From the IMG/VR virus record IMGVR_UViG_3300010366_000012, positions 1 through 64,000 of that record: a stretch of DNA of 64,000 nucleotides; one strand, written 5' to 3'. Below the pieces are notes generated by a model. The model was not told where the DNA came from and made no database searches. It saw only the letters and a list, made by a program, of their open reading frames with translations. The DNA comes from a virus. Taxonomy: Duplodnaviria; Caudoviricetes. The position numbers and the translations under genes were made by a program. Below are positions 1-64,000 of this stretch, one piece after another; positions within the stretch are counted from its first letter, which is position 1, and every line of letters begins with the position of its first letter.

Positions 1-804
1 ATCGCTTTCTTGCGCGGGCCGACCGCCAGCGGCAAGAGCGCGCTGCTCAACGTCGCGGTCAAGGTGATGGGCGAGCTGGCCCACGAGTCCTCGACCCAGC
101 TGATCACCGTGCAGCGGTTCGGCAGGAACGCCCGGGTCGAGAACTCGATCCGGGGGCGCAGGCTGGTGGCCATCACCGAGGCGTCCGGGCACCTGATCTT
201 GGACGAAGCCCAGCTGAAGAGATTGACCGGCGAAAAGGTAGTGGCGATCGACAGGCACTACAGCAAGGAGCAGCTCCGCTCGAAGGTGGTCTGGCTGATC
301 CTGCTGGCGACCAACGAAATGGCCAGCCTGGCCAACCCGGACGAGGCGCTGCAGCGCCGGATGCTGGTCGTGCCCATGGGCGCGTCCCTGCCGGAGTGGG
401 AGCGCATGCTCGACATAGACGACAAGATTGCCGCGGAAGAGGCTGAAGGGGTGCTGGCCCTGCTGGTCTGGGGCTACCAGCAGGTCATGGCCGAAGGGCT
501 GCAGCCGCCACCGGAGGTGATCGCGGCGTCGGCTGAGTACGCTGCCGAGCAGAACACTGTTGACAGCTTCGTCAAGGACTGCTGCATCATCCGGGGTGCC
601 AGCGTGAACGGCCAGGGACCGGCACGGGCGGGCATGCACCGCGTGTGGCAAGCCTACGAGTGGTACACCCAGCGCAGCGGCGCGAGGCTGCCGAAGATGG
701 AGTTTAAGCAGCAATTCTCGCGGTATCCGGGTGTGCAACCGGTCGAAAACAGGCGATGGTATGAAGGCGTGGAGCTGCAGCCATGGGTGGAGAGTGAGCT
801 GTGA
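1..804 (+). CDS. D5/P4-family primase-helicase, C-terminal SF3 helicase part (5'-truncated by the window)
   Basis: Frame is open from base 1. Walker A GPTASGKS, Walker B-like LVAITEAS, 'LKRLTGEK' and 'LATNEM...ALQRRMLVVP' are typical of phage/plasmid P4-type primase C-termini; C-terminal winged-helix-like segment. Confidence 0.88.
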   Translation: MAFLRGPTASGKSALLNVAVKVMGELAHESSTQLITVQRFGRNARVENSIRGRRLVAITEASGHLILDEAQLKRLTGEKVVAIDRHYSKEQLRSKVVWLILLATNEMASLANPDEALQRRMLVVPMGASLPEWERMLDIDDKIAAEEAEGVLALLVWGYQQVMAEGLQPPPEVIAASAEYAAEQNTVDSFVKDCCIIRGASVNGQGPARAGMHRVWQAYEWYTQRSGARLPKMEFKQQFSRYPGVQPVENRRWYEGVELQPWVESEL

Positions 805-807
805 ATC

Positions 808-1090
808 TGCGAAGATTTGCGAAGATCTGGGATCTACGAGAATCTCAGAGGATGGAATGTTCCTCACAAACTGCGCACTCTGTGCGCTTGTACCTACTAG
901 TTGCTCACTTTGCGCAGTTTCAGAGTAAGAGTCCCGCATGCGAGGGAAGGGGTAAGTATAGGGAGAGAATGTTCCTCAGAAACTGCGCAAACTGCGCACC
1001 ATGGAGAGGGAGAGGATTTGCGAAGATTTAGGATGATGGGGCAGGTAAGATGCATGGTGAAGGAGCAGGAGAAGGCGCACGTTTGCGCAG
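808..1090. repeat. Iteron-like direct and inverted repeats, candidate replication origin
   Basis: GAATGTTCCTCA(C/G)AAACTGCGCA at 855-877 and 967-989; extra AACTGCGCA copy at ~990 and inverted TTTGCGCAG at 909 and 1082; GATTTGCGAAGAT at 814 and 1015. Lies directly after the primase gene. Confidence 0.55.
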
Positions 1091-1759
1091 GTGATGTTCG
1101 CGCTCCGCGCGGACCCTCAGGACAGGGAGAAGGGTGTGACAACGTACAGCGCCTGGCTCGATGACCAGGCAAAACACAGGATGCCGGGGCCGGTGGGGAC
1201 GGTGGCGGCCATGTGGTTCGAGGCCAAGGGCACGCGCCCGCGGTACTCGACCATCGAGAAGGTCAACGCCGAGATCGACAAAATGTGGTCTGAGCTGGGC
1301 GGATACGACAAGAATGCGGCTGGTCACGCGCTCTACCTGGCCGCTTCGGCCTACCAGCAGCGCGACCGGCCTGCTGATGGTCCTCATGGTGCGGAGCCCC
1401 GTGGCGTTCCTGCAGCTCAGGAGCCTGCTGAGCGCACCCTGCCGGAGACATTCGACCAGGCCGCGATCCCGGCCATGTTCGCCGCGATCGGCCGGGTCGA
1501 GAGCAAGCTGGATGCGGTGCTGGCCTGGCAAAACGCCCAGGATGCGCGCCTGGAGCCCATCACGCGGCTGCTGGAGGCCCTCGGGGATGCCGAGGACGAG
1601 GCGGACACCGCCGACGAGCTGGGGACGCTCCCAGCGCCGCAGGATGGCGTTCCTGCAGGTGACGGGCTCACAGCGCGGGCTTTCTACGGCGGGCACATCC
1701 TCACGCCCGCGCATATGGACGCGCTCGCGGACGGCGCGACCCTGGAAGAGGGCGAATAA
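1091..1759 (+). CDS. Hypothetical protein; N-terminus weakly resembles YozE/SAM-like phage domains
   Basis: 222-aa ORF with genome-typical codon use; segment TTYSAWLDDQ...PGPVGTVAAMW. Confidence 0.65.
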   Translation: MMFALRADPQDREKGVTTYSAWLDDQAKHRMPGPVGTVAAMWFEAKGTRPRYSTIEKVNAEIDKMWSELGGYDKNAAGHALYLAASAYQQRDRPADGPHGAEPRGVPAAQEPAERTLPETFDQAAIPAMFAAIGRVESKLDAVLAWQNAQDARLEPITRLLEALGDAEDEADTADELGTLPAPQDGVPAGDGLTARAFYGGHILTPAHMDALADGATLEEGE

Positions 1760-1960
1760 TCGCGCATAATAGGGCGAATCTAGGCAAAGCGCCTATATAG
1801 GGCGCATATATGAGGCTTGTGTGAACTGGACTGCGTATATAAGCGTTCTGAGCAGCCTGTTCATAATGAGCTATATGTGGCCTGTATATACGAATGTGCT
1901 ATATAGGCTCTATTTGAGGCACATATGCGCAGATGAGCTATATGTCGCATATGCGCGCAT
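1760..1960. repeat. AT-rich tract with repeated TATAT/CATATG motifs and a near-palindrome
   Basis: Clearly lower GC than the flanks; GCGCCTATATAGGGCGC near-palindrome at ~1789-1805; repeated ATGAGCTATATGT. Confidence 0.55.
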
Positions 1961-2312
1961 ACTCGCAGCTCAGCAGCCTGGCCAGCGTGCTGTTGCGCAG
2001 TACGCTGGCCCTCCTGCTGCCAGGCCCGAGCCCATCGCTGAGGATGGGGGCCTTCTGCGAGAGGGTGGCCATCCCCGGAGGGCAGCCCTCGGCAGCTCGC
2101 TCGATGTGATCGGCCATGAGGTGGCGATCTGGGGGCATGCGCACTGGCCAGCCTCGCAGGCTGGCTGCGTGCTCTGCGCGATCGAGCGCGAGCTGCCGGA
2201 GGGTTTGCCCGCCGCTGCGATCGGGCTACCTCCCACTAGCCCCCTCCGCACTGGCACCGTTCCGCCCGCCATCCCCCGCGAGGATGAGTTCTTCCACGAC
2301 GGGACCGGCTAG
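1821..2312 (+). CDS. Hypothetical protein (start uncertain; 5' part overlaps the AT-rich tract)
   Basis: 163-aa ORF; only the 3' part has GC-rich coding character. Confidence 0.35.
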   Translation: MNWTAYISVLSSLFIMSYMWPVYTNVLYRLYLRHICADELYVAYARILAAQQPGQRAVAQYAGPPAARPEPIAEDGGLLREGGHPRRAALGSSLDVIGHEVAIWGHAHWPASQAGCVLCAIERELPEGLPAAAIGLPPTSPLRTGTVPPAIPREDEFFHDGTG

Positions 2313-2349
2313 GCTGTCCCCCGGTCCCCGCTAGGACCGAGGTGCCCCC

Positions 2350-2496
2350 GTGTTTCCCCGTGCCGTGATCGCGCGGGCCTCCGGCGTGCTCCTGGCCGCT
2401 GGCATCATCTGCTACGCCCTCGGCTTCCCCCTGCCCTCAGCCCTGTTGTGCGGTGGCGGCCTGCTGCTGGCCCTCGCCCTCGCGCTGCCCGACTAG
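2350..2496 (+). CDS. Small membrane protein (48 aa)
   Basis: Read by hand: GTG start after GAGG; MFPRAVIARASGVLLAAGIICYALGFPLPSALLCGGGLLLALALALPD, two hydrophobic segments. Confidence 0.6.
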   Translation: MFPRAVIARASGVLLAAGIICYALGFPLPSALLCGGGLLLALALALPD

Positions 2497-2511
2497 CCCG
2501 CTGGAGCCCCT

Positions 2512-2841
2512 GTGCCCGGATTTGCCCGCCTCGACGGCCCTGCCCCTGCTCCCCCCGGAGCCCTGTTCTGCGCGCTGTGCGCCGGGCTGGCCAAGTTCGC
2601 CGCCATGAAGGACATCGGCCCCGAGGTCACCAGCCACGAGGTGCGCGGTGATGGCACCCGCGCCTGGCCGCTCGCCCTGCCCGAGCCCCCGGCTCTCGCG
2701 GTGGCCTGGGGACTGGTGCCGCAGCTGGGCGCGGCCCTGCCGCTGTGCTGGACCCACCTGGCCGCGATCGACAACCGGGCCTCGGGCATCCTGCCCGCCA
2801 CCGGCATGCCCCCCGGCCCGGTGCTGCTGGACGGGCATTGA
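2512..2841 (+). CDS. Hypothetical protein with CxxC
   Basis: 109-aa ORF with GC3-rich codons, in line with neighbouring genes. Confidence 0.6.
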   Translation: MPGFARLDGPAPAPPGALFCALCAGLAKFAAMKDIGPEVTSHEVRGDGTRAWPLALPEPPALAVAWGLVPQLGAALPLCWTHLAAIDNRASGILPATGMPPGPVLLDGH

Positions 2842-3248
2842 TCTCCGGCTACTGCGCCCTCGGCCGCTGCCGCGACTGCGCCTCTCCCGCGTGCCGCTGC
2901 CCCTGTCATGCCGCGCCGCAGGCCAGCGGGATAGCCCCTCCGCTGGCCTGCGACTTCACGGCAACTCCCCGCGCAGCCCTGCGGCCTGCGTTAGGTTGCC
3001 GGGGACAGGTGCATCACGCCCTGCTGCTGCCAGGCTCCAGGCCGTGCGCACTCGCTCCGTCTCGGAGGATAGCCCGTGCCCGGCCCCCTGCGCCGCGCGT
3101 TCCCCGCCGCTGCCGCGATCGTGATCACCGCCCTGGCCTGGCAGCTCACCGCCGCCTCGGCCGCCCCCCTCCCCCCTGCTCACCTGCGCCCGGTGCCCGC
3201 CCGCCCCCCGGTCCTCCAGATAGCGGCACCTCCCCCAGGCCCCGCTGA
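2838..3248 (+). CDS. Possible small Cys/His-rich zinc-binding protein (C-terminal extent doubtful)
   Basis: TTG start overlaps the upstream stop (TTGA); N-terminus ISGYCALGRCRDCASPACRCPCH; the 3' part overlaps the next gene. Confidence 0.3.
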   Translation: MISGYCALGRCRDCASPACRCPCHAAPQASGIAPPLACDFTATPRAALRPALGCRGQVHHALLLPGSRPCALAPSRRIARARPPAPRVPRRCRDRDHRPGLAAHRRLGRPPPPCSPAPGARPPPGPPDSGTSPRPR

Positions 3249-3828
3249 CGCCGCGGTGGCCATCCGGCGAGCGCACCTCGCTGCTGCCGCGCGCTCCGCG
3301 CCCGCCCCGGTCACCGCGGCGGCCAGCGCCCGCCCCCGCCCCGGCGACTCGCTCTCGGCCCTTGCCGCGCGCTACTGCCACGACGCGGCCGACTGGCCGT
3401 CCCTGTGGCGGGCCAACCTCGGCCGCCTGCCCCGCAACCCCAGCGCGCTGCCCCGCCGTGCCATCATCCGGCTCGACTGCCGCAGGCCCAGCCCGGCCAC
3501 CGCCGCCCGCGCCATGGCCGCGATCCCGCCCCCGCCCCCGCCCCCGCCTGCTAATCCTGCCCCGGCTAGCAGCCAGCTGCCCGCGCCGGTCAGCTACGCC
3601 GCCTCCGGCTTCGAGGCGTGCGTGATCGCCCGCGAGTCCGGTGGCAATCCCGCAGCCGTCAACCCGTCCTCCGGTGCCGGTGGCCTGTACCAGTTCCTGC
3701 CCTCGACCTGGCAGAGCCTCGGCTACTCCGGCTCCCCGCAGGACGCGAGCCCCTCAGTCCAGCGGGCTGCCTTCGAGCAGCTCTATGCCAGCCAGGGCTC
3801 CGCGCCCTGGTCCTCGGACGGTTGTTAG
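3076..3828 (+). CDS. Secreted LysM + Rpf/SceD-like lytic transglycosylase
   Basis: Signal-peptide-like N-terminus; LysM-like RPGDSLSALAARY...LWRAN...NP; Pro linker; C-terminal CVIARESGGNPAAVNPSSGAGGLYQFLPSTW...QG..PW with catalytic Glu. Confidence 0.9.
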   Translation: MPGPLRRAFPAAAAIVITALAWQLTAASAAPLPPAHLRPVPARPPVLQIAAPPPGPADAAVAIRRAHLAAAARSAPAPVTAAASARPRPGDSLSALAARYCHDAADWPSLWRANLGRLPRNPSALPRRAIIRLDCRRPSPATAARAMAAIPPPPPPPPANPAPASSQLPAPVSYAASGFEACVIARESGGNPAAVNPSSGAGGLYQFLPSTWQSLGYSGSPQDASPSVQRAAFEQLYASQGSAPWSSDGC

Positions 3829-3898
3829 TGTCAGTACAGCGCGCTGGCCAGGGCTGTCACTGGGCTGGCCCCCGGGCTCCGGCCCTGGCCGGTGCGCG

Positions 3899-4066
3899 CT
3901 GCTGACCGCGATCATCGTAATTACGGGCCTGCTATTCCTCGGCGGCCTCGGCCTCGCCGCCTGGCGGCTGTCCGAGCTGGCCGCCGAGCGGTCGTTCGAG
4001 GGCGTCTCCCGGGCCTGGGACGCCTATCTGGCCAGCCGCTACCGCAGCACGCATCACAGGGCGTAG
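3899..4066 (+). CDS. Small membrane protein (start codon uncertain)
   Basis: LLTAIIVITGLLFLGGLGLAAW transmembrane segment with coding-like codons; no canonical in-frame start found nearby. Confidence 0.4.
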   Translation: MLTAIIVITGLLFLGGLGLAAWRLSELAAERSFEGVSRAWDAYLASRYRSTHHRA

Positions 4067-4262
4067 CCTGGCCGTGCGATGCGGCTCCCACCCGGTAGCC
4101 CACCTCGCCCCCGGGGGCCGGGATCACCGTGACTCCCCCCCTCACGGCCCCGGCCCTCACCTGAAAACGGGCACGTGCCCCTGTAAGTACATTGCTCCCC
4201 GCTGACTCCCCGCTGACCATCCTGTAACATGCCCGCAGCAAGCCAGCTCCCGGGGAGCAGTC

Positions 4263-5852
4263 ATGACCGAGCCCGACCCGACCGTGCCCGACCCGTCCGC
4301 TGCCCCGGACTCCGGCACCCAGCCCCCGGACGCCTCGTCGCTGCCGCTGCCCTCGCCCGGCCAGCTGCCGCCCGATCTCACCCCGCCCGGCTCGGAAGTG
4401 CCGCAGCCGGATGTGCCTACGGACGCCGTGCCGCCCGCGCCTGATGTCCCGGCCGAGCCCGCACCAGCTCCTGAGCCCGCGCCTGACGTCCCGGCTCCTG
4501 ACGTGCCCGCCCCGGATGCGCCACCGGCCCCGGATGCGCCTGCGCCTGACGTGCCAGCGCCGCCTCCCACTGGTGACGCTGGGCCGCCCCCAGACCAGCC
4601 GCTCCCGGTGCCCGAGCAGCCCGCGCCGCCGACTGACGCGCCGACTGCCGGGCCAGATTCGCCAGCTCCTGAGCCGCCAGCTCCTGACGCGCCTGTTGAT
4701 ACCACCCCTGCACCTGATCAGCCAGCGGAACCTGCGCCCGCGCCAGATGCGCCAGCGCCACCTGACGCGACGTCTCCACCGGATCAGCCGCCTGCAGACG
4801 GTGGATCAGCTCCTGATAGTGGCCCGGGTGCGGACCCAGGATCTGCCACAGGCCCCGCGGACCCGGGAACTGCTCCTGATCAGCCAGCGCCGACTGACGG
4901 CCAGCCCCCGCCAGATAGCCCTGCCCCGCCCGAGCCAGCACCCGCCCCAGAACCGCTGCCTGATACGCCAGCGCCGGACCAGCCACCTGCTCCAGAGCCA
5001 GCGCCAGGGCCTGCACCCGAGCCCCCAGCTCCTGAGCCACCGGCTCCAGAGCCCGCGCCAGATCAGCCAGCTCCTGCACCTGATCCTGTGCCGGAGCCCC
5101 CGGCCCCGGAGCCGAGTCCTCCAGATGCACCGCCACCACCGGAACCTGATCCATCTACGCCTCCCGATCCCGGGCAGCCACCTGCTCCAGAGCCTGTTCC
5201 AGAGCCTCCCGCACCGGAGCCGACGCCAGAGCCGCCCGCGCCAGAGCCAGCGCCAGAGCCTGAGCCCCCATCGCCTGAGCCAGCTCCTGCACCTGAGCCT
5301 GAGCCTCAGCCACCACCCGCAGAGCCTGAGCCGCCCGCGCCTCAGCCTGAGCCCGAGCCTGAGCCACCCGAATCACCTCCTGAGCCTGACGTCCCGGTCC
5401 CGATGCCGCCCCCGGTAGCCGAGCCGAGCCCGCCTGTCCCTGACATCCCACCGGGCCAGCCCGCGCCCGAGCCCGCCCCTGCCCCCGATGACGGCAGCGG
5501 GCCACCGGAAACGCCGCCCGCGCCGGAGCCGCCCGTGCCGTGGCCGGGACCGGCCCCCAGCCAGGAGCCGTCCGACACCGCGACCAGCAACGAGAACCCG
5601 GTCCTGCCGCACACCGCGGCGGCGGGCGCGGCCAGGGCAGCGGCGGTGTTCGAGCGCATGTTCACCATTGCCCAGGATGCCACCAGCGCCGACGCCAGCG
5701 CCGACGACAAGGACTTCGCGCTGCAGCGCATCCTGGCCATTGCCGAGGCCGCGATCGGGGATGTCGGCCGGTTCGCCCCGGCCGCGATGCGCCAGGCCGC
5801 CTCCGACCAGGTGGCCCAGATGGTGGCCGAGCAGGCACCCCCGCAGGGGTGA
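4263..5852 (+). CDS. Very Pro-rich low-complexity protein (529 aa) with a helical C-terminal domain
   Basis: About 440 aa of PAPE/PAPD/PEP repeats followed by ~90 aa of ordinary helical sequence; RBS GGGGAG before ATG. Confidence 0.8.
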   Translation: MTEPDPTVPDPSAAPDSGTQPPDASSLPLPSPGQLPPDLTPPGSEVPQPDVPTDAVPPAPDVPAEPAPAPEPAPDVPAPDVPAPDAPPAPDAPAPDVPAPPPTGDAGPPPDQPLPVPEQPAPPTDAPTAGPDSPAPEPPAPDAPVDTTPAPDQPAEPAPAPDAPAPPDATSPPDQPPADGGSAPDSGPGADPGSATGPADPGTAPDQPAPTDGQPPPDSPAPPEPAPAPEPLPDTPAPDQPPAPEPAPGPAPEPPAPEPPAPEPAPDQPAPAPDPVPEPPAPEPSPPDAPPPPEPDPSTPPDPGQPPAPEPVPEPPAPEPTPEPPAPEPAPEPEPPSPEPAPAPEPEPQPPPAEPEPPAPQPEPEPEPPESPPEPDVPVPMPPPVAEPSPPVPDIPPGQPAPEPAPAPDDGSGPPETPPAPEPPVPWPGPAPSQEPSDTATSNENPVLPHTAAAGAARAAAVFERMFTIAQDATSADASADDKDFALQRILAIAEAAIGDVGRFAPAAMRQAASDQVAQMVAEQAPPQG

Positions 5853-5930
5853 CGCAGATCGGGGCAGCACCCCGGTGCTGGCACACAGCGGGGACCATGT
5901 GCCGGGGTGCTTCCCTTCCCGGGAGGCAGC

Positions 5931-6650
5931 ATGCGCATCGTTCAGCCGGGGGAAGGCCCGAACCTGTGCGCCTGGCCTGCCGGGTGCCGCATCCACGAGA
6001 TCGACGGGCTGGAGTTCTGCCTGCAGCACGTGCCGGATGACCTGCTCGAAGAGGCTGAGGACGTCTCCGGGCACCAGCGCTGCCGCCGCCACTTCGGCCA
6101 GGATGACGCCTGCCGCCAGGTGGCGGTGAAGGGCACCAGTCCCCCGGCCTGCAAGAACCACGGCGCGAACCTGGGCAGCGTGAAGTCCAAGCAAGCCTCG
6201 ATGAACGTGGTGCAGGGCCGGGTCAGCGACCGGCTCACCGAGATCATGGGCGAGCACGGGGACCGGCTGCTGAGGCCGCGGCAGCTCGGCAACCCGCTTG
6301 AAGAGCTGCTGCAGCTCGCGCGGGAAATGGCCGAGTGGAAAGACATCATGCGGGAGATCACGGTCTACCTGCTGAAGCGCAACGACATCCGGGCCGGGTC
6401 GGCACGGGTCGGGGAGCAGATCCGCGCCGAGGTGCTGCTGTACGAGCGGGCGCAGGAGCGGCTGGCGGCGATCTTGCTGCAGATCCAGCGGGCCGGGATC
6501 GAGGCGGCGCTGGCCCGGATCACCGCCGAGCAGGCCAAGCAGGTAGACACCGCGCTGCGGATGGCGCTGACCGCGACGGGGCTCCCGCTGGTCGAGCAGG
6601 AGCAGGCCCGCCAGGTGCTGCGGCGGGAGCTGGTGAAGGCCACGGCGTGA
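5931..6650 (+). CDS. terS: Probable terminase small subunit
   Basis: GGAGG RBS; overlaps the terL start (GTGA); Cys/His motif 'C...CKNHGA' and helical C-terminus as in actinophage TerS-like proteins. Confidence 0.65.
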   Translation: MRIVQPGEGPNLCAWPAGCRIHEIDGLEFCLQHVPDDLLEEAEDVSGHQRCRRHFGQDDACRQVAVKGTSPPACKNHGANLGSVKSKQASMNVVQGRVSDRLTEIMGEHGDRLLRPRQLGNPLEELLQLAREMAEWKDIMREITVYLLKRNDIRAGSARVGEQIRAEVLLYERAQERLAAILLQIQRAGIEAALARITAEQAKQVDTALRMALTATGLPLVEQEQARQVLRRELVKATA

Positions 6651-8272
6651 GCTTCCAGCAGGCCATGCGGCAGGTGGCCGAGGGCTACAAGGGCGAGTCC
6701 GATGACCCGCGGCTGGTGTGGCGGCTGGGCGACCGGCAGGGCCGCAAGGCCCGCCCGGAGCAGCTCCTGCCCCCCGTCGCGGACGCCTGGCGGGTGATCT
6801 ACTTCCAGGGCGGCCGGGGGTCCGGCAAGACCCGCGCGGGCGCGCAGGGCCTGGCCGACTGGGTGCTCGATGACACCGATGGCGAGGGCGAGTACGGCAT
6901 CGTCGCGCCGACCTACGCCGACGCCTGGACGAAGTGCGTCGAGGGCAAGTCCGGGCTGCTGAAGGCGCTCGGCACCTCGATGGCCGAGATCCGCGACCAC
7001 CGGTCCAAGACCGTCAAGCACGCCTGGCGCACCTACGGCCAGGTGATCCTGCACAACGGCATCGTGATCTACGCCGACTCAGCTGCCGAGGGCGGCCTTC
7101 GAATACAAGGACGAAATCTAAAGGGTGCCTGGTGTGACGAGGTGGGATTGTGGGAGAAGTGGGAGGTGACCTGGAACGAGTCGCTGCGGTACGCGGTCCG
7201 CGACGGGATCTCCAAGATCATCGCCACCGGGACGCCTAAGGCATCCCGCCCGGCGCGCAAGCTGGTCCGGGCGCTGATCCGCAACGACCCCGGCGAGGGC
7301 GGGGTGGTCGTCCGCCGCCTGCGCACCGTGGACAACGCGGCCAACCTGTCACCCGAGTTCCTGCGCGCGGTGGTCGGCGCGGCGCAGGGCACCCGGCTGG
7401 AGCGGCAGGAGCTGGAGGGCGACCTGCTCGATGACGTCGCCAACGCGCTGTGGACCCGGGATCTGCTCGACTCGATCCGCATCGACTACTGGCCGTCCCA
7501 GCTGCGGATGATCAAGATCGGCGTGGACCCCTCGGACGGCGGCGAGACGTCCGACGAGCAGGCGTACACCGTGGCGGGCCTGGGCATGCCCGAAGATCCC
7601 TGGCCGCTGTGGGTCATGGAGAACTGGGGCGGGCAGGAGGCCCCGGTGCCGTTTGCGCAGCGGGTGATCCGCCGCGCGCTCGCGCTGGAGCGCCAGTTCC
7701 CGGGCACGCCGGTCGAGCTGATTATCGAGAAGAACCACGGCGGCAACTGGCTGAAGGCCACGTTTGCCGAGGTGATCCGGCAGATGAATGTCACGTGCCG
7801 GTACCGGATGATTCACGCCAGCCACGCCAAGCGGACCAGGGCCGAGCCGGTGTCCGCGCAGTATGAGGCGCGCGGCGGGCTGGTCCGGCACTGCCACATC
7901 GCCCGCAAGGTGCAAGGGCACCTGGTGCCCGACACGGGCATGCCCGAGCTGGAGGACCAGATGGCGACGTTCACGGGCGCGCAGGGCGAGCGCAGCCCGG
8001 ACCGCCTTGACAGCCTGGTCTGGGCGCTGTCCCCGTTCCTGATGCGGCAGTTCGGCCCGGCCGGGCCGCACGGGCCGCGCAAGTGGGCGGCCAGCCAGGA
8101 GCTGGAAGCCGCGGGCATGCCCGCCTACTCCCGGCTGCAGCGCCGCCTGGCTGAGGCGCACGGCGGGGCCTACCGCGGCGAGGGCTGGGATCTGGACGAG
8201 TTCGCCCCGGCCAGCGGTCACTACGTGCCCGAGCACGAGGGAGGCCGGGGGAATGTCAAGGGCTGGCGGTGA
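6647..8272 (+). CDS. terL: Terminase large subunit
   Basis: Walker A GGRGSGKT, Walker B AWCDE, 'IIATGTP' coupling motif, nuclease motifs IGVDPS and SPDRLDSLVWAL. Confidence 0.97.
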   Translation: MSFQQAMRQVAEGYKGESDDPRLVWRLGDRQGRKARPEQLLPPVADAWRVIYFQGGRGSGKTRAGAQGLADWVLDDTDGEGEYGIVAPTYADAWTKCVEGKSGLLKALGTSMAEIRDHRSKTVKHAWRTYGQVILHNGIVIYADSAAEGGLRIQGRNLKGAWCDEVGLWEKWEVTWNESLRYAVRDGISKIIATGTPKASRPARKLVRALIRNDPGEGGVVVRRLRTVDNAANLSPEFLRAVVGAAQGTRLERQELEGDLLDDVANALWTRDLLDSIRIDYWPSQLRMIKIGVDPSDGGETSDEQAYTVAGLGMPEDPWPLWVMENWGGQEAPVPFAQRVIRRALALERQFPGTPVELIIEKNHGGNWLKATFAEVIRQMNVTCRYRMIHASHAKRTRAEPVSAQYEARGGLVRHCHIARKVQGHLVPDTGMPELEDQMATFTGAQGERSPDRLDSLVWALSPFLMRQFGPAGPHGPRKWAASQELEAAGMPAYSRLQRRLAEAHGGAYRGEGWDLDEFAPASGHYVPEHEGGRGNVKGWR

Positions 8273-8378
8273 CTTCCTGTCACGCACTGGCCGTGCGGCA
8301 CGGCGGCTGGCAGGATAGCCGCCGAAAGCGGGGGGCCAGCGGGATTCCCCGCGAGATCTCCCTGACGGAGGGGAACCC

Positions 8379-9074
8379 ATGAACCGATTCTTCAGGGCTG
8401 CGGTGCTTGCCGCTGCCTGCTGCCTGCCGCTGCTCGGGGTCACCGCGGCCAGCGCCGGGCCGCACGTGCCGACGAACGCCTGCAGCGCCGAGGACAGCGA
8501 CTGCCTCACTCCCGTGGATGCGGTGGCCCAGCCGTCCAGCGAGGACTTCAACCCGGCCGACGACGCGGGCATGACCGCGGACGTGTCAGCCTTCCCGTTC
8601 CTCAACAACGCCGTGGTCAGCATGAACCCGAACAACGACCTGCTCGACGGGTCGCAGGACTGGGTGCCCGAGTTCGCGGGCGAGGTGCCTTACCCGGGCA
8701 GCGAGACGACGATCTTCGGGCTCAACCAGCACGACTTCAGCCTGTACGGCGGGGATGAGATCTACCAGCTCCAGCTCGACAGCTTCGGCTTCGACACCGG
8801 CTACTGCCTGCAGATCACCACGGCGAACGTCGGCGTGCTGCGGTCGTGCAGCACCAGCAGGCGTCAGCTGTTCATCGCCCACTACGAGAGCCTGCCGGGC
8901 ATCAGCGCGCCGAGCTACGACTACGCCTTCGCCGCGCTGGTCGCACACGCGCCGACCAGCCTGGGGCACTGGTTCCTGCGTGGCCCGACCTCGGGCAACG
9001 GGCAGGTCACCGTCCACCGGCTCACCAACTTCGGGCCGGGCAACCCGTCCCCGTACATGTGGAGCGCCAACTAG
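8379..9074 (+). CDS. Secreted protein with ricin-B/beta-trefoil lectin-like motifs
   Basis: Signal peptide MNRFFRAAVLAAACCLPLLGVTAASA; 'YCLQITTANVGVLRSCSTSRRQLF' resembles the C-L...L..C...Q-(W/F) ricin-B repeat; own RBS and downstream hairpin. Confidence 0.65.
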   Translation: MNRFFRAAVLAAACCLPLLGVTAASAGPHVPTNACSAEDSDCLTPVDAVAQPSSEDFNPADDAGMTADVSAFPFLNNAVVSMNPNNDLLDGSQDWVPEFAGEVPYPGSETTIFGLNQHDFSLYGGDEIYQLQLDSFGFDTGYCLQITTANVGVLRSCSTSRRQLFIAHYESLPGISAPSYDYAFAALVAHAPTSLGHWFLRGPTSGNGQVTVHRLTNFGPGNPSPYMWSAN

Positions 9075-9084
9075 CCAGATCGCC

Positions 9085-9119
9085 CCGGAAGCCCCGGTCC
9101 CTGTGGCCGGGGCTTCCGG
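9085..9119 (+). terminator. Hairpin terminator-like structure
   Basis: 13-bp perfect stem CCGGAAGCCCCGG / CCGGGGCTTCCGG just after the stop codon. Confidence 0.6.
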
Positions 9120-9182
9120 CGCGCTACGCTGGCCCGGTAACCCCATGTCCCCGCGGGGTCCGCTCCGCGTGGGAGGGGTGCT

Positions 9183-10751
9183 GTGCCCCAGGACGCCGCC
9201 AAGCTGGTCGCGCTCCCTGACCTGAAGCCCAAGCAGCGTCGCCAGCTGCTCGGGCAGGAGCTGGGCACCCAGTTCGACATCGGCCAGCGGTTCTTCGCCT
9301 ACTACGGCCAGGGCGACGTATTCGATTATGGCGAATGGACCGCCCGCGACATGAAAGCCATGTTCAAGCGGGACGGCATCTGCTCAGCCGTGGAAATGGT
9401 GCTGACCCTGCCTATCCGCGAGGCGGATTACTCAATTCAGCCGGGCAAGGGCGATAAAGGCGAAACGGAGTTCGTCCGGTCGGTGCTGATGACCGCGGAC
9501 TCCGATGGCGGAATGCAGACGCCTATTTCCGACCTGGTGGGCCAGGTCACCAGCGCGCAAGTATTCCGCAAGGCGTTCTTCGAGAAGGTCTGGAAGATCC
9601 GCGACGAGGACGGCAAGATCGTCTACGACAAGATCGCCTACCGGCCGACCGCGACGTGCCAGGCGCGCTACAACGTCAAGACCGGGGCGCGCAACGGATT
9701 CCGCCAGCAGGTGTGGATGTTCGGCCACAACATCCCGATGCTCACCCATAAGCAGCAGGTGCCCGGCTACGTCGATATTCCCGACATCCGCAGTTATATC
9801 TACACGCACGGAAAAGCGCGCGAGCCGATGAGCGGCGTGTCCGAAATGGACATTAGCTACTGGTGCTATCAGACCAAGATGAAATTGATGTACCTGTGGT
9901 ACAACTTTCTGGAGAACACGGCGCTGCCCCGGGTCATTGTTTACGGCAATGACCAGCCAGAGGCAAATGTGCGCGCCGATGACGTGGCGGCACTGAAGTC
10001 CTCGGGCGTGGTGGGCCTGGTGCATCCCGCGGACGGGCAGAAGTCCTACGACGTGCTGGAGTCCTCGGCCGGGGCCGAGGGCGGCCAGGTGTTCCAGCAC
10101 GCGCTCGGCTGGCTGGAGAGCTGGCAGACGCACAGCGTGCTGGCCGGGTTCATGGCCCTGACCGGGAGCGCAACTGGCGGAAGGGGGAGCTACGCGCTCA
10201 GCCAGGACCAGTCATCGTTCTACCTGAAGAGCCGCCAGGCCGTGGCCAAGGAGATCGGGGAGTCGATCACGCACGACGTGATCCGGCCGCTGGTGCTGCT
10301 CAACTTCGGCACGAAGGCTGCCTACCCGAGCTGGCGGTTCGGCCCGCTGCAGGACGAGCAGATCCAGGCCCTGCTGACGATGTTCCAGACCCTGGCTGCC
10401 GCTCCGGCGCTGCACATCCCGCTGCAGGTGCTCGATCTGATCACCGAGCGGATGGCCTCGATCCTGCAGCTCGACATTGACGAGGTTCACCAGGCCCTGT
10501 CCTCGACCGCGAACCAGCGGGCCGAGCAGCTCGCGGCCAGCGCGCCGCCCGGGGTGCCGGGCCAGGCTGCCGGGCAGATCGGCGCGCTGAACGGGATGGC
10601 CAACGCCGCGGTCGGGATTGCCCAGCGGGCGCAGGCCGCACGGGGAGGGCCGCCGAACCGCCCTGCGGCAGCCCTCCCCACACCCGGTTCCGGCCCGCCG
10701 CGGCCACCAGGAAATCCCCCGCAGACACCGCCTCCGGGGAGGATGGCATGA
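9183..10751 (+). CDS. Portal protein (DUF935/Mu gp29-like)
   Basis: Follows terL; 522 aa; motifs 'MFKRDGICSAVEMVLTLPI', 'GSYALSQDQSSFY', 'VIRPLVLLNFG'. Confidence 0.9.
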   Translation: MPQDAAKLVALPDLKPKQRRQLLGQELGTQFDIGQRFFAYYGQGDVFDYGEWTARDMKAMFKRDGICSAVEMVLTLPIREADYSIQPGKGDKGETEFVRSVLMTADSDGGMQTPISDLVGQVTSAQVFRKAFFEKVWKIRDEDGKIVYDKIAYRPTATCQARYNVKTGARNGFRQQVWMFGHNIPMLTHKQQVPGYVDIPDIRSYIYTHGKAREPMSGVSEMDISYWCYQTKMKLMYLWYNFLENTALPRVIVYGNDQPEANVRADDVAALKSSGVVGLVHPADGQKSYDVLESSAGAEGGQVFQHALGWLESWQTHSVLAGFMALTGSATGGRGSYALSQDQSSFYLKSRQAVAKEIGESITHDVIRPLVLLNFGTKAAYPSWRFGPLQDEQIQALLTMFQTLAAAPALHIPLQVLDLITERMASILQLDIDEVHQALSSTANQRAEQLAASAPPGVPGQAAGQIGALNGMANAAVGIAQRAQAARGGPPNRPAAALPTPGSGPPRPPGNPPQTPPPGRMA

Positions 10752-11035
10752 ACGCCAGCACCGGGATCGAGACGAAAGTTGCTGCGCAGGGCTCGGTTGC
10801 GCTCGCGGTCGGCTATCTCGCGCAGATCGTCCTGACGATCATCAGCCAGCACACGTCCATCGTGATAGACGACACCCTGGCCAACGAGATCACCGTGTTC
10901 TGCACGGTGGTGGCCGGGTGGGTGGCCGGGTACTACGCCCCGCACACCCACCGGCTGGACGTCCCGGTGGTCCCCGCCGCGCCTACTCGCAAGGTGCAGT
11001 CGGTGCCGCTGCCGCCAGATGTCCCGCACGCATGA
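10748..11035 (+). CDS. Holin-like membrane protein
   Basis: Two hydrophobic segments; 'ETKVAA...AGWVAGYYAPHT' matches a common actinophage holin pattern. Confidence 0.6.
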   Translation: MNASTGIETKVAAQGSVALAVGYLAQIVLTIISQHTSIVIDDTLANEITVFCTVVAGWVAGYYAPHTHRLDVPVVPAAPTRKVQSVPLPPDVPHA

Positions 11036-11745
11036 CCCAGCCCACTCCACCGCAGCAGCCCAGCCAGGCACAAACCGATGCGTCCCTGGCGATTGCGGCT
11101 GCCGCAGTGCTGGCCACGGCGATCACGGTGCCCATCGCGGTCACGGCGCTCGCGGGGCTGTTCACCGCGCACAAGATCCACCAGGCCGCACTGCGCGCGG
11201 CGCTGTCGGTGGTGATGGGGCATCCCCCGGACCGGGCTGGCTTTCACGGCCCGGCCACCGCGCAGGCCGCCCGGCTCAACCTGATCCGCCGCGCCCAGTT
11301 CCTGGTGAACAGCTCGCGGCGGTTCAATGAAGTCCTGGCCCGGATCGCCGCGGGTGCGGCCGACCCCCGGGAGCTGCTTGACCTGATGGAGCGCGAGCGG
11401 CGCTACTACGGCCAGCACCTCGAAGCCGGGTGGAACCGGATGAACGCCGCGGCGCAGGCCGACAGCGCTGCCTTGGACTATGGCGCGCTGCTCGGCTGGT
11501 ACACCGTCCACGATGCGAGAACCTCGCCCGAATGCCGGGCAGCCGACAAGCACAACTTCCGGGTGGACGCGATGCCCTCGATCGGCTTCCCGGGCGGGGT
11601 CCACACGCACTGCAGGTGCATGCCAGGTCCGCCGTTCCCTGGCGCGTCGGTGCTCGGTCCTGCTACGGTCATGGGCCGTGGCAAACGGCCGGTATCTGTT
11701 CATCGACCTCAGCACCAGCCCGCCTTCGCTGGTAAGCGCCGATGA
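11032..11745 (+). CDS. MuF/SPP1 gp7-like head morphogenesis protein
   Basis: WYTVHDARTSPEC...PGGVHTHCRC motif; lies after the portal. Confidence 0.88.
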   Translation: MTQPTPPQQPSQAQTDASLAIAAAAVLATAITVPIAVTALAGLFTAHKIHQAALRAALSVVMGHPPDRAGFHGPATAQAARLNLIRRAQFLVNSSRRFNEVLARIAAGAADPRELLDLMERERRYYGQHLEAGWNRMNAAAQADSAALDYGALLGWYTVHDARTSPECRAADKHNFRVDAMPSIGFPGGVHTHCRCMPGPPFPGASVLGPATVMGRGKRPVSVHRPQHQPAFAGKRR

Positions 11746-11797
11746 CATCGTTCCCGCCGCGATCCTTGCGAAGCTGGAAGAGATCAAGGAGCTGATC

Positions 11798-12175
11798 ATG
11801 ACTGACGCTGCTGCTGAGCAGGCACAGATCAACACGCTGGCCGACGCGATCAACGTGGTGGCTGCGCACCAGCAGGCTGCGCAAACGCAGATCCAGGCGT
11901 ACATCGCTGCGCACCCGGATGCCCCGCCTGCCGACCTGACCCCGCTGGTCAGCGCGGTCGCCTCGCTGCAGAACGCCGACACCGGCCTGGCTGCAGTGCT
12001 GCCCGCAATGCCAGATGCCCCTGCTCCCGCAGACCCGATCCCGGCTCCCCCGGACGACCCGTCTGTCCCGGTCGTGGATGCCCCGGTGGACACTGCGCCC
12101 ACCGACAGCGGCGCTGCCACTGACGGGACCACCGTGGACACTGGCCCGCCGCCAGATCAGCCAGCTTCTTTCTGA
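11798..12175 (+). CDS. Hypothetical coiled-coil protein with a Pro/Asp-rich tail
   Basis: AAGGAG RBS before ATG 11798 (an upstream GTG at ~11678 is possible); helical N-terminal half. Confidence 0.7.
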   Translation: MTDAAAEQAQINTLADAINVVAAHQQAAQTQIQAYIAAHPDAPPADLTPLVSAVASLQNADTGLAAVLPAMPDAPAPADPIPAPPDDPSVPVVDAPVDTAPTDSGAATDGTTVDTGPPPDQPASF

Positions 12176-12260
12176 CTCGCCTCTTGCGGGGCATACTGAA
12201 CGTGTTCCGCTCGACTTAGCTGGCTGTCCCCGCCCAGCGCCTCTGCGAGAGGCGGGGATC

Positions 12261-15200
12261 ATGGCACGCCCGGTCGCGCTCACACCGCTGCGGGCTGCTG
12301 CCGCGCGGCGGATGCGGCGCACCGCCCAGGCGCTGGACGAAGATCACCCTGAGACGATCGCCGGGGATCACCTGCGGGATGCCGCCCGGGTGCTGGAGCG
12401 CGGGTCCGCTGATGGAGCGAAGCGGCACCTCGATGCCGCGATGCAGCTGCTGACGCCGCAGTCCCTGCTGCGGCACGGCATCCGCGATGACGAGGGCCAC
12501 GCGACTGCCAAGCACCACATGCACGAGGTTCACCGGCATCACCTCGCGGTGCAGGACATCGAGGACACGGCGGGCAGCAACGACCGGCTGGCCGCGATGG
12601 CCCGTGCCGCCCGTGGCCAGCCCGAGCCGATGGAGCCGTTCCACCGGCAGCCGCCCGAGCTGCTCCCGGCCATCGCCGCCACTGGTGATCATGGGAATCG
12701 CGTGATCGACCTGAAGGCCACGGCCTGGGAGCGCGAAATGCGCGACCGGTATGGCAAATGGGCCGCCTCCCCCGACTTCGCGCCGATCACCTCGATGTTC
12801 GCTCCGGGCGGGCCGCACGGCTTCCGCGGCCACTCGATCGGATCGCAGCCGGAGAAGGGCTCGGTGTTCGGCCGTCACCTGAGCATGCACGAGGCTCTCG
12901 GCGCGGCCGAAGCGCTCGGCCCGGGACACCCGAAGCAGGTGGCCAGCGCGCAGATGGCCGAGCGGGCGGGCCTCCCGAAGTTCCAGCGCAAGGTGTATGA
13001 CCTGCTGCGCAAGCGCGGCCGGGGGCACTACGGCGCGCTAGTCCTGGCGCGGGCGACTACGCCCGATGTGTTCCGGGCGGGCACGTTCGCCAACAGCAGC
13101 CCGGCTGTGCAGCTGGCGTTCTGGGAGCACGAGCGGCGCAACGCGCTCGGGGAGTGGACGACCGGCGCGGACCCGCACCAGGCACCGTTCGGCTCGAACC
13201 TGCGGCCGGGCAGCCTCAACCACCTGCGCGCGATCGAGGATCTGTCCCGGCTGACCGGGTGGAACGCCACTGATGGCCGCCCGTCCTCAGACACCTTGCG
13301 CAACTCGCTGCACCACCTGGCGCACGCGCTGGCGCTGCGCGACATGAAGTCCGCCCGGGTGCATATGGCATCGGCCCGGTGGGCCGACGAGCACGAGGCG
13401 GGCGGCGCGTACACGCCTGAGCTGGACGCGATCGAGCGCTCTCTCGGCCTGGTGAACGTCCACCGGTCGGCCAGGTGGATGCGCCGCAGCGGCGGCCACG
13501 GGCCACATGCCTACGGGCGCACCGGCACGCCGCTGGAGCCGACGCGGGGCGCGATGCACGTGCCGGTCACCGAAATGATGTCCAACGCCACCGAGCTAGC
13601 CGCCCCGTTCCGCTACCGGCACGGCTGGATCAAGCTGGAGGATGCGAGCCCGCTGGACGGGCGGGTGGTCATCGCCAAGGCGGCGGGCGGCGGGCGGGTC
13701 GCGGGCGTCTATGACCACGCGACCCGGACCGTGCAGCCCCGGCACACCAAGCGGCTCCCGGTCACCGCCGTGCGGAAGGCGGGCGAAGTGATGTCTGCAG
13801 CCAAGACGCCGCGCGGCCTGGCGAAGTACCGGGCCGCGTATGGCGCATATGGCCTGGCTACCGAGCTGTCGGCACGGACAGGAGCACTTGGAACGTACAC
13901 TAAGACGTGGGTAAATGGGACTACGGCAACCGTCACGCGAGGGCTAGGCGGCACCTCGGCTCGCCGCGCAGCCATCCTTGCGCAGATTGTGGCGGCCAGG
14001 CGATCCACTGGGCTACGATCCACGGCCGGGATGGGGAGAGCCCTGAGGACTATCGGCCGCTCTGCAACCCCTGCCACATCGCCTACGACGGCGGTCACGC
14101 TGGCGAGCGCAACGGCCGGGCCAGGCTCACTTGGAACGAGGTTGCTGAGATCAGAAGGCGGTACGCGGCAGGAGAGGGTGGCTACAGCACCTTTGCCCGC
14201 GAGTACGGGATCGCCCGGTCAGCCATTGCGGACATCATCAAGCACCGTCATTGGGTTGTCCGCTAGAACTCCCTTCTTGGAGCGCACGCCCGCGCCGCGG
14301 GGCCGCCCTGGCGGGCCGGGCCTGTATCACGTCCAGGGCATGGGCCACACCGCCTACCTGCAACAGGTGGTCAAGGCGCTGATCGAGAAGCGCGGCATGC
14401 GGCCGGACAAGGCGTATGCGATTGCCCGCGCGGCGATCCGCAAGTGGGCGGCCCGGTCGAGGCATCCCGAGGTGCGCGGCGCGGCGACCCGGGCCGAGGC
14501 CGGGGAGATCGCCCGGCAGGCCCGCGCCAAGGCGCACACCGCGGCTGCCTGGGAAGTGGCGGACGTCCTGATCGAGCTGGCGTGCGAGCCGATCGAGCTT
14601 TTCAACCCCTACCATGCGCCACCCGGCGCTGGCGGCGGGCAGTTCACCACGCAGCAGGGCGCGGGCCAGGGGCAGGCCAAGGGCAGCAAGGCCCAGCGCC
14701 GGGCCAAGCTGGTCAAGCAGATCGCCAGCCTGCGGCGGCAGATCGCGGCGCTCCGGGCGCAGCTCCCGTCCACCTCGCCGCGCAAGCCTGGCAAGCCTGG
14801 CAAGTCCAAGGGCAGCACCCCGGCCAAGAAAGGCGCGGGCGCGCAGTCTGCCAAGCAGGCCAGGCAGGGCAAGCAGTCGGCTAAGACCGCGGCGCGCAAG
14901 ACCGCCTCGGTGGCCACGATCCATGCCAAGATCGCCGCGCTGCGGGCCGAGCTGCAGGCCGACATCGCCGCGCTGCGGAAGCTGGCCAACGACCAGCCCG
15001 CGATCGAGCTGATCGGGGACGGCCACGGGCACCACATCCCCGGCACGCCGGACGTCTACAGCCACGGCTGGCGGCCACTGGCCGGGACCACGATCGGGCC
15101 TAAGGGCATCCGCATTCCGGGCAGTGGCGGTGGTCCCCCAAAAGTCGCTAGCGCGGGACGGGTGCGCGCCGCGGTCAAGGCCGCCCGCATCACCAGGCCC

Positions 15201-15995
15201 GCGGTCACCCCGGCTGCCACCGCACCGGCCGCGCCCAAGCCCTCTGCGGGCGGGACCGCTGGCCTGGCTGCCGCGATGTCCTCTGGCGTGAAGAGCCGCA
15301 AGGAGCCCGGGAAGGCGTCGGTCAGCGGGTCGCAGGGCCTGCAGGGCGGCACCGAGATCGTCACGTTCAACAACGGCGCTCAGTTCGTCCACAAGGACTA
15401 CAAGTACCTGCCGCTTCCCCCGGGCCTCCAGCAACTGCAGGCGCAGAAGGAGGTGCTGGCTGCCAAGATCTCCAAGGCCCTCGGCGCGGGAGCGCCGGAC
15501 ATCATCCCCGATCCGGGCGGCAGCCCGACCAGTTTCTACATGGCGAAGATCGAGGGAGTCTCCGGCATGGAGAAGTTCAATGGCCCGGCCAGTGGCCTCC
15601 AGGGTTCCGACGCGGCGGCAGCGGAGAAGTTCTTCAACTCCCCCGAGGGCAAGAAGATCGGGCTGCTGGACATGATCATCGGGCATGCCGACCGGCACCT
15701 GGGCAACGTCATGGTCACCCCGGACGGCAAGCCAGTCCCGATCGACCACAATGACACCTGGGGCGCGGTGGACCTGAACGGCAACATGGTCACCACCAGC
15801 CCGTTTGCCGCCGAGCTAGAGAAGCAGATGAAGGCGGGCAACAGCCCGTTCAGCGTGGATGACATCGACCGGATCACCGCGCAGGTCAAGGCGCTCCAGC
15901 CCGAGTTCGGCAAGCTGAACTTCGACGCCGGGTCCAGCTACTACAGCATGACGATGAGTGAGCTGGCCCGGATCAGGAAGCTGGTGGCGAAGTGA
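12261..15995 (+). CDS. Large modular head-region polyprotein (1244 aa) with C-terminal HipA/PI3-4-kinase-like domain
   Basis: Repeated (I/V)(E/D/Q)L(A/S) module headers; 'YLQQVVKALIEKRGMRPDKAYAIARAAIRKWA' module; kinase at ~15340-15995 with FVHK, EVLAAKIS, LLDMIIGHADRHLGNVMV, IDH. Confidence 0.8.
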   Translation: MARPVALTPLRAAAARRMRRTAQALDEDHPETIAGDHLRDAARVLERGSADGAKRHLDAAMQLLTPQSLLRHGIRDDEGHATAKHHMHEVHRHHLAVQDIEDTAGSNDRLAAMARAARGQPEPMEPFHRQPPELLPAIAATGDHGNRVIDLKATAWEREMRDRYGKWAASPDFAPITSMFAPGGPHGFRGHSIGSQPEKGSVFGRHLSMHEALGAAEALGPGHPKQVASAQMAERAGLPKFQRKVYDLLRKRGRGHYGALVLARATTPDVFRAGTFANSSPAVQLAFWEHERRNALGEWTTGADPHQAPFGSNLRPGSLNHLRAIEDLSRLTGWNATDGRPSSDTLRNSLHHLAHALALRDMKSARVHMASARWADEHEAGGAYTPELDAIERSLGLVNVHRSARWMRRSGGHGPHAYGRTGTPLEPTRGAMHVPVTEMMSNATELAAPFRYRHGWIKLEDASPLDGRVVIAKAAGGGRVAGVYDHATRTVQPRHTKRLPVTAVRKAGEVMSAAKTPRGLAKYRAAYGAYGLATELSARTGALGTYTKTWVNGTTATVTRGLGGTSARRAAILAQIVAARRSTGLRSTAGMGRALRTIGRSATPATSPTTAVTLASATAGPGSLGTRLLRSEGGTRQERVATAPLPASTGSPGQPLRTSSSTVIGLSARTPFLERTPAPRGRPGGPGLYHVQGMGHTAYLQQVVKALIEKRGMRPDKAYAIARAAIRKWAARSRHPEVRGAATRAEAGEIARQARAKAHTAAAWEVADVLIELACEPIELFNPYHAPPGAGGGQFTTQQGAGQGQAKGSKAQRRAKLVKQIASLRRQIAALRAQLPSTSPRKPGKPGKSKGSTPAKKGAGAQSAKQARQGKQSAKTAARKTASVATIHAKIAALRAELQADIAALRKLANDQPAIELIGDGHGHHIPGTPDVYSHGWRPLAGTTIGPKGIRIPGSGGGPPKVASAGRVRAAVKAARITRPAVTPAATAPAAPKPSAGGTAGLAAAMSSGVKSRKEPGKASVSGSQGLQGGTEIVTFNNGAQFVHKDYKYLPLPPGLQQLQAQKEVLAAKISKALGAGAPDIIPDPGGSPTSFYMAKIEGVSGMEKFNGPASGLQGSDAAAAEKFFNSPEGKKIGLLDMIIGHADRHLGNVMVTPDGKPVPIDHNDTWGAVDLNGNMVTTSPFAAELEKQMKAGNSPFSVDDIDRITAQVKALQPEFGKLNFDAGSSYYSMTMSELARIRKLVAK
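13907..14266 (+). CDS. HNH-type homing-endonuclease-like gene nested out of frame inside 12261..15995
   Basis: CADCGGQAIHW...YRPLCNPCHIAYD zinc/HNH-like motif plus C-terminal GERNGRARLTWNEVAEIRRRY...AREYGIARSAIADII HTH typical of phage HNH endonucleases; codon use differs from flanks. Confidence 0.85.
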   Translation: MGKWDYGNRHARARRHLGSPRSHPCADCGGQAIHWATIHGRDGESPEDYRPLCNPCHIAYDGGHAGERNGRARLTWNEVAEIRRRYAAGEGGYSTFAREYGIARSAIADIIKHRHWVVR

Positions 15996-16189
15996 TCGAG
16001 ATCCACAGCGAGCGCGGAAAGATCGGGGAGGTTGACCTGAAGGGCGGCAAGCTGACCGGATCGACTCAGGGTATCCAGCACGTCTGCGATCACATGGTTG
16101 CCAAGCACGGCGGGCACGCCGAGGCGTTCAAGGCGATGGCCAGCCTCAACAACGGATACGTGTGGGCCAGTGGCGCTGCAGCTCAGTGA
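15992..16189 (+). CDS. Small protein ending in NGYVxAS (paralog 1; candidate immunity protein)
   Basis: Coupled to the kinase ORF stop (GTGA); aligns with the next ORF. Confidence 0.75.
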   Translation: MIEIHSERGKIGEVDLKGGKLTGSTQGIQHVCDHMVAKHGGHAEAFKAMASLNNGYVWASGAAAQ

Positions 16190-16347
16190 CAAGGAGGGCG
16201 TGCTCGGCCACGTCTGGCTGCAGGATGGCCAGCTGACCGGGGACAACCCGTCTGCGCAGCAGCTGGCGGACAAGTATCAGGCCAGGTACGGCGCTGACGC
16301 TTACGCCGAGCTGGCGAAGCTGGACAACGGATACGTGCGGGCCAGTG
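16150..16347 (+). repeat. 23-bp direct repeat CAACGGATACGTG(T/C)GGGCCAGTG
   Basis: Copies at 16150-16172 and 16325-16347 with one mismatch; each ends in the GTG start of the following gene. Confidence 0.9.
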
Positions 16348-16358
16348 AATATCAGTGA
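16170..16358 (+). CDS. Small protein ending in NGYVxAS (paralog 2; candidate immunity protein)
   Basis: GTG start at 16170: MALQLSDKEGVLGHVWLQDGQLTG...LAKLDNGYVRASEYQ, similar to paralog 1. Confidence 0.7.
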   Translation: MALQLSDKEGVLGHVWLQDGQLTGDNPSAQQLADKYQARYGADAYAELAKLDNGYVRASEYQ

Positions 16359-19300
16359 CCAGGTTGACCTGGCAGCCTGGACGCACGAGCGCCGGGTGCC
16401 CAAGGGCATGCCTGGCGCTGGGCGGTGGATCAGGGGCGGGCCGGGCATCTTCCGGGTGGCCGGGTTCGAGCCGGGCGTGGCCAAGCCCGAGGTGGGCGAC
16501 AAGGTGGTGGGGGAGGGGCCTGGCGATCTCCCCGGCCTGCTGCTCGGGCACGTGGTGGCACGGGTGGGCCTGGTGGCCGCGGTGGACGCCGACGACGGGC
16601 ACCGCTACCAGTTCGACTGGACGAGCGGCAAGGTGGTCGGGGACCGCGTGCCACTGTCGCGGGCGATGCCCGCCGAGCAGCTGCGCCAGGCGGGCCAGCA
16701 CGAGGCGGCATTGCGCGAGCGGCAGCACAACTTCCGCAGGCAGGCCAACGCCACCTGGACGGTAGATGAGAAGGGCTCGATCGTCCACCACGCGCATGCG
16801 CCGCAATCCCTGGTGGACCGGGTGTCAAGGTTCCGCGCCAAGATCCGCGCGCAGGCTGGGGCTGACGTCAGCCCGCCCCCTCATCACGCCCCCGGTGTCT
16901 CGGCGGGTGTGCGGGCGCTCCGGCAGGCCCGCGAGCGGGAGAAGGCCGCGATCATTTCGGTGGAGCGTGACCCGCATCCGCCCAACCCGCTCGCGCCGTG
17001 GCTGGTGAAGGCCGCGGACCTCAGCGAGTGGCACGTCGATGACCGCGAGGCGGGCCGCCTGCACAAGATGCTCCGCGAGCGCGAGGGCCTGCACTACACC
17101 GCCCCGGGCACTGAGATCGCCCCCGGCGTCAAGCAGTACATGCTGCCGGGCACCGAGAAGCTGCAGCCCACCACCGAGTACGGCCAGAACAGCCCCCCGG
17201 TGAAAGAGCTGCGCTCGGTGATCACGCTGGGCGAGCTGGAGCGGGCCAAGATGCTGCCCGAGGACCAGCCCGAGCAGGGCATCCAGGGCGTGACCCGCAT
17301 CCTCACCCTGCCGGACTACGGCGAGGGCGTGCGGAAGGTCGTGGTCAAGGACCAGGCCCCGGAGCGCAACGACCGCGAAGAGCTGTCCTACTACGTCAGC
17401 CAGGCGCTCGGCGGCGGGTCCGGCCTGCCCACGGTGGTGCGCTACCCGGGCAACCCGGGCCGGATCGTGGAAGATGTGGTGCCCGGACGGCCTGCCGCCC
17501 GCTATGCGATGGATGCAGTGACCCCGGGCGGCGACTGGGGGCCGAATTACGACGAGCAGAGCGTGCTGGACGAGATCGCCTACAGCCCGACCGGCCAGGA
17601 GATCGGGCTGCTGGACTACCTGACCGGCAACTATGACCGGCACGACTACAACTACCTGATTGACGAGCAGGGCGTCCCGCACCCGATTGACATGGGCATG
17701 GCGCAGTTCGACGGCGGCACTGATAGCCCGTTCTGGGAGGGCGAAGAGGGCCAGGTGCCCGCCGAGGTGGTCGATGAATGGGCAGCCGAGCTGGCGAAGA
17801 TCGAGCCCGAGTTCCGCCGCCTCGGGCATGAGGACTGGTACGTGGTGATGATGGATGCCCTGTCCCGCCTGGCCGAGTCCAGCGAGTATTCGATCGGTGC
17901 GCAGCTCGGCGTGATCGAGCTGACCCGCAGCCCGGCCTGGCTGCACGAGCTGCGCATCCCCAAGGGCAGGCCGCACGCCGGGGAGTGGGTTCATTCCCCG
18001 TCCGATGTGCCGGGCAAGGGCCTGGACCGCTACAAGATGCCCCCGCACTCCCGGCTGCTCAACCCCCGGGCCGACGTCGAAGATCCGGCCGATTACCCAT
18101 TCTTCAAGAAGCACCCGGTCAGCGTGCAGAACGTGCTCGATGCCTACGACGCGGTGCCCGAGCAGACGCGCAAGGAGGGCATGAAGTGGTACTCCGACGC
18201 GCACCTGCTGGCCAGGGCGATCGGGATGCTCGGCGGCGGTCACGGGGATGACAGGCAGAACGCCGAGCTGGGCGCGATCCTGCTGGGCAACTACAGCAGC
18301 TCGGCTAACTGGCCGATCAACATGTTCCGCGCGGCGCGGGCGTCGGATGAGAACAAGCCGATCGCCAAGGGCGACGGGTATGTGTCCCAGGACCAGGTGA
18401 AGAAGGCCCAGAAGGCCCTGGACGGCATGAGCATTGATGACGTCCTGATCAGCCCCAAGACACGCAGCTTCGCCCACCTGCTGGCCACGGGCGATGACTC
18501 ACCCGACGACCCCTACGGGCACGTGGTGATCGACGCGCATGCGCTGAACGTGGCGATGGGCGGCGGGGAGCGCGGGCTGACCTACGTCCGGGGCAAGAAG
18601 CAGCAGGAGCTGCCGCCCGAGGACACCCCGCCGCTCGATGACGCCCGCGCGCACGAGTATGTCGGGGACATGTACCGGGAGGCCGCCCGGATCATCAGCA
18701 AGCGGGACGGGCAGCTGATCACCCCCTACCAGGTGCAGGCGGTCACCTGGGTCCAGCAGGTGCTGGCCAACATGGCCCTGGACAAGGCGGAAATGGAGGG
18801 CGCTGAGGGTGGCGTGCTGGGCCGGGCCAAGGGCCGGTTGTCGGCCAAGGCCAAGGACTGGCAGCGCTGGCTGGCCTATGCCAAGGCACACAATCTGCAG
18901 CTGGTGCCCGGCGTGTCGGCGCTGGCGCACGAGGCGATGATGGCGCAGCTGATCGAGCTGATCGGGGAGGACGCCATCTACAGCCAGGTGATCGAGCTGG
19001 ACTTCAACCCGGGCCAGCCGCGCGGGCCGGACGGGAAGTGGATCAAGATTGGGGGGCTCACGGCGCTCGACCCGTTCTACAACGAGCTGCCCGAGTCCGG
19101 GCACCGCGGCACCGTCCGGGTCAAGGGCACGCTCGGGCCGGGCGGGCTGGGCCGCGAGCGCGAGGACGCCGAGCGGCTGGCTGCCTACCGCGAGCAGCAG
19201 TACCAGGCGACGAAGGTGCAACGGCAGCGGCAGCACGCCTACCCGGAGATCGGGCCGGAGAATGCCCGGGGCAACAGCAGGCCGGTCAGCCCCGAAGAGT

Positions 19301-19929
19301 TCCAGCACCTCGCCTCGCTCGGCAACCAGTGGATCGACCAGGCCAAAGATCACCGCGCCCCGATCATCGGCCTCGAAGGCCCGGAGTGGGATGCAGTCAA
19401 GGCGCGCAGCTACGGCGAGGTGACCAAGAGCTGGGGCGGCGCGACGATCGACACCGACACCGGCAAGCCGCTGGCCCATGATGCTGACGTGTACGCAATC
19501 AGCGTCAAGCCCCGCGGGATGTACACCGTCTCGGTCCCCGAGTCGGCCACGGCCGAAGAGTTCGGCCGGGCGATGGACCGGGCCAAGGAGCTGTTCCGCC
19601 CGGCGCTGGAGCGGCGCGGATTCTACCTCGGCGTGTTCCACGACGATGACGAGGGCCGGATCGACATCGACCCGGTGGCCATCGTGGACTCGATCCCGCT
19701 GGTCGAGCAGGTCGGCGCGTACACCCGGGCGATTGGCGGCGCATACCATTTCAAGAGCGGCGACGGGTTCTGGCCGCCGCACGTCGAGCAGGGCGCGAGC
19801 ATGGCAGACGACGACACTCACTTCGAGCACGGGTATGCCCAGTGGCACACCCAGGCGGTGGCCGTGCAGGAGCCCGAGCCGGACGAGCCGGGCATCGCGG
19901 AGCAGCTGGGCGAAATCGGGCAGATGTAA
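16345..19929 (+). CDS. Large modular head-region polyprotein (1194 aa): HipA/PI3K-like kinase, HhH-glycosylase-like domain and an unknown domain
   Basis: Kinase at ~17270-17890 (VVVKD, EELSYYVSQAL, LLDYLTGNYDRHDYNYLI, IDMG); domain at ~18120-18770 (GMKWYSDA...SPKTRSF...VVIDAHA...QVQAVTWV); domain at ~19240-19800 (GGATIDTDTG...YLGVFHD); FNPGQPRGPDGKW linker. Confidence 0.8.
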   Translation: MNISDQVDLAAWTHERRVPKGMPGAGRWIRGGPGIFRVAGFEPGVAKPEVGDKVVGEGPGDLPGLLLGHVVARVGLVAAVDADDGHRYQFDWTSGKVVGDRVPLSRAMPAEQLRQAGQHEAALRERQHNFRRQANATWTVDEKGSIVHHAHAPQSLVDRVSRFRAKIRAQAGADVSPPPHHAPGVSAGVRALRQAREREKAAIISVERDPHPPNPLAPWLVKAADLSEWHVDDREAGRLHKMLREREGLHYTAPGTEIAPGVKQYMLPGTEKLQPTTEYGQNSPPVKELRSVITLGELERAKMLPEDQPEQGIQGVTRILTLPDYGEGVRKVVVKDQAPERNDREELSYYVSQALGGGSGLPTVVRYPGNPGRIVEDVVPGRPAARYAMDAVTPGGDWGPNYDEQSVLDEIAYSPTGQEIGLLDYLTGNYDRHDYNYLIDEQGVPHPIDMGMAQFDGGTDSPFWEGEEGQVPAEVVDEWAAELAKIEPEFRRLGHEDWYVVMMDALSRLAESSEYSIGAQLGVIELTRSPAWLHELRIPKGRPHAGEWVHSPSDVPGKGLDRYKMPPHSRLLNPRADVEDPADYPFFKKHPVSVQNVLDAYDAVPEQTRKEGMKWYSDAHLLARAIGMLGGGHGDDRQNAELGAILLGNYSSSANWPINMFRAARASDENKPIAKGDGYVSQDQVKKAQKALDGMSIDDVLISPKTRSFAHLLATGDDSPDDPYGHVVIDAHALNVAMGGGERGLTYVRGKKQQELPPEDTPPLDDARAHEYVGDMYREAARIISKRDGQLITPYQVQAVTWVQQVLANMALDKAEMEGAEGGVLGRAKGRLSAKAKDWQRWLAYAKAHNLQLVPGVSALAHEAMMAQLIELIGEDAIYSQVIELDFNPGQPRGPDGKWIKIGGLTALDPFYNELPESGHRGTVRVKGTLGPGGLGREREDAERLAAYREQQYQATKVQRQRQHAYPEIGPENARGNSRPVSPEEFQHLASLGNQWIDQAKDHRAPIIGLEGPEWDAVKARSYGEVTKSWGGATIDTDTGKPLAHDADVYAISVKPRGMYTVSVPESATAEEFGRAMDRAKELFRPALERRGFYLGVFHDDDEGRIDIDPVAIVDSIPLVEQVGAYTRAIGGAYHFKSGDGFWPPHVEQGASMADDDTHFEHGYAQWHTQAVAVQEPEPDEPGIAEQLGEIGQM

Positions 19930-20073
19930 GTACAGGTAACAGCTGTAAGTACAGGCACTTAATCCCCGGATGCCCTATCCGCCACGCCTTTCCAGCGCGT
20001 AGCATGCCGAGCTAGACGAGTCTGGCGCGCATGTCCCCGCGCGTGCCGGTCCATTAGTGACCGGAGGCGGGGA

Positions 20074-21519
20074 GTGACGTCCCCCGTTGTTGATCTTGTT
20101 GGCCCCGGGCTGACCTCTCTGTGCGCTGACTGCGCTGCAGTTGAGCTGGCTGCTGGCGGGCCGCACGGGTTCAAGCACGGCTGGGTCTGTGTCGATCCCG
20201 CCAAGTGCGGGCACCGCGGCGTCAGCGGGCGCGCTCACACCTCGCGGCTGGTCGCCCGCGACGTCCGCGGGCAGCGCGCCCGGCTGAAGAATGCCTCCCC
20301 CTCCCTGGCGGCCAACCGGGCCACGGCGGCGCTGAAGGGCAAGCGGGGCTCGGACTACCAGCACCTGGCCGCCGCCCGACTGCACGCGGCTGCGGCCAGG
20401 TCAGCCAGCTCGCCGGAGCTGAGGGCGCACCACGACCGGATGGCCAAGATGCACCGGGGCATCGCGGTGCGCACTCCCGGCCGGATGACCGGCGCACCGA
20501 AGCGGGACAGCGCGGGCCGCCAGCTCGGCAAGAACGCGCAGGGCGAAACGACCCGCACGATGCCGGACTTCTCGGGCCGGGGCAAAGGCCCCCCGGAGTT
20601 CGAGGCCGGGCGCAGGGCATCGCAGCAGGGCAAGGGTCCATTCCGCACGCCCCGGCCGCTGCCGTGGCCGGGCAACAAGCGCACGCCCCGGCCGCTACCG
20701 TCCTACAGCAAGCCGATTGGCCCCAACATGGGACAGCTGGGCAAGGCTGCCAAGGGCAGCAACAGGAACCTGTCCAAGGCGAACCGGGCCACGGCGTATG
20801 CGGCCGGGCACGCGCTGCCGCCGCCGAGCAAGGGCGCACCGCACGGCTTCCCGGTGACCAGCCCCAAGTCCTGGGAGGACGCCCGCAGGGCGGTCGGCCG
20901 GGTCAAGTCACCGGCCCGGCGCGCTCAGCTGAAGGCGCTGCTGCGCCGCACTGCTGCCCAGTACGGCAAGACCAAGGCGCTGAAGGCGTCCTGGGCGGCA
21001 GCCAACACACTCCCCGGACTGGAGCTTGCCGTGCCTGCATCCCTGGCTGTGACCAGCCCCTACGACGTCATGATCACCCGGGCGCAGGACGGCAGCTCTG
21101 CAGTGATACGGCACCGCCGCGGCGGGGCTGAGATCGGGACGATCAAGAGCACCCCCGAGGGCTGGGTCGCGGTCGCTGGCGGGAAGGATCTGGCCCCGCA
21201 CACCCGCCAGCGCGCCGCGCTTCTGGAGCTGATCGGGACGCACAACCGGGCCAGCGGGACGCCCTACCACCGGCCGACCGAGCCGCTGCAGCCTAAGCCC
21301 GAGCAGACCGAGCTGATGCGCCAGTACGGCATCCCCGCGATCCGCGCGATGGCCACGCCCTCGGCCGGTGCCGACGACGGACCCCGGGTCACCACGAACG
21401 GGCTGAGCCCCCGGGGCACGGCGATCTACAAGAAGCTGCGCAGCCGGAACTTCCCGCACGAGCGGGCGCACGCCTTCGCCCGGAGGGCGCAGAACAAGAT
21501 CCGGGGGCGGGGCAAGTGA
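20074..21519 (+). CDS. Basic modular head-region protein containing a DUF6582-like module
   Basis: Module ANRATAYAAGHA...GFPVTSPKSWEDARRAVGR...RRTAAQYG...W; same ELA-type headers; directly upstream of the protease. Confidence 0.75.
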   Translation: MTSPVVDLVGPGLTSLCADCAAVELAAGGPHGFKHGWVCVDPAKCGHRGVSGRAHTSRLVARDVRGQRARLKNASPSLAANRATAALKGKRGSDYQHLAAARLHAAAARSASSPELRAHHDRMAKMHRGIAVRTPGRMTGAPKRDSAGRQLGKNAQGETTRTMPDFSGRGKGPPEFEAGRRASQQGKGPFRTPRPLPWPGNKRTPRPLPSYSKPIGPNMGQLGKAAKGSNRNLSKANRATAYAAGHALPPPSKGAPHGFPVTSPKSWEDARRAVGRVKSPARRAQLKALLRRTAAQYGKTKALKASWAAANTLPGLELAVPASLAVTSPYDVMITRAQDGSSAVIRHRRGGAEIGTIKSTPEGWVAVAGGKDLAPHTRQRAALLELIGTHNRASGTPYHRPTEPLQPKPEQTELMRQYGIPAIRAMATPSAGADDGPRVTTNGLSPRGTAIYKKLRSRNFPHERAHAFARRAQNKIRGRGK

Positions 21520-22715
21520 GCGTAGCGGTCCTGACCCCGTTCACCGGGGATGACGGGACACAGGCCAGCGGTCGCTGGCGGAAGAAACTGCTGCCCATCG
21601 GGGAGATCAACTACAAGGGCCGGGTGCTGAAGTTCACCCGCGACTACCTGGCCGGGCTGGTGGACTCCTTCCAGCGCCGTGCCTACGACCAGGTGCCGTT
21701 CCAGCTGGCTGATTCGGCCAACACGCACACGAATGATGTGGAGCGCACCGGGGGCCAGATCACCGACATGTCCCTGGAGCCAGACGGGCTCTGGATCGAG
21801 CTGCAGCCCACCGAGCGCGGCGCGCGGGTGCTGGCTGACAACCCCGGTGTCGGCGTGTCCGCCCGGATTGTCGAGCAGTACGAGCGCTCGGACGGCGAGC
21901 ACTTTCCCCGCGCGGTGCAGCACGTGCTCTGCACGCTGGACCCCCGCATCCCCGGCATGGGCGGCTGGGAAGCCGTCGCAGCCTCCAACGATGCCGCAGA
22001 GATCACGATCGACCTCTCCGGCGAGCACTTCACAGGAACGGAGATCTCCATGCCGGAGCTGACTAAGGACCAGCAGGACAAGCTGGCCCAGCTGCTGGAC
22101 CTGGACCCCGCCAAGCTGGCTGCGCTGGTGGCCAGCCAGGAGGGCGGCGGGATCAGCCCTGAGGCCGTCGCGGCGCTGGACGGTGACGCCGACGCCGACG
22201 ACGCGGAGGCAGCCGAGGTGGCCAGGTGGATCGACGGGCTGACCGATGACCAGCTGGCCGAGCTGGAAGCCGAGCTGGAAGCCGAGGATGGCGAGCGCGA
22301 GCCCGAGCCCGCGGCGCTGTCTGGCGAGGACGCCTCCGCGGTGGAGCTGGCCCAGGCCACGGGTGACGAGGCGCTGCGGCAGCTGGCGATCGTCAACGGC
22401 CAGCTGGACAGCGAGCGGTGGCAGAACGAGCGCCGCAAGCTGGTGGCTGCGGGCACCCCGCCGTTCATCGCGGACCTGGCCCAGCCACTGCTGGAGGGCG
22501 CGGGCCACGTGGTGGACCTGGCCAACGGCAAGTCCGTGGACGCCGGGCTGATCGTCCGCAAGATCCTCACCGAGTTCCAGAAGCTCGGCCAGCAGCTCGG
22601 CCTCGGCATCGAGCTGGGCACCGAGGCGGACGAGCCGGAGGACACCACCGTCGAGGACTCCCGCAACGACGTGGTGACCCGGGCCAAGGCGCAGCTGTTT
22701 GGCATCCGCTCATGA
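21516..22715 (+). CDS. Mu gpI-like prohead protease / scaffold fusion
   Basis: N-terminal KLLPIGEINY...VPFQLAD...H...G...L...GLW...GVSARI...HVLCTLDPRIPGM; acidic coiled-coil C-terminal half. Confidence 0.88.
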   Translation: MSVAVLTPFTGDDGTQASGRWRKKLLPIGEINYKGRVLKFTRDYLAGLVDSFQRRAYDQVPFQLADSANTHTNDVERTGGQITDMSLEPDGLWIELQPTERGARVLADNPGVGVSARIVEQYERSDGEHFPRAVQHVLCTLDPRIPGMGGWEAVAASNDAAEITIDLSGEHFTGTEISMPELTKDQQDKLAQLLDLDPAKLAALVASQEGGGISPEAVAALDGDADADDAEAAEVARWIDGLTDDQLAELEAELEAEDGEREPEPAALSGEDASAVELAQATGDEALRQLAIVNGQLDSERWQNERRKLVAAGTPPFIADLAQPLLEGAGHVVDLANGKSVDAGLIVRKILTEFQKLGQQLGLGIELGTEADEPEDTTVEDSRNDVVTRAKAQLFGIRS

Positions 22716-22915
22716 GCCGCCAGGTGATCACCAAGACGGTGACGATCGCCGGGTCCGGCTATGCCAGCCCGGCCCGGCTGCTCGTGGCCGGGACGGTGGT
22801 CGAGCTGTCGGCTGCCGAGCAGGCCGCCGTCACTGGCGCAGGCGGCACGTTCCGCGCCACCAGTTACCGCGACCAGTGCGCGCTCAACTACGGCGTCACC
22901 AATTCAAGCGGCTAG
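22712..22915 (+). CDS. Small head-region protein
   Basis: ATGA overlap with the protease stop; 67 aa. Confidence 0.7.
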   Translation: MSRQVITKTVTIAGSGYASPARLLVAGTVVELSAAEQAAVTGAGGTFRATSYRDQCALNYGVTNSSG

Positions 22916-22927
22916 GAGGCCAGCACA

Positions 22928-23425
22928 ATGACCGCGGTTCTCCCGCACTACAAGGAAGGACCAGCCTCATACCAGGTCAGTGCGCTGATCTTCGGTGGCC
23001 AGCTGGTCGAGAACACGACGCAGACCGCGGGCACGACCGACCTGACGGTCAAGCCCTGCGTGGCCGCGTCGGTCCACTGCCTCGGGGTGGCAGGCAAGGA
23101 CGGCAACGTGCTGTCTAGCCAGATCCCCCCGGCAACCAACACTTACGGCGAGCCCCAGCTGGACATCAGCGTGCTGGACGACTTCATCAGCGTCTATCAC
23201 GGCCCGGTGGACATCTGGGTGTGGTACTCCGCTGCCTGCACGCCGGGGATCAAGCTGCTCTGCACCGCCAACGGCTGCGTCGGCCCGGCCGGTGCGGGGC
23301 CAGCGGCTGACCAGGTGGTCGGCATTTGCACTCATCCAGGCGGCGTAGCTGCCGCGCAGCTCACCCAGCAGATCGGCGGGCTAGGAGCCAGCAGCTTCTT
23401 CCTGGGCCGAGCCCGGATCTTCTGA
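22928..23425 (+). CDS. Capsid decoration/cement protein (DUF2190-like)
   Basis: Lies between scaffold and MCP; beta-rich, Gly/Ala-rich 165 aa; GGAGG RBS. Confidence 0.7.
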   Translation: MTAVLPHYKEGPASYQVSALIFGGQLVENTTQTAGTTDLTVKPCVAASVHCLGVAGKDGNVLSSQIPPATNTYGEPQLDISVLDDFISVYHGPVDIWVWYSAACTPGIKLLCTANGCVGPAGAGPAADQVVGICTHPGGVAAAQLTQQIGGLGASSFFLGRARIF

Positions 23426-23438
23426 AAGGAGCTGACCG

Positions 23439-24350
23439 ATGCCGGTCGCAGCACGCGGGTACAGCGATGGCCCCAGAGTCACTGTCAACGAGCTGATCAA
23501 AGATCCGCTGACGATCCCGCAGCTGATCTTGGATCTGTCGCAGAACGAGTTCATCGTGGACTCCGTTCTGCGCAACGGCGGCAACACGCCGAGCGGCGCG
23601 GTGCGCTACAGCGAGAGCACGCCGCTGTACGCCGACGACTTCCCCGAGATCCGCGCCGAGTTCGCTGAGGTGCCGATCGTCCCGACGTCCATCGGCGTCC
23701 CCCGCGTGGTGTTCAGCCACGAGCGGGCCATGGCGATCATGGTCAGCGACGAAATGCGCCGCCGTCAGGTTGTCGATCCGGTAACCAGGCAGCTACTCCA
23801 AGTCAAAAACACGATGGTCTATTCGTGGAACACGGCTTTCTACAGCGCCGTGGTGGCGAATGCGTCCATTCAGACATTGGCGGTGGCAAACACCTGGGCA
23901 TCGGCGGCAGCGACCATTCGTGCCGACCTCGCGCAAGCCTGCTACCTGGTGGAGAACGCCTCAACAACGGCTCCATCCGGGCTGACACAATGGCTCAGCT
24001 TCGAGGCCGATACCTTGATCATCAACCACGGGACAAAGAACACGCTTTTGCAGAGCAATACGTTTGCTGCCCCTTATGTGGGTGACATCGCGTCCGAGAA
24101 CTTGCTGTACACGGGCGTGCTGCCACAGAAGATCTTGAACCTCGACGTCATGGTCAGCCGCCAGGTGCCCGCGGGCAACGCGATCGTCATGCAGCGCCAG
24201 CGGTGCGGCTTCTACTCCGACGAGCTGCCCTACACGGCCGGTCCGCTGTACCGCGACGAGCCCCGCAAGACGTGGCGCAGCGACACCCAGCGGGCCAGCG
24301 CGCTCGGGCTCGACCAGCCACTGGCCATCGTCCTGCTCTCGGGAGTCTGA
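23439..24350 (+). CDS. Major capsid protein (HK97 fold)
   Basis: 303 aa; strong RBS AAAGGAG; 'AEFAEVP', 'ALGLDQPLAIVLLSGV' C-terminus; position in the head module. Confidence 0.9.
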   Translation: MPVAARGYSDGPRVTVNELIKDPLTIPQLILDLSQNEFIVDSVLRNGGNTPSGAVRYSESTPLYADDFPEIRAEFAEVPIVPTSIGVPRVVFSHERAMAIMVSDEMRRRQVVDPVTRQLLQVKNTMVYSWNTAFYSAVVANASIQTLAVANTWASAAATIRADLAQACYLVENASTTAPSGLTQWLSFEADTLIINHGTKNTLLQSNTFAAPYVGDIASENLLYTGVLPQKILNLDVMVSRQVPAGNAIVMQRQRCGFYSDELPYTAGPLYRDEPRKTWRSDTQRASALGLDQPLAIVLLSGV

Positions 24351-24778
24351 TGTCTGCCTACCAAGCCCTCGTCAACCTGTCCGTGCCGCGCAAGGGCGAC
24401 CCGGGCAAGGAAACCGACCTGGTGATGGCCGGGGAGACGGTGGACCTGACCGACGACGTGGCCGACCTGTTCCGGCCGCCGAATCGGGCCATGGCCATGA
24501 TCCGCCCGGCTGCAGAGGCTGACCCGCTCCCGAAGATCCACCCCCGGCAGCTCTCAGGGATCAAGGTCAACCCGCGCACCGGAAAGCTGATCGGCGTCCC
24601 GGGTCCGGGCGCGGATGCCCGTGCCGACCCGGAGGGCAGCTCGCAGGTGATCATCACCGAGCCCCCGGAGGCGAACGAGCCGCAGCTGGACAGCGAGAAT
24701 CGGCTGCCCGTGGACGCGGTGGACATCCAGCCGAACCGCGGCAGCCGCCGAGCCCCAGCACGGGCGGGGGCGAAGTGA
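24350..24778 (+). CDS. Hypothetical virion-associated protein
   Basis: TGATG coupling to the MCP gene; 142 aa. Confidence 0.75.
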   Translation: MSAYQALVNLSVPRKGDPGKETDLVMAGETVDLTDDVADLFRPPNRAMAMIRPAAEADPLPKIHPRQLSGIKVNPRTGKLIGVPGPGADARADPEGSSQVIITEPPEANEPQLDSENRLPVDAVDIQPNRGSRRAPARAGAK

Positions 24779-24781
24779 GCC

Positions 24782-25204
24782 ATGGCCGTAGCCGTCCCGA
24801 CTGCGATCCGGCTGAGCTGCCCGCGCTGCCGGACACTGCGGGTGTTCGGGGCGATCGACGGGGCCACGACATTCCGGTGCTCGGCGTGTGAGTGGTACTA
24901 CACGCTGTCCGCAGCCGCACCGACTGGCACCTCGAACGCGGTGCTGGCGGCCGGGGGGACGGCGATCGGGGTGGCCTCCGGTGGCGCATCCTTCACCAAC
25001 GGGATGATCCTGCTTTACGACACCGGCCAGCTCACCGAGGTTCTCACGGTCAACGGCTCAGCCACGGCCACCTCGATCCCCGTGACCGCCGCTTCCCGCG
25101 GGCACAGCTCCGCGGCCACGTTCGGCCAGCTGGCTATCGCCCCGCGCGACAGCGGCATCGGCGTGGGCGATGCGGTGATACCGGCCCCGGGCTGGGGGTT
25201 CTGA
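24782..25204 (+). CDS. Zinc-ribbon plus beta-domain protein
   Basis: CPRC...CSAC at the N-terminus. Confidence 0.75.
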   Translation: MAVAVPTAIRLSCPRCRTLRVFGAIDGATTFRCSACEWYYTLSAAAPTGTSNAVLAAGGTAIGVASGGASFTNGMILLYDTGQLTEVLTVNGSATATSIPVTAASRGHSSAATFGQLAIAPRDSGIGVGDAVIPAPGWGF

Positions 25205-25476
25205 TGGCCATCAACCGCTACGTGGTCACGACCGCCGTCGTTGTGTCCCCCGGTGCCGCGGCAACCGTTGTGGCTGGCGAGCCCGGCACCGGGGGACCGG
25301 CCGGGTTCGGCGGCGCACCGACCACGGGCGGGCCGCTGATGCCGCTCACGCTGAAGCCCAACCAGGTGATCATGCTCGACCCGGCTGGCCCGCTGTACAC
25401 CGCGATCGGCGCGGGCAACCTGCGGGCCTGGGTGGACGGCCAGGACACCGTGGGCCACGCCGGGCTTACCAACTAG
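25204..25476 (+). CDS. Hypothetical virion-region protein
   Basis: TGATG coupling; MAINRYVVTT...; 90 aa. Confidence 0.7.
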   Translation: MAINRYVVTTAVVVSPGAAATVVAGEPGTGGPAGFGGAPTTGGPLMPLTLKPNQVIMLDPAGPLYTAIGAGNLRAWVDGQDTVGHAGLTN

Positions 25477-25487
25477 GAGGTAGGGAC

Positions 25488-25685
25488 GTGGCAGCCAACC
25501 CCCGCATGGTGATCGCCAACGCGGACGTGCCGTGGGACGGCGGGGTGTTCCACGCCAAGGCGGGCACCGTGGTGGACATCCCCGCGGGCCACCCGCTGGA
25601 GGCTGCCTACGGCGGTGTGACCAACCTGCTGCAGCTCGACACCGCCAGCCAGCAGGCGGTGTCAGCGGGGAGCGGGCCTGGGTGA
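25488..25685 (+). CDS. Hypothetical virion-region protein
   Basis: AGGAGG RBS; 65 aa. Confidence 0.7.
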   Translation: MAANPRMVIANADVPWDGGVFHAKAGTVVDIPAGHPLEAAYGGVTNLLQLDTASQQAVSAGSGPG

Positions 25686-26203
25686 CGACGCCGACCGCGG
25701 CTCTCTACGCCGATGTCTCTGACCTGCGCCTGGTGCTGGACAGCACCGACGCGGGCACGGGCACGGCTGCCCAGCTGCCAGATGACCAGCTGACTCTCGC
25801 GCTGCAGGAAGCCAGCGACCGGGTGAGCCTGTACACCGGCTCGGTCTACGACCCGGCCAGCGTGCCCAGCATCATCCGCAGCCTGACCCTCGACCTGGCC
25901 GCCTGGTGGGCATGGACCTACTACAGCAAGTCCAAGGAAATGGGTCCGAACCACCCGGTGGTGCTGCGGTACACCGAGGCCAAGAACGTGCTGGAGTCCA
26001 TCCGCAAGGGCGAGATCTCCATCGACGTCGGCGGGGTCGAGGCCGCCGCGACTGCCCATGTGATCAACACGATCCCCAACATCTTCAGCCCCGAGGACAG
26101 CAACACCCGCTATGACCGCAGCACTGGCTACCTGGCCGTGGACACGCCACCGGACTCTGGCCCCGGCCGCCGTTCCCTGCTGGATCAGTGGGGGCCGTAC
26201 TGA
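25682..26203 (+). CDS. Head-tail adaptor (Mu gp36/DUF1320-like)
   Basis: YADVSDLR...ALQEASDRVSLY...LTLDLAAW...RYTEAKNVLESIRKGEISI pattern. Confidence 0.8.
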   Translation: MTTPTAALYADVSDLRLVLDSTDAGTGTAAQLPDDQLTLALQEASDRVSLYTGSVYDPASVPSIIRSLTLDLAAWWAWTYYSKSKEMGPNHPVVLRYTEAKNVLESIRKGEISIDVGGVEAAATAHVINTIPNIFSPEDSNTRYDRSTGYLAVDTPPDSGPGRRSLLDQWGPY

Positions 26204-26724
26204 TGCCCGGCACCGCCGCGCTGCGGCTGCGCGAGCTGCTGGACCGCACGCACAGCGGGACCGGCCTGCTGGAGGGCTCGGTCACCGTGGATCAGGTCTA
26301 TGCCCACTACCAGCATGAGCGGCTGGACCTGCATCACCCGCGCGGCGGTGAGGCGAAGTACCTGGAGCGACCGCTGTTCGAGCACTTCGCCAGCTACCTC
26401 ACTGCCATCGCCGCTGGCTACCTCGATGACGGCGGCGAGCGGGCGATGTCCCGCTCGATGGAGCACCTGTCCGACCAGGCCGAGCTGCGTGCGCCGTGGG
26501 AGTTCGGTGACCTGATGCACTCCGGCCATCCGCAGGTCACCCGGGGGATGCGCGACGTTTATGACCGGCCGCCGAAGCGGCACCGGCTGACGAAGCCCGA
26601 GCTGCAGCTGAAGGCCACCTGGCGGCTGGACCGGCCGGACATGCGCAACCTCAAAGGCTGGATCTACTGGCACTGCACGGTGAGGGGCCGGATGGGCCTG
26701 CCGCCGCCGAGGCGGTCGTCATGA
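26203..26724 (+). CDS. Neck/tail-completion protein (HK97 gp10-like)
   Basis: 'VYAHYQHE...HPRGGEAKYLERP' motif; position after the adaptor. Confidence 0.7.
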   Translation: MPGTAALRLRELLDRTHSGTGLLEGSVTVDQVYAHYQHERLDLHHPRGGEAKYLERPLFEHFASYLTAIAAGYLDDGGERAMSRSMEHLSDQAELRAPWEFGDLMHSGHPQVTRGMRDVYDRPPKRHRLTKPELQLKATWRLDRPDMRNLKGWIYWHCTVRGRMGLPPPRRSS

Positions 26725-27131
26725 CCGCGCAGACAAAAGTGATCATCGACTTCATCACAGGGCTCGGGTGGGATGACCGCCAGGAGCTGGGCTACCCGCT
26801 GTTCCCCGGCCCGTATGTCCCCGACGAGCCCGATCGCTGTGTCGTGGTCACCGGGGGCAGCGGGCCGGGCTACCTCACCGAAGAGCCCGCCACGGACGGC
26901 TCGAACTTCCAGGCCCGCATCCGGGGGCCGCAGGAGTCACCGTTCGAGGCCGAAGAGGTGGCCCAGCTGCTCGACGCGCTGATCCTGGGTGCCCGCTTCC
27001 CGGTGCAGGTGGACGGGACGTGGATCGTCCACTGCTCGCGCATCGGCTCCGGCCCGACCCCGCTGCCCTGGAACCCGGCTGACCGGCGCACCGAGCTGAC
27101 CAGCAACTACCTGATCGTGACGGGAGTCTGA
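26721..27131 (+). CDS. Tail terminator-like protein
   Basis: 136 aa; 'PDEPDRCVVVT...NFQARIRG' pattern; position before the tail tube gene. Confidence 0.75.
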   Translation: MTAQTKVIIDFITGLGWDDRQELGYPLFPGPYVPDEPDRCVVVTGGSGPGYLTEEPATDGSNFQARIRGPQESPFEAEEVAQLLDALILGARFPVQVDGTWIVHCSRIGSGPTPLPWNPADRRTELTSNYLIVTGV

Positions 27132-27132
27132 C

Positions 27133-27609
27133 ATGGCCACTGGACCGCGGGTCACGTTGCAGCCGATCCCCTTCAACCTCGGTGCGCCCGGGGCCACCTA
27201 CATTGTCGCCACCACGCCCGGCTACGACCTCGGCTCGCCATCCGCGATCACTGCCTGGAGCACCACGCTCGGCGTGATGATCCCCAACCCGTCCGGCAAC
27301 GTCATCCTCGGCTATGCCTGCGGAGCCACGCTAGGCGGCACCTGCCAGGTGCTGGTCGGGGACGTGGTGGATGGCACGGTGCTGCCTGCCACCCAGCGCC
27401 AGTACACGATCGCCGCCAACAGCCAGGGCTGGCTCGGCCCGTGGTCCCCGCAGACCGTCAACCAGCAGGCCCCGACCGCCGTGACCTATGCCGGGGCGAT
27501 CAACACCCAGGCCCTGACCGCCGCGGCGCAGGGCTGCGTGGTCATCGACTTCACCACGACCACCACGCTGGCCGTCCGCGCCTACTCCCTGATTCCGGTC
27601 CTGCCGTAG
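27133..27609 (+). CDS. Hypothetical virion protein
   Basis: 158 aa beta-rich ORF within the tail operon. Confidence 0.7.
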   Translation: MATGPRVTLQPIPFNLGAPGATYIVATTPGYDLGSPSAITAWSTTLGVMIPNPSGNVILGYACGATLGGTCQVLVGDVVDGTVLPATQRQYTIAANSQGWLGPWSPQTVNQQAPTAVTYAGAINTQALTAAAQGCVVIDFTTTTTLAVRAYSLIPVLP

Positions 27610-27619
27610 GAGGCCAGCA

Positions 27620-27910
27620 ATGACCGAGCCCGCACAGCCCGCCAAGGCCGCCGCGGCACCCAGCAAGCCCGCCACCGGCCCGCTGTCCGCGGCCGAGCAG
27701 GACCAGCTCACCACGCTGCAGGCTCGCCAGGCTGCTGCCGCCGTGGCCGCTGGCGAGGCGGTCGTGATGAAGGTCGGGGGCGGCCACGAGTCCATCACCT
27801 ACGGCGGCGTGACCGTCACCACCGAGCCCACCACCGTGCCCGCAGGCATGGCCGCCGCCCTGGTCGAGGCGGCGGCTGATGCGGGCGTGACGATCACCCA
27901 GGAGAGCTGA
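27620..27910 (+). CDS. Hypothetical virion-region protein
   Basis: AGGAGG RBS; 96 aa. Confidence 0.7.
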   Translation: MTEPAQPAKAAAAPSKPATGPLSAAEQDQLTTLQARQAAAAVAAGEAVVMKVGGGHESITYGGVTVTTEPTTVPAGMAAALVEAAADAGVTITQES

Positions 27911-27911
27911 C

Positions 27912-28520
27912 ATGGCCGGTCCGCCACTCGTCTACACCCCGCCGTCCTACACGACGACAAATGTCTTGTACGGAGTAGGAATACTGTTCACCGCCATCCC
28001 GGGCACCGCGCTGCCCAGCGATCAGAACCTGGGCGTGGCATCGGCCTGGACCGCGCTGGGCTGGGCGTATGTCGGCGCGACCGAGGCGGGCGTGACCGTC
28101 ACGTTCAACCCCTCGACCCAGGACATCAATGTCGAGGAACAGCCGACGCCCGTCGCGGTGATCGTCAACACGGCCACGCTGCAGATCACCTGCTCGCTGT
28201 CAGAAGAGACGCTGACCAACGTCAATCTCGCCTGGGGCAACGGGGGCAGCGTGGCGGTGACCCCGGCCGGGGCAGGCCAGCCGGGCAAGTCGGTGCTCAC
28301 GCTCTCCACCAACTTCGCCTCGATGGCCTGCGCGGTGATCGGCAAGAACCAGTCCGGCTTCGCCCGGGTGCTGTCGGTCCCGTCCGTCATGAGCGCGGGC
28401 CAGGTGCAGACCGCCTACCGCAGGGCTGCCCAGCAGCGGCTGTACCCGCTCACGCTCAATGCTGTCTGCCCGTTCAGCCAGATCACCTGGACCGACCTGA
28501 CCGCCATTGCCACCAGCTAG
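27912..28520 (+). CDS. Major tail (tube) protein
   Basis: 'WAYVGATEAGVTVTF...DINVEEQPTPV...LSEETLTN' siphovirus tail-tube pattern. Confidence 0.88.
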   Translation: MAGPPLVYTPPSYTTTNVLYGVGILFTAIPGTALPSDQNLGVASAWTALGWAYVGATEAGVTVTFNPSTQDINVEEQPTPVAVIVNTATLQITCSLSEETLTNVNLAWGNGGSVAVTPAGAGQPGKSVLTLSTNFASMACAVIGKNQSGFARVLSVPSVMSAGQVQTAYRRAAQQRLYPLTLNAVCPFSQITWTDLTAIATS

Positions 28521-28530
28521 GGAGCTGCCC

Positions 28531-28962
28531 ATGCCGTCGTTCGATGCCGGGGCCGTTGTCGAGGCGCTCACATGGGATTTTCACGGGGCCGGAGTCAAGG
28601 CGAAGGGCACCATTCCCGAGCCGACCGACCGGGCGATCGGGGACTTCCTCGACGGCCTGCGCAAGCTGTACACCGAGGCGCAGGGCACCGCGAGCATGCC
28701 CGAGAACGCCACGCCCGATCAGATGCTCGAAGCCCTCTCGTCCCTGACCGGCGACAAGTTCGTCAAGTTCATGGCCGACACCGCGCAGCTGTTCGCAGAC
28801 CTGTGCGGCGGCAGGCCATCCCAGGAGCAGCTGCTCGGGCTCCCGATGCGCGTGCGCGTGGCGTTCTACAGCTGGCTGCAGTCCGAGGTGGTGTCCCCGG
28901 AAGCCGGACCCGGCGCTGGAACAGCGGTAGTGAGATCGCTGCCTACCGCCAGCGCCGGATAG
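28531..28962 (+). CDS. Tail assembly chaperone (G)
   Basis: Lies between the tail tube and tape measure genes; ATG 28531 after GGGAG. Confidence 0.8.
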   Translation: MPSFDAGAVVEALTWDFHGAGVKAKGTIPEPTDRAIGDFLDGLRKLYTEAQGTASMPENATPDQMLEALSSLTGDKFVKFMADTAQLFADLCGGRPSQEQLLGLPMRVRVAFYSWLQSEVVSPEAGPGAGTAVVRSLPTASAG

Positions 28963-29213
28963 AGCTGTTCATCGCCCGGCGCTACTTCCAGCTCAGCCCG
29001 GACGAGTGGGACGCGCTGCCGTGGGACATTCACCGCGCCTACCTGGACGGCCTGCAAGAGGACGGCACGCTGACCCGCGAAGAGGGCGAGGCGATGCCGA
29101 GCGCAGCTGAGGGCGGGCCGCAGCAGCGCACCGCGCAGACCGCTACCGACGTGATCTCGCTCAGTGACATGCGCGCCGAGCTGGAGCAACGGAAGCGGGG
29201 GGAGGTGACCTGA
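28896..29213 (+). CDS. Tail assembly chaperone -1 frameshift extension (GT)
   Basis: The -1 frame reads ...IELFIARRYFQLSPDEWDALPWDIHRAYLDGL; no separate start seen; candidate slip site C CCG GAA at 28896-28902. Confidence 0.6.
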   Translation, partial: PGSRTRRWNSGSEIAAYRQRRIELFIARRYFQLSPDEWDALPWDIHRAYLDGLQEDGTLTREEGEAMPSAAEGGPQQRTAQTATDVISLSDMRAELEQRKRGEVT

Positions 29214-32200
29214 TTGACATTCGATGCCGGGACGATCATCGCCCGGATGGATCTTGATGACGACGAGTTCGACCGCAAGATGCGCGCCGACGTCGAGCGC
29301 ATCGAGGCGTTCGAGCGTAAAGAGCACGAGATCAGGCTCACCCCCCGGATAGACCAGCACGCCGAGCAGGAAGTCCGCCGCAGCTTCGAGCGGATGGACC
29401 GGCAGGCCACGGCGGACGCGCACCGCCGCGGCGGGGTGTTCAGCATGCTGGGCGGCCTGTTCGGCGGCGGTGGCGGTGGCCGCGGTGGCGGTCCCGGCAT
29501 CCTGGGCGGGCTGGCGGGGGCGGCCGGGCCGGGGCTGAACACGGGGCTGGCTTCCCGGCTGGTCAGCACCCGGACCGCGCTGATTGCGGGCGGCGGCGGC
29601 ATTGGCCTGGGCGCGCTCCCCGCGCTGGCCGCACCGCTGCTGGCGGGTGGCGTGGGCGCGGCGGGGGTTGGCGTGGCCGCGCTGGGCGCGCACCTGCTGA
29701 TCGGGTCCAAGCAGAAGCCCGGAGAGCTATATCAGCCTGCCCAGCAGGCCATGAAGCAGATCCAGAAGGCGTTCCAGCAGGACGCCGAGCCGCTGGTCGC
29801 GCCGCTGAAGCGGGCCTTCCGCGAGATCCCGCAGCTGCTGCACTCGCTGGCCCCCGCCTTCCACCAGCTCTTCGCCGGGGCGGCCACGCTGATCCAGCCC
29901 GTCCTGCACGGGCTGCATGACCTGGCCATCCAGGTGCTCCCGCTGCTGGGCAAGGCGTTCCGGGCGGTCGCTCCGCTGCTCCAGCCGCTGCTGGGCTGGC
30001 TGGGCCAGGCGCTTGGCGGGATCTTGCGCGGGGCCATCCCGCTGCTGCACGCGGCAGCGCCCGCGGTGGCTGCGTTTGGTAAGGTTCTTGCTACTCTCGG
30101 TAGTGGGATCGGCGGGCTGCTCCGCAACATGGCCCCCGCGATCAAGGCCAGCTCGATCATCTTCAAGGGGCTGGGCGATCTTCTCGGGGCCATCTTCCCG
30201 ATCGTCGGCAAGCTGGCCTCGGCCTTCGCCCGCAATCTCGCGCCCGTGTTCACCCAGCTCGTCGGCGTGGTCCGCCAGCTCCTGCCGTTCCTGCGGCCCA
30301 TCGGTGACCTGTTCGCCAAGCTCGCGGGTGCCGTGCTCCGTGATCTTGTCGCGCTGCTCCGGCCGCTGGCCCAGCTGCTGGTCCGCATCGCGCCGTCCTT
30401 CGACACCCTGGCCAAGGCCCTCGGGCAGGCGTTCGACGTACTCGAAAACAGTGGCGTATTCGGCGTGCTAGCTGGTGCGCTGGAGCGGATGGTCGGCCCG
30501 CTGTCCAAGCTCGTCAACGATCTTGTCGATAAGCTCGCGCCCTACCTGCCGCAGATCATCCAGGGCTTCGCTGACTTCCTCAACATCATGGTCACGCTGG
30601 CCGCGGCCGGGCTCACCGGAGTGGTCAACGCCCTCGACTGGATGGTCAACAACATCCCCGGGCTGATCCCGATCATCCTGGCCACTGTCGGGGCCTGGAA
30701 GGCATACCAGGTGGTCAGCGGCATCATCACCGGGGTCAAGAACGCGGTCAAGCTGCTGACCGCCGAGGAAACGATCAACAAGATCAAGTCGGTGGCCGAC
30801 ATCACCGTCAAGATCGCCAAGGTCATCTGGAGCACCGCGGTGATGGTGGCGCAGTACGCCATCCAGGCTGCTGCGGCCACGGCGGCCTTCATCGCGGAGA
30901 ACGCGGCCACCCTCGGCATCATCGCCGGGATCGCCCTGCTGATCGGGGCGATCATCTTCCTGGCCACGCACTGGAAGCAGGTCTGGCACGTCATCGTCAC
31001 GGTGGCCAAGGACGTCTGGGACTTCCTGACCCACGGCTGGGGCCAGTTCCTGATCCCGGGGCTCTACCTGATCCGCAAGGTGGTCGAGTTCGTCCGCGAT
31101 CACTGGAAACAGGCGTGGGACGACATCACGGGCGTGGCGAAGGCGTTCTGGCACTACATCTGGGATGACTTCGGGGCCAAGATCCTCAACTTCTTCACCA
31201 GCACCCTGCCCAACGCCTTCCGCGATGCGGTCAAGTTCATCGGCCAGCACTGGGACGACATCAAGAAGATCATCACCGCGCCGGTCAAGTTCCTGGTGGA
31301 CAACGTGCTCGACGGGCTGATCCGGGTGTTCGACTGGATCACCTCCAAGGTCGGCCTGGGCAAGCCGATCAGGGAGGTTCACCCGTTCGGGCTGCGCACG
31401 GGCGGGCACATCCCCGGCTACGGCGGCGGGGACCGGCACCTGGCGCTGCTGGAGGGCGGCGAGGCGGTCGTCAGCAAGGAGACGACCCGGGCGCACGCAT
31501 CCGAGCTGGCGGCCTGGGGCGTGCCCGGCTTCCAGCAGGGCGGGCCGGTCGGCGGCACGTCGCGGCTCAGGTCGCTGGAGCGGGCCAGCCACCGCTCCGG
31601 GGGCTGGCTCGGGGACGCGGCCAACGTGGCCACCGGCTTCATCGGCAGTGTGATCCACAAGGCCGGGGACGTCGCCAAGATCACCGCCGCGATCTTCAGC
31701 GGCAACATGACCGCGCTGACCAATGCCATCACCGACATGCTCGGGGCCAAGGTCAGCGGGGCAGTCGGCGTGATGGGCCAGATCGTCACCGCCCTCCCCA
31801 AGACCTTGATCCACAACATCGCCCGGTACTTCATCGGCCAGGGCGCGGGCAGCAACAGCGCGATCGTCAAGTTCGCGGAGTCCTTCATCGGCAAGGTGCC
31901 CTACGTCTGGGGCGGCACGACCCCGCAGGGCTGGGACTGCTCCGGGTTCGTGAAGTACGTCTACAACCACTTCGGCTACCAGCCGCCGCGCACCGCCGCC
32001 CAGCAGTTCGGCTGGGTCCAGCGGACCGGGCGGCCGACCCCGGGCGGGCTGGCGTTCTTCGCGGGCGCGGACGGCACCGCAGCCGTCCCCGGGCACGTCG
32101 GCATCCCGATCAGCGCGACCCACATGGTCAACGCCTACACGACCGGGACCAACACGATCATCAGCCCGATCCGCGGCTCGGCCGGGGCGATCTCCGGGTA

Positions 32201-32786
32201 CGGCGTCCCGCCAGGCGGCTTCCGCCGCGCCCTCGGGGCGGGCTCGGGCAACTGGACCCTCGGCGGGCTGGAGCGGCTGTGGATGTCGGCGGGCGGGCCA
32301 GCACGGGCCGCGCACATAGCCGCCGCGATAGCCCTGGCCGAGAGCGGCGGGAACCCACGGGCGCGCAACCCCTCAGGTGCATCGGGCCTGTGGCAGATCC
32401 TGGGCCAGGTGTTCCCCGGCAACATCTTCAATCCCTTCATCAACGCCCGTAACGCGGTGCGCAAGTATTACCAGGCGTGGGGCTTCAGCCCGTGGGTGAC
32501 CTGGACGTCCGGGGCTTACCGCCAGTACATGGACAACGGGGGCTGGCTGCAGCCGGGCGTCACGCTCAATAACACGCGCCAGCCTGAGGCGGTCCTCAAT
32601 CCCGAGCAGAGCGCGGCGTTCCTGCGGCTCGCGGAGACGGCGGGCCGCGGCGGGCTGGAAGCCAAGCTGGAGCGCCTCATCAAGGCGGTCGAGCAGAACG
32701 CCGCGCAGACCGCGGACGGGCTGGCTGCCGTGCTCAACGGCTCGGCCCGCAAGGCCATCTACTCCGCTGCCTACCAGGTGAGGTGA
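29214..32786 (+). CDS. Tape measure protein with C-terminal NlpC/P60 and lytic transglycosylase domains
   Basis: 1190 aa with long helical repeats; PYVWGG...WDCSG...GHVGI (NlpC/P60); AIALAESGGNPRARN...SGLWQI (transglycosylase). Confidence 0.95.
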   Translation: MTFDAGTIIARMDLDDDEFDRKMRADVERIEAFERKEHEIRLTPRIDQHAEQEVRRSFERMDRQATADAHRRGGVFSMLGGLFGGGGGGRGGGPGILGGLAGAAGPGLNTGLASRLVSTRTALIAGGGGIGLGALPALAAPLLAGGVGAAGVGVAALGAHLLIGSKQKPGELYQPAQQAMKQIQKAFQQDAEPLVAPLKRAFREIPQLLHSLAPAFHQLFAGAATLIQPVLHGLHDLAIQVLPLLGKAFRAVAPLLQPLLGWLGQALGGILRGAIPLLHAAAPAVAAFGKVLATLGSGIGGLLRNMAPAIKASSIIFKGLGDLLGAIFPIVGKLASAFARNLAPVFTQLVGVVRQLLPFLRPIGDLFAKLAGAVLRDLVALLRPLAQLLVRIAPSFDTLAKALGQAFDVLENSGVFGVLAGALERMVGPLSKLVNDLVDKLAPYLPQIIQGFADFLNIMVTLAAAGLTGVVNALDWMVNNIPGLIPIILATVGAWKAYQVVSGIITGVKNAVKLLTAEETINKIKSVADITVKIAKVIWSTAVMVAQYAIQAAAATAAFIAENAATLGIIAGIALLIGAIIFLATHWKQVWHVIVTVAKDVWDFLTHGWGQFLIPGLYLIRKVVEFVRDHWKQAWDDITGVAKAFWHYIWDDFGAKILNFFTSTLPNAFRDAVKFIGQHWDDIKKIITAPVKFLVDNVLDGLIRVFDWITSKVGLGKPIREVHPFGLRTGGHIPGYGGGDRHLALLEGGEAVVSKETTRAHASELAAWGVPGFQQGGPVGGTSRLRSLERASHRSGGWLGDAANVATGFIGSVIHKAGDVAKITAAIFSGNMTALTNAITDMLGAKVSGAVGVMGQIVTALPKTLIHNIARYFIGQGAGSNSAIVKFAESFIGKVPYVWGGTTPQGWDCSGFVKYVYNHFGYQPPRTAAQQFGWVQRTGRPTPGGLAFFAGADGTAAVPGHVGIPISATHMVNAYTTGTNTIISPIRGSAGAISGYGVPPGGFRRALGAGSGNWTLGGLERLWMSAGGPARAAHIAAAIALAESGGNPRARNPSGASGLWQILGQVFPGNIFNPFINARNAVRKYYQAWGFSPWVTWTSGAYRQYMDNGGWLQPGVTLNNTRQPEAVLNPEQSAAFLRLAETAGRGGLEAKLERLIKAVEQNAAQTADGLAAVLNGSARKAIYSAAYQVR

Positions 32787-32789
32787 GCG

Positions 32790-35700
32790 GTGTCTGACTC
32801 CCTGGTGCTCGGCATGATCGAGGTGCTGTCCGGTGGCGTGCCGTGCGGGCTGCCGCAGTGCCCCAACGCGATCTTCCGGCTCGGCACCGGCTTCTCCCTG
32901 TCCGCGCCGCAGTGGACGTCCGACAAGGTGGCCGGGCTGCTGCTGGACGGGGAGCAGATCACCAACCTGCGGGCATCCAACCGGCAGCCAGTCATCCCGG
33001 TCACGATCCTGGTGCCCTCAACCGGCGACATCATGGCCGACCGGACCACCCTGGCCACGGCCCGCGAGATCTTGCTGATGACCTGCTCGCAGGAGAACTG
33101 GCAGCTCACCTGGACTCGTGACGGCGGTGACCCGCTGGTGTTCGACTGCCAGGGCGTCAGCTCGACGGTGGTCGCCTACAGCCAGCCGCTGGACTGGGGC
33201 CTGGTGTCCCTGGTCGAGATCAGCTGTGAGGCGTTCCCGTTCGGGCACAGCGAGGACCAGGAGGCCATCGCGCTCACCAGCCCGAGCACGATGTGGGACT
33301 TGCCCCCGGCCCCGGTCACCCTGGACGACTACAACACCGCCTCGAACTACCTGCAGGGCAACTGGGTCTACTCGACCTGGGACACCACGACATTCGACAA
33401 CGGGATCTCCACCTGGCTCGATGTCAGCGGCCACGCCACTATTGCCCGCACCACCGCTCAGGCTCACTCTGGCACGGGGTCGCTGGCGGTCACCTGCTCG
33501 GTGGCCGGGAGCATGAGCGTGGCGCACAACGCGGGCGCGAATGCCACGGGCGGGCAGTTCCTGCCGGTCAACCCGGGCGACACGGTGACTGTGCGCGGGT
33601 GGTGGCGCGCGGCGGCAACGCCTCGCTCGGTCAACATCGGGGCTGACTTTTACAACAACAACGGGGTGCAGGTCGGGGGCACGCTGCGCGGGTCGAACGT
33701 CACCGACTCAACGTCAGCGTGGACGCAGGTCACTGCCAGCCTGACCGCGCCAGCGAACGCGGCCTACTGCCGGGCTAACGCTGAGTGCCAGTCTCCCGTG
33801 CTCAACGAAGTCCACTACCTGGATGACGTGTGGCTGGACGGCGGCGCGATCGAGTCGGCGGTCGGCAGCCAGCAGTGGACGCAGAGCACCGTCGTCGCCT
33901 CCGGCACCCGCAGCGCCCGGTGGTCCCGGGCCTGGCACAGCGCGCCCACCTACGACTCCCCGACGATTGCCTCGTCCAACATCACTGGCCGGACCAAGTT
34001 CACCGTGTTCGTCGGGCTGGCCACGACGGTCAGCCAGTGGAGCACCTGGCACCGGGGCACCGTGCATTTCTCGGTCACCCTGTATGACGCCAGCGGCAAC
34101 TCGATCACCGGCCGGGCCAGGCGGCACTGCTACGCCAGCGCCCTGTCCACCGCGCCGCACTGGCAGCTGGTCACGATCCCGATCCCGCAGGTGGCCTCCG
34201 GCTTTGACTACACGACAGTCAGCCGCTACGCGCTGACCGCGTGGAACAAGGTGGACCCGGGCGGCGGGCTGGTGCTCCAGTCCGGGGCGTTTTTCAACCT
34301 GCCGCAGGCGGTGGCCACCTCGACCGCCAACAACCTGACCCGCGGCGCGCTGCACACCCTGCCGGGCATCATCGGCTCGGCCCGGGGGCCGCTGGGCATC
34401 CAGTGCCAGCCCGGCCCGTCCTCGATCGCCTCAACCGCCGTGTTCACCACGGTGGGCAACAACAACTGGCTGTGCCCGGCCGGGGTCACCCTGGTGTCCA
34501 AGGCCGAGGCGTGGGGAGGTGGCGGGGGCGGCGCGGGCTCGGGCGGGCTCAACAACAACAGCAACGCCGGGGGCGGCGGGGGCGGCGGGGGCGAGTACGC
34601 CCAGGAGATCAACATGCCCGTCACGGCGGGCAACACCTATGTGGCGGTGGTCGGCGCGGCCGGGACGCATGGCGCGATCAACAACCAGGGCAACAACGCG
34701 GGCGACTCCACCTTCACCGCCGCGTCGGGGCCAGTGCTGCGCGCTCATGGCGGCAACGGCGGGGCCACCGTCCCGTCCAATGTCCGGGGCGGCGGCGGCT
34801 CCGGGTCCACCAACTACATCCACTACTCAGGCGGTGATGGCCGCCCGGACAACAACTACGGGGAAACCTTCGGCGGCGGCGGCGGCGGCTCTGGCGGGCC
34901 GACTGGCGCGGGCAACGACGGCGGACACCCGGGCGGGGCCAGCGCGGTCTACCTTGGCGGGCCGGGCGGCGATGGCGGCTGGTCGGACCCGGCCAAGTAC
35001 AACACCGGCCGAGCCCCGAGCGTCGGGCCGGGCGGCGGCGGCGGCGGCGGCGCGTACCGCAACGACAACACCAACTCCGGTGGCGGGGACGGCGCATCTG
35101 GCCAGGTCAAGCTGACCTACGGCGCGTCGGGGATCATCCCGCTGGTGTCGCTGCTCGCGCACATGCCCGACCCCGAGCAGCCCGCGGCGCTGTCCCCGAT
35201 CGTCGCGGTCGGCAACGGCGCAGACACGCCCAACGGCGCGACCGAGTACACGGTGCCCGTGGTCGGCGGGCTGGCAGCCAGGTTCGACGGCAGCTACACG
35301 GTGTTCCTGATCGGCTCGGGCACCTGGGGCTCGCCCACGGTCAGCCGCACCGTGACCGTGCAGATCCGCCAGTACCCCTACAGCGGTGGCACGGCGATCA
35401 CCACCACGCTGAGCAGGACGTTCACGCCCTCGACCGACATCGTGAACGGCTACGTGGACATGGGCCAGATCACGCTCCCGCTGGCCGAGATCGCCACCGG
35501 CAACATCACGGCGGCTTACTTCACCCTGACGGTGACCAGCGGCCAGACGGCCGACCGCTACCTCGATGTCGTGTTCCTCGACACCCAAGGCCAGACGGTG
35601 CTGATCAACACCACGGGCACTGGCTGGAACAACATCTGGATTGACGCGCAGGACCGCGAGCACGACCTGGGCGGGGTCTACGGCTCGGACGCCGACCGGG

Positions 35701-35858
35701 ACCGGGCCTACTCGCTGACCAGCTGGGTTGACCGCTGGCCGGGTGGCGCGTTCATGGTCCGCCCGGACACCCACAACCGGCTGCTGCTGTACGCCCAGCA
35801 GGGCTGCCCGGCCGCCACGCTGACCTACCTGCCGCACTACCTGGTGGACCGGGTATGA
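32790..35858 (+). CDS. Distal tail (Dit)-like protein with carbohydrate-binding-like and Gly-rich insertions
   Basis: Directly after TMP; CBM4/9-like block (AQAHSGTGSL...VNPGDTVTVRGW...WTQVT...HYLDDV); GGGGG-rich block at ~34450-35120. Confidence 0.7.
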   Translation: MSDSLVLGMIEVLSGGVPCGLPQCPNAIFRLGTGFSLSAPQWTSDKVAGLLLDGEQITNLRASNRQPVIPVTILVPSTGDIMADRTTLATAREILLMTCSQENWQLTWTRDGGDPLVFDCQGVSSTVVAYSQPLDWGLVSLVEISCEAFPFGHSEDQEAIALTSPSTMWDLPPAPVTLDDYNTASNYLQGNWVYSTWDTTTFDNGISTWLDVSGHATIARTTAQAHSGTGSLAVTCSVAGSMSVAHNAGANATGGQFLPVNPGDTVTVRGWWRAAATPRSVNIGADFYNNNGVQVGGTLRGSNVTDSTSAWTQVTASLTAPANAAYCRANAECQSPVLNEVHYLDDVWLDGGAIESAVGSQQWTQSTVVASGTRSARWSRAWHSAPTYDSPTIASSNITGRTKFTVFVGLATTVSQWSTWHRGTVHFSVTLYDASGNSITGRARRHCYASALSTAPHWQLVTIPIPQVASGFDYTTVSRYALTAWNKVDPGGGLVLQSGAFFNLPQAVATSTANNLTRGALHTLPGIIGSARGPLGIQCQPGPSSIASTAVFTTVGNNNWLCPAGVTLVSKAEAWGGGGGGAGSGGLNNNSNAGGGGGGGGEYAQEINMPVTAGNTYVAVVGAAGTHGAINNQGNNAGDSTFTAASGPVLRAHGGNGGATVPSNVRGGGGSGSTNYIHYSGGDGRPDNNYGETFGGGGGGSGGPTGAGNDGGHPGGASAVYLGGPGGDGGWSDPAKYNTGRAPSVGPGGGGGGGAYRNDNTNSGGGDGASGQVKLTYGASGIIPLVSLLAHMPDPEQPAALSPIVAVGNGADTPNGATEYTVPVVGGLAARFDGSYTVFLIGSGTWGSPTVSRTVTVQIRQYPYSGGTAITTTLSRTFTPSTDIVNGYVDMGQITLPLAEIATGNITAAYFTLTVTSGQTADRYLDVVFLDTQGQTVLINTTGTGWNNIWIDAQDREHDLGGVYGSDADRDRAYSLTSWVDRWPGGAFMVRPDTHNRLLLYAQQGCPAATLTYLPHYLVDRV

Positions 35859-36334
35859 CCAGCGAGAAGGCGTATGACGTCAGCCAGCGGATGGACGCGC
35901 ACATAGCCGCGCACCTGGCCACCGTGCCGGGCACCTCACCGGGGCTGGGCACCTCGATGACCACCTGCATGTCTGTCGTGCTGCCCACCACCGATGTCTA
36001 CGTGGTGCAGGGCGCGCTGCTGATCAACGCCCAGTCCTCCGGCGGCACGCTGTCCTACCGGGCCAACCCGGCCGGGGGGCTGGCCGCCGCTGCCTCGCGG
36101 ATCGCCTGGGCCGAGCTGAATGGCACCAGCGTCGGCGTGGTGGCCATGAACGGGATCGGCAACACGATCACCGGCTCGACCATCGGCGGCGGCCTGGCCG
36201 ACCGGCTGGTGTGGTTCACCGGCACGGTGCAGCCCGCCACGCCCGGCACCCTCAACATCCAGGCGGCGCTGTCGTCGGGGTCGGCAACCGCCTACTCCGT
36301 CGGCAGCCACGTGGACGCCTGGAAGATCACCTGA
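35855..36334 (+). CDS. Minor tail protein
   Basis: ATGA overlap; beta-rich 159 aa. Confidence 0.7.
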   Translation: MTSEKAYDVSQRMDAHIAAHLATVPGTSPGLGTSMTTCMSVVLPTTDVYVVQGALLINAQSSGGTLSYRANPAGGLAAAASRIAWAELNGTSVGVVAMNGIGNTITGSTIGGGLADRLVWFTGTVQPATPGTLNIQAALSSGSATAYSVGSHVDAWKIT

Positions 36335-36341
36335 ACGGAGC

Positions 36342-36644
36342 ATGATCATGACCGCAGGGCAGCAGCCCACCATAGAGCAGGTCAACGGGCAGCTAACCGC
36401 CGCCGCGCTCCAGTTGCACCTGCTGATGAACCGGATCACCGACCTGCACCTCCAGTTCAGCGTGAAGCTCGGCGCGGCCGGGCTGCAAGCTCTCGGCACG
36501 AGCGCTGCTGATGCTGCCGACATCGTGGCGCACTGGGACACCCTCGGCACGGTGGCCGACATCTACTTCGGCCGGGCACCGCAGCCCTCCGCCTACCCGT
36601 TTGATGACGCGCTCGCTGACGTGCGCGGGGGGCAGGCCGACTGA
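36342..36644 (+). CDS. Hypothetical tail-region protein
   Basis: 100-aa helical ORF. Confidence 0.7.
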   Translation: MIMTAGQQPTIEQVNGQLTAAALQLHLLMNRITDLHLQFSVKLGAAGLQALGTSAADAADIVAHWDTLGTVADIYFGRAPQPSAYPFDDALADVRGGQAD

Positions 36645-37798
36645 TGCGCCCTGGCCTGACCACGCTGGTGACCTACCGGGCTGACGGATCGCAGGCCCGG
36701 TCGCTGGCGCAGCTCGGCCACCTGACGCCTGCGGTCTACAGCTACGTCATCCCCGGAGGCTGTGACGCGCTGACATCCAGCTTCAGCAAGCCGCCCCGCT
36801 ACCGCACCGACGCCCTGGACCCGGGACGGCTGCTGCGCGCCTACCGCGGCGGCGCGGTGGTGTGGTCGGGGATCTTGGACGAGCCCTCGCCCAGTGACGC
36901 CGGGTGGTCGATCAGCGCGCACGGCGCAGGCAGCTACGGCAACGACTGGCGGGCCATCTGGACCGGCAGCTTCGGGACGTCCACCGTCGATCAGGTCGTG
37001 AACAACGCGATCAGCCGGGGCCTGAAATGGGTGAACCCGGGCATCGGCAGCCCGGCCGGGATGTGGGTCGGGCAGTCGTTTGACAGCGGCAGCCAGACGG
37101 TCACCGACGTGCTCAACAACGCCTGCAGCAAGGGCGGGCTGACCTGGACGGTCAACACCGACGACAGCGGGAACAACGTGCTGAACGTGGTGCCCCGGCC
37201 CTCGGCCGCCAACCGGCTGCTGATCGTCGGCACGCCGCTGGCCCGCAGCGCCGCGCTCGGCCCGACCACGCTGTACGTCCGCTACCAGTCAACCGGCGAC
37301 TCTGGCAAGACGCCCGCTGCCTACGCGCTGACCAGCGTGACCACAAGCGCCCGCGAGCAGGCTGGCTACCGGGTCGAGGACTACATGGACCTGTCCAGCG
37401 CCGGGCAGCAGACCGCGACCCAGGCGCAGGCCCCGGCCTCGGCGGTGCTGCAGAAGTTCCAGCGGGTGGCGTTCACCGATGCGGTCACCGTGGGCCACGG
37501 CGGGCTGCGCAACCTCGGCGGCACCGCCTGTGACCCGGGCAGCTACCTGGACGGCAACATGACCGCGATGGTCTGCAAGCTCCTGCTGGCCGACTACACG
37601 CCCGTGGGCGACACGATCACCGGAGCGCCGAGCATCCTGGTCGGCTCCTACTCCTGGGACGACGGCGCGGTGCAGGCCACGATCACCCCGTCCGATTCGA
37701 TCCGGCACGACTTCTCCAGCCTCATGCAGATGATCGCGGACACCCGCCCGCACCGCACCCGCCCGACGCACCGGCATCACAAGGCCATTCACCACTAG
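36644..37798 (+). CDS. Tail tip / baseplate hub (Tal-like) minor tail protein
   Basis: 384 aa; 'LLRAYRGGAVVWSGIL...WSISAHG' pattern typical of hub proteins. Confidence 0.7.
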   Translation: MRPGLTTLVTYRADGSQARSLAQLGHLTPAVYSYVIPGGCDALTSSFSKPPRYRTDALDPGRLLRAYRGGAVVWSGILDEPSPSDAGWSISAHGAGSYGNDWRAIWTGSFGTSTVDQVVNNAISRGLKWVNPGIGSPAGMWVGQSFDSGSQTVTDVLNNACSKGGLTWTVNTDDSGNNVLNVVPRPSAANRLLIVGTPLARSAALGPTTLYVRYQSTGDSGKTPAAYALTSVTTSAREQAGYRVEDYMDLSSAGQQTATQAQAPASAVLQKFQRVAFTDAVTVGHGGLRNLGGTACDPGSYLDGNMTAMVCKLLLADYTPVGDTITGAPSILVGSYSWDDGAVQATITPSDSIRHDFSSLMQMIADTRPHRTRPTHRHHKAIHH

Positions 37799-37812
37799 AG
37801 AGGGAAAGATCC

Positions 37813-38487
37813 ATGAACCCACGCATCAACGGCGCGGCCGACCGGCTGACCGTGGGGGCGCTCGCCCCGCACGGCGATGCCGGTGGCGTCCGCACTGCCT
37901 TCCGCGTGCAGCGGTGGGACGCCGAGCAGACCGCCTGGGTCGGCCGCCAGGTCAAGGAGGGTGGCACCCGCTACGGGCACGTCCGCCAGCTCACCCCGGG
38001 CGTGTTCGCCCACTTCGGTGTCGCGGCTTACGCCGACACCACCGACCCCGACTGCAACATGATCTTGCAGGCGGGCTGGGTGGCGCTGCTCGGCGGCATC
38101 GCGGGCACCTCGATCACCACGAAGTGGTCGGGCACGGTCGGCCGGATCGGGGTCGGTGACAGCGCGACCGCCGCGGCCTACGCGCAGACCGACCTGCAGG
38201 CCAGCACGAACAAGTATTACCAGCTGGTCAGCGGGGCACCGACGATCGCCACTGGCAGCAGCCCGGCCACGCTGACGTTCACCAGCGTGTTCGGCACTGG
38301 CAACGCCAACTACGCCTGGCAGGAGTTCGTCTGCGACGAGGGCACTGCATCCAACACCGGCCCGGTGGTGGCGGTCTGCCTCAACCGCGGGGTCAGCGCG
38401 CAGGGCACCAAGGCGTCCGGCCAGACCTGGACCGCCACGGCCACGATTTCGTTCGGCTACCCGAGCGGGTCCGGCACGGTGAGCTGA
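37813..38487 (+). CDS. Minor tail/virion protein
   Basis: 'IGVGDSATAA...QTDL...ANYAWQE...GTKASGQTW' pattern common in tail modules. Confidence 0.7.
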   Translation: MNPRINGAADRLTVGALAPHGDAGGVRTAFRVQRWDAEQTAWVGRQVKEGGTRYGHVRQLTPGVFAHFGVAAYADTTDPDCNMILQAGWVALLGGIAGTSITTKWSGTVGRIGVGDSATAAAYAQTDLQASTNKYYQLVSGAPTIATGSSPATLTFTSVFGTGNANYAWQEFVCDEGTASNTGPVVAVCLNRGVSAQGTKASGQTWTATATISFGYPSGSGTVS

Positions 38488-38490
38488 GCC

Positions 38491-39084
38491 ATGCCTGTCG
38501 GCATCGGGCAGCTTCTCAACTGGGGCTCGCCGTGGCAGACCGCTGCGGGCACCGTGCTGAACACGGCCACCACGGCGACGATCAGCCCGCAGGCACCCGG
38601 CCCGCAGGACTTCCCGGTGGCCACCGCCTACCTGTACTACGGGTCCACCCTGCGGATCACCGCCTCGGGCATCCTCACCACCACGGCCACGTCCACCACG
38701 GCCACGATCTTCGCCACGGCCGGGTCCGGGCCGACGACGCTGTGTACCCCGGTCGGGCTCACGACCGGCACGACGGTGATCACCGGCATCCAGTGGCTGT
38801 GGGAGAGCTACCACACGATCATCCAGGCGGGGGCCAGCACCGGGAACACGATCAGCAGCTTCGGCAAGCTGAGCCTGTTCAACTCCGGCGCGGGCCTGCC
38901 CGCCAACCCGATCGCCCTCACCGCTACGCCGGGCATGGCGCTGGCCGCGCCCAACTCAGCGGGTGACACCGTGGCGGCGGTCAGCACTGCTGTGGCGATG
39001 CCGATCATGCTGCGCGGCACCCTCGCCGGGGCCAACGCCACCATCCAGTGCAACCGGTTCCTGGTGGAGCACCTGTACGCATAA
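38491..39084 (+). CDS. Minor tail/virion protein
   Basis: Thr-rich, beta-type 197 aa. Confidence 0.7.
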   Translation: MPVGIGQLLNWGSPWQTAAGTVLNTATTATISPQAPGPQDFPVATAYLYYGSTLRITASGILTTTATSTTATIFATAGSGPTTLCTPVGLTTGTTVITGIQWLWESYHTIIQAGASTGNTISSFGKLSLFNSGAGLPANPIALTATPGMALAAPNSAGDTVAAVSTAVAMPIMLRGTLAGANATIQCNRFLVEHLYA

Positions 39085-39119
39085 CGGGAGGCGGCCGGGC
39101 CTAGCGGAGGGAGGCTGAC

Positions 39120-42100
39120 GTGCCGGTCCCTATCGCGGTGGTGCCCCGCCTCCCCGGGCGGCGGCTCCCGGCCGCGCCGGACGCCAGCTTCCCCGGGCTC
39201 GGCTCCGGCCCCGCGCCCTACCTGTTCGGGCAGGGCCTGGTCACTGGCACCTCCGGCAGCCGCGTCTACCCGGTCAGTGCCACCACTGACGCGGGCGACA
39301 CGCTGCTGGTGGCCACGCAGGTCAACAACACCACCTGCATCCCCTCCGCTTGCACCGACTCACAGGGCAACGTCTACACACTGGACGCGCAAGTCACCTC
39401 GCCCGGCCCGCAGATGGAGTTCTTCCGGTCAGCCGGGGCCACGGGCGGCCCTGGCGGCGGCCCCACCGTGCCGCTGACCCTCGCAGACACGATCACGATC
39501 ACCACCAACGCGGTTAGCGGCAACGTCAACCTGAACGGCACCTGCGTGCCGGGCGCTGGCCCGCTGGATGTCGCCTCGGGCATCACCTCGTCCACCAGCG
39601 CGATCAGCAACACGCACTCGATCACCCCGACCGCTGATTACGAGCTTGTCGTGGTCATGGGCGTGTCCCAGTTCGGCCCCGGCAGCATGTGGCTGGACGG
39701 GTCCAGCCCTTACACGCTGGTCTACAACGCGATCGGCGCTACCTCGGCGTTCGTGTGGTCCGCCTACGACCAGCTAGGCGCGGGCAGCGCCGGGCAAGCC
39801 AGCACCTGCGTGCAGCACGTGTCCGGCACGCCGGGCACGCTGCGGTCCTACGCCTGGGCGTTCCAGCCGCTGCCGGTGGCCCTGGCTGACGCCGCAGGAG
39901 CGGCGGACGCGCTGTCGGTGGCTGCCAGCGGCACGGGCGTGCCGTACCAGGCCGGGTCCGGGCTGACAACCGGCTCGGGCACCTCGCGGACCGCCACAGT
40001 CACCCAGGCCACCGCGGCCGGTGACACCCTGCTGGCTCTGATCACCACGCAGAACACCTCGTGCGGGATCAATGCGCTTGCCGACTCCAAGGGCAATGTC
40101 TGGATACTGGACACCCAGGCCCAGGTGACGGTCCCGATGACCACCTTCTGGCGGTGCCCCGGCGCGACCGGTGGGCCGGGCGGCGGGCAGACCGCCGCGC
40201 TCACCACATCGGACACCCTCACCGCCACCTCGGACGCGGCCACCGGCAACGTGGAGATCCAGCTGATCTGCGTGCCCGGGGCCGGGCCGCTGGACGTCAA
40301 GAACAGCACCCCGGCCAACGCCAGCTCCGCATCCCCGGCAGCCAGCATCACGCCCACCGTCAACGGCGACATCTGCATCGTGCTGCTGGCCGACGCCTTC
40401 GGCGGCGGGGCACCCACCGCGGTGTCCTCGCCGTACCAGCTGGTCAGCACCTATCAGACCGGGGTCAACCCGTTCAACAATGCCTACTGGCAGCAGCAGG
40501 CCGCGGGCTCGGGCGCGGGCACGCCGCAGGCGTTCAGCGCAACGATCGTGTCCGCCCGGTGGGCTGCGGTCCAGTACAGCTTCCAGCCGCCGCCTTCCGT
40601 CACGCCGGTCAGCGTGGCCGACGCCGGGGGCGCAGCCGACCAGCTCAGCGCTGGCGCTACCGTCCCAGTGGCAGATCCTGGGGCCGCCGCCGACCAGCAG
40701 GCCATCCAGGCTGCTGTCCCGCTGCCAGATGCGGCGGGAGCTGCGGACGCTCTTTCGGTGACCGCTGCCGCGCCGCTTGCGGACCGCGGCGCGGCTGCCG
40801 ACACCTCCGCGGTGGCTGCCAGCGCTGGACTAGCGGACAGCGCTGGCGGCACGGAGTCGGCAGCCGCGAGTGCGAGCGTACCGCTGGCCGAGGCAGGCGG
40901 GGCGGCGGATGCGCTCTCGGTGGGCGGGGCGGCGTCGATCTCGCTGGCGGATGCGGGCGGGGCTGCCGACGCGCTGGCCGTCACCGCCGCGGTGCCGCTT
41001 CCCGAGTCGGCGGCTGCAACCGAGTCCGCCGCAGTGGCGGCCAGCGTGGGGATCGCTGACGCCGCGGCGGCAACTGACCTGCCTGCGATCACAGCCGCGG
41101 TTCCCGTTTCCGAGGCTGCAGGCGCGGCCGAGACGCCAGCGATCAGCGCCACCGTACCGCTGGCCGATCAGGCCGGGGCTGCCGAGTACCAGCCGCGCGA
41201 GCTGGCCGAGGCGGCCGGGGCGGCCGACCAGCTGGCCGTCACGGCGGCAGTGCCTCTCGCAGATGCCGCTGCGGCGGCAGAGGTGGCAGCCGTCACGGCC
41301 AGCGTGGCTGTTACCGACGCTGCGGCTGCGGTGGATCAGCAGTCGGCAGCGGTCACCGTGTCGCTGCCCGAGGCTGGAGCATCAGCCGAGGCGTCGGTGG
41401 CCACAGTCACGGTACCGCTGGCTGACCAGGCCGCGGGCACCGAGTCGATGATCAGCGGGATGCCGGTCACCTACGCGGACGCGGGCGGCGCGGCTGATCA
41501 GCTGGCCGTGAGCGTGAGCGCCCCGGCCGGTGATGTCGCAGCAGCGAGCGATGTGCTAACAGCCCCCGCAGCAGTTCCGGTCACCGACCAGGGCGCGGGT
41601 GCCGACGCTATCAGCGCGGCCGGGCAAGTGCCACTGGCTGATGCTGCCGGGGCGCGGGACACGATCGCCCCGGCAGCTGCCGTCCCGTCCGCCGAGCAGG
41701 CAGGCGCATCTGATGTGCTGGGCATCGCGGCCACATCACCGCTCAGCGACCAGGCCGGTGCGGCTGATGCTATCGCCGTGGTGGCCGGGGCTCAGGTCGC
41801 CCTGCCAGATGCGGGCGGCGCGGCTGAGCAGCTGGCCGTGGCCAGCGCCAGCCAGGCCGCCGATCCCGCGGGCGCGGCAGATGTGCTGCAGGTATCCGCC
41901 GCGCTGTCGCAAAGCGACCTGGCTGGCGCTGCCGACGCTATCGCGGTCACCGTGGGGGCCGCGGTCAGCCTGGCCGACGCCGGGGCCGCGCGGGACGCGG
42001 AGGGCGTCTCCGCGCAAGTCCCGCTGGCGGACGCCAGCGCAGCGGCTGACGGGCTAACGGTCACCGCCACGGCACAGCCGGTGCTCCCCGACTCCGGCGC

Positions 42101-42764
42101 TGGCACAGAGGCGCTCAGCGCCGCGGTGAGCACGCCCGGTAAGGACGTAGCTGCAGCCAGTGACAGCCTGGCGGTAGCGCAGACCGTCAGCATGACCGAC
42201 CGGGCCGCCGCGTCCGACGCCCTTGATGTCATTATCCCGCTGATCAGCCCGGCCCCGGTGCTGATCCCCGCGCCAGCCCGGCCGCGCTGGCACCTGGTCC
42301 CGGCAGCCCAGCGGTGGCAGGTGGCCGCCACCAGGCCCCAGTGGCAGGCTGTTAGCAGCCCTCCCCGCTGGGCTGCCGCCCTAACTTCAGCGAGGTGGGT
42401 GATCATCGTGGCCGCCTTCGAGCCGATCGCCGCGGTCAGCCAGCAGAACATCAACGTCGCCTGGACGTCGGACCTGGGCGGCGATGTCATGGACCCGACT
42501 GCGCTGCCGATGCCGGTCAAGTTCGCCGTGCCCGTCAGCTCCGGCGATGAGAACCGCCCGGCCGAGCCGGTCACCTGGTTCGATGCGGTCTGGCTGAGCC
42601 CCAACGGGCGGCACGCCGGGTTCATCGCCCAGTGCCCGGTCGGCCCGACCAGCCTGGGCGGCCTGGTGCAGCTGGCCGCGGGCCAGGTCTACGACGTCTG
42701 GTCCGAGGTGGACACCGGCACCGAGACGGTCCGGGCATTTGCCGGGCAGCAGCGGGTGTACTGA
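39120..42764 (+). CDS. Tail fibre/spike-like protein with a duplicated N-terminal domain and ~30 18-aa repeats
   Basis: Two homologous ~210-aa domains (both with GDTLL, D(S)xGNV, GATGGPGGG, CVPGAGPLDV); repeats of type VPLADAAGAADALSVTAA. Confidence 0.8.
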   Translation: MPVPIAVVPRLPGRRLPAAPDASFPGLGSGPAPYLFGQGLVTGTSGSRVYPVSATTDAGDTLLVATQVNNTTCIPSACTDSQGNVYTLDAQVTSPGPQMEFFRSAGATGGPGGGPTVPLTLADTITITTNAVSGNVNLNGTCVPGAGPLDVASGITSSTSAISNTHSITPTADYELVVVMGVSQFGPGSMWLDGSSPYTLVYNAIGATSAFVWSAYDQLGAGSAGQASTCVQHVSGTPGTLRSYAWAFQPLPVALADAAGAADALSVAASGTGVPYQAGSGLTTGSGTSRTATVTQATAAGDTLLALITTQNTSCGINALADSKGNVWILDTQAQVTVPMTTFWRCPGATGGPGGGQTAALTTSDTLTATSDAATGNVEIQLICVPGAGPLDVKNSTPANASSASPAASITPTVNGDICIVLLADAFGGGAPTAVSSPYQLVSTYQTGVNPFNNAYWQQQAAGSGAGTPQAFSATIVSARWAAVQYSFQPPPSVTPVSVADAGGAADQLSAGATVPVADPGAAADQQAIQAAVPLPDAAGAADALSVTAAAPLADRGAAADTSAVAASAGLADSAGGTESAAASASVPLAEAGGAADALSVGGAASISLADAGGAADALAVTAAVPLPESAAATESAAVAASVGIADAAAATDLPAITAAVPVSEAAGAAETPAISATVPLADQAGAAEYQPRELAEAAGAADQLAVTAAVPLADAAAAAEVAAVTASVAVTDAAAAVDQQSAAVTVSLPEAGASAEASVATVTVPLADQAAGTESMISGMPVTYADAGGAADQLAVSVSAPAGDVAAASDVLTAPAAVPVTDQGAGADAISAAGQVPLADAAGARDTIAPAAAVPSAEQAGASDVLGIAATSPLSDQAGAADAIAVVAGAQVALPDAGGAAEQLAVASASQAADPAGAADVLQVSAALSQSDLAGAADAIAVTVGAAVSLADAGAARDAEGVSAQVPLADASAAADGLTVTATAQPVLPDSGAGTEALSAAVSTPGKDVAAASDSLAVAQTVSMTDRAAASDALDVIIPLISPAPVLIPAPARPRWHLVPAAQRWQVAATRPQWQAVSSPPRWAAALTSARWVIIVAAFEPIAAVSQQNINVAWTSDLGGDVMDPTALPMPVKFAVPVSSGDENRPAEPVTWFDAVWLSPNGRHAGFIAQCPVGPTSLGGLVQLAAGQVYDVWSEVDTGTETVRAFAGQQRVY

Positions 42765-43055
42765 GTGACCGATGGCCGCAATGTCAGCTATGACCGCTGG
42801 GATGCCACCAACCAGGAGATCAACCGGCGTCTGGGCGAGCTGGAGGCGTTCTCCCGGTCGCTGCGCGGCGCGGAGCAGGAGCACCGGTCGTTCGAGGACC
42901 GCCTGTTGGCGCTGGAGCGGTCCGAGCAGGAGGCTGAGGCGGGCCGCAGGTCAAGGAGGGACCGGTCGTGGGTGGTGGGCCTGACGATCATGAGCGCGAT
43001 GATCTCCCCGATCGTGGTCAGCCTGTTCATCGCCTGGCTGCACGTGCGCGGCTAG
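42765..43055 (+). CDS. Coiled-coil protein with a C-terminal transmembrane helix (lysis-region membrane protein)
   Basis: 'RLLALERSE...SWVVGLTIMSAMISPIVVSLFIAWL'. Confidence 0.7.
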   Translation: MTDGRNVSYDRWDATNQEINRRLGELEAFSRSLRGAEQEHRSFEDRLLALERSEQEAEAGRRSRRDRSWVVGLTIMSAMISPIVVSLFIAWLHVRG

Positions 43056-43294
43056 GCCCGCGGTGGGCGGTCGCCTGGCTGGCCGTGCTGCTGCTGCTGC
43101 TGTTCGGGGGGATCTGCGCCGATGGGCTGCTCACCATCGTGCTGGTGTTCGGGCAGCAGCACCAGCGCCACGAGCTGATTCAGGAGCGCAAGGAGTTCTG
43201 CCGGGCCGAGTACGAGTTGCGGGCCAAGATCACTGAGATCGAGATCGAGATCCACAGCTACATCTACGTCCCGCCGAGCCCCATCTGCCGGTAG
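42968..43294 (+). CDS. Membrane protein of the lysis region (start uncertain)
   Basis: WAVAWLAVLLLLLFGGICADGLLTIVLVFG hydrophobic segment followed by a coiled coil. Confidence 0.5.
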   Translation: MGGGPDDHERDDLPDRGQPVHRLAARARLGPRWAVAWLAVLLLLLFGGICADGLLTIVLVFGQQHQRHELIQERKEFCRAEYELRAKITEIEIEIHSYIYVPPSPICR

Positions 43295-43361
43295 CAGCCC
43301 GGCTGGCGTGCTGACATACTGAGCGCAGGCCGGTCCCCGCATGGCAGCCTGGGGGCTCGCC

Positions 43362-44180
43362 ATGGCAGGGTTCGGGATCGACTACTCCTACGGGCAGGGC
43401 CTGACCACGGCCCAGATGCACCGCGGCGGGGTCACGTTCGTCTGCCGGTACCTGGCCTACCTGCCCAACGGCAAGTGCATCAACAAGGCCGAGTTCGACA
43501 ACCTGGTGAAGGCCGGGATCAAGGTCGTGCTGGTCTGGGAGCAGGACGGCCGGGACTGCATGGGCGGCCGGGCGCGCGGTGTGGCCCACGCCCAGGAGGC
43601 TGCCAAGCAGGCGCACGCGCTGACCGGCAGCAACGAGGCTGTCATCTACTTCGCGCCGTGCGATTTTGATGCCGCGCCGGGAATGCAGCCGCTGATCAAC
43701 GGCTACCTGGACGGGGCCGCCAGCGTGATCGGGCACGGCCGGACCGGGATGTACGGCGGCTTCTGGCCGCTGAGCCGGGCACTGGACGGGCGGCACGCCG
43801 CCTACGGCTGGCAGACCTATGCCTGGAGCGGCACCAACCTGGACCGCAGGGCCAGCCTGTACCAGTACCACAACGGGGTCAGGTTCGGGCCTGCTGAGGT
43901 TGACTACGACAAGTCCTTCCACGACGATTTCGGCCAGTGGCCCCGCCCGCATGCAGCCCCGGCCCCCGCGCATGCGCCCGCTGCGCCCGCCAAGCCGCCC
44001 GCCTTCTATGAGCACACCGCCAACGGGACCGACACCTGGGCCGAGATCGCATCCGGCCGGAACATGCAGCCGGGCAGCTTCGCCGCCGAGCAGTGGGAGC
44101 TGGGCCAGGACACGGCCAACAAGCTGTTCGGCTCTTTCGTGCCGCCTGCGGGGGCGAAGTACCGGACTAAGCACCCGTGA
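43362..44180 (+). CDS. Endolysin, DUF1906 (Rv2525c-like) glycoside hydrolase with a C-terminal LysM-like segment
   Basis: GIDYS...FVCRYL...VLVWEQ...IYFAPCDFD...GMYGG...WQTYAWS...LYQY...VDYD. Confidence 0.88.
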   Translation: MAGFGIDYSYGQGLTTAQMHRGGVTFVCRYLAYLPNGKCINKAEFDNLVKAGIKVVLVWEQDGRDCMGGRARGVAHAQEAAKQAHALTGSNEAVIYFAPCDFDAAPGMQPLINGYLDGAASVIGHGRTGMYGGFWPLSRALDGRHAAYGWQTYAWSGTNLDRRASLYQYHNGVRFGPAEVDYDKSFHDDFGQWPRPHAAPAPAHAPAAPAKPPAFYEHTANGTDTWAEIASGRNMQPGSFAAEQWELGQDTANKLFGSFVPPAGAKYRTKHP

Positions 44181-44428
44181 TCTTCCGCTGGCGCAGGCCG
44201 CGTCCTCCCGACCCCAGCCGGTTTGCTGAGGACCGCATCCTGGCGGCGATGACCTACTGCCGCTCGATGCAGGGCACCGGCCACCTGAAGGTGCCGGTTG
44301 CCCAGGTGATGATCCTGCTCGACCCGCAGCACAAGATGCACCCCGAGCCCGACCCGCGGCAAGATCCGGTGACCGGCTGCCTGCCGGTGACTGCAGAGCC
44401 AGGCCCGCGCGGCACCAGCGGAAGTTAA
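44177..44428 (+). CDS. Hypothetical protein
   Basis: GTGA overlap with the endolysin stop; 83 aa. Confidence 0.55.
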   Translation: MIFRWRRPRPPDPSRFAEDRILAAMTYCRSMQGTGHLKVPVAQVMILLDPQHKMHPEPDPRQDPVTGCLPVTAEPGPRGTSGS

Positions 44429-44525
44429 AGCAGCCCGGGAGCCCCCCGCCATCCCGTGCCGCGTACCACGCGAGCCTGGCTCGGGGGCAACGTATCACCA
44501 GGCCAGCCTGTCAGTACAGCACCGG

Positions 44526-45020
44526 TTAGCCAGCCAGCCGGGCTGCTCGCAGCGGATTGCGCCGGGCATGCACCTCGGCCGCGTGAATCCGCACCGCGCG
44601 GTACAGGTCGCTCGGCCCCCAGGTGGCGTGGTAGTAGACCTTGCCCTCCGGGCTCACCCAGTAGATCCCCTTGCACCCGTTGCAGCTCTTGCACAGCGTG
44701 GCCAGGTTCGGCTTCCAGGTGAGCCCGCCCATGATCCACGGGGTGATGTGGTCGATCTGCAGGCCCGGCCACCTCGCCCGCTTGCCCCTGCCGACCTGCT
44801 TCGGCGCGAACCCGCACGCCACGCAGCGGTGCCGGTCGGCGGCCAGCACCTCGCGCCGCAGCCGCGCGCCTATCCGGTCATTCTTGCCGCGGACCCCGTG
44901 GCGCACCTTGGCACGCCAGCGCTGCCGCCAGCGCCGGGGCCACAGCAGCCCGCGCGGCCTGATCAGGCAGGCCAGCGTCACGTAGGCGGCCAGCACGGCC
45001 AGCACGGCATCCCCGCTCAC
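44526..45020 (-). CDS. HNH endonuclease with an N-terminal hydrophobic anchor
   Basis: RCVACG...LQIDHITPWIMGGLTWKPNLATLCKSCNGCKG; N-terminal AVLAVLAAYVTLACLI; coupled to traB. Confidence 0.85.
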   Translation of the reverse strand: MSGDAVLAVLAAYVTLACLIRPRGLLWPRRWRQRWRAKVRHGVRGKNDRIGARLRREVLAADRHRCVACGFAPKQVGRGKRARWPGLQIDHITPWIMGGLTWKPNLATLCKSCNGCKGIYWVSPEGKVYYHATWGPSDLYRAVRIHAAEVHARRNPLRAARLAG

Positions 45021-46903
45021 TTGACTGCCACCAGCCTGTCCCCCTCGGCGTCCTTGACCTTCCCGGCCTCGCGCAGCTGGGCCAGCTCTTCGGCCACGGT
45101 GCTCGGCGGCATGGTCCCCATCATCTTGCTGATCAGCTGGCCCATCGTGACCGGTGAGCGCAGCTTAGCCAGGATCAGCAGCTGCCGGGCGGCGGCGTCG
45201 ATCGCCGCGTCGTTCAGCTGGCGCACCTCGGCAGCCCCGGCCTCGACCGACTCCCTCACGTGCCGGGCCATCGACTCGTCCAGCGCAGTAATGTCCAGGC
45301 TCTCCGCGACGTCGTAGACGTCCGAGCTGGGGCCGAGGGTGTCGGTCCGCATGGTCACGCCCGGCCGCAGGTCCGCGCCGGAGCTGTAGCCCAGCCCCCA
45401 GGTCGGGCGGCCGGGGGCGAACACCTTGGGCAGGTCCACCGGGTTCTTCGGCAGGTTGACGTAGCTGCCGGTCACCTTGTCCCCGGTGCGGTGGCAGACC
45501 ACCGTCCCCGCGGCCAGGATCGAGCGGATCTCCTGCTGCTGCAGCTCAGCCAGGGACGGCACCTGGGCGGCCAGCCGGAACCTGATCCCGGCCTTGCGGC
45601 CGAGCTTCAGCATGTCGAGGATCAGCGCGGTCGCGCCATCGACGGCCAGCAGGATCGGGGCCTCGTCAATCGTGACTTCCACGATTGGCAGGTCGATCAT
45701 GAACGGGTTGAAGAATCCCATCCCCTGGCGTGGTTTCTTGCACTCACCGTCGCACCGGTCAAGGAACACGCCGTGGCGACGGCACCACCACACCGAGGCC
45801 ATGTAATCCGAGCGCGCGAACATCCCGGCGTGCAGGCCGCGCAGCCAGGCCAGGCAGTCATCAGCCCCGCAGGCATACGGCACCACGCCCTTCCAGGCGG
45901 GCAGCGCCTGGCCCATTTGCGGGTCGAGGATCACCGGGGCGATGTAGCCCGAGGCGATCCCGATGGCCAGCGAGAGGTTGATCGTGGACGTCTTGCCCGA
46001 GCCGTCCGCCCCCGCGATGATCGTGTGCTTGGTGCCATCCTCCGGCCCCTGCCAGAACGTCTCATGCACTGGCTTGCCGTCAGGGAACCGCCCGATCACC
46101 GCGAGCCCGGTGGCCGGGTCGATCGTCCCGCCGTCCCACAGCCGGGCCTGCTCCAGCGTGCCCTCGCGCAGGATGGTCAGCAGCCCGTGGTGCTTCTCGC
46201 CGGTCGGGTGGTCCTCGGCGTAGGCGGTGGTGACCGCCTTCTGGAACCCGGCTGCGATGGCAGTGGGCTTGGCCACGATCATGTCGATGTTGGTCTTGGC
46301 CCCGTCGCAGATGATCTCGTGCTGCACCCCGCCCTCGACGGGCAGCGGGTCACCGAGCCAGGCCAGCCAGCCCTGCGCCTCCGCGAGCGCGTCGAACTGC
46401 TCCCTGACCGAGCGTGGCGGCGGGGCCTTCTTGTCCGCGGGCCGCCAGCGGTATCGCTCCAGCCAGAACCCGTAGGGGAAGGCCCAGCCCAGCAGCCCGG
46501 CCGCGCTCCAGATGCCGAGCCCGGCGAACATCCCGGCCAGGCCCCAGGCCACCGCCCAGGCTGCCGCGGACTGGGTGTGCAGCCGCATGAACTTCGGCCA
46601 GTGCCGGGTTGCGGCCACCGTGACCGCGACCACGAGCAGCCCCAGCACCCCGGCCAGCTTCCAGCTCAGCCCGAGGGGCACCACCACGTACCCGGCCGCC
46701 TGCAGCGCCAGCCAGCCCAGCGGGGCGAGCTGGTGGCGGAACCGGAAGGCGCGCACCTCCGGGGGCGGCACCCCGGCCAGCCGGGCCTGCGCCTCGGCAA
46801 TCGCCTGCAGGTGCTTGGTGCCCCGCTTGCCGTCCACGATGAGGACCGGCCCCGGCGCGGCCTTGCCGCCCCGGGACCGGGCCTTCTGCAGCTGCCTGGC
46901 CAA
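45017..46903 (-). CDS. traB: TraB/FtsK-SpoIIIE-like conjugative dsDNA translocase
   Basis: N-terminal TM helices; Walker A IIAGADGSGKT; Walker B VTIDEAP; 'KLGRKAGIRF.LAAQ' FtsK motif; C-terminal winged helix. Confidence 0.88.
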   Translation of the reverse strand: MARQLQKARSRGGKAAPGPVLIVDGKRGTKHLQAIAEAQARLAGVPPPEVRAFRFRHQLAPLGWLALQAAGYVVVPLGLSWKLAGVLGLLVVAVTVAATRHWPKFMRLHTQSAAAWAVAWGLAGMFAGLGIWSAAGLLGWAFPYGFWLERYRWRPADKKAPPPRSVREQFDALAEAQGWLAWLGDPLPVEGGVQHEIICDGAKTNIDMIVAKPTAIAAGFQKAVTTAYAEDHPTGEKHHGLLTILREGTLEQARLWDGGTIDPATGLAVIGRFPDGKPVHETFWQGPEDGTKHTIIAGADGSGKTSTINLSLAIGIASGYIAPVILDPQMGQALPAWKGVVPYACGADDCLAWLRGLHAGMFARSDYMASVWWCRRHGVFLDRCDGECKKPRQGMGFFNPFMIDLPIVEVTIDEAPILLAVDGATALILDMLKLGRKAGIRFRLAAQVPSLAELQQQEIRSILAAGTVVCHRTGDKVTGSYVNLPKNPVDLPKVFAPGRPTWGLGYSSGADLRPGVTMRTDTLGPSSDVYDVAESLDITALDESMARHVRESVEAGAAEVRQLNDAAIDAAARQLLILAKLRSPVTMGQLISKMMGTMPPSTVAEELAQLREAGKVKDAEGDRLVAVK

Positions 46904-46906
46904 CGG

Positions 46907-47803
46907 CTAGTGGTCCGTGAACTCTGCCTTGGCAGCCCGCTTGCCGGAGGCGTCCACGCCCTCCTGCTGCGGGCCGTAGGTCTTTTTCACGTGATTGAAC
47001 ATCTGCGCGGCCATTTCCTTCAGCTTGGCCAGCTCGGACTTGGTGGTGACCACCTGGCCCTGCATGTCCCCGGCCATGCCGAGCGTCTCGGTGTCGGTGG
47101 AGTCGAGCACCGCGGCCAGCCCGTCGCAGATCGCTGAGAACGCGGCCAGCTTCTGATTTGCCTCCATCATGTCCGCGGCGTCCCGCACCTCCGCGGCGAG
47201 CTGGAGAGTGTTGTCATAGTTGGCGTCAGCCCCGGCGCTGCCGCCGTTGTCGGGTGTGGTCACTGGCTCGTCTCCTTGATCATCTTCTTCTCGGCCGTCT
47301 GTGCGGCGCTTGCGCTTGCGGTGCCCGTTCTGCCCGGGGTCGGGCGGCGGGCCATTGCCCTCGGTCGTGCCGTCTGGCAGTGGCGGGTCGCCCGCGGGCT
47401 CCTGCTGCTTCTCCCGGTACCTGCGGGCGGCCTCTTCGAGCCGCCTGCGGTAGGCCGCGATGTCCTCCCACCAGCTCGCCTGCTCTTCGGCGTGGTCGGC
47501 GCGGCGGCGCTCCCGCTCGCGCAGGTAATGCACCCGCTCGTGCTGGTGGGTGTCCCAGCCCGCCCGCAGCCCGTGCCGGGTGACCGGGAAGCCGTGGAAG
47601 ATCTCGCCCAGCCACCACATCAGGGCGGCCTGGCGCTCGGCAGCCGAGACGTGGCGCTTGCTGGGCGGTCGGCCGCCCGGCCCCTTCGCCCGCCCGCGGG
47701 CGGTGCCCTTCGCCCGGCCGACCGCGGTGCCGGAGGACTCCCGGGCGGCCATGATCGCGTAAACCACGCCGAGGGCGAGCAGCAGGCCGCCGAACGGGTC
47801 CAC
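46907..47803 (-). CDS. Membrane-anchored Spd/Tra-like protein with a helical C-terminal domain; possible internal start at 47263
   Basis: N-terminal TM; directly upstream of traB; in-frame AAGGAG-N8-GTG at 47263. Confidence 0.7.
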   Translation of the reverse strand: MDPFGGLLLALGVVYAIMAARESSGTAVGRAKGTARGRAKGPGGRPPSKRHVSAAERQAALMWWLGEIFHGFPVTRHGLRAGWDTHQHERVHYLRERERRRADHAEEQASWWEDIAAYRRRLEEAARRYREKQQEPAGDPPLPDGTTEGNGPPPDPGQNGHRKRKRRTDGREEDDQGDEPVTTPDNGGSAGADANYDNTLQLAAEVRDAADMMEANQKLAAFSAICDGLAAVLDSTDTETLGMAGDMQGQVVTTKSELAKLKEMAAQMFNHVKKTYGPQQEGVDASGKRAAKAEFTDH

Positions 47804-47804
47804 G

Positions 47805-48224
47805 TCAGCCGCCCGCGGTCTGGCTGATGCCCTGCTGGGCGGTCTGCGGCAGCTGGTTGAGCGCCGCGATCGGGGTGAGCCCGGCGCTGATCACCACGGC
47901 GAGCACGACAGCCAGCCAGAAGGTGGCCCGGCCCGCCGAGTGCTTCGGGTGCATGTCGTGCAGGAACAGGAAGATCGCCACGGCGACGATGACCAGGATG
48001 ATCGTCGCGGCGCTGTACCCGAGGATCTGCGCGCCCAGCCTGCCGACCAGCGTGATCACCCAGGCCAGGAACCGGGCCACCAGGCCCACGATCCGGCCCG
48101 AGGTGCCGATCGCCAGGATGCCCAGGAACACCGCGGCCGGGGCCGCGTTCTTGAACCGCCCCTTGAAGTGCGCGGCGAACGCGAGGGCCACCGCGATCAG
48201 GCCCCAGTCCAGCTGCGTGATCAT
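47805..48224 (-). CDS. Polytopic membrane protein (Spd-like)
   Basis: 139 aa with about four hydrophobic segments, inside the traB operon. Confidence 0.75.
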   Translation of the reverse strand: MITQLDWGLIAVALAFAAHFKGRFKNAAPAAVFLGILAIGTSGRIVGLVARFLAWVITLVGRLGAQILGYSAATIILVIVAVAIFLFLHDMHPKHSAGRATFWLAVVLAVVISAGLTPIAALNQLPQTAQQGISQTAGG

Positions 48225-48227
48225 GGC

Positions 48228-48635
48228 TCAGCCCCAGACCCACATGATGGCCGCCGTGGCGGCGAGCACGAGCAGGAACCCGCACCGCTTGGCGAAGCTG
48301 TCCCCGCTCCAGATCCACAGGAAGGCCAGCGGCACCTCGACAAAGGCGTGCCAGGCCCCGTAGAGCAGCCGCGGGTAGCGAGCCCACCAGCGGCGGTAGT
48401 AGTCGGCCTGCTGCTTGTGCAGCGCCCAGTAGCCCATGATCGACAGCGGCTGCGCGTACATGGGCGAGGCCCCGGCCAGCAGGCTGACCGCGGGGATGGT
48501 CAGCCGGTTCATCTTCATCGGCCGGTCGGCATCCTCGCGCGTGCGCGCAGGTGCGCGTGCCTGCGCGTTGGCCCCGGGCTTCTCGTCCTCGGTGGGCAGC
48601 CGCGGGAGCAGGCTGGTCACGTTGTCGGCGGTCAT
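48228..48635 (-). CDS. Membrane protein of the transfer operon
   Basis: C-terminal TM GFLLVLAATAAIMWVWG. Confidence 0.7.
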   Translation of the reverse strand: MTADNVTSLLPRLPTEDEKPGANAQARAPARTREDADRPMKMNRLTIPAVSLLAGASPMYAQPLSIMGYWALHKQQADYYRRWWARYPRLLYGAWHAFVEVPLAFLWIWSGDSFAKRCGFLLVLAATAAIMWVWG

Positions 48636-48862
48636 GCGGCCTCCAGCTTCATTGCCTCAGCGAGCAGCAGCTCGGCCAGGCGGTGGCACTCGTCACCGCG
48701 GGCCGGGTGCCGGTAGGCGGCAGCGCGCAGCCGGTCGAAGCTGACCGCGAGCTGCCGCTCACCCGTTCGTGCCTGGCCGAGCCGCTCGGCCTGCGCGGCC
48801 TTGCGCCGGTCGCAGCGCCGTGGCTTCAGCGTCCCGTCAGGCAAGATGCGGTGCCCGGCCAT
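48632..48862 (-). CDS. Hypothetical protein of the transfer operon
   Basis: ATG 48862 coupled by TGATG; MAGHRILPDG...EAMKLEAA. Confidence 0.6.
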   Translation of the reverse strand: MAGHRILPDGTLKPRRCDRRKAAQAERLGQARTGERQLAVSFDRLRAAAYRHPARGDECHRLAELLLAEAMKLEAA

Positions 48863-49041
48863 CAGGACCGCACCGCCCCGGCCACGTTCGCTGCTGCCAC
48901 CGGGATCGCCATAGCCGCCCATATCACCAGCAGCAGCACCGGGAAGATAGACACCAGCAGGAGAGTGACCGCCGCGGCGCAGGTAGCCCAGTAGGCCCTC
49001 GGGTTCGTGCAATGCCAGCAGTGCGGGTTGTATCCGGTCAC
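48862..49041 (-). CDS. Small membrane protein (59 aa)
   Basis: Read by hand: MTGYNPHCWHCTNPRAYWATCAAAVTLLLVSIFPVLLLVIWAAMAIPV...; coupled at both ends. Confidence 0.6.
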   Translation of the reverse strand: MTGYNPHCWHCTNPRAYWATCAAAVTLLLVSIFPVLLLVIWAAMAIPVAAANVAGAVRS

Positions 49042-49226
49042 AGCCGCACCTCCCTGCGCCCGAGGCGGATGCGGTGCTCGCGCCGCCTGCCCTTGTCGTA
49101 GCCCCGGCCGCGGAGGTAGTCCTCGGCCAGCTCGCGCAGCTCGTCGTCCTCGGCGTCCTGATCCACGGTGAGCGTGGCCACGTGGCGGCCACGGTCCGTC
49201 TCGATATAGGCGTCACGGTCTGCCAT
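49038..49226 (-). CDS. Hypothetical protein, first gene of the transfer operon
   Basis: GGGAGG RBS before ATG 49226. Confidence 0.65.
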   Translation of the reverse strand: MADRDAYIETDRGRHVATLTVDQDAEDDELRELAEDYLRGRGYDKGRRREHRIRLGRREVRL

Positions 49227-49307
49227 CGTCGCCTCCCTCGCTGTCACCCGGTACCCGGCAGTGTACGCTCTGGGTGGTACAAGTGCCTACAGCCGGGAGG
49301 CATTCCA

Positions 49308-50066
49308 ATGGCTGACACATTGTGGGAGCGGGTCGCCCGCGCACTGGAGCTGGCGATCACGTCGGGCGAGCAGGGCTACAAGCCGGGCGACACGCTGCCG
49401 TCTGAGAACGAGCTGATCACCCAGTACGGCTACTCGCGCAACACGATCCGCAAGGCGCTGGACAGCCTGGCTGACGCCGGGCTGATCACCAGCTCCCCGG
49501 GCGCGCGGCGGCGGGTGACCGCCCGGCTGCTGCTCAACGTCCACGTCACCCGGACCGCCGACCGGGCGGTGGGCGGCCAGCTGGCCACCCGGGGCGCGGA
49601 CAGCTGGCGGGCGGACATCGAGCACCTCGGGCACCGGGCGGACGAGCAGGGGCCGACCGTGCGGGAGGGCCGGGCGCACGAGGTGGCCGGGCGGCTGGGC
49701 GCGGCGGGCGATCTGGTGTACGTGCGCGAGCTGATCCGGCTGGTGGACAACCGCCCGCACAACATCGCCCGCTGGTACTTCCCCGGGACCATCGCCCGGG
49801 GCACCAAGCTGGCCCACCCCCGGGACATCCCCGGGGGCTCGATCCCCTACCTGTCGGGCATCGGCGCGCGGCCGGAGAGCTACACGGTGGAGATCGAGAG
49901 CCGGATGCCGACCCGGGCCGAGGCCGGGCGGCTGGTCATCCCGTCCGGCGTGCCGCTGCTGGTTGAGTACCGCACCGGGTTCGGCGCGGCCGGGGTGCCG
50001 GTGTTCGTGGAAGTCTCGTTCTGGCCGTCCGACCGGGCGCGGCTGATCATGGAGCTGGAGTCATGA
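49308..50066 (+). CDS. GntR (HutC/UTRA) family regulator, KorSA/TraR-like
   Basis: LPSENEL...YGYSRNTIRKAL..L...GLI wHTH plus UTRA-like C-domain; divergent from the traB operon. Confidence 0.92.
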   Translation: MADTLWERVARALELAITSGEQGYKPGDTLPSENELITQYGYSRNTIRKALDSLADAGLITSSPGARRRVTARLLLNVHVTRTADRAVGGQLATRGADSWRADIEHLGHRADEQGPTVREGRAHEVAGRLGAAGDLVYVRELIRLVDNRPHNIARWYFPGTIARGTKLAHPRDIPGGSIPYLSGIGARPESYTVEIESRMPTRAEAGRLVIPSGVPLLVEYRTGFGAAGVPVFVEVSFWPSDRARLIMELES

Positions 50067-50284
50067 TCCCCGGGGACCGGGTGCGGACGCCGCGCGGGGA
50101 CGGGCGCGTGGTCATGGACCGGCAGAGCTTCGACATGGACATCTGCGATGCGGCCTGGCACCACGCTGCGGGCGGCCAGCCGCCGCGGTGGATCACCGTG
50201 GCGCTCGACCACGACGGCGGGGAAATGACGTTCCTGCCGACCGAGGTGACCGCCCTGGCGATGGCCGGGTCATGCGACCCATAA
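50063..50284 (+). CDS. Hypothetical small beta (SH3-like) protein
   Basis: ATGA overlap; PGDRVRTPRGDGRVV. Confidence 0.6.
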   Translation: MIPGDRVRTPRGDGRVVMDRQSFDMDICDAAWHHAAGGQPPRWITVALDHDGGEMTFLPTEVTALAMAGSCDP

Positions 50285-50331
50285 ACTCGCTGTCAGTACA
50301 TGGCGAGGCGGCTTGGCAAGGCTGGCGCGGA

Positions 50332-50523
50332 TCATGTCGAGCCCGGCTCTTCCTCGGGAGGGTCGGGCTCGGGCATCCCCAGCCACTGGCGCATCGCCTG
50401 CCGGAATGCGGCGGTATTAGACAAGCCCAGTTCACGCGCTCGCCGCTTGAACGGCACCCACAAGGTGTCATCAATCCGACCGGCGCTGCGGTTCGGCGTC
50501 AACTTCGCTGTCCTTCCGGTCAC
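50332..50523 (-). CDS. Ribbon-helix-helix DNA-binding protein
   Basis: TPNRSAGRIDDTLWVPFKRRARELGLSNTAAFRQAMRQWL; start is GTG 50523 or TTG 50502; flanked by TGTMAGTACA sites. Confidence 0.7.
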   Translation of the reverse strand: MTGRTAKLTPNRSAGRIDDTLWVPFKRRARELGLSNTAAFRQAMRQWLGMPEPDPPEEEPGST

Positions 50524-50555
50524 AGCGGGGGTGTACTTACAATCGGGAGCAGGCG

Positions 50556-51236
50556 ATGACAAGCACAGACACAGACACAGACAGCGAGCTGCCCGGGGTC
50601 CAGCTGGCAGACCGGGTGGTGGGAGCGGTCTGCGTGGCTATGACCGTGGCCGCGCTGGTCCTTAGTTACAGCAACCTGGTGGACTTCGCCACCAGGCACG
50701 GGCAGGGAATGCCGAAGGCGCTGCTCTTTCCGCTGATCATCGACTCGTTCGTGGTGTTCGGTGAGGTGCGGCTCTATGCTGCCACGGCACGTGATGAGGG
50801 TACTTGGATCAAGGCCCGGATGTGGCTGATCACGATCTTCGGGCTGGCCGCCTCGATGGCGGGCAACTGGCTGCGCTTCGGCGCGGTGCCGGTGACATGG
50901 AACCTGGCCGCGGCGGCAGCTCCGCTCGCCGCGGCGATCGGCCTGGGCGTCGGGCTCGGGCTGGTGAAGCTGCATGCTCGGCCGCAACTGAGTGACGCGC
51001 AGGATACCCCGCTGGAGCCGGAGCCGGAGCCCCGGCCGGTGAAGGCTCGTCCTGCCGCAGCTTCCCGCCGAGCCCGGCGCTCAGCTGGGCGGCCGGACCC
51101 GGAGCTGGTCGCGCTGCTGCGCGCCGACCGCGACGACGGCAAGAGCCTGGCGTGGCGTCAGGTGGTCGAGCGGCACGGCACCACGCAGCACAAGGCGCGC
51201 ACCGCCCTGGCCGCGCTGGGCAACGGGGCCGGATAG
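50556..51236 (+). CDS. DUF2637 (SpdA-like) membrane protein with a C-terminal HTH-like segment
   Basis: ALVLSYSNL...LFPLIID...AASMAGN...AAAAP pattern, four TM segments; family common in AICEs and actinomycete plasmids. Confidence 0.82.
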   Translation: MTSTDTDTDSELPGVQLADRVVGAVCVAMTVAALVLSYSNLVDFATRHGQGMPKALLFPLIIDSFVVFGEVRLYAATARDEGTWIKARMWLITIFGLAASMAGNWLRFGAVPVTWNLAAAAAPLAAAIGLGVGLGLVKLHARPQLSDAQDTPLEPEPEPRPVKARPAAASRRARRSAGRPDPELVALLRADRDDGKSLAWRQVVERHGTTQHKARTALAALGNGAG

Positions 51237-51240
51237 CGGA

Positions 51241-51270
51241 GAGCCCGGCCCCCGCGGGGGAGCCGGGCTC
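51241..51270. terminator. Hairpin between convergent genes
   Basis: GAGCCCGGC / GCCGGGCTC stem. Confidence 0.65.
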
Positions 51271-51288
51271 GCCTGGCTGACGGTTCAG

Positions 51289-51651
51289 TCAGTACGTCTG
51301 GATGTTGTGGATCGTGCCAGACGTGTCTGAGTAGCCGTAGCCGCCGTGCTGGTTGCTGCGCGCACCCGGCTCGTACACCACGGGGTTGCCGTGCTTGACC
51401 CCGGGCACGGTGTCACGGTCGGGGTTGCCGTCCTGGTCGATGAAGTCAGCGAACGGCCAGACCCAGAACCGGTTGCACGGGTTGAAATTGATGTGCGCCG
51501 TGGTCGAGGTCCGGTTGTGCGTCACGCTGACATCCGGGTGGTTGGCGCAGCGCGCCGCGCCGGGAGCTGCCGAAGCGGGAGCCGCCACGGCCATCAGGCC
51601 GCCCGAGGCCATCAGGGCCAGGGCGGCGATAGTGGTTCTGATCTTCATCAT
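51289..51651 (-). CDS. Small secreted protein
   Basis: Signal peptide MKIRTTIAALALMASGGLMAVAAPASA; two Cys; beta-rich. Confidence 0.75.
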   Translation of the reverse strand: MMKIRTTIAALALMASGGLMAVAAPASAAPGAARCANHPDVSVTHNRTSTTAHINFNPCNRFWVWPFADFIDQDGNPDRDTVPGVKHGNPVVYEPGARSNQHGGYGYSDTSGTIHNIQTY

Positions 51652-51713
51652 GAGATCCTTTCCTTGTCACCCCGGGACGTCGGTCGGCCCGGGTGGCCTT
51701 GGAGGATGACCGA

Positions 51714-51754
51714 GCAGGCCCCTGCCCCCGTCGCGGGGGCCTGCCCGGGGCCTG
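51714..51754 (-). terminator. GC-rich hairpin after the clamp-like gene
   Basis: GCAGGCCCC / GGGGCCTGC inverted repeat. Confidence 0.5.
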
Positions 51755-52633
51755 TCAGTCGCTGGACGGCCGGACCGGGACGATCAGGCAGCGGTAGTGC
51801 TCCCCGATCTCGGCCAGCACCGGCTTGCCCGCGCGGGTCAGCCGCAGCCGGACCGGCATGGACTTCTCGCCCGTCTCGACCTTGGCGAGGATGGCCAGCC
51901 ACTTCTGCTCGATGTGGTAGAAGCGCTCGATCTCGCCATCGTCGGACAGCGCCTGATCCATCAGCCGGTCCACGGGCGGGTAGTCGTTGCCCACGATCGC
52001 CTGCGGGCTGTAGCTGGTGTCCGGGCCGTCGCTCTGCACCAGGACGAGCGACACGCGCTCGGCCCCGGGGTCGCGGCTGATCACCACGTGCGGGCGCAGC
52101 AGCGGCTCGGCGTACTTGGTGCCGTCGCTGGTGGCCAGCTTGAAGATCTTGACCGCCTTGGCCAGATCCTTGACGCCGACCACGACGTCCAGCTCCGTCT
52201 CTGGCACCGGCCGCGGCAGGCCGTGCTCGATCTCGTGCAGCCTGGCGATGTCGTCGGCGTCATCCCCGAACACATAGCCGGGCGGGAACCTGTCCTTGTG
52301 ATCCTCGTGGTCGGACAGGTGATTCTTCAGCTGGGCCAGCCGGTCGGCCTCCTGCTCGTCCCCGTAGCCGTGGCCGCGGTAGATGAAGTGATCGTGCGGC
52401 AGGGTGCCCTTGACCGCGAGCAGGTCTGCGAGCGGGATGCGCTCCTGGCTGGCCACGTAGCGGTTGGTCGCCTCGAACCGCAGCTCCCCCTTGTGATTGG
52501 GATCGGGGTAGATGTGGATCGCGGTGAGCAGCGGCAGCGTGTCATCGGTGGACGCGGACAGCGTGGCGTTGGCCACGGCCCGCATGAAGCCAGCCGCGGA
52601 CACGGTGACGGTGCTGGGGGTGTTGTCTGACAT
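51755..52633 (-). CDS. DNA polymerase III beta-clamp-like protein
   Basis: 'RAVANATLSASTDDTLPLLTAIHI...LRFEATNRY' and 'YPPVDRLM' resemble DnaN domains; carries an insertion. Confidence 0.65.
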   Translation of the reverse strand: MSDNTPSTVTVSAAGFMRAVANATLSASTDDTLPLLTAIHIYPDPNHKGELRFEATNRYVASQERIPLADLLAVKGTLPHDHFIYRGHGYGDEQEADRLAQLKNHLSDHEDHKDRFPPGYVFGDDADDIARLHEIEHGLPRPVPETELDVVVGVKDLAKAVKIFKLATSDGTKYAEPLLRPHVVISRDPGAERVSLVLVQSDGPDTSYSPQAIVGNDYPPVDRLMDQALSDDGEIERFYHIEQKWLAILAKVETGEKSMPVRLRLTRAGKPVLAEIGEHYRCLIVPVRPSSD

Positions 52634-52661
52634 TGCCTTCTCCTTGTCGTGATGCCAGATG

Positions 52662-52910
52662 CTACGGCATGAGCCCGTTGGCGTAGCCGTAGGCGATGAA
52701 GCCGCGGTAGGCCCGCAGCAGATCTGCGGGAACCCTGGACTCGTCTAGCCACTCGTTCCCGTCCTCGTCCGGCCCGGACACCGCGCCCAGCTCCCTGAGC
52801 GCGGTGTCGAACCGCACGGCGTCTTTGTCGAACACTTCCTGGCTCGCGGTGGGCTTGCTGACGGCCTGCGGTATCCAGGTGCCGTGCTGGTCGAAGAACC
52901 CGTTGCTCAT
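52662..52910 (-). CDS. Hypothetical protein
   Basis: ATGA coupling; 82 aa. Confidence 0.65.
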   Translation of the reverse strand: MSNGFFDQHGTWIPQAVSKPTASQEVFDKDAVRFDTALRELGAVSGPDEDGNEWLDESRVPADLLRAYRGFIAYGYANGLMP

Positions 52911-53305
52911 GACTGCACCAGGCCCTTCCGCACGAGCGCCTTGATGATCGCCTTGCGCGCCTCGCCCTCTTCGACGCCGTACCGGAGCAGCTCCGGCAGG
53001 GTGCTGAAGGCCACGGCGGACGAGCCGCACTGGCAGCCGTGCCCGGTGTAGTCCTCGGACTCAGCCAGCAGGCCGAACCGGCCATCGGCCAGCCGGACGA
53101 CCGTGTAGCTCTCGCTGTCGGACGAGGGCTTGCCCTCGGCCAGGTCCAGCTCCTGCCACGGCTCGCTGTAGTCACCGCTCCACACCGCGGCGATCACCCC
53201 GGCCACCTGGGCCAGGTGCCACTTCGGGTCGTGCAGGCAGCAGCTCTCCAGCATGTCGAACTGGCTGCGGAGCCCGGCCAGCGGGTCAACGATCTGCGCG
53301 TTCAT
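52907..53305 (-). CDS. Hypothetical protein
   Basis: GGGAGG RBS; C-terminal SEDYTGHGCQC motif. Confidence 0.7.
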   Translation of the reverse strand: MNAQIVDPLAGLRSQFDMLESCCLHDPKWHLAQVAGVIAAVWSGDYSEPWQELDLAEGKPSSDSESYTVVRLADGRFGLLAESEDYTGHGCQCGSSAVAFSTLPELLRYGVEEGEARKAIIKALVRKGLVQS

Positions 53306-53316
53306 GTCATCCTCCC

Positions 53317-53850
53317 TTACGCCCACACGACCATCGAGTCAGAAGCGACCGCGGAAGTCGCCAGGTTTTCCAGCTGGGCCAGCCGGTCACCGAAGTAGCC
53401 CGGAGCCCGGCCGCACTCCACGACCATCGCGGAGCCGGTGCCGGGGCCGCCGCTCAGCACGTGCGCCGGGGTGCCCTCGTCGCCGCGGGCGTCGAGGAAG
53501 GCGCGGGCCGTCAGCACCCGGCCGAGGAAGTCCTCGCCGGGGCACTGGCCCATCAGCTCACCGAAGTCCGGCAGGTCCAGCACCGGCAGCGTGCCCACCG
53601 GCTCGCCGTCCGGGCGCAGCCCGAGCAGCTCCAGCAGCGCGGCTGCGTTGGCGTTGGAGACGTTCACCTCGTCGGCGCGGCAGCCGCAGGCCGCCTCGTC
53701 GGCGTCGTTGTGCTCGCAGAGCCCGAAGTACAGCGAGGCGTCCTCGCAGCAGCTCTCCGGTCGCCTGTGCGAGTGGTCCGGCCCGCAGAACAGCACGGTG
53801 TGCCCTGGCGTCTCTTCGATGTACCGCCCGGCGCTGAAGGTGACTGACAT
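53317..53850 (-). CDS. Hypothetical protein
   Basis: Extended SD AAGGAGCAGGCA and a promoter upstream; 177 aa. Confidence 0.75.
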   Translation of the reverse strand: MSVTFSAGRYIEETPGHTVLFCGPDHSHRRPESCCEDASLYFGLCEHNDADEAACGCRADEVNVSNANAAALLELLGLRPDGEPVGTLPVLDLPDFGELMGQCPGEDFLGRVLTARAFLDARGDEGTPAHVLSGGPGTGSAMVVECGRAPGYFGDRLAQLENLATSAVASDSMVVWA

Positions 53851-53887
53851 TGCCTGCTCCTTGCCCTTGCCCTTGCCTTACGGCTTC

Positions 53888-53920
53888 AGCCTACCCGGCT
53901 CCGGTCATTCTGTCAACAGT
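53888..53920 (-). promoter_or_regulatory. SigA/HrdB-type promoter within an ACTGTTGACAGAA motif
   Basis: TTGACA (53916-53911), 17 nt, TAGGCT (53893-53888). Confidence 0.8.
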
Positions 53921-53945
53921 GACCGGGCCGGGTTCCTGAATTGAT

Positions 53946-54332
53946 TTACCAGCCCCACGGGATGTCGTCGGGGTAGGGCACGTCCCCGAGGGCTTCCTTC
54001 AGCTTGGTGACCAGCTGGCAAGATTCGGAGTCCTTCCATCCGGGGTGCTCACACGACTGGTAGCTGTAGCAGCCGAGAGTCTTGGCCAGCGCGCCGCCGT
54101 CGAGCAGCTCGGTCGGCACCCAGGTGTAGGTAGTGACGTCGCTGTCGCGGAAGCCGACCGGGCCAGGCCGCCCGCCGTCCTTGTCGTGCGGGTAGCGGTA
54201 GGCCACGCTCGCCAGGCATTCCGCCCAGAGCATCCGGCCCAGCTCGTCCGGGCTCTTGCTGCTCAGCTCCCGGGCCAGGATGGCCGTGACCATCATGTCG
54301 ATGTGCTGCTTGCTGACGATCCATGCGCTCAT
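53946..54332 (-). CDS. Hypothetical phage protein
   Basis: MSAWIVSKQHID...SVAYRY...CYSYQSCEHPGW; extended SD. Confidence 0.75.
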   Translation of the reverse strand: MSAWIVSKQHIDMMVTAILARELSSKSPDELGRMLWAECLASVAYRYPHDKDGGRPGPVGFRDSDVTTYTWVPTELLDGGALAKTLGCYSYQSCEHPGWKDSESCQLVTKLKEALGDVPYPDDIPWGW

Positions 54333-54400
54333 GTCTTGCCTTCTCCTTGACGTGTCGCGCGGGGGCCGGTTGCCCGGCCCCCGCTGGGGGTCCGCGGTGC

Positions 54401-54766
54401 TTATGCCTCGCGGTAGATGACGGTCGGGTTGCCGTTGGCGTCCAGCTTGTTCGAGTCCACCTCGTAGATGTAGGCGGCATCGCCCGCGTCCCGGGCCATG
54501 ATCCCGACGCTGAGGAAGTCGAGCGGCTTGCCGTTGCTGGCGTACTCGCCCGCCTGCCAGACCACGAACTTCGCGGCCAGGTAGCTCGGGTCGTTGAAAC
54601 GGGTGTCGGACGTCTGCTCCTTCACCGCGGCGAAGAACCGCTCCAGGCTGGCCGGGACGCCATGCTGGCTGTCGGGGTAGCCGTCGCTGTGCCGGTAGAC
54701 GTTCGCCTCGGTGACGAACACGCCATCGCGCCGGTCCCCGAAGTGGATGTTGCACCTGGTGCTCAT
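54401..54766 (-). CDS. Hypothetical phage protein
   Basis: MSTR...VYRHSDGYP motif, common in phage early regions. Confidence 0.8.
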   Translation of the reverse strand: MSTRCNIHFGDRRDGVFVTEANVYRHSDGYPDSQHGVPASLERFFAAVKEQTSDTRFNDPSYLAAKFVVWQAGEYASNGKPLDFLSVGIMARDAGDAAYIYEVDSNKLDANGNPTVIYREA

Positions 54767-54801
54767 GTCTGCTCCTTGTCCTTGTCGGTGCCTTCAGCTC
54801 C

Positions 54802-54834
54802 AGCTTAATCGCCGGATGCCGTTCTGTCAACAGT
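54802..54834 (-). promoter_or_regulatory. SigA/HrdB-type promoter within an ACTGTTGACAGAA motif
   Basis: TTGACA (54830-54825), 17 nt, TAAGCT (54807-54802). Confidence 0.8.
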
Positions 54835-55104
54835 TGCGGGCTTTTTCACCATGTAATCGCGCAGCGCCGTGAGCTGGCCGGTGACGCGCTCGATCTCCAG
54901 CACTGCCGCGGCCTCCCAGCCGGGCGAGACGATCTCCAGGTGCGTATGCAGGGCATGCAGATCCTCGTAGGCGTACCGGACCACGTGCCGGGCCTCGGCC
55001 CAGTGGGACCGGCCCATCTGGCGCAGCTCGTTCTGCCAGTCCAGGCGGCGCAGGGCCTGCAGCAGGTCGTCCATGCTGGCGTCGGCCAGCAGCTTGCCGC
55101 TCAC
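54805..55104 (-). CDS. Hypothetical protein
   Basis: 99 aa, coupled to the upstream gene. Confidence 0.65.
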   Translation of the reverse strand: MSGKLLADASMDDLLQALRRLDWQNELRQMGRSHWAEARHVVRYAYEDLHALHTHLEIVSPGWEAAAVLEIERVTGQLTALRDYMVKKPATVDRTASGD

Positions 55105-55718
55105 CAGTACAGCCCGGACGGGTTCAGGTCCGTGATCATGCCGCGGACGTCGATCGGGATCAGCCCGCCCATGCCGGAGGCGTCCATCGCGGTGAAGATC
55201 TCGCCCGCGGGCCAGCCCCCGACCGGCGCGTGCGCCAGCACCGCCCAGCCGGAGGCGTCCAGCGGCTCAATCATGCGCAGGAATGCCTTCGCGGCTGGAC
55301 CCAGCTCAGCCTTCACCGCTGGGTTCAGCTCAACATCAGGGCCGCCCCCGGTGGTCGGCTGGCCCCACGTCCAGATCGAGCCCGAGCCGTGCGGCTTGTG
55401 GCCTTCCAGCCCGCGGCGCACCACGATGTAGGGCTCCCCGAGCGTGGCGGGCACGATCGTCGGGTCCACCACGATCGCATCCTCGGCGTAGCAGTCGTCC
55501 CCGAGCACGAACCAGCTGTGCTGGCTGGTGATCCCGGGCGCGGTGCCCCGGCACATTCGCCCGCGGCCGAACCGGCCGGTCCGCAGGATGGCCAGCGACA
55601 CCTCGTGGCACCGGCCCGGCCACTTCTCGATCCGGACGCCGATCTCGTCGGCAATGGCGTTCACGTTGTCCGCGGCAGCCATCGCCTGCTCCAGCGTGAG
55701 CAGCTCACCGGTCATCAT
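55101..55718 (-). CDS. Hypothetical protein
   Basis: 205 aa; 'RCHEVSLA...QHSW...VDPT' motif. Confidence 0.7.
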   Translation of the reverse strand: MMTGELLTLEQAMAAADNVNAIADEIGVRIEKWPGRCHEVSLAILRTGRFGRGRMCRGTAPGITSQHSWFVLGDDCYAEDAIVVDPTIVPATLGEPYIVVRRGLEGHKPHGSGSIWTWGQPTTGGGPDVELNPAVKAELGPAAKAFLRMIEPLDASGWAVLAHAPVGGWPAGEIFTAMDASGMGGLIPIDVRGMITDLNPSGLYW

Positions 55719-56211
55719 CGTCGGCCACCTCCACCACTCCGCGGAACGTGCCCTCGGGCAGTGTCCCGTCCAGCACCCGCAGGTGCTTCAGCGTCCCTGC
55801 CGTAGTGATCACGATCTCAACCGTGAACCTCGACTGCGGCAGCTCGGATGCCCGGGGGTCGGCGTTCGTCACGCCCTCGGCCGGGTAGATGCGGAACTTG
55901 CAGGCCGGGTGCTGCGTGCGGAACCGCTTCAGCTGGGTGTAGGCCGCCTGCAGCCTGGCTGGCGTGGCGTCCGGCCGGATGCGGTCATTGATCAGCATGG
56001 ACCCGGTGGGCTCCAGCAGCTCCATGAGCTGGCGGGCCGCGCGGGCGGGCTTGGGCCAGGAGGCCCAGCCGTCGCTGCAGCCGTTCGCCCCGGCCATCAG
56101 CGACCGCAGCGTCAGCACCGCGGGGCCGAGCACCGGGTGATGCTCGGACGGCGGGCCGGACCGGAACAGCATTTCGGCCCGCTCGATGTCGTGCTCGTTC
56201 ATGTACTTCAT
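55705..56211 (-). CDS. Hypothetical actinophage protein
   Basis: 'ANGCSDGWASWPKPARAA' motif; extended SD. Confidence 0.7.
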   Translation of the reverse strand: MKYMNEHDIERAEMLFRSGPPSEHHPVLGPAVLTLRSLMAGANGCSDGWASWPKPARAARQLMELLEPTGSMLINDRIRPDATPARLQAAYTQLKRFRTQHPACKFRIYPAEGVTNADPRASELPQSRFTVEIVITTAGTLKHLRVLDGTLPEGTFRGVVEVADDDDR

Positions 56212-56213
56212 GG

Positions 56214-56450
56214 CTATGCCCTCTCCTGCTTCTTCGCGTCCGCGGACTCAGCCCGTGAGGCTGTCATCGGGTCCACCGTGGCCAGGGTCGCGTGGACCTG
56301 GGCGGCCAGCAGCATGTTCCGGGTGCAGACGTAATGCACATCGTCGCTGTAGTGGCCATCCAGCTCGCAGTAGCTGTTGTGCTCGTGCGTGCGGACCTTC
56401 TCCAGCAGCCCCTCGGCCGCCCGGTAGTGGTTGTGCGGCATCAGCGCCAT
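56214..56450 (-). CDS. Hypothetical protein
   Basis: 78 aa; 'LAAQVHATLA' motif. Confidence 0.65.
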   Translation of the reverse strand: MALMPHNHYRAAEGLLEKVRTHEHNSYCELDGHYSDDVHYVCTRNMLLAAQVHATLATVDPMTASRAESADAKKQERA

Positions 56451-56452
56451 GG

Positions 56453-56878
56453 TTACCGCCTCGCCTTCAGCGGCGTGCGCACGCCCGCGATCCGGGCCTC
56501 GACGCCTGCCGGGCTCATGTTCTCCGCGCTCGCCAGCGTGCCCTCATACACCGCGGTCACCCGCGGGTAGCACACCCGCGCGATCACGTGGGGCATGAGC
56601 AGCTCGGCCGCGGCGATGGCGCACTGGATGGCCGCCTCGGTGTCGTCCGGGTGGACCTGCAGCGAGGCGTCGGTGATGCCGACCGTCAGCCGGTCGATGA
56701 ACGCCTCGTGCTCGGCCCAGGTGCTGTGCCCCTCGCACGGGGCCGCGCCCTCGCGCACGCCCGCCAGGAAATCGGCGGCGTCGATCAGGGTGCCATCGGC
56801 CAGGCCGCGCTGGATCGCAGCGGCCAGCTCCGCGTCGGTCGGGTTGGCCGGGTCGGCCACATACGGGCTCTTGTCCAT
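56453..56878 (-). CDS. Hypothetical protein
   Basis: Extended SD and promoter upstream; 141 aa. Confidence 0.75.
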   Translation of the reverse strand: MDKSPYVADPANPTDAELAAAIQRGLADGTLIDAADFLAGVREGAAPCEGHSTWAEHEAFIDRLTVGITDASLQVHPDDTEAAIQCAIAAAELLMPHVIARVCYPRVTAVYEGTLASAENMSPAGVEARIAGVRTPLKARR

Positions 56879-56903
56879 TGCCTTCTCCTTGCCCTTGCTT
56901 GCC

Positions 56904-56942
56904 TTCTGTCAACAGTGTAGCAGACACCGCCGACATTCTCAA
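56904..56942 (-). promoter_or_regulatory. Promoter with the ACTGTTGACAGAA motif overlapping -10/+1
   Basis: TTGAGA (56942-56937), 17 nt, TACACT (56919-56914); motif at 56904-56916. Confidence 0.7.
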
Positions 56943-56947
56943 CCGGT

Positions 56948-57130
56948 TTACCGCAGCGTCCGGCCGCCGATGATTTGCGCGCGGATGGACTCCAGGTCAT
57001 CCGGATCGCCCGTGCCCGCGGTGATCGCCTTGGCCTTGCACTCCGCGCACGCCTGCCGGACCTGCCAGCGGCGCGCGTCCAGCTGGCAGATCCGGTGGTA
57101 GCCCTCGATCGGGACGTAGGCGTGCCTCAC
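56948..57130 (-). CDS. Hypothetical protein with CxxC
   Basis: GTG start coupled to the upstream stop; MRHAYVPIEG... Confidence 0.5.
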   Translation of the reverse strand: MRHAYVPIEGYHRICQLDARRWQVRQACAECKAKAITAGTGDPDDLESIRAQIIGGRTLR

Positions 57131-57249
57131 AGCCCCAGCCCCCACAGCCACTGCATGGCGCGGTGGTAGCGCCGGGCGAACGGGGAGGTGGCCTCCCCGG
57201 CCGCGATGAAGTGCCCGCGCCAGTGCTTGCCGATCCAGCGGGTGATCAT
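57127..57249 (-). CDS. Small hypothetical protein (40 aa)
   Basis: Read by hand: MITRWIGKHWRGHFIAAGEATSPFARRYHRAMQWLWGLGL; coupled at both ends. Confidence 0.5.
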   Translation of the reverse strand: MITRWIGKHWRGHFIAAGEATSPFARRYHRAMQWLWGLGL

Positions 57250-57674
57250 GACTGCTCCTTCCCGAACTCATAGCCCGCCTCCCACAGCCGCCGCAGCAGC
57301 TCTGTAGCCTGCGTGCGGAAGGCCAGGCTCCGGGTGCCCTGGTGCTCGGCCAGCTCGATGAGCTGGTGAATCGCCTCGGTGGTGTTCATGCCGGGCTTGG
57401 GCAGCTTGCTGAGGAAGCCGTAGCCCTTCAGGTAGTCCAGGCCCTCGGCCCGCAGCCGGTACAGCGTGGCCCCGCGGCTGGTCTTGGACTGCACGTAGCG
57501 CCGCTCGATCAGCAGCCCGGCCGTCCTGTCGATGTCGCCCAGCTCCCACGTGGCCAGGCTGTCGTGCGCCCTGCGCAGGCTCGCGGCAGCCGTCCAGTGC
57601 TCGCCTTCCTCGCGGATCGCGCCCAGCAGGATGAACTCCTGGGGGCTCACTTCGCCCTTGGCCTCGACGCTCAT
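57246..57674 (-). CDS. Winged-helix DNA-binding-like protein
   Basis: ILLGAIRE...AGLLIERRYVQ...LYRLRAEGLDYL (PadR/MarR-like pattern). Confidence 0.65.
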   Translation of the reverse strand: MSVEAKGEVSPQEFILLGAIREEGEHWTAAASLRRAHDSLATWELGDIDRTAGLLIERRYVQSKTSRGATLYRLRAEGLDYLKGYGFLSKLPKPGMNTTEAIHQLIELAEHQGTRSLAFRTQATELLRRLWEAGYEFGKEQS

Positions 57675-58255
57675 GACTGCTCTCCATCCATAATCCGGCC
57701 GATCGCCTCAGCGTTCGCGGTCAGCTCTGCCGAGAGCTGCTGCCCGGCCTGCCGGGCTGCCCGGCGCTTCTCGTCCGGGCTCAGCTCACCAAACTTCCGG
57801 TCCGCCCAATCGACCGGCCGGTTGTCCTCGCAGGCCACCAGCTCCAGATCGAAGCTGGCCGTGTCGTGCCCGCGGGTGATCCGGTAGCGCCACGCCTGCA
57901 GCAGCCGGTCCGTGCCGATCTCGCGCCGGTCGAGGCAGAACTCAGTCTCCCCGTCCCGCGCGGCCTGCCCGGCGAACTTGCTCGCCTGGTACCAGTCGGT
58001 CACGCCCGCGGCGCACCGCAGGTTGGTGAGCAGCTGCTCGACCGCCCCGGCCCACGCCTTCGCCTGCTTCAGCGTGGCGTAGTTCCCCAGGCTGGTGAAG
58101 CTCTTGGGCTGGTCGGCCAGCCACGTCTCTAGCCACCAGCGGTTGCCGGTGTGGGTCTTGCCGATCGCGTAGGCGTGCCCGTGCTCGCTGCGGCTGCCGC
58201 CGTAAACAGTCACGTGGCTGCCGGTGCTCGCCCGGGTCCATCCATCCTTGCTCAT
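57671..58255 (-). CDS. Hypothetical protein
   Basis: Extended SD AAGGAGAAGGCA before ATG 58255. Confidence 0.7.
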   Translation of the reverse strand: MSKDGWTRASTGSHVTVYGGSRSEHGHAYAIGKTHTGNRWWLETWLADQPKSFTSLGNYATLKQAKAWAGAVEQLLTNLRCAAGVTDWYQASKFAGQAARDGETEFCLDRREIGTDRLLQAWRYRITRGHDTASFDLELVACEDNRPVDWADRKFGELSPDEKRRAARQAGQQLSAELTANAEAIGRIMDGEQS

Positions 58256-58551
58256 TGCCTTCTCCTTGCCCTGTCTGCCTTGCACGTCCAGTCTAATGCC
58301 CCCGCGGGCATTCTGTCAACAGTGAATGAGCCGTGATCGCAGGTGACCCGGTAGCTTTCGTCTGCCGCGGCGAAGCCCCAGGTGCGCGCATCGCCCATGA
58401 TCGGGTTGGGGGCACCTCCGGGGTAGGTGGCCCGCAGGACGTGGAATCGGTACGTGCCCTGGTCCCTAGCCGACTTGGCGATCGTGGTGGCCTGGTAGCG
58501 GTTCAGCTCCAGCTGCTCGCACAGGTGCGCGATCAGCTCGGCGCGGTTCAT
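58252..58551 (-). CDS. Hypothetical protein
   Basis: MNRAELIAHL...; coupled at both ends. Confidence 0.55.
   Translation of the reverse strand: MNRAELIAHLCEQLELNRYQATTIAKSARDQGTYRFHVLRATYPGGAPNPIMGDARTWGFAAADESYRVTCDHGSFTVDRMPAGALDWTCKADRARRRQ
58290..58323 (-). promoter_or_regulatory. SigA/HrdB-type promoter within an ACTGTTGACAGAA motif
   Basis: TTGACA (58319-58314), 18 nt, TAGACT (58295-58290). Confidence 0.75.
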
Positions 58552-58745
58552 GACCCCACCTGATAGCTCTTGTCGCACGAGACGCACACCACGCCGAGGA
58601 ACGCCCCGGTGCGTGCCTGGAAGATCCGTGCCGACACCATCGGCTTGCCGCAGTCCGGGCACGGGATCGCCAGGGCGTCCAGCTTGGCGCGCACCTCATC
58701 GACCAGCTCAGCCGGTGCCACGTCGCGCCCGCCAACGGCGGTCAT
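58548..58745 (-). CDS. Zinc-ribbon protein
   Basis: CPDC...CVSC. Confidence 0.6.
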   Translation of the reverse strand: MTAVGGRDVAPAELVDEVRAKLDALAIPCPDCGKPMVSARIFQARTGAFLGVVCVSCDKSYQVGS

Positions 58746-59023
58746 GACTGCGCCCGCTTCCGGGCTGCGGCGCGGGCCGCATTCAGCCCGACCCTCGCGT
58801 AGCTCAGGTCGCGCGGGCTGCGGGTGATGTCGGCCGCCCAGCCGCTGCGCTCGATGCACCGGCACCGGGCCGGGGCCGCATCGTACTGCGCCCGGGTGAC
58901 ATACGCCGGGACGATCCGCCCGGATGCCAGGCCCGAGCGGCCGGGGCCGCCCGAGCAGTCCAGGCGGCGGTGCAGCATGCCGCTCTTACCCTGCCAGACC
59001 GTCATGGTCCTCTGTGCTGCCAT
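58742..59023 (-). CDS. Hypothetical basic protein
   Basis: Extended SD; H..LDC...CRC motif. Confidence 0.7.
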   Translation of the reverse strand: MAAQRTMTVWQGKSGMLHRRLDCSGGPGRSGLASGRIVPAYVTRAQYDAAPARCRCIERSGWAADITRSPRDLSYARVGLNAARAAARKRAQS

Positions 59024-59075
59024 TGCCTTCTCCTGAAAAGTCTTACGCGGGGGGCCGGAGCCCCCCGCTGGGGTG

Positions 59076-59396
59076 TTAGTTCTGCTGGCCGGTCAGGTAC
59101 TCGTCCCAGCTCCGGCCGCTGGCGATCACGCTGGCGTAGATCCGGGCGTCCTCGGGGCTGCCGCCCCCGGCCACCCAGCTCATGCCCGCCTCGGCGTAGA
59201 TCTCGGCGCGCTGCTCAGCCTGCAGCTGTGCGCTCACCGCGTAGCAGGCCCGGACCGCGGCCACGCTCTCGTGCCGGATCGTCCAGCTCAGATCGCGCGG
59301 GTGGTTGCCGCAGCGGATGCCAGTCTCGGTGTCCTCCGGCAGCCCGAAGCTGTCGTAGTTGTAGCCGCCCTGCTCGTCCCGCTCCAGGTCGATCAT
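59076..59396 (-). CDS. Hypothetical protein
   Basis: 106 aa; promoter upstream. Confidence 0.75.
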   Translation of the reverse strand: MIDLERDEQGGYNYDSFGLPEDTETGIRCGNHPRDLSWTIRHESVAAVRACYAVSAQLQAEQRAEIYAEAGMSWVAGGGSPEDARIYASVIASGRSWDEYLTGQQN

Positions 59397-59437
59397 GTCT
59401 GCCTGTCTCCCTTGCCTTGTCCCTGTCTTACGGCTCC

Positions 59438-59470
59438 AGTCTACTTGGCAGAATCCATTCTGTCAACAGT
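59438..59470 (-). promoter_or_regulatory. SigA/HrdB-type promoter with an inverted-repeat operator
   Basis: TTGACA (59466-59461), 17 nt, TAGACT (59443-59438); inverted repeat TTGGCAGAAT-CC-ATTCTGTCAA. Confidence 0.8.
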
Positions 59471-59482
59471 CTGGCCGGGCTG

Positions 59483-59746
59483 CTATTTCGCACTCCGGGG
59501 GATGTAGCTCAGCCAGGTGACGCCATCGTTGAGCATCGACGTCATCGCCTCGCGGGTCATCACGGCGATCTCGGTGCGCTCGCCCGGGTACAGCTCGTGG
59601 TCCTCGTCCGGCGTCCAGCTGAACGAGCCCGCGCGCAGCTTCTCCGGCTCGCGGATGCGGTACAGCGCGAAGGTATGCAGGTTCTCGCCCTTGTCGGCGT
59701 CCTGCTCCGGCTCGAACCGGTAGGTGGTCTTGATCCGTCGTTCCAT
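59483..59746 (-). CDS. Hypothetical protein
   Basis: 87 aa; extended SD AGGAGCAGGCA. Confidence 0.7.
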   Translation of the reverse strand: MERRIKTTYRFEPEQDADKGENLHTFALYRIREPEKLRAGSFSWTPDEDHELYPGERTEIAVMTREAMTSMLNDGVTWLSYIPRSAK

Positions 59747-59765
59747 TGCCTGCTCCTGTGCCTTG

Positions 59766-60539
59766 TCGGTGGTGCGCTCTCCCTGGACCGGGCTGGCGGT
59801 GCAGAGGTCGTCGGGGGTTGGCTATCCCGCTGAGGTGCGTGCCAGTGTCAGGTTGCCCCGCCTGCCCGCATGCCGCGGGCGGTTCGGAGCCCGGCTAGCG
59901 AGCGCCGGGGCAGCTGCCCTCAGTTCGGGCTGCGGCCAGCCCCCCGGGCAACGCGATGCCGGTGGCGGCTATGCCGTCCGCAGCCCTCCCCCGGCCAAGC
60001 CGTGGCCGGTATGCCCTCTTAATCTCCGTGAGTCCTCACGGCCAGTGGGGCCTAGCTTCGGGAGTGATCCCGAACTGAAGGCAGCTGCCGAGAGGATCGA
60101 GCTGCTGGCTGCGTGCGTACACACTGACTGCCCGGCGTCTGTGACCGGCCACCAGCTAAGGGCGGTGCCCGCTCGATCGTCTCGGTGAGGGGGCCAGGGG
60201 ATACCGCACCCCTGCCCTTGGGCGGGGGCTCTATCAGCCCTTGCGGGCTGGCGGCGACTTAGCTCCTTAGCAACCTGCCCCGCGCTCGCGTTCTCCCGCG
60301 GCCAGCAGGTGGGCCGGTGTTTTCCCTGGTCCCCTCAGGCGAGAGAGCCGGACCCGTGTTCCGCACGTTAACCCCCGATTACCGCCCCGCCGTTGCGGGC
60401 TCTCGCAGCAGTGCCTGCCCCTGGCTGGGTTAGCCATCCGAAGATGCAAGGTTCCCCAGTGCGGCGCGCTTACCCTTTCATCGGGTGCCGTACCGCCGTT
60501 CTGACGGTCCGGCTCTCTCGCTGTCCTCTATGCTGTTGT
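59766..60539 (-). ncRNA. Candidate large structured non-coding RNA (~780 nt)
   Basis: No credible ORF; promoter directly upstream; long stems 60506-60521/60339-60354 (16 bp perfect), 60069-60089/59909-59929 (21 bp) and 60088-60102/60171-60185; UUCG and GCAA tetraloop hairpins on the - strand. Confidence 0.65.
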
Positions 60540-60545
60540 ACTTAC

Positions 60546-60579
60546 AGCTTAGTCGGTGAATTGGGATTCTGTCAACAGT
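60546..60579 (-). promoter_or_regulatory. SigA/HrdB-type promoter carrying both repeated motifs
   Basis: TTGACA (60575-60570), 18 nt, TAAGCT (60551-60546); TGTAAGTACA overlaps the -10 and start region. Confidence 0.8.
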
Positions 60580-60817
60580 TGCGGTCCTTTCCAGGTATGA
60601 CCTGCGTCACACCCTGCCGCGGCCGAGCCCAGCGGCGCTGGCCGCGGCCCTCGCCCTCGCGGTTGTCCCGCGCCCGGCTGCCCATGCCCGGCCGTGGCCG
60701 GAACACCGGACGCCGCTGGCTGATCCAGTCTGTCCCGTTGTGCTTCCGCTGGTGCGCCTCGAAGAGCGCATCGACCACCGGACGATTGCAGTCCGGGCAG
60801 GTGATGTACCCCTTCAC
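60572..60817 (-). CDS. Small C2H2-like zinc-finger protein
   Basis: CPDC...EAHQRKH. Confidence 0.55.
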   Translation of the reverse strand: MKGYITCPDCNRPVVDALFEAHQRKHNGTDWISQRRPVFRPRPGMGSRARDNREGEGRGQRRWARPRQGVTQVIPGKDRNC

Positions 60818-60823
60818 CCATTA

Positions 60824-60958
60824 TCACGCGGCCACAATCTCGATGTCGTAGCCCTGGCTCTCCACCAGCTCGGCCAGCGCGTCGATCTCGAACGCGGTCC
60901 AGGTGTCCTGGCCGTCCGCGTCCTCCCAGTAGGCCCCGTCCGCGATTATCTGAAACAT
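60824..60958 (-). CDS. Small acidic protein (44 aa)
   Basis: Read by hand: MFQIIADGAYWEDADGQDTWTAFEIDALAELVESQGYDIEIVAA; extended SD and promoter upstream. Confidence 0.7.
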   Translation of the reverse strand: MFQIIADGAYWEDADGQDTWTAFEIDALAELVESQGYDIEIVAA

Positions 60959-60980
60959 CTGCCTTCTCCTTGTCCGTGCC

Positions 60981-61019
60981 TTCTGTCAACAGTCTACGTT
61001 ATCGCAGCTCAGAAGGCAA
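60981..61019 (-). promoter_or_regulatory. Promoter with the ACTGTTGACAGAA motif overlapping -10/+1
   Basis: TTGCCT (61019-61014), 17 nt, TAGACT (60996-60991); motif at 60981-60993. Confidence 0.7.
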
Positions 61020-61308
61020 ATCGCCGCCCGGCCCCAAACGCCTAGGAGGGACCGGGCGGCTCAGCCTGGCCGGGGCAGCAAACTACGTTCCCGAGAGTCG
61101 CCTGAATCTCTGACAGCATGTCCGCTGTACTTGGTTGGTTGTTAGCTTGGCCAGGCTGTACTGACAGCGTAGCCTGGTCGATGCACCGCGTAAGCGGGGC
61201 AGGGCCATCAGCCCGGCCGCGCCTCTCGTGGTCAACCGTGAAAAGCGCCAGGCACCTGGCGGCTGCCGGGGGTTCCCGCTCTAGCGCTCGGGAGCCCCCG
61301 GTCACGTT

Positions 61309-61584
61309 TCACCGGTTCGGCCCGCCGATCGACGGACCCTGGTAGACCACCCGGACCGGGGCGTCCTCCCCGGTGACTGCCACCCGCTGCAGTGGGCGCA
61401 GCGGCCCCGGCCCTCCGGTATCCCACGGGCGGTGCCTTCCCTGGCCGCGCCATGCCGAATCCAGGCCGTTAGGCCGCGGCGGCTGGCACATCCGCTGCGG
61501 GCATGTCGTCCAGCCGGGACAGCAGCCCAGGCAGTGCTTGCCGTCCGGGTCGCAGGACGGGTGCTCGGGCAGCTCGTCAGGCAC
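61309..61584 (-). CDS. Cys-rich hypothetical protein
   Basis: C..DGKHCLGCC...C...C; start overlaps the upstream gene. Confidence 0.45.
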   Translation of the reverse strand: MPDELPEHPSCDPDGKHCLGCCPGWTTCPQRMCQPPRPNGLDSAWRGQGRHRPWDTGGPGPLRPLQRVAVTGEDAPVRVVYQGPSIGGPNR

Positions 61585-62032
61585 CGGGGTACCCCTGCTC
61601 AGCCTCGGCCTGGTCCTCCAGGTGCCACTCGGCGTTGGGGCAGCTGCCGTCCGCGCGCAGCGGGATGAGGCAGCGGTGCGGGTGGCTGCCCGCCACCCAG
61701 TCGGTGCAGTAGCCGCGCTCGGCCTCGGCTGCCAGCCCGTTCAGATCTTCCCCGGTGAGGAACCGGCCGCTGGCCGTGGTCCGCTCCCTGATCAGCGGGA
61801 GCAGCCGCTCGCCATCCGCGGTCAGCTGGTAGCGGGTCTGCTTGGGCATGCTCTCGATCGACACCAGCCCGATGCGCTTCAGCTGCCCGGCCATCCTGCT
61901 GACCATCTGCCAGGTCCAGGTGAGCTGCCCGGCCAGCGCCTGCGGCGTGACCGTGTTGCGGCCGAGCACGGTGATGAACCGCGCCTCGTGGGCGGTCAGC
62001 AGGTCGAGAGTGCCATCGTCTGCCGCGGTCAT
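61577..62032 (-). CDS. MarR-like winged-helix protein with a C-terminal Cys/His module
   Basis: VTPQALAGQL...VSRMAGQLKRIGLVS...RYQLTADGERL. Confidence 0.75.
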   Translation of the reverse strand: MTAADDGTLDLLTAHEARFITVLGRNTVTPQALAGQLTWTWQMVSRMAGQLKRIGLVSIESMPKQTRYQLTADGERLLPLIRERTTASGRFLTGEDLNGLAAEAERGYCTDWVAGSHPHRCLIPLRADGSCPNAEWHLEDQAEAEQGYPGA

Positions 62033-62151
62033 GGCTGCCTCCGGTGCCGGGCCGCGCGTCCCTTGGACTTGCTCACCCGCTTGGTTGCTGTGCCCGCGTG
62101 CTTGGCCCGCTTGCGGCGCTGAAGCGGCAGCTGCCGCTTTCGCGCGCTCAC
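62029..62151 (-). CDS. Very basic 40-aa peptide
   Basis: Read by hand: MSARKRQLPLQRRKRAKHAGTATKRVSKSKGRAARHRRQP; overlaps stop/start codons at both ends. Confidence 0.55.
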   Translation of the reverse strand: MSARKRQLPLQRRKRAKHAGTATKRVSKSKGRAARHRRQP

Positions 62152-62435
62152 GGCTGCCTCACCACCGGGACCGGGATGACCCAGCCGCGGCGGCGCTCCC
62201 CGGGCACGCCGGGGGCCACCCAGACCACCCAGTGGTCTGTCTCGAAGATGTAGAACGGCTGGGTGCGCGGTGCCTCGTCATCGGTGTCCACCTCGTGCGG
62301 GGGCGGCTCGCCGTCCTTGTTGAGCGTCTCGCGGATGAACCACATTTCGACCTGGCGGCGGTCCACCGTGCGCCCGTCCGGCCAGCTGTATGCCAGGTTG
62401 AGCGCGGTGGCCACCACCTGGTACCCGCCCCTCAT
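62148..62435 (-). CDS. Possible HTH/excisionase-like DNA-binding protein
   Basis: YQVVATALN...VDRRQVEMWFIR...GEPPP pattern. Confidence 0.55.
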   Translation of the reverse strand: MRGGYQVVATALNLAYSWPDGRTVDRRQVEMWFIRETLNKDGEPPPHEVDTDDEAPRTQPFYIFETDHWVVWVAPGVPGERRRGWVIPVPVVRQP

Positions 62436-62758
62436 GACTGGTCCTCCTGACCGAGGTAGGTCACCGTGCCCGTGCGGGGCGGCGGCGTCATCGTGATCCC
62501 GGCCCGCTCCGCGGCAGCCAGCACCTCGGGCACGCGGTCGGCCGCGTGGAACGGGTCGGGGTGCGGGGTCACCTGCCACTGGCGGACCTGCCGGATCGCC
62601 CAGGCGATGCCGTCCGCCTGGCCCTTCAGCAGCTGCCGCTGCCGGTGGGTCAGCTTCAGCCGGGTGTCCTCGGCGCGCTCCAGCCGGGAGACGCGCTCGC
62701 GCTCCAGCTCCCCGATGAAGGTGTCCTTGTCGCCGTAAGTCTCGTTCGTGATCTTCAT
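62432..62758 (-). CDS. Hypothetical protein
   Basis: 108 aa; extended SD. Confidence 0.7.
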   Translation of the reverse strand: MKITNETYGDKDTFIGELERERVSRLERAEDTRLKLTHRQRQLLKGQADGIAWAIRQVRQWQVTPHPDPFHAADRVPEVLAAAERAGITMTPPPRTGTVTYLGQEDQS

Positions 62759-62801
62759 GATCCTTCTCCTTCTCCTTGCCTGTGCCTATTGTGCCTTCCG
62801 A

Positions 62802-62813
62802 TTCTGTCAACAG
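62802..62813 (-). promoter_or_regulatory. Variant of the ACTGTTGACAGAA motif (-35-like)
   Basis: GCTGTTGACAGAA upstream of gene 62758; only a degenerate -10 follows. Confidence 0.55.
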
Positions 62814-62869
62814 CAAACGGGCCGGGGGATGTTCCCCGGCCCGCTTGCCTGCCCACCACCACGCGGGCC

Positions 62870-63898
62870 TTAGGCGGCGACCAGGACGCTGCGGAGCACG
62901 TCCAGGGTTGCCATGTCCTCCTTGTCGGTCGCGCCGCTGACGCGGTTCATGAAGTTCCGCTCCGGGCGGCTCATGCCCTTGACGGTCCGCTCGTGCTGGT
63001 TGAAGGTGCTGATCGCCTGCATGACGCCGAAGCCGGTCCCGGTGAAGGGCGCGCACCGCGGGTCGTTCTTGTACAGGGCGGTCAGGCCGTCGTGCGCCTT
63101 GTCCCAGTTGGTCTGGCCGCGGCCAGCCTCGAACGGGCGCTCCTTGCCGAGGTGGGCGGCCACGAAATTCTCCCACTCCTTCTCGGACACCGGGGTGCAG
63201 AGCAGCTCGTCCAGCTCCTTGTTGACCGCATCCGAGCTGGCCTGCAGGATGCCGAGCGCGTCCCGCACATCCTGCGGCTTGACGTCGGTGCCTGCGCGGT
63301 GCGCGTACTTGATCACTTGCGCGTCCCGCTCCCCGAGCATCGCGGACCAGGTGTTGTCACAGACCACGAGGGTCGAGCCGCGCTGGTAGCGGGTGCTCAT
63401 GGAGCCGTCGAGCACGGTGGTGGCGGTGAAGTGCGGCCGGTGCTGAATGCCACCGGGGCCTTCGACCGTCTCGGGCAGCTCGATCTGGACCCAGGCGACC
63501 GCGCCCTTCTTCAGCAGGCCAGCTGAGCCGATGCCCATTTCGCCGTCATCGAGGATGGTGCTGGTGTTGTCGAGCAGCCACTGGGTGTACCCGTGGCTGA
63601 TGGCGCGCTTGCCGACCACGCCCAGGACGTCGCCCGTCTCCGGGTGGACCCAGGTCTTGTGCGTCGGGACGGCCACGGTGAGGGTCCGGCCATGCGCCCG
63701 GTAGGTCGTCTTGACCTTGCCCTCGGCAGGCTCCCAGCTGAACAGCCGCCGCTTGACGTCGGCCACCGGGATCGCGCCGGGGTAGTGGTTGGGCTCGACG
63801 CCCTGCGCCGACTCCAGGTAGTGCCAGGCGGTCCCGCGCTTGTCGGTGAACCCCTGCAGCGTCATGTTGTTCAGCCACTCGGCCGATTCTGCTGACAT
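62870..63898 (-). CDS. DUF932 / TIGR03299-like phage-plasmid protein
   Basis: AWH...G.L..GAVAWVQIELP...DGSMST...VVCDNT...HR...GTGFGVMQA.STF..H. Confidence 0.85.
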   Translation of the reverse strand: MSAESAEWLNNMTLQGFTDKRGTAWHYLESAQGVEPNHYPGAIPVADVKRRLFSWEPAEGKVKTTYRAHGRTLTVAVPTHKTWVHPETGDVLGVVGKRAISHGYTQWLLDNTSTILDDGEMGIGSAGLLKKGAVAWVQIELPETVEGPGGIQHRPHFTATTVLDGSMSTRYQRGSTLVVCDNTWSAMLGERDAQVIKYAHRAGTDVKPQDVRDALGILQASSDAVNKELDELLCTPVSEKEWENFVAAHLGKERPFEAGRGQTNWDKAHDGLTALYKNDPRCAPFTGTGFGVMQAISTFNQHERTVKGMSRPERNFMNRVSGATDKEDMATLDVLRSVLVAA

Positions 63899-63938
63899 GT
63901 CTTGCCTTCTCCCTGTCGGAAACTTGCTTACGCTCACG

Positions 63939-63971
63939 AGCATAGTTGACAGAATCCGTTCTGTCAACAGT
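63939..63971 (-). promoter_or_regulatory. SigA/HrdB-type promoter with a perfect inverted-repeat operator
   Basis: TTGACA (63967-63962), 17 nt, TATGCT (63944-63939); GTTGACAGAA-TCCG-TTCTGTCAAC. Confidence 0.82.
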
Positions 63972-64000
63972 GATCAAGGTATTTCTTCAAAGATTCCCGG

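What the first reader, a model, noticed from the sequence alone, without database searches (positions are those of the whole stretch)
13863..14270. HNH endonuclease gene nested in another reading frame of the polyprotein, bracketed by a duplicated LSART motif
Seen: a complete HNH+HTH ORF (13907-14266) lies wholly inside ORF 12261-15995 on the same strand in a different frame. The host frame stays open. The segment is exactly 390 nt between two copies of the peptide LSART (ATELSART at 13866, VIGLSART at 14256) encoded by different codons, and has atypical codon use. TACACT lies 5 nt before the GTG, suggesting a leaderless transcript. There is too little non-ORF sequence for a group I intron and no intein termini. 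Inference: a homing endonuclease that stays harmless without splicing, by inserting in frame between two putative protease-cleavage headers so the 130-aa junk peptide is cut out during head maturation, while the recoded copy may protect the site from self-cleavage.
Basis: partly seen in the sequence, partly recalled or inferred. Interest (0 to 1): 0.8.

Follow-up and report, generated by a model that had tools for sequence, protein, structure and literature searches.

The report
Hidden homing nuclease inside virion polyprotein
A selfish DNA-cutting gene sits, one base out of step, inside a phage virion polyprotein gene that is read straight through it; related phages show the empty site, and the element carries its own re-coded copy of the five-residue header it landed behind, a twist on a kind of element first described in 2025.

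Summary
A 390-nt insert (13881-14270) lies in frame in polyprotein gene 12261-15995, and it holds a complete HNH+HTH gene (13907-14266) in the third frame. One of them (L026) shares the window's upstream context. Two other phages carry the element at the same site: L018 (HNH 84% identical) and L030 (47%). L030 and its empty partner L035 repeat the window's anatomy. The insertion point is right after the Thr codon of the header, and a second, re-coded header copy sits at the element's 3' end. Selection acts on the HNH frame (dN/dS 0.17) and not on the host frame (1.5). All three occupied alleles carry an AGR Arg codon where every empty allele has C at that base, which fits self-immunity. No intron or intein signature was found. 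The open host frame needs no special selection, because 5-19% of comparable sequences are open by chance.

The closest thing in print is the ShiLan hidden HNH element (Arsenault et al. 2025). This scan has noted similar nested nucleases on other DNA. The new features are the virion polyprotein host and the element-borne header copy. Excision of the junk peptide by the head protease is plausible but untested, and L018 lacks the upstream header.

The parts
12261..15995 (+). Host gene: a modular virion polyprotein (polyvalent-type, 1244 aa) that lies between the MuF-like gene and the protease/scaffold and capsid genes. It is read through the insert without a stop.
   Evidence: The database calls it as one 1244-aa protein (P0018). 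It has a PI3/PI4-kinase-like hit at the C-terminus.
13866..13880 (+). Native copy of the module header (LSART), written in codons typical of this genome. The insertion point is right after its Thr codon.
   Evidence: The empty allele L026 has the same upstream context and the same header, directly followed by the downstream module.
13881..14270 (+). The inserted element: 390 nt, or 130 host-frame codons of unconstrained 'junk' peptide.
   Evidence: It is absent from 19 related loci. GC is 0.64 against 0.73 in the flanks, and the codon phase flips. Host-frame dN/dS is 1.48.
13896..13901 (+). A -10-like hexamer (TANNNT type) 5 nt before the start codon, with no Shine-Dalgarno sequence. It is a candidate promoter for a leaderless HNH transcript.
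   Evidence: The hexamer is identical in L018. L030 has a different TANNNT hexamer 8 nt before its ATG. The sigma-70 consensus scan finds nothing, so this is inference.
13907..14266 (+). HNH (His-Me finger) plus helix-turn-helix endonuclease gene, 119 aa, in the third frame of the host gene.
   Evidence: Homologs at 84%, 64% and 47-53% identity. Gordonia phage genes match at E 4e-15. PHROG 20467 'HNH endonuclease' matches at E 7e-5. dN/dS is 0.17. The AF2 model shows a beta-beta-alpha unit plus a 3-helix HTH. The best N-domain structural matches are the GVE2 and Gme HNH nucleases, Z 5.1 and 4.6.
14256..14270 (+). Element-borne, re-coded second copy of the header. It uses the rare codons TTG and AGA, overlaps the last HNH codons and contains the HNH stop.
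   Evidence: TTG is 28 of 1229 Leu codons and AGA is 6 of 931 Arg codons in this genome. An AGR codon is shared by all three occupied alleles and by none of the eight distinct empty alleles aligned.
14271..14741 (+). Start of the conserved downstream module: a Pro/Gly-rich stretch followed by a helical domain. It is the probable recognition region and homology arm for homing.
   Evidence: 79-87% protein identity to L003. It is invariant across 10 loci over many columns. Nucleotide identity to empty alleles dips in the first 60-90 nt.

Best explanation
This is a free-standing HNH homing endonuclease cassette of the 'hidden, out-of-frame' (ShiLan-like) kind. It has homed into the DNA that encodes the five-residue header of a conserved module of a mosaic virion polyprotein.

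Shown:
- The cassette is foreign.
- It is present or absent at one exact point, right after the header's Thr codon, in two independent pairs of related phages.
- The HNH frame is under purifying selection.
- The host frame across the insert is open but unconstrained.

Inferred:
- The nuclease is made from its own -10-like box as a leaderless or near-leaderless message.
- It cuts empty alleles in or next to the header-coding DNA.
- The break is repaired from an occupied genome. The long conserved downstream module serves as the right arm. On the left there is only the header codons or an illegitimate joint, because the upstream modules differ between phages. This would explain both the exact insertion point and the L018 allele, in which a whole module was lost.
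- The host polyprotein is translated straight through the insert, with no RNA or protein splicing. The 130 extra residues sit in a flexible stretch between modules.
- The element's 3' end supplies a second header, so the downstream module keeps its native N-terminal boundary.
- That second copy and the next 60-90 nt are synonymously re-coded, including a C-to-A change in the Arg codon, which protects the occupied allele from its own nuclease.

The open host frame is a filter on arrival, not a special adaptation. Whether the head protease then trims the junk peptide away is open; I put it at about one in three.
For: - Real gene: the HNH has homologs and dN/dS of 0.17, against 1.48 (host frame) and 1.54 (+2 frame).
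- Foreign origin: GC content and codon phase differ from the flanks.
- Empty sites: 15 IMG/VR loci, L026 with the identical upstream context, L027 and L035.
- Occupied sites: L018 and L030.
- Identical insertion point and header duplication in the pairs window/L026 and L030/L035.
- An AGR Arg codon in all three occupied downstream copies, at a base invariant in the eight distinct empty alleles aligned.
- A re-coded downstream tract. L030 has 10 of 30 A/T-ending codons against a 3% background (p 1e-8). L018 has 7 of 30 (p 0.03). Nucleotide identity dips in the first 60-90 nt.
- All three occupied alleles are in frame and open, which would not matter if the insert were spliced out.
- No Rfam match.
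- The family is normally free-standing: Gordonia phage genes sit beside Cas4 and RecA genes, and L019 sits between two genes.
- Published precedent with the same anatomy exists (PMC11855218).
Against: - No expression, cleavage or protein data exist.
- The N-terminal domain reaches no curated Pfam HNH model. Its structural matches are modest (Z about 5; Foldseek E 0.13).
- The candidate catalytic His is not invariant in the family.
- The promoter claim rests on one hexamer. The consensus scan finds no sigma-70 promoter.
- In the window itself, enrichment of A/T-ending codons downstream is not significant (5 of 30, p 0.19).
- Only three occupied alleles, representing two lineages, are known.
- The structure model of the host segment is too poor (pLDDT 46) to show that the site is a flexible linker.
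Confidence: 0.8

Rival explanations
1. This is the first reader's model, an add-on to the best explanation rather than an alternative to it. The two header copies are cleavage sites of the prohead protease. During head maturation the junk peptide is cut out on both sides, so the host protease stands in for splicing.
For: - The header duplication recurs in a second lineage whose HNH is only 47% identical. The element has therefore kept a header at its 3' end for a long time.
- Header-like motifs are enriched in the three polyproteins and at the junction of the putative protease and scaffold domains (21516-22715, no family match). There are 5 hits against 0.36 expected, and no shuffle of 500 reaches 5.
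- Modules are swapped exactly at headers.
- Each separate polyprotein gene starts with a short leader followed by a header.
- Polyvalent virion proteins are known or predicted to be processed (PMC5512222).
Against: - There is no direct evidence that any header is cleaved.
- The motif was defined after the fact from these same proteins.
- L018 carries the element with no upstream header, so its junk would stay attached to the upstream fragment.
- The window's downstream copy has Gly at the position where all empty alleles have Glu or Leu.
- The duplication also has a purely DNA-level explanation: a portable left micro-homology arm plus an immune right copy.
Confidence: 0.33
2. The insert is a spliced element: a group I or II intron, a non-canonical intein with an out-of-frame endonuclease, or a long translational bypass between the two header copies.
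For: - Inteins with endonucleases in another frame or on the other strand exist in actinophages, including in minor capsid genes (bioRxiv 10.1101/2025.01.02.630785).
- The repeated header could in principle serve as paired take-off and landing sites, or as splice junctions.
Against: - No Rfam family matches even at E 10.
- Only 26 + 4 nt lie outside the HNH ORF.
- The host-frame peptide has no Cys/Ser start and no His-Asn end at any register allowed by the repeat. It evolves at dN/dS 1.5.
- All occupied alleles are multiples of 3 and stop-free, which splicing would make unnecessary.
- No stop follows the would-be take-off codon, and 390 nt is far beyond known bypasses of about 50 nt.
Confidence: 0.04
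3. The nuclease is no longer selfish. It would be a domesticated gene, for example a helper of packaging or a driver of module exchange in the polyprotein genes, or it would be an inactive relic.
For: - It lies in the head gene block. HNH proteins assist terminases in some phages (from established knowledge, and mentioned in PMC11855218).
- In L018 the cassette replaced a whole module exactly at header boundaries.
- Nuclease genes mark recombination boundaries in other phages (PMC10448857).
Against: - It is absent from 19 related loci with otherwise the same head genes, so it is not needed for packaging.
- Purifying selection (0.17) argues against a relic.
- The re-coded target next to the gene is the hallmark of an active homing enzyme.
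Confidence: 0.08
4. The insertion has split the host into genes-in-pieces. The upstream part would end in junk, and the downstream module would be made separately from an internal start, for example the TTG of the second header copy.
For: - Endonuclease insertions that split phage genes into two working pieces are known, such as Aeh1 nrdA and T4 gene 39/60 (PMC2988022).
- The second header begins with TTG, a possible start codon.
Against: - There is no stop codon in the host frame in any of the three occupied alleles.
- There is no Shine-Dalgarno sequence before the TTG.
- L030 has CTA at that position, not a start codon.
Confidence: 0.04

Closest known systems
ShiLan domain and the Pacc40 gp60 insertion: hidden out-of-frame HNH insertion elements in actinophage DNA methylase genes (Arsenault, Gosselin and Gogarten 2025, Genes 16:178, PMC11855218)
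   Same: - An in-frame insert that is absent from close relatives and has no stop in the host frame.
- A complete HNH gene in the host's third frame on the same strand.
- A GTG start a few bases inside the 5' end (18 nt in ShiLan, 26 nt here) and a stop within the last bases of the insert.
- No detectable intron or intein, no Shine-Dalgarno sequence, and leaderless initiation proposed.
- Actinophage setting.
   Different: - The nuclease is different and much smaller (119 aa against 195 aa). tblastn of the phage collection at E 1e-5 returns no mycobacteriophage.
- The host is a virion polyprotein, not a methylase.
- The site is a boundary between modules, not a catalytic core.
- The element carries a re-coded duplicate of the host header, with an immunity-like base change. 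No duplication is mentioned in that paper.
- One allele replaced a whole module.
Free-standing homing endonucleases of T-even phages (seg and mob genes; 'intronless homing'), reviewed in Edgell, Gibb and Belfort 2010, PMC2988022
   Same: - A stand-alone nuclease gene next to its target in a conserved gene.
- The ORF ends overlap the neighbouring coding sequence.
- Weak or absent ribosome-binding sites.
- Flanking DNA is co-converted.
- The occupied genome is protected by polymorphisms in the target (plus established knowledge of SegF and SegG).
   Different: The T-even genes sit between genes, or split a gene into two separately translated pieces. Here the host frame runs unbroken through the nuclease gene.
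Non-canonical actinophage inteins whose endonuclease is encoded in another frame or strand (Gosselin, Arsenault and Gogarten, bioRxiv 10.1101/2025.01.02.630785)
   Same: An endonuclease ORF overlaps an open host frame. The hosts are actinophages, and minor capsid genes are among the targets.
   Different: Those elements keep intein splicing blocks in the host frame. Here there are none, and the host-frame peptide is unconstrained.
Polyvalent proteins of phages and conjugative elements (Iyer et al. 2017, PMC5512222), as the host gene
   Same: - Long multi-module proteins encoded next to MuF and portal genes.
- Kinase-like and DUF7178/ParB-like modules, with extensive module mosaicism.
- Predicted packaging into the head and processing.
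   Different: No embedded zincin peptidase was detected here. The repeated short header at module starts is not described in that paper's text as far as I searched it.

Membership tests
ShiLan-type hidden out-of-frame HNH insertion element | The insert is present in some close relatives of the host gene and absent from others (disjunct distribution). | tested here: met
   Three occupied alleles (window, L018, L030) against 19 empty loci, including the matched empty partners L026, L027 and L035.
ShiLan-type hidden out-of-frame HNH insertion element | The insert length is a multiple of three and has no stop codon in the host frame. | tested here: met
   390 nt in the window, 399 nt in L030, and 366 nt replacing 357 nt in L018. 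The host frame is open over 1351, 978 and 553 codons respectively.
ShiLan-type hidden out-of-frame HNH insertion element | A complete endonuclease ORF in another frame of the same strand, starting a few bases inside the insert and stopping at its 3' end. | tested here: met
   The GTG is at bases 27-29 of the insert, in the third frame. The TAG ends 4 nt before the insert's end.
ShiLan-type hidden out-of-frame HNH insertion element | No intron or intein features. | tested here: met
   Rfam scan at E 10 finds nothing. No intein termini are present. Host-frame dN/dS is 1.48.
ShiLan-type hidden out-of-frame HNH insertion element | Sequence relationship of the nuclease to the ShiLan or Pacc40 nucleases. 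| tested here: not met
   tblastn against 50,697 phage records at E 1e-5 gives only Gordonia, Pseudomonas and Myxococcus phages. It is the same kind of element, but not the same nuclease lineage.
HNH / His-Me finger endonuclease | A beta-beta-alpha metal-finger fold with paired CxxC zinc ligands and the His...Asn/Asp...His triad. | tested here: met
   The AF2 model has strands 34-37 and 49-52 and helix 54-61, with pLDDT about 80 there. Cys25, Cys28, Cys53, Cys56, His57 and Asp48 are invariant in the family. His39 is conserved in most members but not all. The best N-domain structural matches are the GVE2 HNH (5h0o, Z 5.1, 59 residues aligned, rmsd 3.6) and the Gme HNH (4h9d, Z 4.6).
HNH / His-Me finger endonuclease | A match to a curated HNH profile. 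| tested here: inconclusive
   No Pfam HNH model matches, even at E 1. PHROG 20467 'HNH endonuclease' matches at E 7e-5 over residues 22-116. The PDB profile search gives only the Cas5-HNH domain at E 0.43.
HNH / His-Me finger endonuclease | Metal-dependent DNA cleavage or nicking. | not testable with these tools
   This needs purified protein and empty-allele DNA.
Free-standing homing endonuclease (intronless homing) | The target in the occupied genome differs from the empty-allele target, and flanking DNA is co-converted. | tested here: met
   A C-to-A change at an otherwise invariant base is found in all three occupied alleles. The downstream tract is re-coded. This is indirect evidence, because the cleavage site is unknown.
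Free-standing homing endonuclease (intronless homing) | Super-Mendelian transfer into empty alleles in mixed infection. | not testable with these tools
   The phage is uncultured.
Intein | Cys/Ser/Thr at the first residue, a TxxH block, and a terminal His-Asn followed by Cys/Ser/Thr, all in the host frame. | tested here: not met
   The host-frame insert has none of these at any register allowed by the repeat, and it is unconstrained as a protein.
Group I / group II intron | A conserved ribozyme core outside or around the ORF. | tested here: not met
   cmscan of 13500-14700 at E 10 gives no match. Only 30 nt of the insert lie outside the ORF. An unknown ribozyme class cannot be excluded by this test.
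Polyvalent virion protein (host gene) | Many unrelated modules in one polypeptide, encoded in the head-gene block next to the portal and MuF genes. | tested here: met
   The gene order is terminase, Mu-type portal, MuF-like gene, then the polyproteins with kinase-like and DUF7178 modules, then scaffold and capsid genes. Module content differs between relatives.

The most novel reading that the evidence does not exclude
The element has solved the 'how to live inside a gene' problem in a third way, beside introns and inteins. It lands behind a processing header of a head polyprotein and brings a re-coded copy of that header. The phage's own maturation protease then cuts the out-of-frame junk peptide out of the protein. 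The same re-coded copy makes the occupied allele immune to the nuclease, and the native copy serves as a portable left homology arm in otherwise mosaic genes. A corollary is that such nucleases, by cutting at header-coding DNA, drive the module shuffling of polyvalent virion proteins, as in L018, where a module was replaced.
Probability: 0.3. Interest if true: 0.8.

Novelty: new variant of a known kind. Interest (0 to 1): 0.5.

Why it matters
Hidden out-of-frame homing endonucleases were described only in 2025, in methylase genes, and without matched empty and occupied alleles that show the repair scars.

This case adds several things. The strategy extends to structural polyprotein genes. It gives two independent empty/occupied pairs with a base-exact insertion point. 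It supplies a candidate immunity change. It also gives a measured answer to why the host frame is open: a filter on arrival, at a base rate of roughly 5-19%.

It makes one idea directly testable: that a host protease can substitute for splicing.

In practice, standard gene callers report either the polyprotein or the nuclease but not both, so such genes are under-annotated in actinophage and metagenomic genomes. The nuclease also has a well-defined natural target of about 60 nt, which makes it an easy enzyme to characterise.

Tried and rejected
- Megablast and tblastn of the host region against 50,697 phage records found nothing.
- A single-protein scan of IMG/VR with the HNH found nothing. 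Only the alignment-based scan found L030.
The repeat found only distant free-standing relatives.
- The genome-contig scan with the HNH alignment found no relative.
- A search of 5.8 billion proteins with the junk peptide alone (residues 541-670 of the host) returned only the window's own protein.
- The sigma-70 promoter and terminator scan of 13600-14500 found nothing.
- Foldseek against the PDB gave no match at E 0.001 or better.
- The profile search of PDB sequences gave only insignificant zinc-ribbon and Cas5-HNH hits.
- AF2 of the 417-aa host segment was too poor (mean pLDDT 46) to say more than that the header region and most of the junk are low-confidence.

Ideas considered and dropped:
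- That the cassette's 5' end is a remnant of the start of the neighbouring module, and that its 3' end copies another lineage's header context. The nucleotide similarities (58-65% over 15-33 nt) are not beyond chance.
- That continued openness of the host frame in the window and L018 shows selection. About 1.7 stop-creating synonymous changes would be expected, so p is only about 0.2.
- Translational bypass.
Full report
**Observation.**
The window is most of a 75-kb, 70% GC viral contig. The ORF listing shows a 119-codon ORF, 13907-14266, on the + strand. It lies wholly inside a frame that is open from 12015 to 15995. The protein database holds 12261-15995 as one 1244-aa product (P0018). The small ORF starts with GTG, one codon after a TAA in its own frame. 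It is preceded by TACACT (13896-13901) and has no Shine-Dalgarno sequence. The peptide LSART is encoded at 13866-13880 and again at 14256-14270 with different codons. The second copy uses TTG and AGA, which make up 28 of 1229 Leu codons and 6 of 931 Arg codons in this genome. The stretch 13881-14270 is exactly 390 nt. All stated coordinates hold.

**The insert is foreign, and the small frame is the real gene.**
- GC falls from 0.73 in the flanks to 0.64 in the insert.
- The GC-rich codon phase jumps from the host's third position (0.905 and 0.91 in the flanks) to the small ORF's third position (0.76). This is the only such flip in the three polyprotein genes.
- The product has relatives at 84, 64 and about 50% identity. 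It matches small genes of Gordonia phages (E 4e-15) that sit free-standing beside Cas4 and RecA genes.
- A profile search finds 3,822 cluster representatives at E 1e-10. Many of the best hits are small stand-alone proteins of 107-230 aa.
- Residues 63-116 form a helix-turn-helix domain. The same domain is attached to a different (HNH_3) nuclease domain in other proteins.
- Residues 5-62 carry two CxxC pairs and a His/Asp/His set. AF2 folds them as a beta-beta-alpha unit.
- The only structural matches for that part are two HNH nucleases, GVE2 (Z 5.1) and Gme (Z 4.6). Foldseek and a PDB profile search both point weakly to the HNH domain of Cas5-HNH.
- No Pfam HNH model is reached. The assignment is therefore probable, not certain.
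- Between the window and L018, dN/dS is 0.17 in the HNH frame, 1.48 in the host frame and 1.54 in the third frame. The nuclease is kept by selection, and the host-frame peptide is junk.

**Empty and occupied alleles.**
The module that follows the insert is highly conserved (79-87% identity).
- Fifteen IMG/VR loci from at least five lineages carry this module with a single header and no insert. The modules upstream of the header differ between lineages.
- P0020/L026 has the same upstream context as the window, with its header followed directly by the module.
- L018, a 93-kb ENA contig, has the same cassette (HNH 84% identical) joined to the same module, with the host frame open. Against its close empty relative L027, the cassette replaces a whole 357-nt module. 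There is a sharp left break just before that module's header and a right break at the LSART header. L018 has no upstream header copy.
- L030, another IMG/VR contig, carries a 47%-identical HNH (ATG 3001-3408) in the same relative frame of a 969-aa host ORF.
- L030's empty partner L035 has the same upstream module (83% identical), with its header followed directly by the conserved module.
- In L030 the insert (2981-3379, 399 nt) again starts right after the Thr codon of a native header and again ends with a second, re-coded header.

Two independent empty/occupied pairs thus share a base-exact insertion point and the header duplication.

**Signs of homing and immunity.**
- Across eight distinct empty alleles, 27 of 69 columns around the site are invariant. 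The only invariant column changed in all three occupied alleles is the first base of the header's Arg codon: C in every empty allele and in both native upstream copies, A (AGA, AGA, AGG) in the element-borne copies.
- AGR is 7.5% of Arg codons here.
- The DNA just downstream is synonymously re-coded. L030 has 10 of 30 A/T-ending codons against a 3% background (p 1e-8). L018 has 7 of 30 (p 0.03). The window has 5 of 30 (not significant).
- Nucleotide identity to the empty partners dips in the first 60-90 nt and then rises.
- These are the marks expected of a free-standing homing endonuclease: a co-converted flank and a protected target (PMC2988022, plus established knowledge).

Because upstream modules differ between phages, only the right side offers a long homology arm. 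The native header copy, or an illegitimate joint, must serve on the left. This would explain both the exact insertion point and the module loss in L018. That step is inference.

**Why the host frame is open.**
- In this genome's genes, 5.4% of 130-codon windows are stop-free in the +1 frame.
- 19% of synonymous re-codings of this HNH keep the host frame open.
- Among about eight free-standing relatives, one (L019) is fully open in that frame and several are open over most of the core.

A filter on arrival is enough, and no special adaptation is needed. Even so, two independent lineages being both in frame and open is unlikely unless translation through the insert matters, and that argues against splicing.

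**Splicing alternatives.**
- Rfam finds nothing at E 10.
- Only 30 nt of the insert lie outside the ORF.
- The host-frame peptide has no intein ends at any register allowed by the repeat.
- No stop follows a would-be bypass take-off codon.

**Expression.**
A TANNNT hexamer lies 5 nt before the GTG in the window and in L018, and another lies 8 nt before the ATG in L030. None of the three has a Shine-Dalgarno sequence. By my estimate from base frequencies, the chance of this in two lineages is below 1e-3. The consensus promoter scan is negative. A leaderless message is a reasonable inference, and the same was proposed for ShiLan.

**Host gene and the protease idea.**
The gene order is terminase, Mu-type portal, MuF-like gene, three modular polyproteins (with kinase-like and DUF7178 modules), an ORF with no family match (21516-22715, read here as a putative protease-scaffold gene), then scaffold-like and capsid genes. 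This fits the polyvalent virion proteins of Iyer et al..

A header-like motif occurs 5 times in the polyproteins and at the junction of the putative protease and scaffold domains, against 0.36 expected. The motif was defined from these same proteins. Modules are exchanged at headers.

That the element has kept a header at its 3' end across deep divergence fits a need for an intact module boundary. Excision of the junk by the head protease at both headers is therefore plausible; I put it at about one in three. It is untested, and L018 shows it is not obligatory.

**Comparison and novelty.**
The anatomy matches the ShiLan domain and the Pacc40 insertion in actinophage methylases (PMC11855218). 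Shared features are the third frame, a GTG just inside the insert, a stop at its end, no splicing signals and proposed leaderless initiation. The nuclease here is unrelated at the sequence level. The host is a structural polyprotein, the site is a module boundary, and the element-borne re-coded header with an immunity-like change is not described in that paper.

Earlier notes of this scan report similar nested nucleases on other DNA. I therefore rate this a new variant of a known kind, of moderate interest.

Noticed in passing
L018:5399-5550 (ENA contig ERZ25039552 contig_37614): The polyprotein of the L018 phage changes frame between a header near 5460 and the next module. The upstream ORF (4240-5550) and the frame that holds the rest (open 5399-7060) overlap, and no start codon occurs in the second frame before 5669. 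This is either a one-base assembly error or a real frameshift or decay of the gene.
   Followed up: partly
L018:5984-6349 versus L027:3236-3592: In the L018 lineage the nuclease cassette did not simply insert. It replaced a complete 119-codon module, with breaks exactly at header boundaries. This suggests that nuclease-induced breaks contribute to module shuffling in these polyproteins.
   Followed up: partly
window 12261-15995 and 16345-19929: Both large polyproteins carry a short PI3/PI4-kinase-like catalytic-loop match (Pfam PF00454, E 1.4e-6 and 0.009). The second also carries DUF7178. Kinase modules in polyvalent proteins were described mainly for Verrucomicrobia and Bacteroidetes phages, so actinophage versions may be of interest.
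   Followed up: no
HNH residues 63-116 (window 14093-14254) versus P0009-P0014: The C-terminal helix-turn-helix domain of the nuclease is 56% identical to that of proteins whose N-terminal nuclease domain is of a different type (Pfam HNH_3). This is an example of domain swapping between homing endonuclease families.
   Followed up: partly
window 40590-41940, inside ORF 39120-42764: The GC-rich codon phase moves to the first codon position over three stretches of this 1214-aa tail-region ORF. This is probably Gly-rich repeat sequence rather than nested genes, but it was not examined.
   Followed up: no
L002 (IMGVR_UViG_3300021560_000539): A second IMG/VR contig is 100% identical to the first 193 codons of the host gene, but it ends before the insertion site. 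The same or a near-identical phage was therefore sampled in another metagenome, and its allele state is unknown.
   Followed up: no
window 6335-6725: The first ~390 nt of the long ORF listed for the large terminase have their GC-rich phase in another frame. The true terminase start is probably near 6700, and the ORF 5907-6650 in that other frame is probably the real gene there.
   Followed up: no

Follow-up and report, generated by a model that had tools for sequence, protein, structure and literature searches.

Filamentous actinomycetes are compartmented, and a virus or plasmid gains by moving its DNA from one compartment to another. On the plasmids of these bacteria, such compartment-to-compartment movement is carried out by TraB together with Spd proteins, and the question raised by the present locus is whether genes of this type found within a tailed phage genome belong to that phage and what they would do for it. 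The locus occupies positions 44526-51236 of the window, a stretch of 64,000 nucleotides covering positions 1 to 64,000 of IMG/VR record IMGVR_UViG_3300010366_000012 (Caudoviricetes), which is the ~75-kb, 96% complete genome of a soil actinomycete phage. It consists of a leftward operon, a divergent GntR/UTRA regulator and then a DUF2637 gene. An earlier note on this DNA had described the locus as a complete-looking TraB-type conjugation module and proposed a phage-plasmid that spreads both as virions and by hyphal conjugation. On the analysis given here, it is somewhat more probable than not that the locus is a real GntR-controlled regulon in a tailed actinophage, which would serve virion-independent DNA transfer by a Tra-type pump.

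The module forms an integral part of a tailed actinophage genome and has been kept in it by vertical descent. Directly upstream lie genes for the portal, scaffold, major head protein (E 3.7e-71), adaptor, terminator, tape measure and minor tail protein, followed by the endolysin (43341-44180), so that the virion and lysis genes described in the earlier note are identified from portal through endolysin and the genome holds a complete virion, packaging and lysis gene set. In three related viral contigs (L006, L007 and L023), the same gene order is found at the same place, between lysis/tail genes and early genes (45-56% identity), with the module genes themselves at 33-65% protein identity, and the module core is present in 13 IMG/VR viral contigs. 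Moreover, a 20-kb contig from a second soil study, with an even depth of 62, covers 41000-55000 and both module junctions. Because order and position are shared by three relatives, the core by 13 contigs and both junctions are spanned by the second-study contig, the module is neither a chimera nor an insert, contrary to the possibility of a separate element or assembly artefact that the earlier note had kept in view. An integrated AICE-like element could be suspected from the strand switches that bound the module on both sides and from the frequency of its homologues on plasmids, yet GC and third-position GC (GC3) equal those of the flanks, there is no integrase and no att-like repeats were found around the module, which together with the synteny and the even coverage of the independent contig makes a separate element or a chimera extremely improbable. 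Compared with the independent soil variant, the HNH and pump genes differ by four SNPs, all of them synonymous and three of them in the pump gene. By blastn, positions 44001-52000 gave zero matches to phages and chance matches of 130 bp to plasmids, and a scan of genome contigs returned three loci, two in Streptosporangiaceae MAGs and one probably mis-binned. Among possible hosts, Streptosporangiaceae are the leading candidates.

The operon genes are tightly coupled, with gaps of 1-3 nt or overlaps of 4 nt, and have a high third-position GC (0.90-0.99). The first ORF encodes a 62-aa acidic protein without a family match (49041..49226, minus strand), which is preceded by a GGAGG ribosome-binding site and has an N-terminus, MADRDAYIETD.GRHVAT, that is kept in L006. 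Its stop is overlapped by the start of a 59-aa single-pass membrane ORF (48862..49041, minus strand; hydropathy peak 2.83), which shares 43% identity over 39 aa with the ORF at the same position in L007. A 135-aa protein with C-terminal hydrophobic helices follows (48228..48635, minus strand; GC3 0.95) and has same-position homologues in L006, L007, L008, L014 and L023. The next gene encodes a four-helix membrane protein of 139 aa (47805..48224, minus strand; assigned by hydropathy), which carries an invariant H..HP motif, is kept in 13 related loci (alignment A3), and has a weak match to FtsK_4TM (E 7.6e-4, below the cut-off) as well as a weak profile match to a 133-aa protein at the same position in PhiNon1. 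The last partner before the pump is a 298-aa membrane/coiled-coil protein (46907..47803, minus strand; alignment A4, 16 sequences), for which the AF2 model predicts an N-terminal membrane helix, a long coiled coil, a disordered linker and, at the C-terminus, a bundle of helices that carries a conserved tail. This tail matches a small protein encoded just upstream of a Kitasatospora plasmid "transfer protein" (probability 70.6%, E 3.9e-5) and, weakly, the "TraB" of pSV2. A fold search with the 298-aa model found nothing at E <= 0.001; hairpins resembling EsxA/EsxB came up only at E 2.6-4.5, and in the Protein Atlas both this and the 139-aa protein fall into unnamed clusters.

The earlier note had named Spd proteins among the parts of such plasmid systems. 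No similarity of the coupled membrane proteins to pIJ101 SpdB was detected, nor of the accessory proteins to pZL12.72c/73c. Spd proteins are too diverse for assignment by sequence (PMC4447253). No NCBIfam Tra or Spd model matched, and PHROGs returned nothing for the pump or its partners.

The pump itself is a 628-aa Tra/FtsK-like dsDNA translocase (45017..46903, minus strand), identified by motifs, fold, profiles and BLAST. Hydrophobic helices at residues 55-150 (hydropathy peaks at 59-131) correspond to four modelled N-terminal helices that would form a membrane anchor, and Walker A (GADGSGKT, 298-305) and Walker B (DE, 413-414) are invariant among 32 homologues. In the AF2 model (pLDDT 86.5), the helices at 55-150 are followed by an alpha/beta motor and a terminal winged helix at 587-626 (helices 587-593 and 600-612, strands 616-619 and 623-626), and residues 531-617 give weak profile matches to winged-helix proteins. 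Spans, gaps and overlaps, hydropathy, Walker motifs and winged helix all fit the coupled leftward operon of small and membrane proteins leading to a TraB/FtsK ATPase that had been proposed. Foldseek places the FtsK motor first (E 6.5e-14, TM 0.61-0.65) and the conjugative coupling protein TcpA next, and a profile comparison with the FtsK motor (PDB profile) gives E 5.5e-7. With 18.7 bits, the pump misses the Pfam FtsK_SpoIIIE cut-off of 24, as do pZL12.71c and the pSV2 protein. An FtsK fold by itself does not tell transfer from segregation or other DNA pumping.

The family relations point to the plasmids. By tblastn, the pump matched actinomycete plasmid genes in 65 of 67 records at E <= 0.01, some of them annotated as "transfer protein", and also a pSV2 gene adjoining that of the "conjugal transfer protein TraB". 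The BLAST values are E 1.6e-14 for the protein at the Tra position of pSV2 and E 8.9e-12 for the Kitasatospora transfer protein, and hhalign relates the pump family to pZL12.71c (94.6%, E 6.8e-8, 378 columns including the membrane region) and the pump to pIJ101 Tra (89.5%, E 2e-6). In tblastn against 50,697 phage records no matches were obtained, and none against megaplasmid FtsK genes, though pIJ101 Tra matches these readily. These comparisons place the pump within the Tra radiation of actinomycete plasmids and not with chromosomal FtsK, which bears out the kinship to TraB claimed before, while the kinship is distant and lies in no named subfamily. This bears on a reading in which the pump acts in segregation, like SpoIIIE or the Streptomyces SffA/SmeA system, and moves genomes across closing septa into spores or daughter compartments. 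Such a role would suit the fold and domain order shared with FtsK, the small membrane proteins upstream of the pump, and the developmental genes SsgA and WhiB beside the homologous modules of PhiNon1 and plasmids; however, by sequence the pump stands closest to proteins from plasmid transfer loci rather than to chromosomal FtsK or SffA, and neither SsgA nor WhiB lies beside the module in this phage. We therefore regard a segregation pump as quite unlikely, with the remark that its difference from intramycelial "spreading" is partly semantic.

The last gene of the operon (44526..45020, minus strand) overlaps the translocase gene by 4 nt and encodes a 164-aa HNH endonuclease, whose Pfam HNH score of 32 bits exceeds the cut-off and which begins with a hydrophobic helix (residues 2-20, hydropathy 1.95). 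It has the same position in L006, L007 and L023. A membrane-tethered HNH coupled to the pump in this close clade could hint at an ordinary role in infection, namely superinfection exclusion, an aid to genome entry, or action of the two proteins on host DNA, and FtsK/HerA ATPases also occur in defence systems, to which the fold matches are weaker. We consider this very unlikely, since the HNH gene is absent from more distant relatives that retain the pump and its partners, PADLOC gave no family match beyond P-loop noise, and homologues are found within the transfer loci of plasmids that form no virions.

The divergent regulator (49305..50066, plus strand) is of the GntR/HutC type, with a winged helix-turn-helix and a UTRA domain (Pfam GntR 55.5 bits, UTRA 48.2 bits); the divergent GntR gene had been recognized previously, to which the UTRA domain can be added, but the span then assigned to it starts too early. 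Over its full length the protein is 27% identical to KorA of pIJ101 (E 2e-6), it is similar to pZL12.80 (E 1.4e-6), and its divergence from the operon is as in pIJ101, pSVH1 and pZL12. The 78-bp control region between the two (49227..49304) contains the GTAC-core motifs AGTGTACGC and GGTACAAGT, which recur in L006 and L023; in L007 the corresponding place is taken by GTATATAC / TATACCGGTATA. The motifs are a candidate GntR operator. A repeat scan of the region found no strong palindrome. Early TGTTGACAGA promoters were noted in the phage genome; a consensus scan for promoters and terminators was uninformative. A 73-aa ORF (50063..50284, plus strand), formerly called an RHH gene, is coupled to the stop of the GntR gene; it matches no Pfam, PHROGs, NCBIfam or PADLOC family and is not conserved in relatives by BLAST. 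The DUF2637 assignment of the 226-aa membrane protein farther right (50556..51236, plus strand) holds at 44.7 bits, above the Pfam cut-off; its basic tail probably forms a helix-turn-helix. DUF2637 genes precede Tra-like genes on pSV2, PhiNon1 and other plasmids, and likewise in L006 and L023. The pairing of a divergent GntR gene with a DUF2637 gene has its counterpart on pSV2, pZL12 and PhiNon1.

As to a clt, the cis-acting site expected near the 3' end of tra as clustered short repeats, direct or inverted, the description of the module as complete-looking was not confirmed, as no clt-like repeat cluster was found near the tra gene or elsewhere by clustered k-mers and Markov over-representation. 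The sole repeat near the gene, CGGCCAGCA, occurs three times at 44840-45005 and has 17 copies genome-wide, and there was no over-represented clustered 8-mer. A 3-kb GCCNN tract was considered as a giant clt and rejected on account of its absence from 10 related pump-holding records.

Whether the phage is also a plasmid depends on the rest of its genome. For replication it has genes of phage type, namely PolA, primase/helicase, SNF2 helicase, exonuclease and RusA. No integrase of the Phage_integrase or Resolvase families is present in the whole 75-kb record, which extends the absence reported earlier for the window; a six-frame search of the 96%-complete record found neither ParA (AAA_31) nor ParB (ParB_N), and no ORF in it matches a plasmid replication-initiator family. 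Joining the contig ends leaves the first gene still incomplete and thus gives no sign of circularity, with ~3 kb (~4%) lying outside the contig. The proposal of a true phage-plasmid, an extrachromosomal plasmid prophage that conjugates from lysogens like pZL12 and uses GntR as a Kor-type repressor, is therefore upheld in its virion and lysis gene set and fails in ParA, ParB and a plasmid-type Rep. It would agree with the missing integrase, with the same layout in pZL12 (GntR gene.80 divergent from.79c-.71c, beside virion genes) and with PhiNon1, which has a homologue of the pump and replicates as a circle at copy number 17. Yet ParAB and an integrase are present in pZL12 and PhiNon1 inserts itself at a tRNA, tyrosine integrases are found in 6 of 10 related viral records and ParA in none of the 10, and the replication genes here are of lytic-phage type in a contig that is not closed and leaves ~3 kb unseen, so that a true phage-plasmid appears unlikely.

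The reading of a GntR-controlled regulon for virion-independent transfer can be put as a mechanism, drawn by analogy from the Tra/Spd systems of Streptomyces. How the genes are laid out, which folds and families their products belong to, how far they are conserved and that they are linked to the phage are observations; what is pumped, in which direction and when, and whether DNA is transferred at all, we infer. The operon supplies an FtsK/Tra dsDNA translocase of the hexameric type with a membrane anchor, small partners that are integral to the membrane, a membrane-anchored partner with a coiled coil and an HNH nuclease tethered to the membrane. Once GntR repression is lifted, the pump would assemble in the membrane where hyphae touch or at septal cross-walls, a site in the phage genome would be recognized by the C-terminal winged helix, and ATP hydrolysis would drive the phage DNA in double-stranded form into the adjacent hypha or compartment. 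The HNH may cut or linearize the substrate. More specifically, a phage that lacks integrase and partition genes, and is possibly virulent, might use the pump, its membrane partners and the tethered HNH during infection to push its replicating genomes across cross-walls or into touching hyphae, which we put forward tentatively as a possibility rather than an expectation. If true, this would be a lytic bacterial virus with virion-independent cell-to-cell spread in a multicellular host, and in mycelial bacteria virions would not be the only means by which phages spread, plaques form and genes flow. This lineage, the 13 related viral contigs and PhiNon1 show that the same pump type has long been kept by tailed phages of such hosts.

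The concept as such is known from pZL12, which was reportedly described in 2010. The precedent drawn from this plasmid-phage is sound, as phage ZL12 (GQ919031) is a tailed-phage genome in which a leftward operon (.79c-.71c) ends in a membrane-anchored FtsK-like Tra, with more rightward genes after the divergent GntR pZL12.80 and virion genes alongside. It has been studied experimentally, and its transfer requires the major tra gene and two neighbouring genes (PMC3583192). The 90-kb pZL12 nevertheless differs in that its pump has no BLAST-level similarity to the present one (E 0.28), its accessory genes are unrelated and it has ParAB and an integrase, whereas the present phage carries a PolA replication set of its own and, within the operon, a membrane HNH. 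PhiNon1 (NZ_LT559120.1, "plasmid III" of Nonomuraea gerenzanensis) is a plasmid-phage present as a circle at copy number 17 that integrates at tRNA-Val (PMC5431353); like the present phage it has a complete virion set, with the order DUF2637, small proteins, a 396-aa protein and a 654-aa pump (30% identity to that described here, E 3e-38) next to a lysin, but it has 59 kb, other structural genes, an SsgA gene and accessory proteins that are only marginally similar. The Tra/TraB-Spd-Kor regions of the Streptomyces plasmids pIJ101, pSVH1, pSV2 and SCP2 share the single membrane-anchored FtsK-like pump with a C-terminal winged helix, the divergent GntR repressor and the coupled small membrane genes; the pump is first in their operon and last here, where it is carried by a phage without a plasmid replicon, a detected clt or similarity to SpdB. 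Chromosomal FtsK and SpoIIIE, the best structural match, have the same four N-terminal helices, alpha/beta motor and terminal winged helix, while the present pump lacks their long linker, is phage-borne and is controlled by a repressor. Set against these systems, the present case adds a distinct Tra lineage, a genome that encodes a DNA polymerase of its own and no integrase, and the coupling of a nuclease with the pump.

An operon with an FtsK-like ATPase, a divergent GntR regulator and a DUF2637 membrane protein following the lysis genes had been noticed from the sequence and was confirmed by gene calls, profiles and a structural model, and its family relations, architecture and context support a conjugation-type identity. 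The module separates the lysis cassette from the early arm, and its leftward genes lie 1-3 nt apart or overlap by 4 nt. They encode a 62-aa protein (49041-49226, with a GGAGG site), a 59-aa protein with one membrane helix (48862-49041), a 135-aa protein (48228-48635), a 139-aa protein with four membrane helices (47805-48224), a 298-aa protein (46907-47803), the 628-aa pump (45017-46903) and a 164-aa HNH nuclease with an N-terminal hydrophobic helix (44526-45020). A 78-bp control region separates this operon from three divergent rightward genes, namely a GntR/UTRA regulator (true start 49305), a 73-aa ORF coupled to it and the 226-aa DUF2637 membrane protein. The RHH gene of the earlier note, presumably the 73-aa ORF, could not be substantiated, as this ORF has no family match. 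The control region harbors GTAC-core motifs that also occur in relatives. The motif TGTTGACAGA, which has a -35-like TTGACA core, occurs in nine minus-strand copies at 53909-63962 in the early arm, almost nowhere else and not once in the module; these copies are probably repeated early promoters of the phage, and their absence from the module fits a separate, GntR-dependent control of it.

With the pump as tblastn query, 42-67 actinomycete plasmids were matched at ~25-35% identity (65 of 67 records at E <= 0.01 were actinomycete plasmids), and no match was obtained among 50,697 phage records. The plasmid matches include genes annotated as "transfer protein" and a 768-aa gene of Streptomyces violaceoruber pSV2, which adjoins a "conjugal transfer protein TraB" and has a DUF2637 gene upstream. 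By BLAST, the pump matched the PhiNon1 654-aa protein (E 3e-38), the pSV2 protein (E 1.6e-14) and a Kitasatospora "transfer protein" (E 8.9e-12), while profile-profile comparison linked its family to pZL12.71c (94.6%, E 6.8e-8, 378 columns including the membrane region) and to pIJ101 Tra (89.5%, 246 columns). A grouping with non-conjugative FtsK proteins would speak against the conjugation-type reading; the pump matched actinomycete plasmid genes and no chromosomal-type FtsK genes, unlike pIJ101 Tra, which matched the latter widely as a query. On Streptosporangium plasmid NZ_CP109431.1 (178913-185105), a 674-aa pump homolog and an 870-aa "DNA translocase FtsK" are separated by ~1.5 kb and a single gene, so that two FtsK-like lineages coexist there, rather than interchangeable copies.

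An alignment of 32 homologs shows no variation in the Walker A motif GADGSGKT (298-305) or in Walker B (D413 E414). A PDB profile search with the pump family returned the FtsK motor (E 5.5e-7), then EccC and the clostridial conjugation coupling protein TcpA, with weak matches of residues 531-617 to winged-helix proteins. In the AlphaFold model (pLDDT 86.5), residues 55-150 form four helices, followed by an alpha/beta motor and a long helix, and the chain closes with a winged helix; in Foldseek FtsK motors ranked top (E 6.5e-14, TM 0.61-0.65 on target, ~420-440 aligned columns), followed by TcpA and EccC/EssC. The Pfam FtsK_SpoIIIE score falls below the cut-off, which is uninformative because pZL12.71c and the pSV2 protein likewise miss it.

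Thirteen IMG/VR contigs (26-115 kb) keep the 139-aa and 298-aa families together with the pump. In the model of the 298-aa protein, a membrane helix leads into a long coiled coil, which a disordered linker connects to a helical bundle, and a structure search with this model gave no significant match. The conserved tail at the C-terminus of the 298-aa protein (HGG..EA...P....FY) recurs in a 142-aa protein encoded immediately upstream of the Kitasatospora transfer protein (70.6%, E 3.9e-5) and, as a weaker match, in the pSV2 "TraB" and a PhiNon1 396-aa protein. No similarity of the partners to pIJ101 SpdB or pZL12.72c/.73c was detectable; Spd proteins are known to be difficult to match by sequence (PMC4447253).

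The module belongs to the phage genome itself rather than being a passenger. The related locus L006 has the same gene order (DUF2637, GntR, 135, 139, 298, pump, HNH), followed by a homolog of the 83-aa ORF found after the phage's endolysin. In L007 the module, with no DUF2637 homolog detected, adjoins genes for an endolysin and minor tail proteins that have homologs in the phage. The full order is also present in L023 (83.7 kb, from a Streptosporangiaceae MAG), where its neighbors are an endolysin, a holin-like and a tail gene. Pump identity to the three is 45-56%. Two runs, each from a different soil metagenome study, contain the stretch, and in the run other than the likely source a single 20-kb contig (depth 62, 34 base differences) covers 41000-55000 across both module junctions. 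This synteny and this contig argue against a separate element or an assembly chimera. The two soil variants differ at four positions within the HNH and pump genes, each time synonymously. A 292-aa early gene (51755-52633) holds 10 of the 31 listed single-base differences between the variants, five of them non-synonymous; its neighbors differ almost only synonymously, and just upstream (52851-52905) a 53-bp segment is swapped for 2 nt.

The full IMG/VR record (75,011 bp, of which the window is the first 64 kb) is classed "linear" with a CheckV completeness of 96%, and GC is ~70% throughout, without a step at the module. Genes were called by third-position GC. The rightward arm carries virion, packaging and lysis functions: large terminase (Pfam Terminase_6N/6C), portal (9183-10751), major head protein (E 3.7e-71), scaffold, head-tail adaptor, tail terminator, a major-tail-like protein, tape measure (29214-32786), minor tail and endolysin (43341-44180). 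The leftward arm (51.3-72 kb) carries phage-type replication genes (family A DNA polymerase, primase/DUF5906 NTPase, SNF2 helicase, PD-(D/E)XK exonuclease and RusA). The record opens inside a DUF5906-type NTPase gene (1-804; Walker A GPTASGKS within the first 13 codons), and joining both ends restored no start codon, hence the assembly is not a closed circle. The low-GC intergenic stretch that follows (808-1027) holds three copies each of TGCGAAGAT and AAACTGCGCA, both almost confined to it; these iteron-like repeats may mark an origin or a regulatory site. Past the end of the window, ~3 kb of non-coding sequence (72053-75011; L001:10052-13011 in the phage's own record) has a strong 5-nt period (autocorrelation 0.51 at lag 5; C 48%), GCCNN on the plus strand being (GGY-NN)n on the minus strand, and is absent from 10 related pump-bearing records; GGY/NN vrRNAs are the subject of a preprint (bioRxiv 10.64898/2026.04.26.720920).

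The lack of an integrase, noted earlier for the window, extends to the full record, as a six-frame search found neither tyrosine nor serine recombinase. ParA (AAA_31) and ParB were likewise not found, and with phage-type replication genes this gene content lends no support to the phage-plasmid lifestyle proposed earlier. Among ten related pump-bearing viral records, six have a tyrosine integrase and none has ParA, thus the pump family resides mostly in temperate phages. One of the closest relatives is classed as a provirus; these relatives are incomplete and offer too little for a lifestyle call.

In PhiNon1 and several plasmids (L003, L020, L002, L021), developmental regulators of the SsgA or WhiB family are encoded a short way, a few genes, upstream of DUF2637-Tra-like modules, which hints that the pumps of such modules are linked to septation or sporulation. 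The published plasmid-phage PhiNon1 both replicates, at copy number 17, and integrates (PMC5431353). The layout is likewise already known from pZL12/phage ZL12, where the GntR gene pZL12.80 is divergent from the operon.79c-.71c beside virion genes, this operon also ending in an FtsK-like gene, and where conjugal transfer requires the major tra gene and two neighbors (PMC3583192). What this phage adds is a distinct Tra lineage, carried by an integrase-less genome that encodes a PolA itself, and the coupling of a membrane HNH to the pump.

Follow-up and report, generated by a model that had tools for sequence, protein, structure and literature searches.

A probable modular, structured non-coding RNA in the early region of an uncultivated soil phage

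The DNA analysed here, referred to below as the window, comprises 64,000 nucleotides and is the first 64 kb of a 75-kb IMG/VR soil virus record (70% G+C, 96% complete). In the right arm of this phage genome, where the transcribed orientation is the minus strand, the stretch from about 59766 to 60540 is non-coding. It is organised as a string of helix-closed modules and consists of a leader, D1a, D1b, D2, D3 and an unstructured tail. Three of its modules (D1b, D2 and D3) have homologues in the same early slot of related phages, module D3 shows covariation, and the minus strand is the sense strand. We propose, with modest confidence, that the stretch specifies an early, modular, structured non-coding RNA, the product of a promoter-headed unit on the minus strand. 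That the function resides at the level of RNA appears likely, and action in trans rather than as a cis leader is mildly favoured. Transcription, processing, stability and the action in trans are what we infer from the features described below.

The spread of GC content between codon positions does not exceed 0.15 over about 59760-60560, compared with 0.35-0.53 in the flanking minus-strand genes. Codon periodicity is absent from 59766-60540 in any frame, while the real genes of this genome reach GC3 values of 0.85-1.0. In an independent 71.7-kb ENA assembly of the same phage, 1.08 kb is without a called gene at the RNA locus. The -35 element of the promoter heading the stretch is contained in a 13-nt motif, ACTGTTGACAGAA, the core of which occurs in 10 copies in the 64-kb window against 0.48 expected, and transcription would start near 60540. 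When nine promoter cassettes of the right arm were aligned, eight were found to have a CAAGGAG-type ribosome-binding leader and an ATG within ~40 nt. The sole exception is the cassette at 60569, in which ~780 nt free of genes is followed by the standard leader and the ATG of an 87-aa gene. The ORF-free stretch behind a consensus promoter (TTGACA-18-TAAGCT), to which an earlier note on this DNA had drawn attention, is thus borne out by the flat codon-position GC and the promoter sequence. No terminator-like site was found on the minus strand between the RNA and the next gene. The features of the locus are listed here in the direction of transcription.

60572-60817, minus strand: upstream gene of an 81-aa protein with a CPxC...H...H (CxxC) N-terminus and an arginine-rich tail; GC3 0.85.
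60547-60581, minus strand: early promoter, with -35 TTGACA (60576-60571) supplied by motif ACTGTTGACAGAA, an 18-nt spacer and -10 TAAGCT (60552-60547).
60513-60541, minus strand: conserved 5' leader GUAAGUACAACAGCAUAGAGGACAG, recognised by its identity to relatives.
60339-60521, minus strand: module D1a, 183 nt, closed by a perfect 16-bp helix and holding the UUCG hairpin.
60186-60337, minus strand: module D1b, closed by UGAGGGG.CCAGGG / CCCUGG.CCCCUCA and holding a CUAAGG-A-CUAAG motif and the GCAA hairpin.
60088-60185, minus strand: module D2, closed by a 15-bp stem with one mismatch, with two small hairpins inside.
59909-60089, minus strand: module D3 (the '21-bp stem' domain), with an 18-bp P1, a local hairpin, and unpaired GGCAUACC and GGAGGG.
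59747-59908, minus strand: 3' tail, z = 0, ending in a standard ribosome-binding leader, CAAGGCACAGGAGCAGGCA, ahead of the next gene.
59483-59746, minus strand: downstream gene of 87 aa; GC3 0.93; its sole database match is itself.

The ribosome-binding part of the tail matches the leaders of the other promoter cassettes. Two kinds of cassette can be distinguished between 53909 and 63970 on the minus strand. In the majority, the -10 is followed by GGCAAGG...CAAGGAGAAGGCA and the ATG. The second kind uses TAAGCUGUAAGUACAACAGCA and comprises the RNA unit and some protein genes of related contigs (L131 at 1222 and L132 at 7091).

Inverted repeats of 21 nt (59909-59929/60069-60089, 95%), 16 nt (60339-60354/60506-60521, perfect) and 14 nt (59927-59940/59973-59986) are present in the region. 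The stem 60088-60102/60171-60185 and the UUCG and GCAA hairpins are visible both in the sequence and in the predicted folds. All the long stems that had been described previously (16 bp, 21 bp, 15 bp with a mismatch, and the nested 59927/59986 stem) were found again, and the local hairpins CAUC-UUCG-GAUG and CAGCCC-GCAA-GGGCUG were confirmed. For the whole region the folding z-value is -3.5 on the minus strand and -2.6 on the plus strand. The region was also split at the long closing helices, with 150 dinucleotide shuffles for each piece; the sense-strand z-values are -5.95 for D3, -3.3 for D1a, -2.4 for D1b, -1.4 for D2 and 0 for the tail, compared with a mean of -0.76 (sd 1.0, minimum -2.4) in 20 coding windows used as control. 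The excess structure is confined to D1a and D3, with D1b and D2 within or near background, and the last ~140 nt are without it. The earlier description of one highly structured RNA of ~780 nt therefore holds as far as its non-coding, structured character is concerned, but the structure is a chain of independently closed modules and its last ~140 nt are unstructured. The proposal of a structured transcript unit on the minus strand agrees with the present results, the sense strand being fixed by a conserved U.G pair in D3, in line with the direction of the promoter.

Relatives of the locus were reached via the 106-aa gene located two genes downstream of the RNA, which has matches in JGI soil metagenomes; a 127-aa gene beside those matches led to further related contigs. 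Homologous RNA units in L130, L132, L134, L138, L139 and L143 begin with the same promoter and leader as that of the window. In these relatives the gene order is unchanged, and the promoter and the leader GUAAGUACAACAGCACAGAGG are followed by 0.45-0.85 kb without genes. The slot is syntenic, with the 106-aa gene downstream in all relatives and a homologue of the 81-aa zinc-binding-type, arginine-rich (Zn/Arg) protein ahead of it in L130 (1418-1621) and L139 (2384-2617). The window has the same arrangement: a promoter of the form CTGTTGACAGAA-(17/18)-TA(A/G)(G/T)CT, a leader GUA(A/G)GUACAACAGCA(C/U)AGAGG and the 106-aa gene downstream.

The leader of the window is 90-95% identical to those of L130, L132, L134, L138 and L143, and 77% identical over 39 nt to that of L139. 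Its GAGGAC part corresponds to a strand of the domain 1 closing helix in the relatives. Module D1b has 68% identity over 159 nt to domain 1 of L132 and L143, and the indels are the size of hairpins; the window has in addition the CAGCCC-GCAA-GGGCUG hairpin, and the hairpin that follows it is extended. The predicted closed architecture is the same in both, and in the closing helix an A-U pair is exchanged for G-C. Module D1a occupies an exact break in the L132 alignment, which resumes directly afterwards, and D1a is therefore an inserted helix-closed domain relative to L132 and L143. No homologue of D1a was found. A 51-nt piece of D2 shares 82% identity with a sub-module of L130 (1813-1862), and in our reading of the folds the pairing of its second hairpin survives changes from G-C to U-A and from C-G to U.G. 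A pseudoknot between AGCUAAG and CUUAGCU, which had been suggested for this region, was dropped: the pairing is not conserved among L132, L143 and L139, which carry the CUAAG motif and lack its CUUAG partner.

Module D3 is homologous to the 3' module of L138 (3303-3482), L145 (137-299) and L134 (129-319). This relationship was missed by BLAST, and the L134 copy was recovered by an nhmmer profile built from the other three sequences, which gives independent support. In the alignment of four sequences 93% of the cells are paired. Compensatory changes occur in 16 of the 45 pairs, against 6.2 +/- 1.7 in shuffles (0/500) and 1-5 in slid controls, and in P1 seven of the 18 pairs covary; alignments made with MAFFT and RNAalifold are biased towards pairing, and covariation was assessed on small alignments of three or four sequences per module from few soil studies. 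The covariation among homologues that the earlier note had called for is thus found in the domain of the 21-bp stem. A U.G pair is kept in three of the four sequences and is G-C in the fourth. Since this pair would be A.C on the plus strand, the minus strand is the sense strand, in agreement with the promoter.

The unpaired motifs GGCAUACC and GGAGGG are invariant across the four sequences. In the consensus, the outer three pairs of the 21-bp stem of the window go instead to the local hairpin and a terminal helix. The 5' strand of D3 has two alternative pairings possible in all four sequences. A switch between 60057-60074 and the 21-bp stem, raised earlier, is accordingly possible but not required, as the consensus is an 18-bp P1 with a local hairpin. 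The window segment 59905-60093 on the minus strand scores 172.6 bits against the D3 covariance model R1, the window sequence being one of the four on which R1 was trained, and it shows the 18-bp P1 with U.G, the local hairpin, GGCAUACC, GGAGGG and the terminal GGG...CCC helix. No further copy of D3 was detected by R1 in 0.82 Mb of related DNA, and a pattern search of IMG/VR for D3 gave one chance match, which was rejected by R1.

The element shared by the relatives is a core RNA of ~320 nt with a lead-in ACAACUGAACAGUGG, a closing helix P1 of 26 bp, and the motifs GAGCGAA.C.GRAGAAC and CCGGGGAGG. Its positions are as follows.

Core RNA of the relatives: L130 2160-2517; L139 3062-3472; L132 2064-2400; L143 642-975; L138 2979-3296; also in L146/L147.

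In five core sequences, 25 of the 91 predicted pairs show a compensatory change, against 11.2 +/- 2.3 in shuffles (0/500) and 1-5 in slid controls. A profile of the core (nhmmer --max) matches L130, L132, L134, L138, L139, L143, L144, L146 and L147, and it has no match up to E = 10 in the 75-kb genome of the phage of the window. In L146/L147 the core lies directly behind a promoter. The tRNA-Ala (cgc) of L130 and the tRNA-Glu (ctc) of L139 each start at the nucleotide right after the core. A motif ACAAC(U)G(A/C)ACAG was observed as a linker ahead of the core, and also ahead of D3 in L138 and L145. What follows the RNA differs between the phages. It is the 87-aa gene in the window, the 127-aa gene in L132, L143 and L144, and a different gene in L146/L147; in L130 and L139 a tRNA adjoins the RNA at 0 nt, and in L134 and L145 the RNA is followed by the next promoter. 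The window holds an atypical member of the family without the core, the comparative depth of the family is thin, and the core of the relatives is probably the better target for defining it.

A natural variant is provided by soil run X2, from a second soil study, whose contigs belong to a near-identical variant of the phage. Over 688 nt of the RNA there are no substitutions, compared with 36 in 1456 nt of the flanks (2.5%), a rate at which about 17 would be expected in the RNA. The RNA of X2 carries two 1-nt deletions, both in the tail. Its identity could be due to a recent recombinational exchange instead of selection. The variant lacks 59938-60081, which is the interior of D3, and an 8-bp palindromic stem is left there; in the fold of the shortened sequence the helices of D1b and D2 are unchanged. 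These data are assembled contigs, in which rare variants are invisible. Since the phage is without the family core and X2 is without most of D3, no single module of the window is shown to be needed.

A contig of X2 also joins 59489 to 59747, removing the 87-aa ORF almost exactly from ATG to stop, and the RNA unit runs into the next promoter without a protein gene of its own. The 87-aa gene is not an obligate partner of the RNA. Between the near-identical phages of X2 and the window, this gene presents a clean single-gene presence/absence polymorphism. Another, more distant contig of X1/X2 (X1 being the other soil run with the locus) shares 59777-59845, with 9 differences, and 60521-60555.

The stop codon of the upstream 81-aa ORF overlaps the promoter motif of the RNA. 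This gene was left uncalled by the gene callers on the 71.7-kb ENA assembly, and no Pfam family was found for the protein. In an ENA contig the Zn/Arg protein has a homologue of 75% identity, and a gene-free gap of 668 nt lies one gene downstream of it. The protein could be an RNA-binding partner; as an obligate partner it was rejected, since the parts of L132 and L138 that were examined do not contain it. None of the neighbouring genes could be assigned a function with Pfam or PHROGs.

Several further features of the genome were observed. A second gene-free, hairpin-rich stretch of ~300 nt lies at 60995-61310 on the minus strand, just upstream of a promoter at 60982-60992. It is ~70% identical to L130 820-974. 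At its end a GC hairpin of 13 bp (61023-61060) precedes a run weakly enriched in U, and the stretch may be a terminator or a further small RNA module. On the plus strand, a virion-region protein of 1326 aa (12015-15995) has a short Pfam match to PI3_PI4_kinase at residues 1214-1249 (E = 1.5e-6, just above the cut-off), which is unexpected in the structural arm of a phage. A 628-aa protein on the minus strand (45017-46903) has a sub-threshold match to FtsK/SpoIIIE (E = 0.0013).

Searches of the catalogued RNAs gave no match, which the earlier note had named in advance as support for novelty. Rfam 15 had no match over the whole window at gathering thresholds, GOLLD, ROOL, OLE, raiA and HEARO included; with relaxed filters, 59300-61000 matched only miRNA and snoRNA models at chance level (11-18 bits versus thresholds of 50-80). 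In the homologous loci the only Rfam match was to tRNA. As had been remarked for tmRNA, ARAGORN found neither tRNA nor tmRNA in the window or the 75-kb genome, and there was no match to the Rfam tRNA model up to E = 10. Among GenBank phages, neither the DNA of the region nor the proteins of the flanking ORFs tested had a match, and the RNA units of the relatives matched these phages only via tRNA or by chance 30-mers. In IMG/VR, queries with the 87-aa, terminase-region and 342-aa sequences gave no relatives. The portal query gave 80 contigs, and the nine near-complete relatives obtained through the portal (55-72% identity) shared none of the 42-62 kb arm and had no DNA match. The leader pattern had two chance matches in IMG/VR, in low-GC phages. 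Patterns of the leader and the core found nothing in reference prokaryote genomes, that is, no prophage copy and no host clue. A 30-mer from the loose end of the X1/X2 contig had no match. The sequencing runs listed with the locus were the two DNA soil runs X1 and X2, with no RNA run among them.

The nature of this locus may be considered at the level of protein, of DNA or of RNA. Coding density is high in phage genomes, the genes nearby are small orphans, and a mechanical ORF of 154 aa is present on the plus strand; remnants of early genes or an unusually read gene might therefore be suspected. Such a decayed or unrecognised coding sequence is extremely improbable in view of the lack of codon-position GC periodicity in any frame over 800 nt, of homologue indels that are hairpin-sized and not in-frame multiples of three, and of the position of both 1-nt deletions of X2 in the tail. 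Inverted repeats acting as DNA, whether as an origin, as a protein-binding or recombination site or as miniature inverted-repeat insertions, would make the RNA structure incidental. Such repeats would agree with the negative z-values of both strands, the plus strand folding almost as well overall, with the similar size of D1a (183 bp) and D3 (181 bp) and their boundaries formed by 16- and 21-nt inverted repeats, and with the presence or absence of each of the two between close relatives. However, G.U and U.G pairs are preserved on a single strand, both D3 and the core of the relatives show compensatory changes, and the unpaired motifs inside D3 are conserved. The inverted repeats expected of a miniature element are present, but D1a and D3 are single-copy in the genome, no target-site duplication was seen at their flanks and the interior covaries; the deletion in X2 takes the interior of D3 and not the whole repeat-bounded unit. 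The base composition of the region is that of the genome, and no iterons or direct repeats were found there. We regard a function of the locus as DNA as very unlikely. A function of the RNA is likely because readings at the level of DNA or of the opposite strand leave the one-sided wobble pairs, the compensatory changes and the conserved unpaired motifs unexplained.

If the function is that of an RNA, it could be exerted in cis or in trans. A long cis-acting 5' leader, which might shield the 5' end from RNases, supply cistron-separating processing stems as in T7 or form a sensor-like switch controlling the early genes, would fit several observations. No terminator separates the RNA from the next gene, the tail ends in a standard ribosome-binding leader, and a gene lies within about 30 nt of the RNA end in L132, L143, L144, L146 and L138, several relatives having a ribosome-binding site close behind the RNA. 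The closing helices of 16-26 bp are near-perfect and may resemble RNase III substrates, and the 5' strand of D3 has its two alternative pairings in all four sequences. The giant regulatory leader considered in the earlier note is nevertheless less likely, as the downstream gene varies, is absent in X2 and is replaced by an abutting tRNA in two relatives (L130 and L139), where RNase P would be able to sever the RNA from the downstream part; in L134 and L145 the next promoter marks the end of the unit. The size of 0.5-0.8 kb, the conserved unpaired motifs and the shuffling of modules exceed what stabilising a 5' end would need. With regard to riboswitches, T-boxes and attenuators, there is no constant downstream gene family and no terminator, and the ribosome-binding site lies in the unstructured tail. 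A leader acting in cis thus seems somewhat unlikely. Stable RNAs are cut from polycistronic precursors in a helix-closed form. Action in trans is favoured over a leader because what follows the RNA varies, X2 loses the next gene and the domains are closed by helices of 13-26 bp.

For the structured RNA that we prefer, the following course of events may be proposed. The host RNA polymerase would initiate at the consensus early promoter near 60540 and transcribe the minus strand. Over its first ~640 nt the transcript would fold into D1a, D1b, D2 and D3 behind the conserved leader, and the last ~140 nt would serve as a plain leader for the next gene. The domains would be drawn from a repertoire of RNA modules which related soil actinophages combine differently in the same early slot, where in the relatives they would sit beside the ~320-nt core RNA and sometimes a tRNA. 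The product may be one stable structured RNA, or it may be divided into several by cleavage at the long closing helices and in the single-stranded linkers. Its action would be exerted in trans during early infection; most plausibly, it would bind or sequester a factor of the host or the phage, as proposed for other large tRNA-linked phage RNAs.

A more far-reaching idea, which we consider unlikely, is that the slot holds a toolkit of swappable, self-contained domains excised from the early transcript as stable RNAs, which might for instance decoy RNases or RNA-targeting defences of the host, or form the units of a higher-order RNA or RNP assembly resembling the cages of GOLLD and ROOL. The upstream arginine-rich zinc-ribbon protein might then be a partner. 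If this were true, the module content would be a fast-evolving determinant of infection success.

Few large structured phage RNAs, such as GOLLD and ROOL, have been catalogued, and high-GC soil actinophages have contributed almost none of them. The locus and its relatives define an uncatalogued family whose unusual trait is modularity, in that close relatives differ by gain, loss and recombination of helix-closed domains, each of which retains its fold. This amounts to a natural experiment on which RNA domains matter. The compact, independently folding, GC-rich domains are usable for structural work. If these RNAs act on host factors, they would represent a new layer of early phage-host conflict in phages that are uncultivated.

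It is useful to compare the RNA with known systems. The vrRNA of VIPR consists of runs of 9-16 GGY-NN pentamers followed by a conserved tail, in units of ~100 nt (bioRxiv 10.64898/2026.04.26.720920). It is likewise a phage-encoded non-coding RNA, and the genome studied here has, past the end of the window at 71800-75011, a 3.2-kb non-coding tract with strict 5-nt periodicity (lag-5 autocorrelation 0.41), reading NNGCC on the plus strand and GGC-NN on the minus strand, which is the signature of VIPR vrRNA arrays. With its 3.2 kb this tract is far longer than the ~100-nt units (10.64898/2026.04.26.720920). The RNA region itself has no run of three or more GGY-NN units on either strand, and its lag-5 autocorrelation is -0.05, against 0.41 in the terminal array. 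A link between the RNA region and the VIPR-like array was rejected, since they share neither sequence nor periodicity.

The T4 tRNA cluster yields two stable RNAs (species 1 and 2), small to medium-sized structured RNAs of unknown function, co-transcribed with tRNAs from an early/middle promoter and processed by the host. The relatives L130 and L139, in which a tRNA starts right after the core RNA, resemble this arrangement. However, there is no sequence relation, the phage of the window has no tRNA, and the modules described here are larger (90-330 nt) and far more GC-rich. In the early mRNA of T7 and in rRNA operons, a functional unit of the polycistronic transcript is flanked by long RNase III stems. 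All the modules described here likewise have a closing helix, of 13-26 bp, at which cleavage may be predicted by analogy. The RNase III sites of T7 are hairpins of ~60 nt with nothing conserved inside, whereas the 90-330 nt enclosed here carry conserved helices and unpaired motifs.

The closest likeness is to the large phage RNAs GOLLD and ROOL, which are often found beside tRNAs and whose function is unknown (PMC12286853). In GOLLD the 3' part is conserved and the 5' part variable, and ROOL, a large structured RNA found in phages and prophages and often close to tRNA islands, has no known protein partner or function (PMC12286853). Like GOLLD (RF01998), a multi-domain phage and prophage RNA of 0.6-0.8 kb, the present family has a variable 5' domain, a conserved core and abutting tRNAs. 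It differs in having no match to the GOLLD covariance model at any threshold in the window or the homologous loci and in coming from high-GC soil actinophages, and the RNA of the window is without the family core. With ROOL (RF03087) it shares the character of a large structured phage RNA; there is no Rfam match, and ROOL is a single compact fold with pseudoknots, whereas a chain of swapped, separately closed modules is found here. The suggestion of an undescribed large RNA class can accordingly be retained in so far as no catalogued family fits, although the general kind, represented by GOLLD and ROOL, is already known, and the window is without the core that its relatives carry. Judged by sequence and predicted structure, the locus and its relatives represent a new RNA family of the GOLLD and ROOL kind that is a member of neither.
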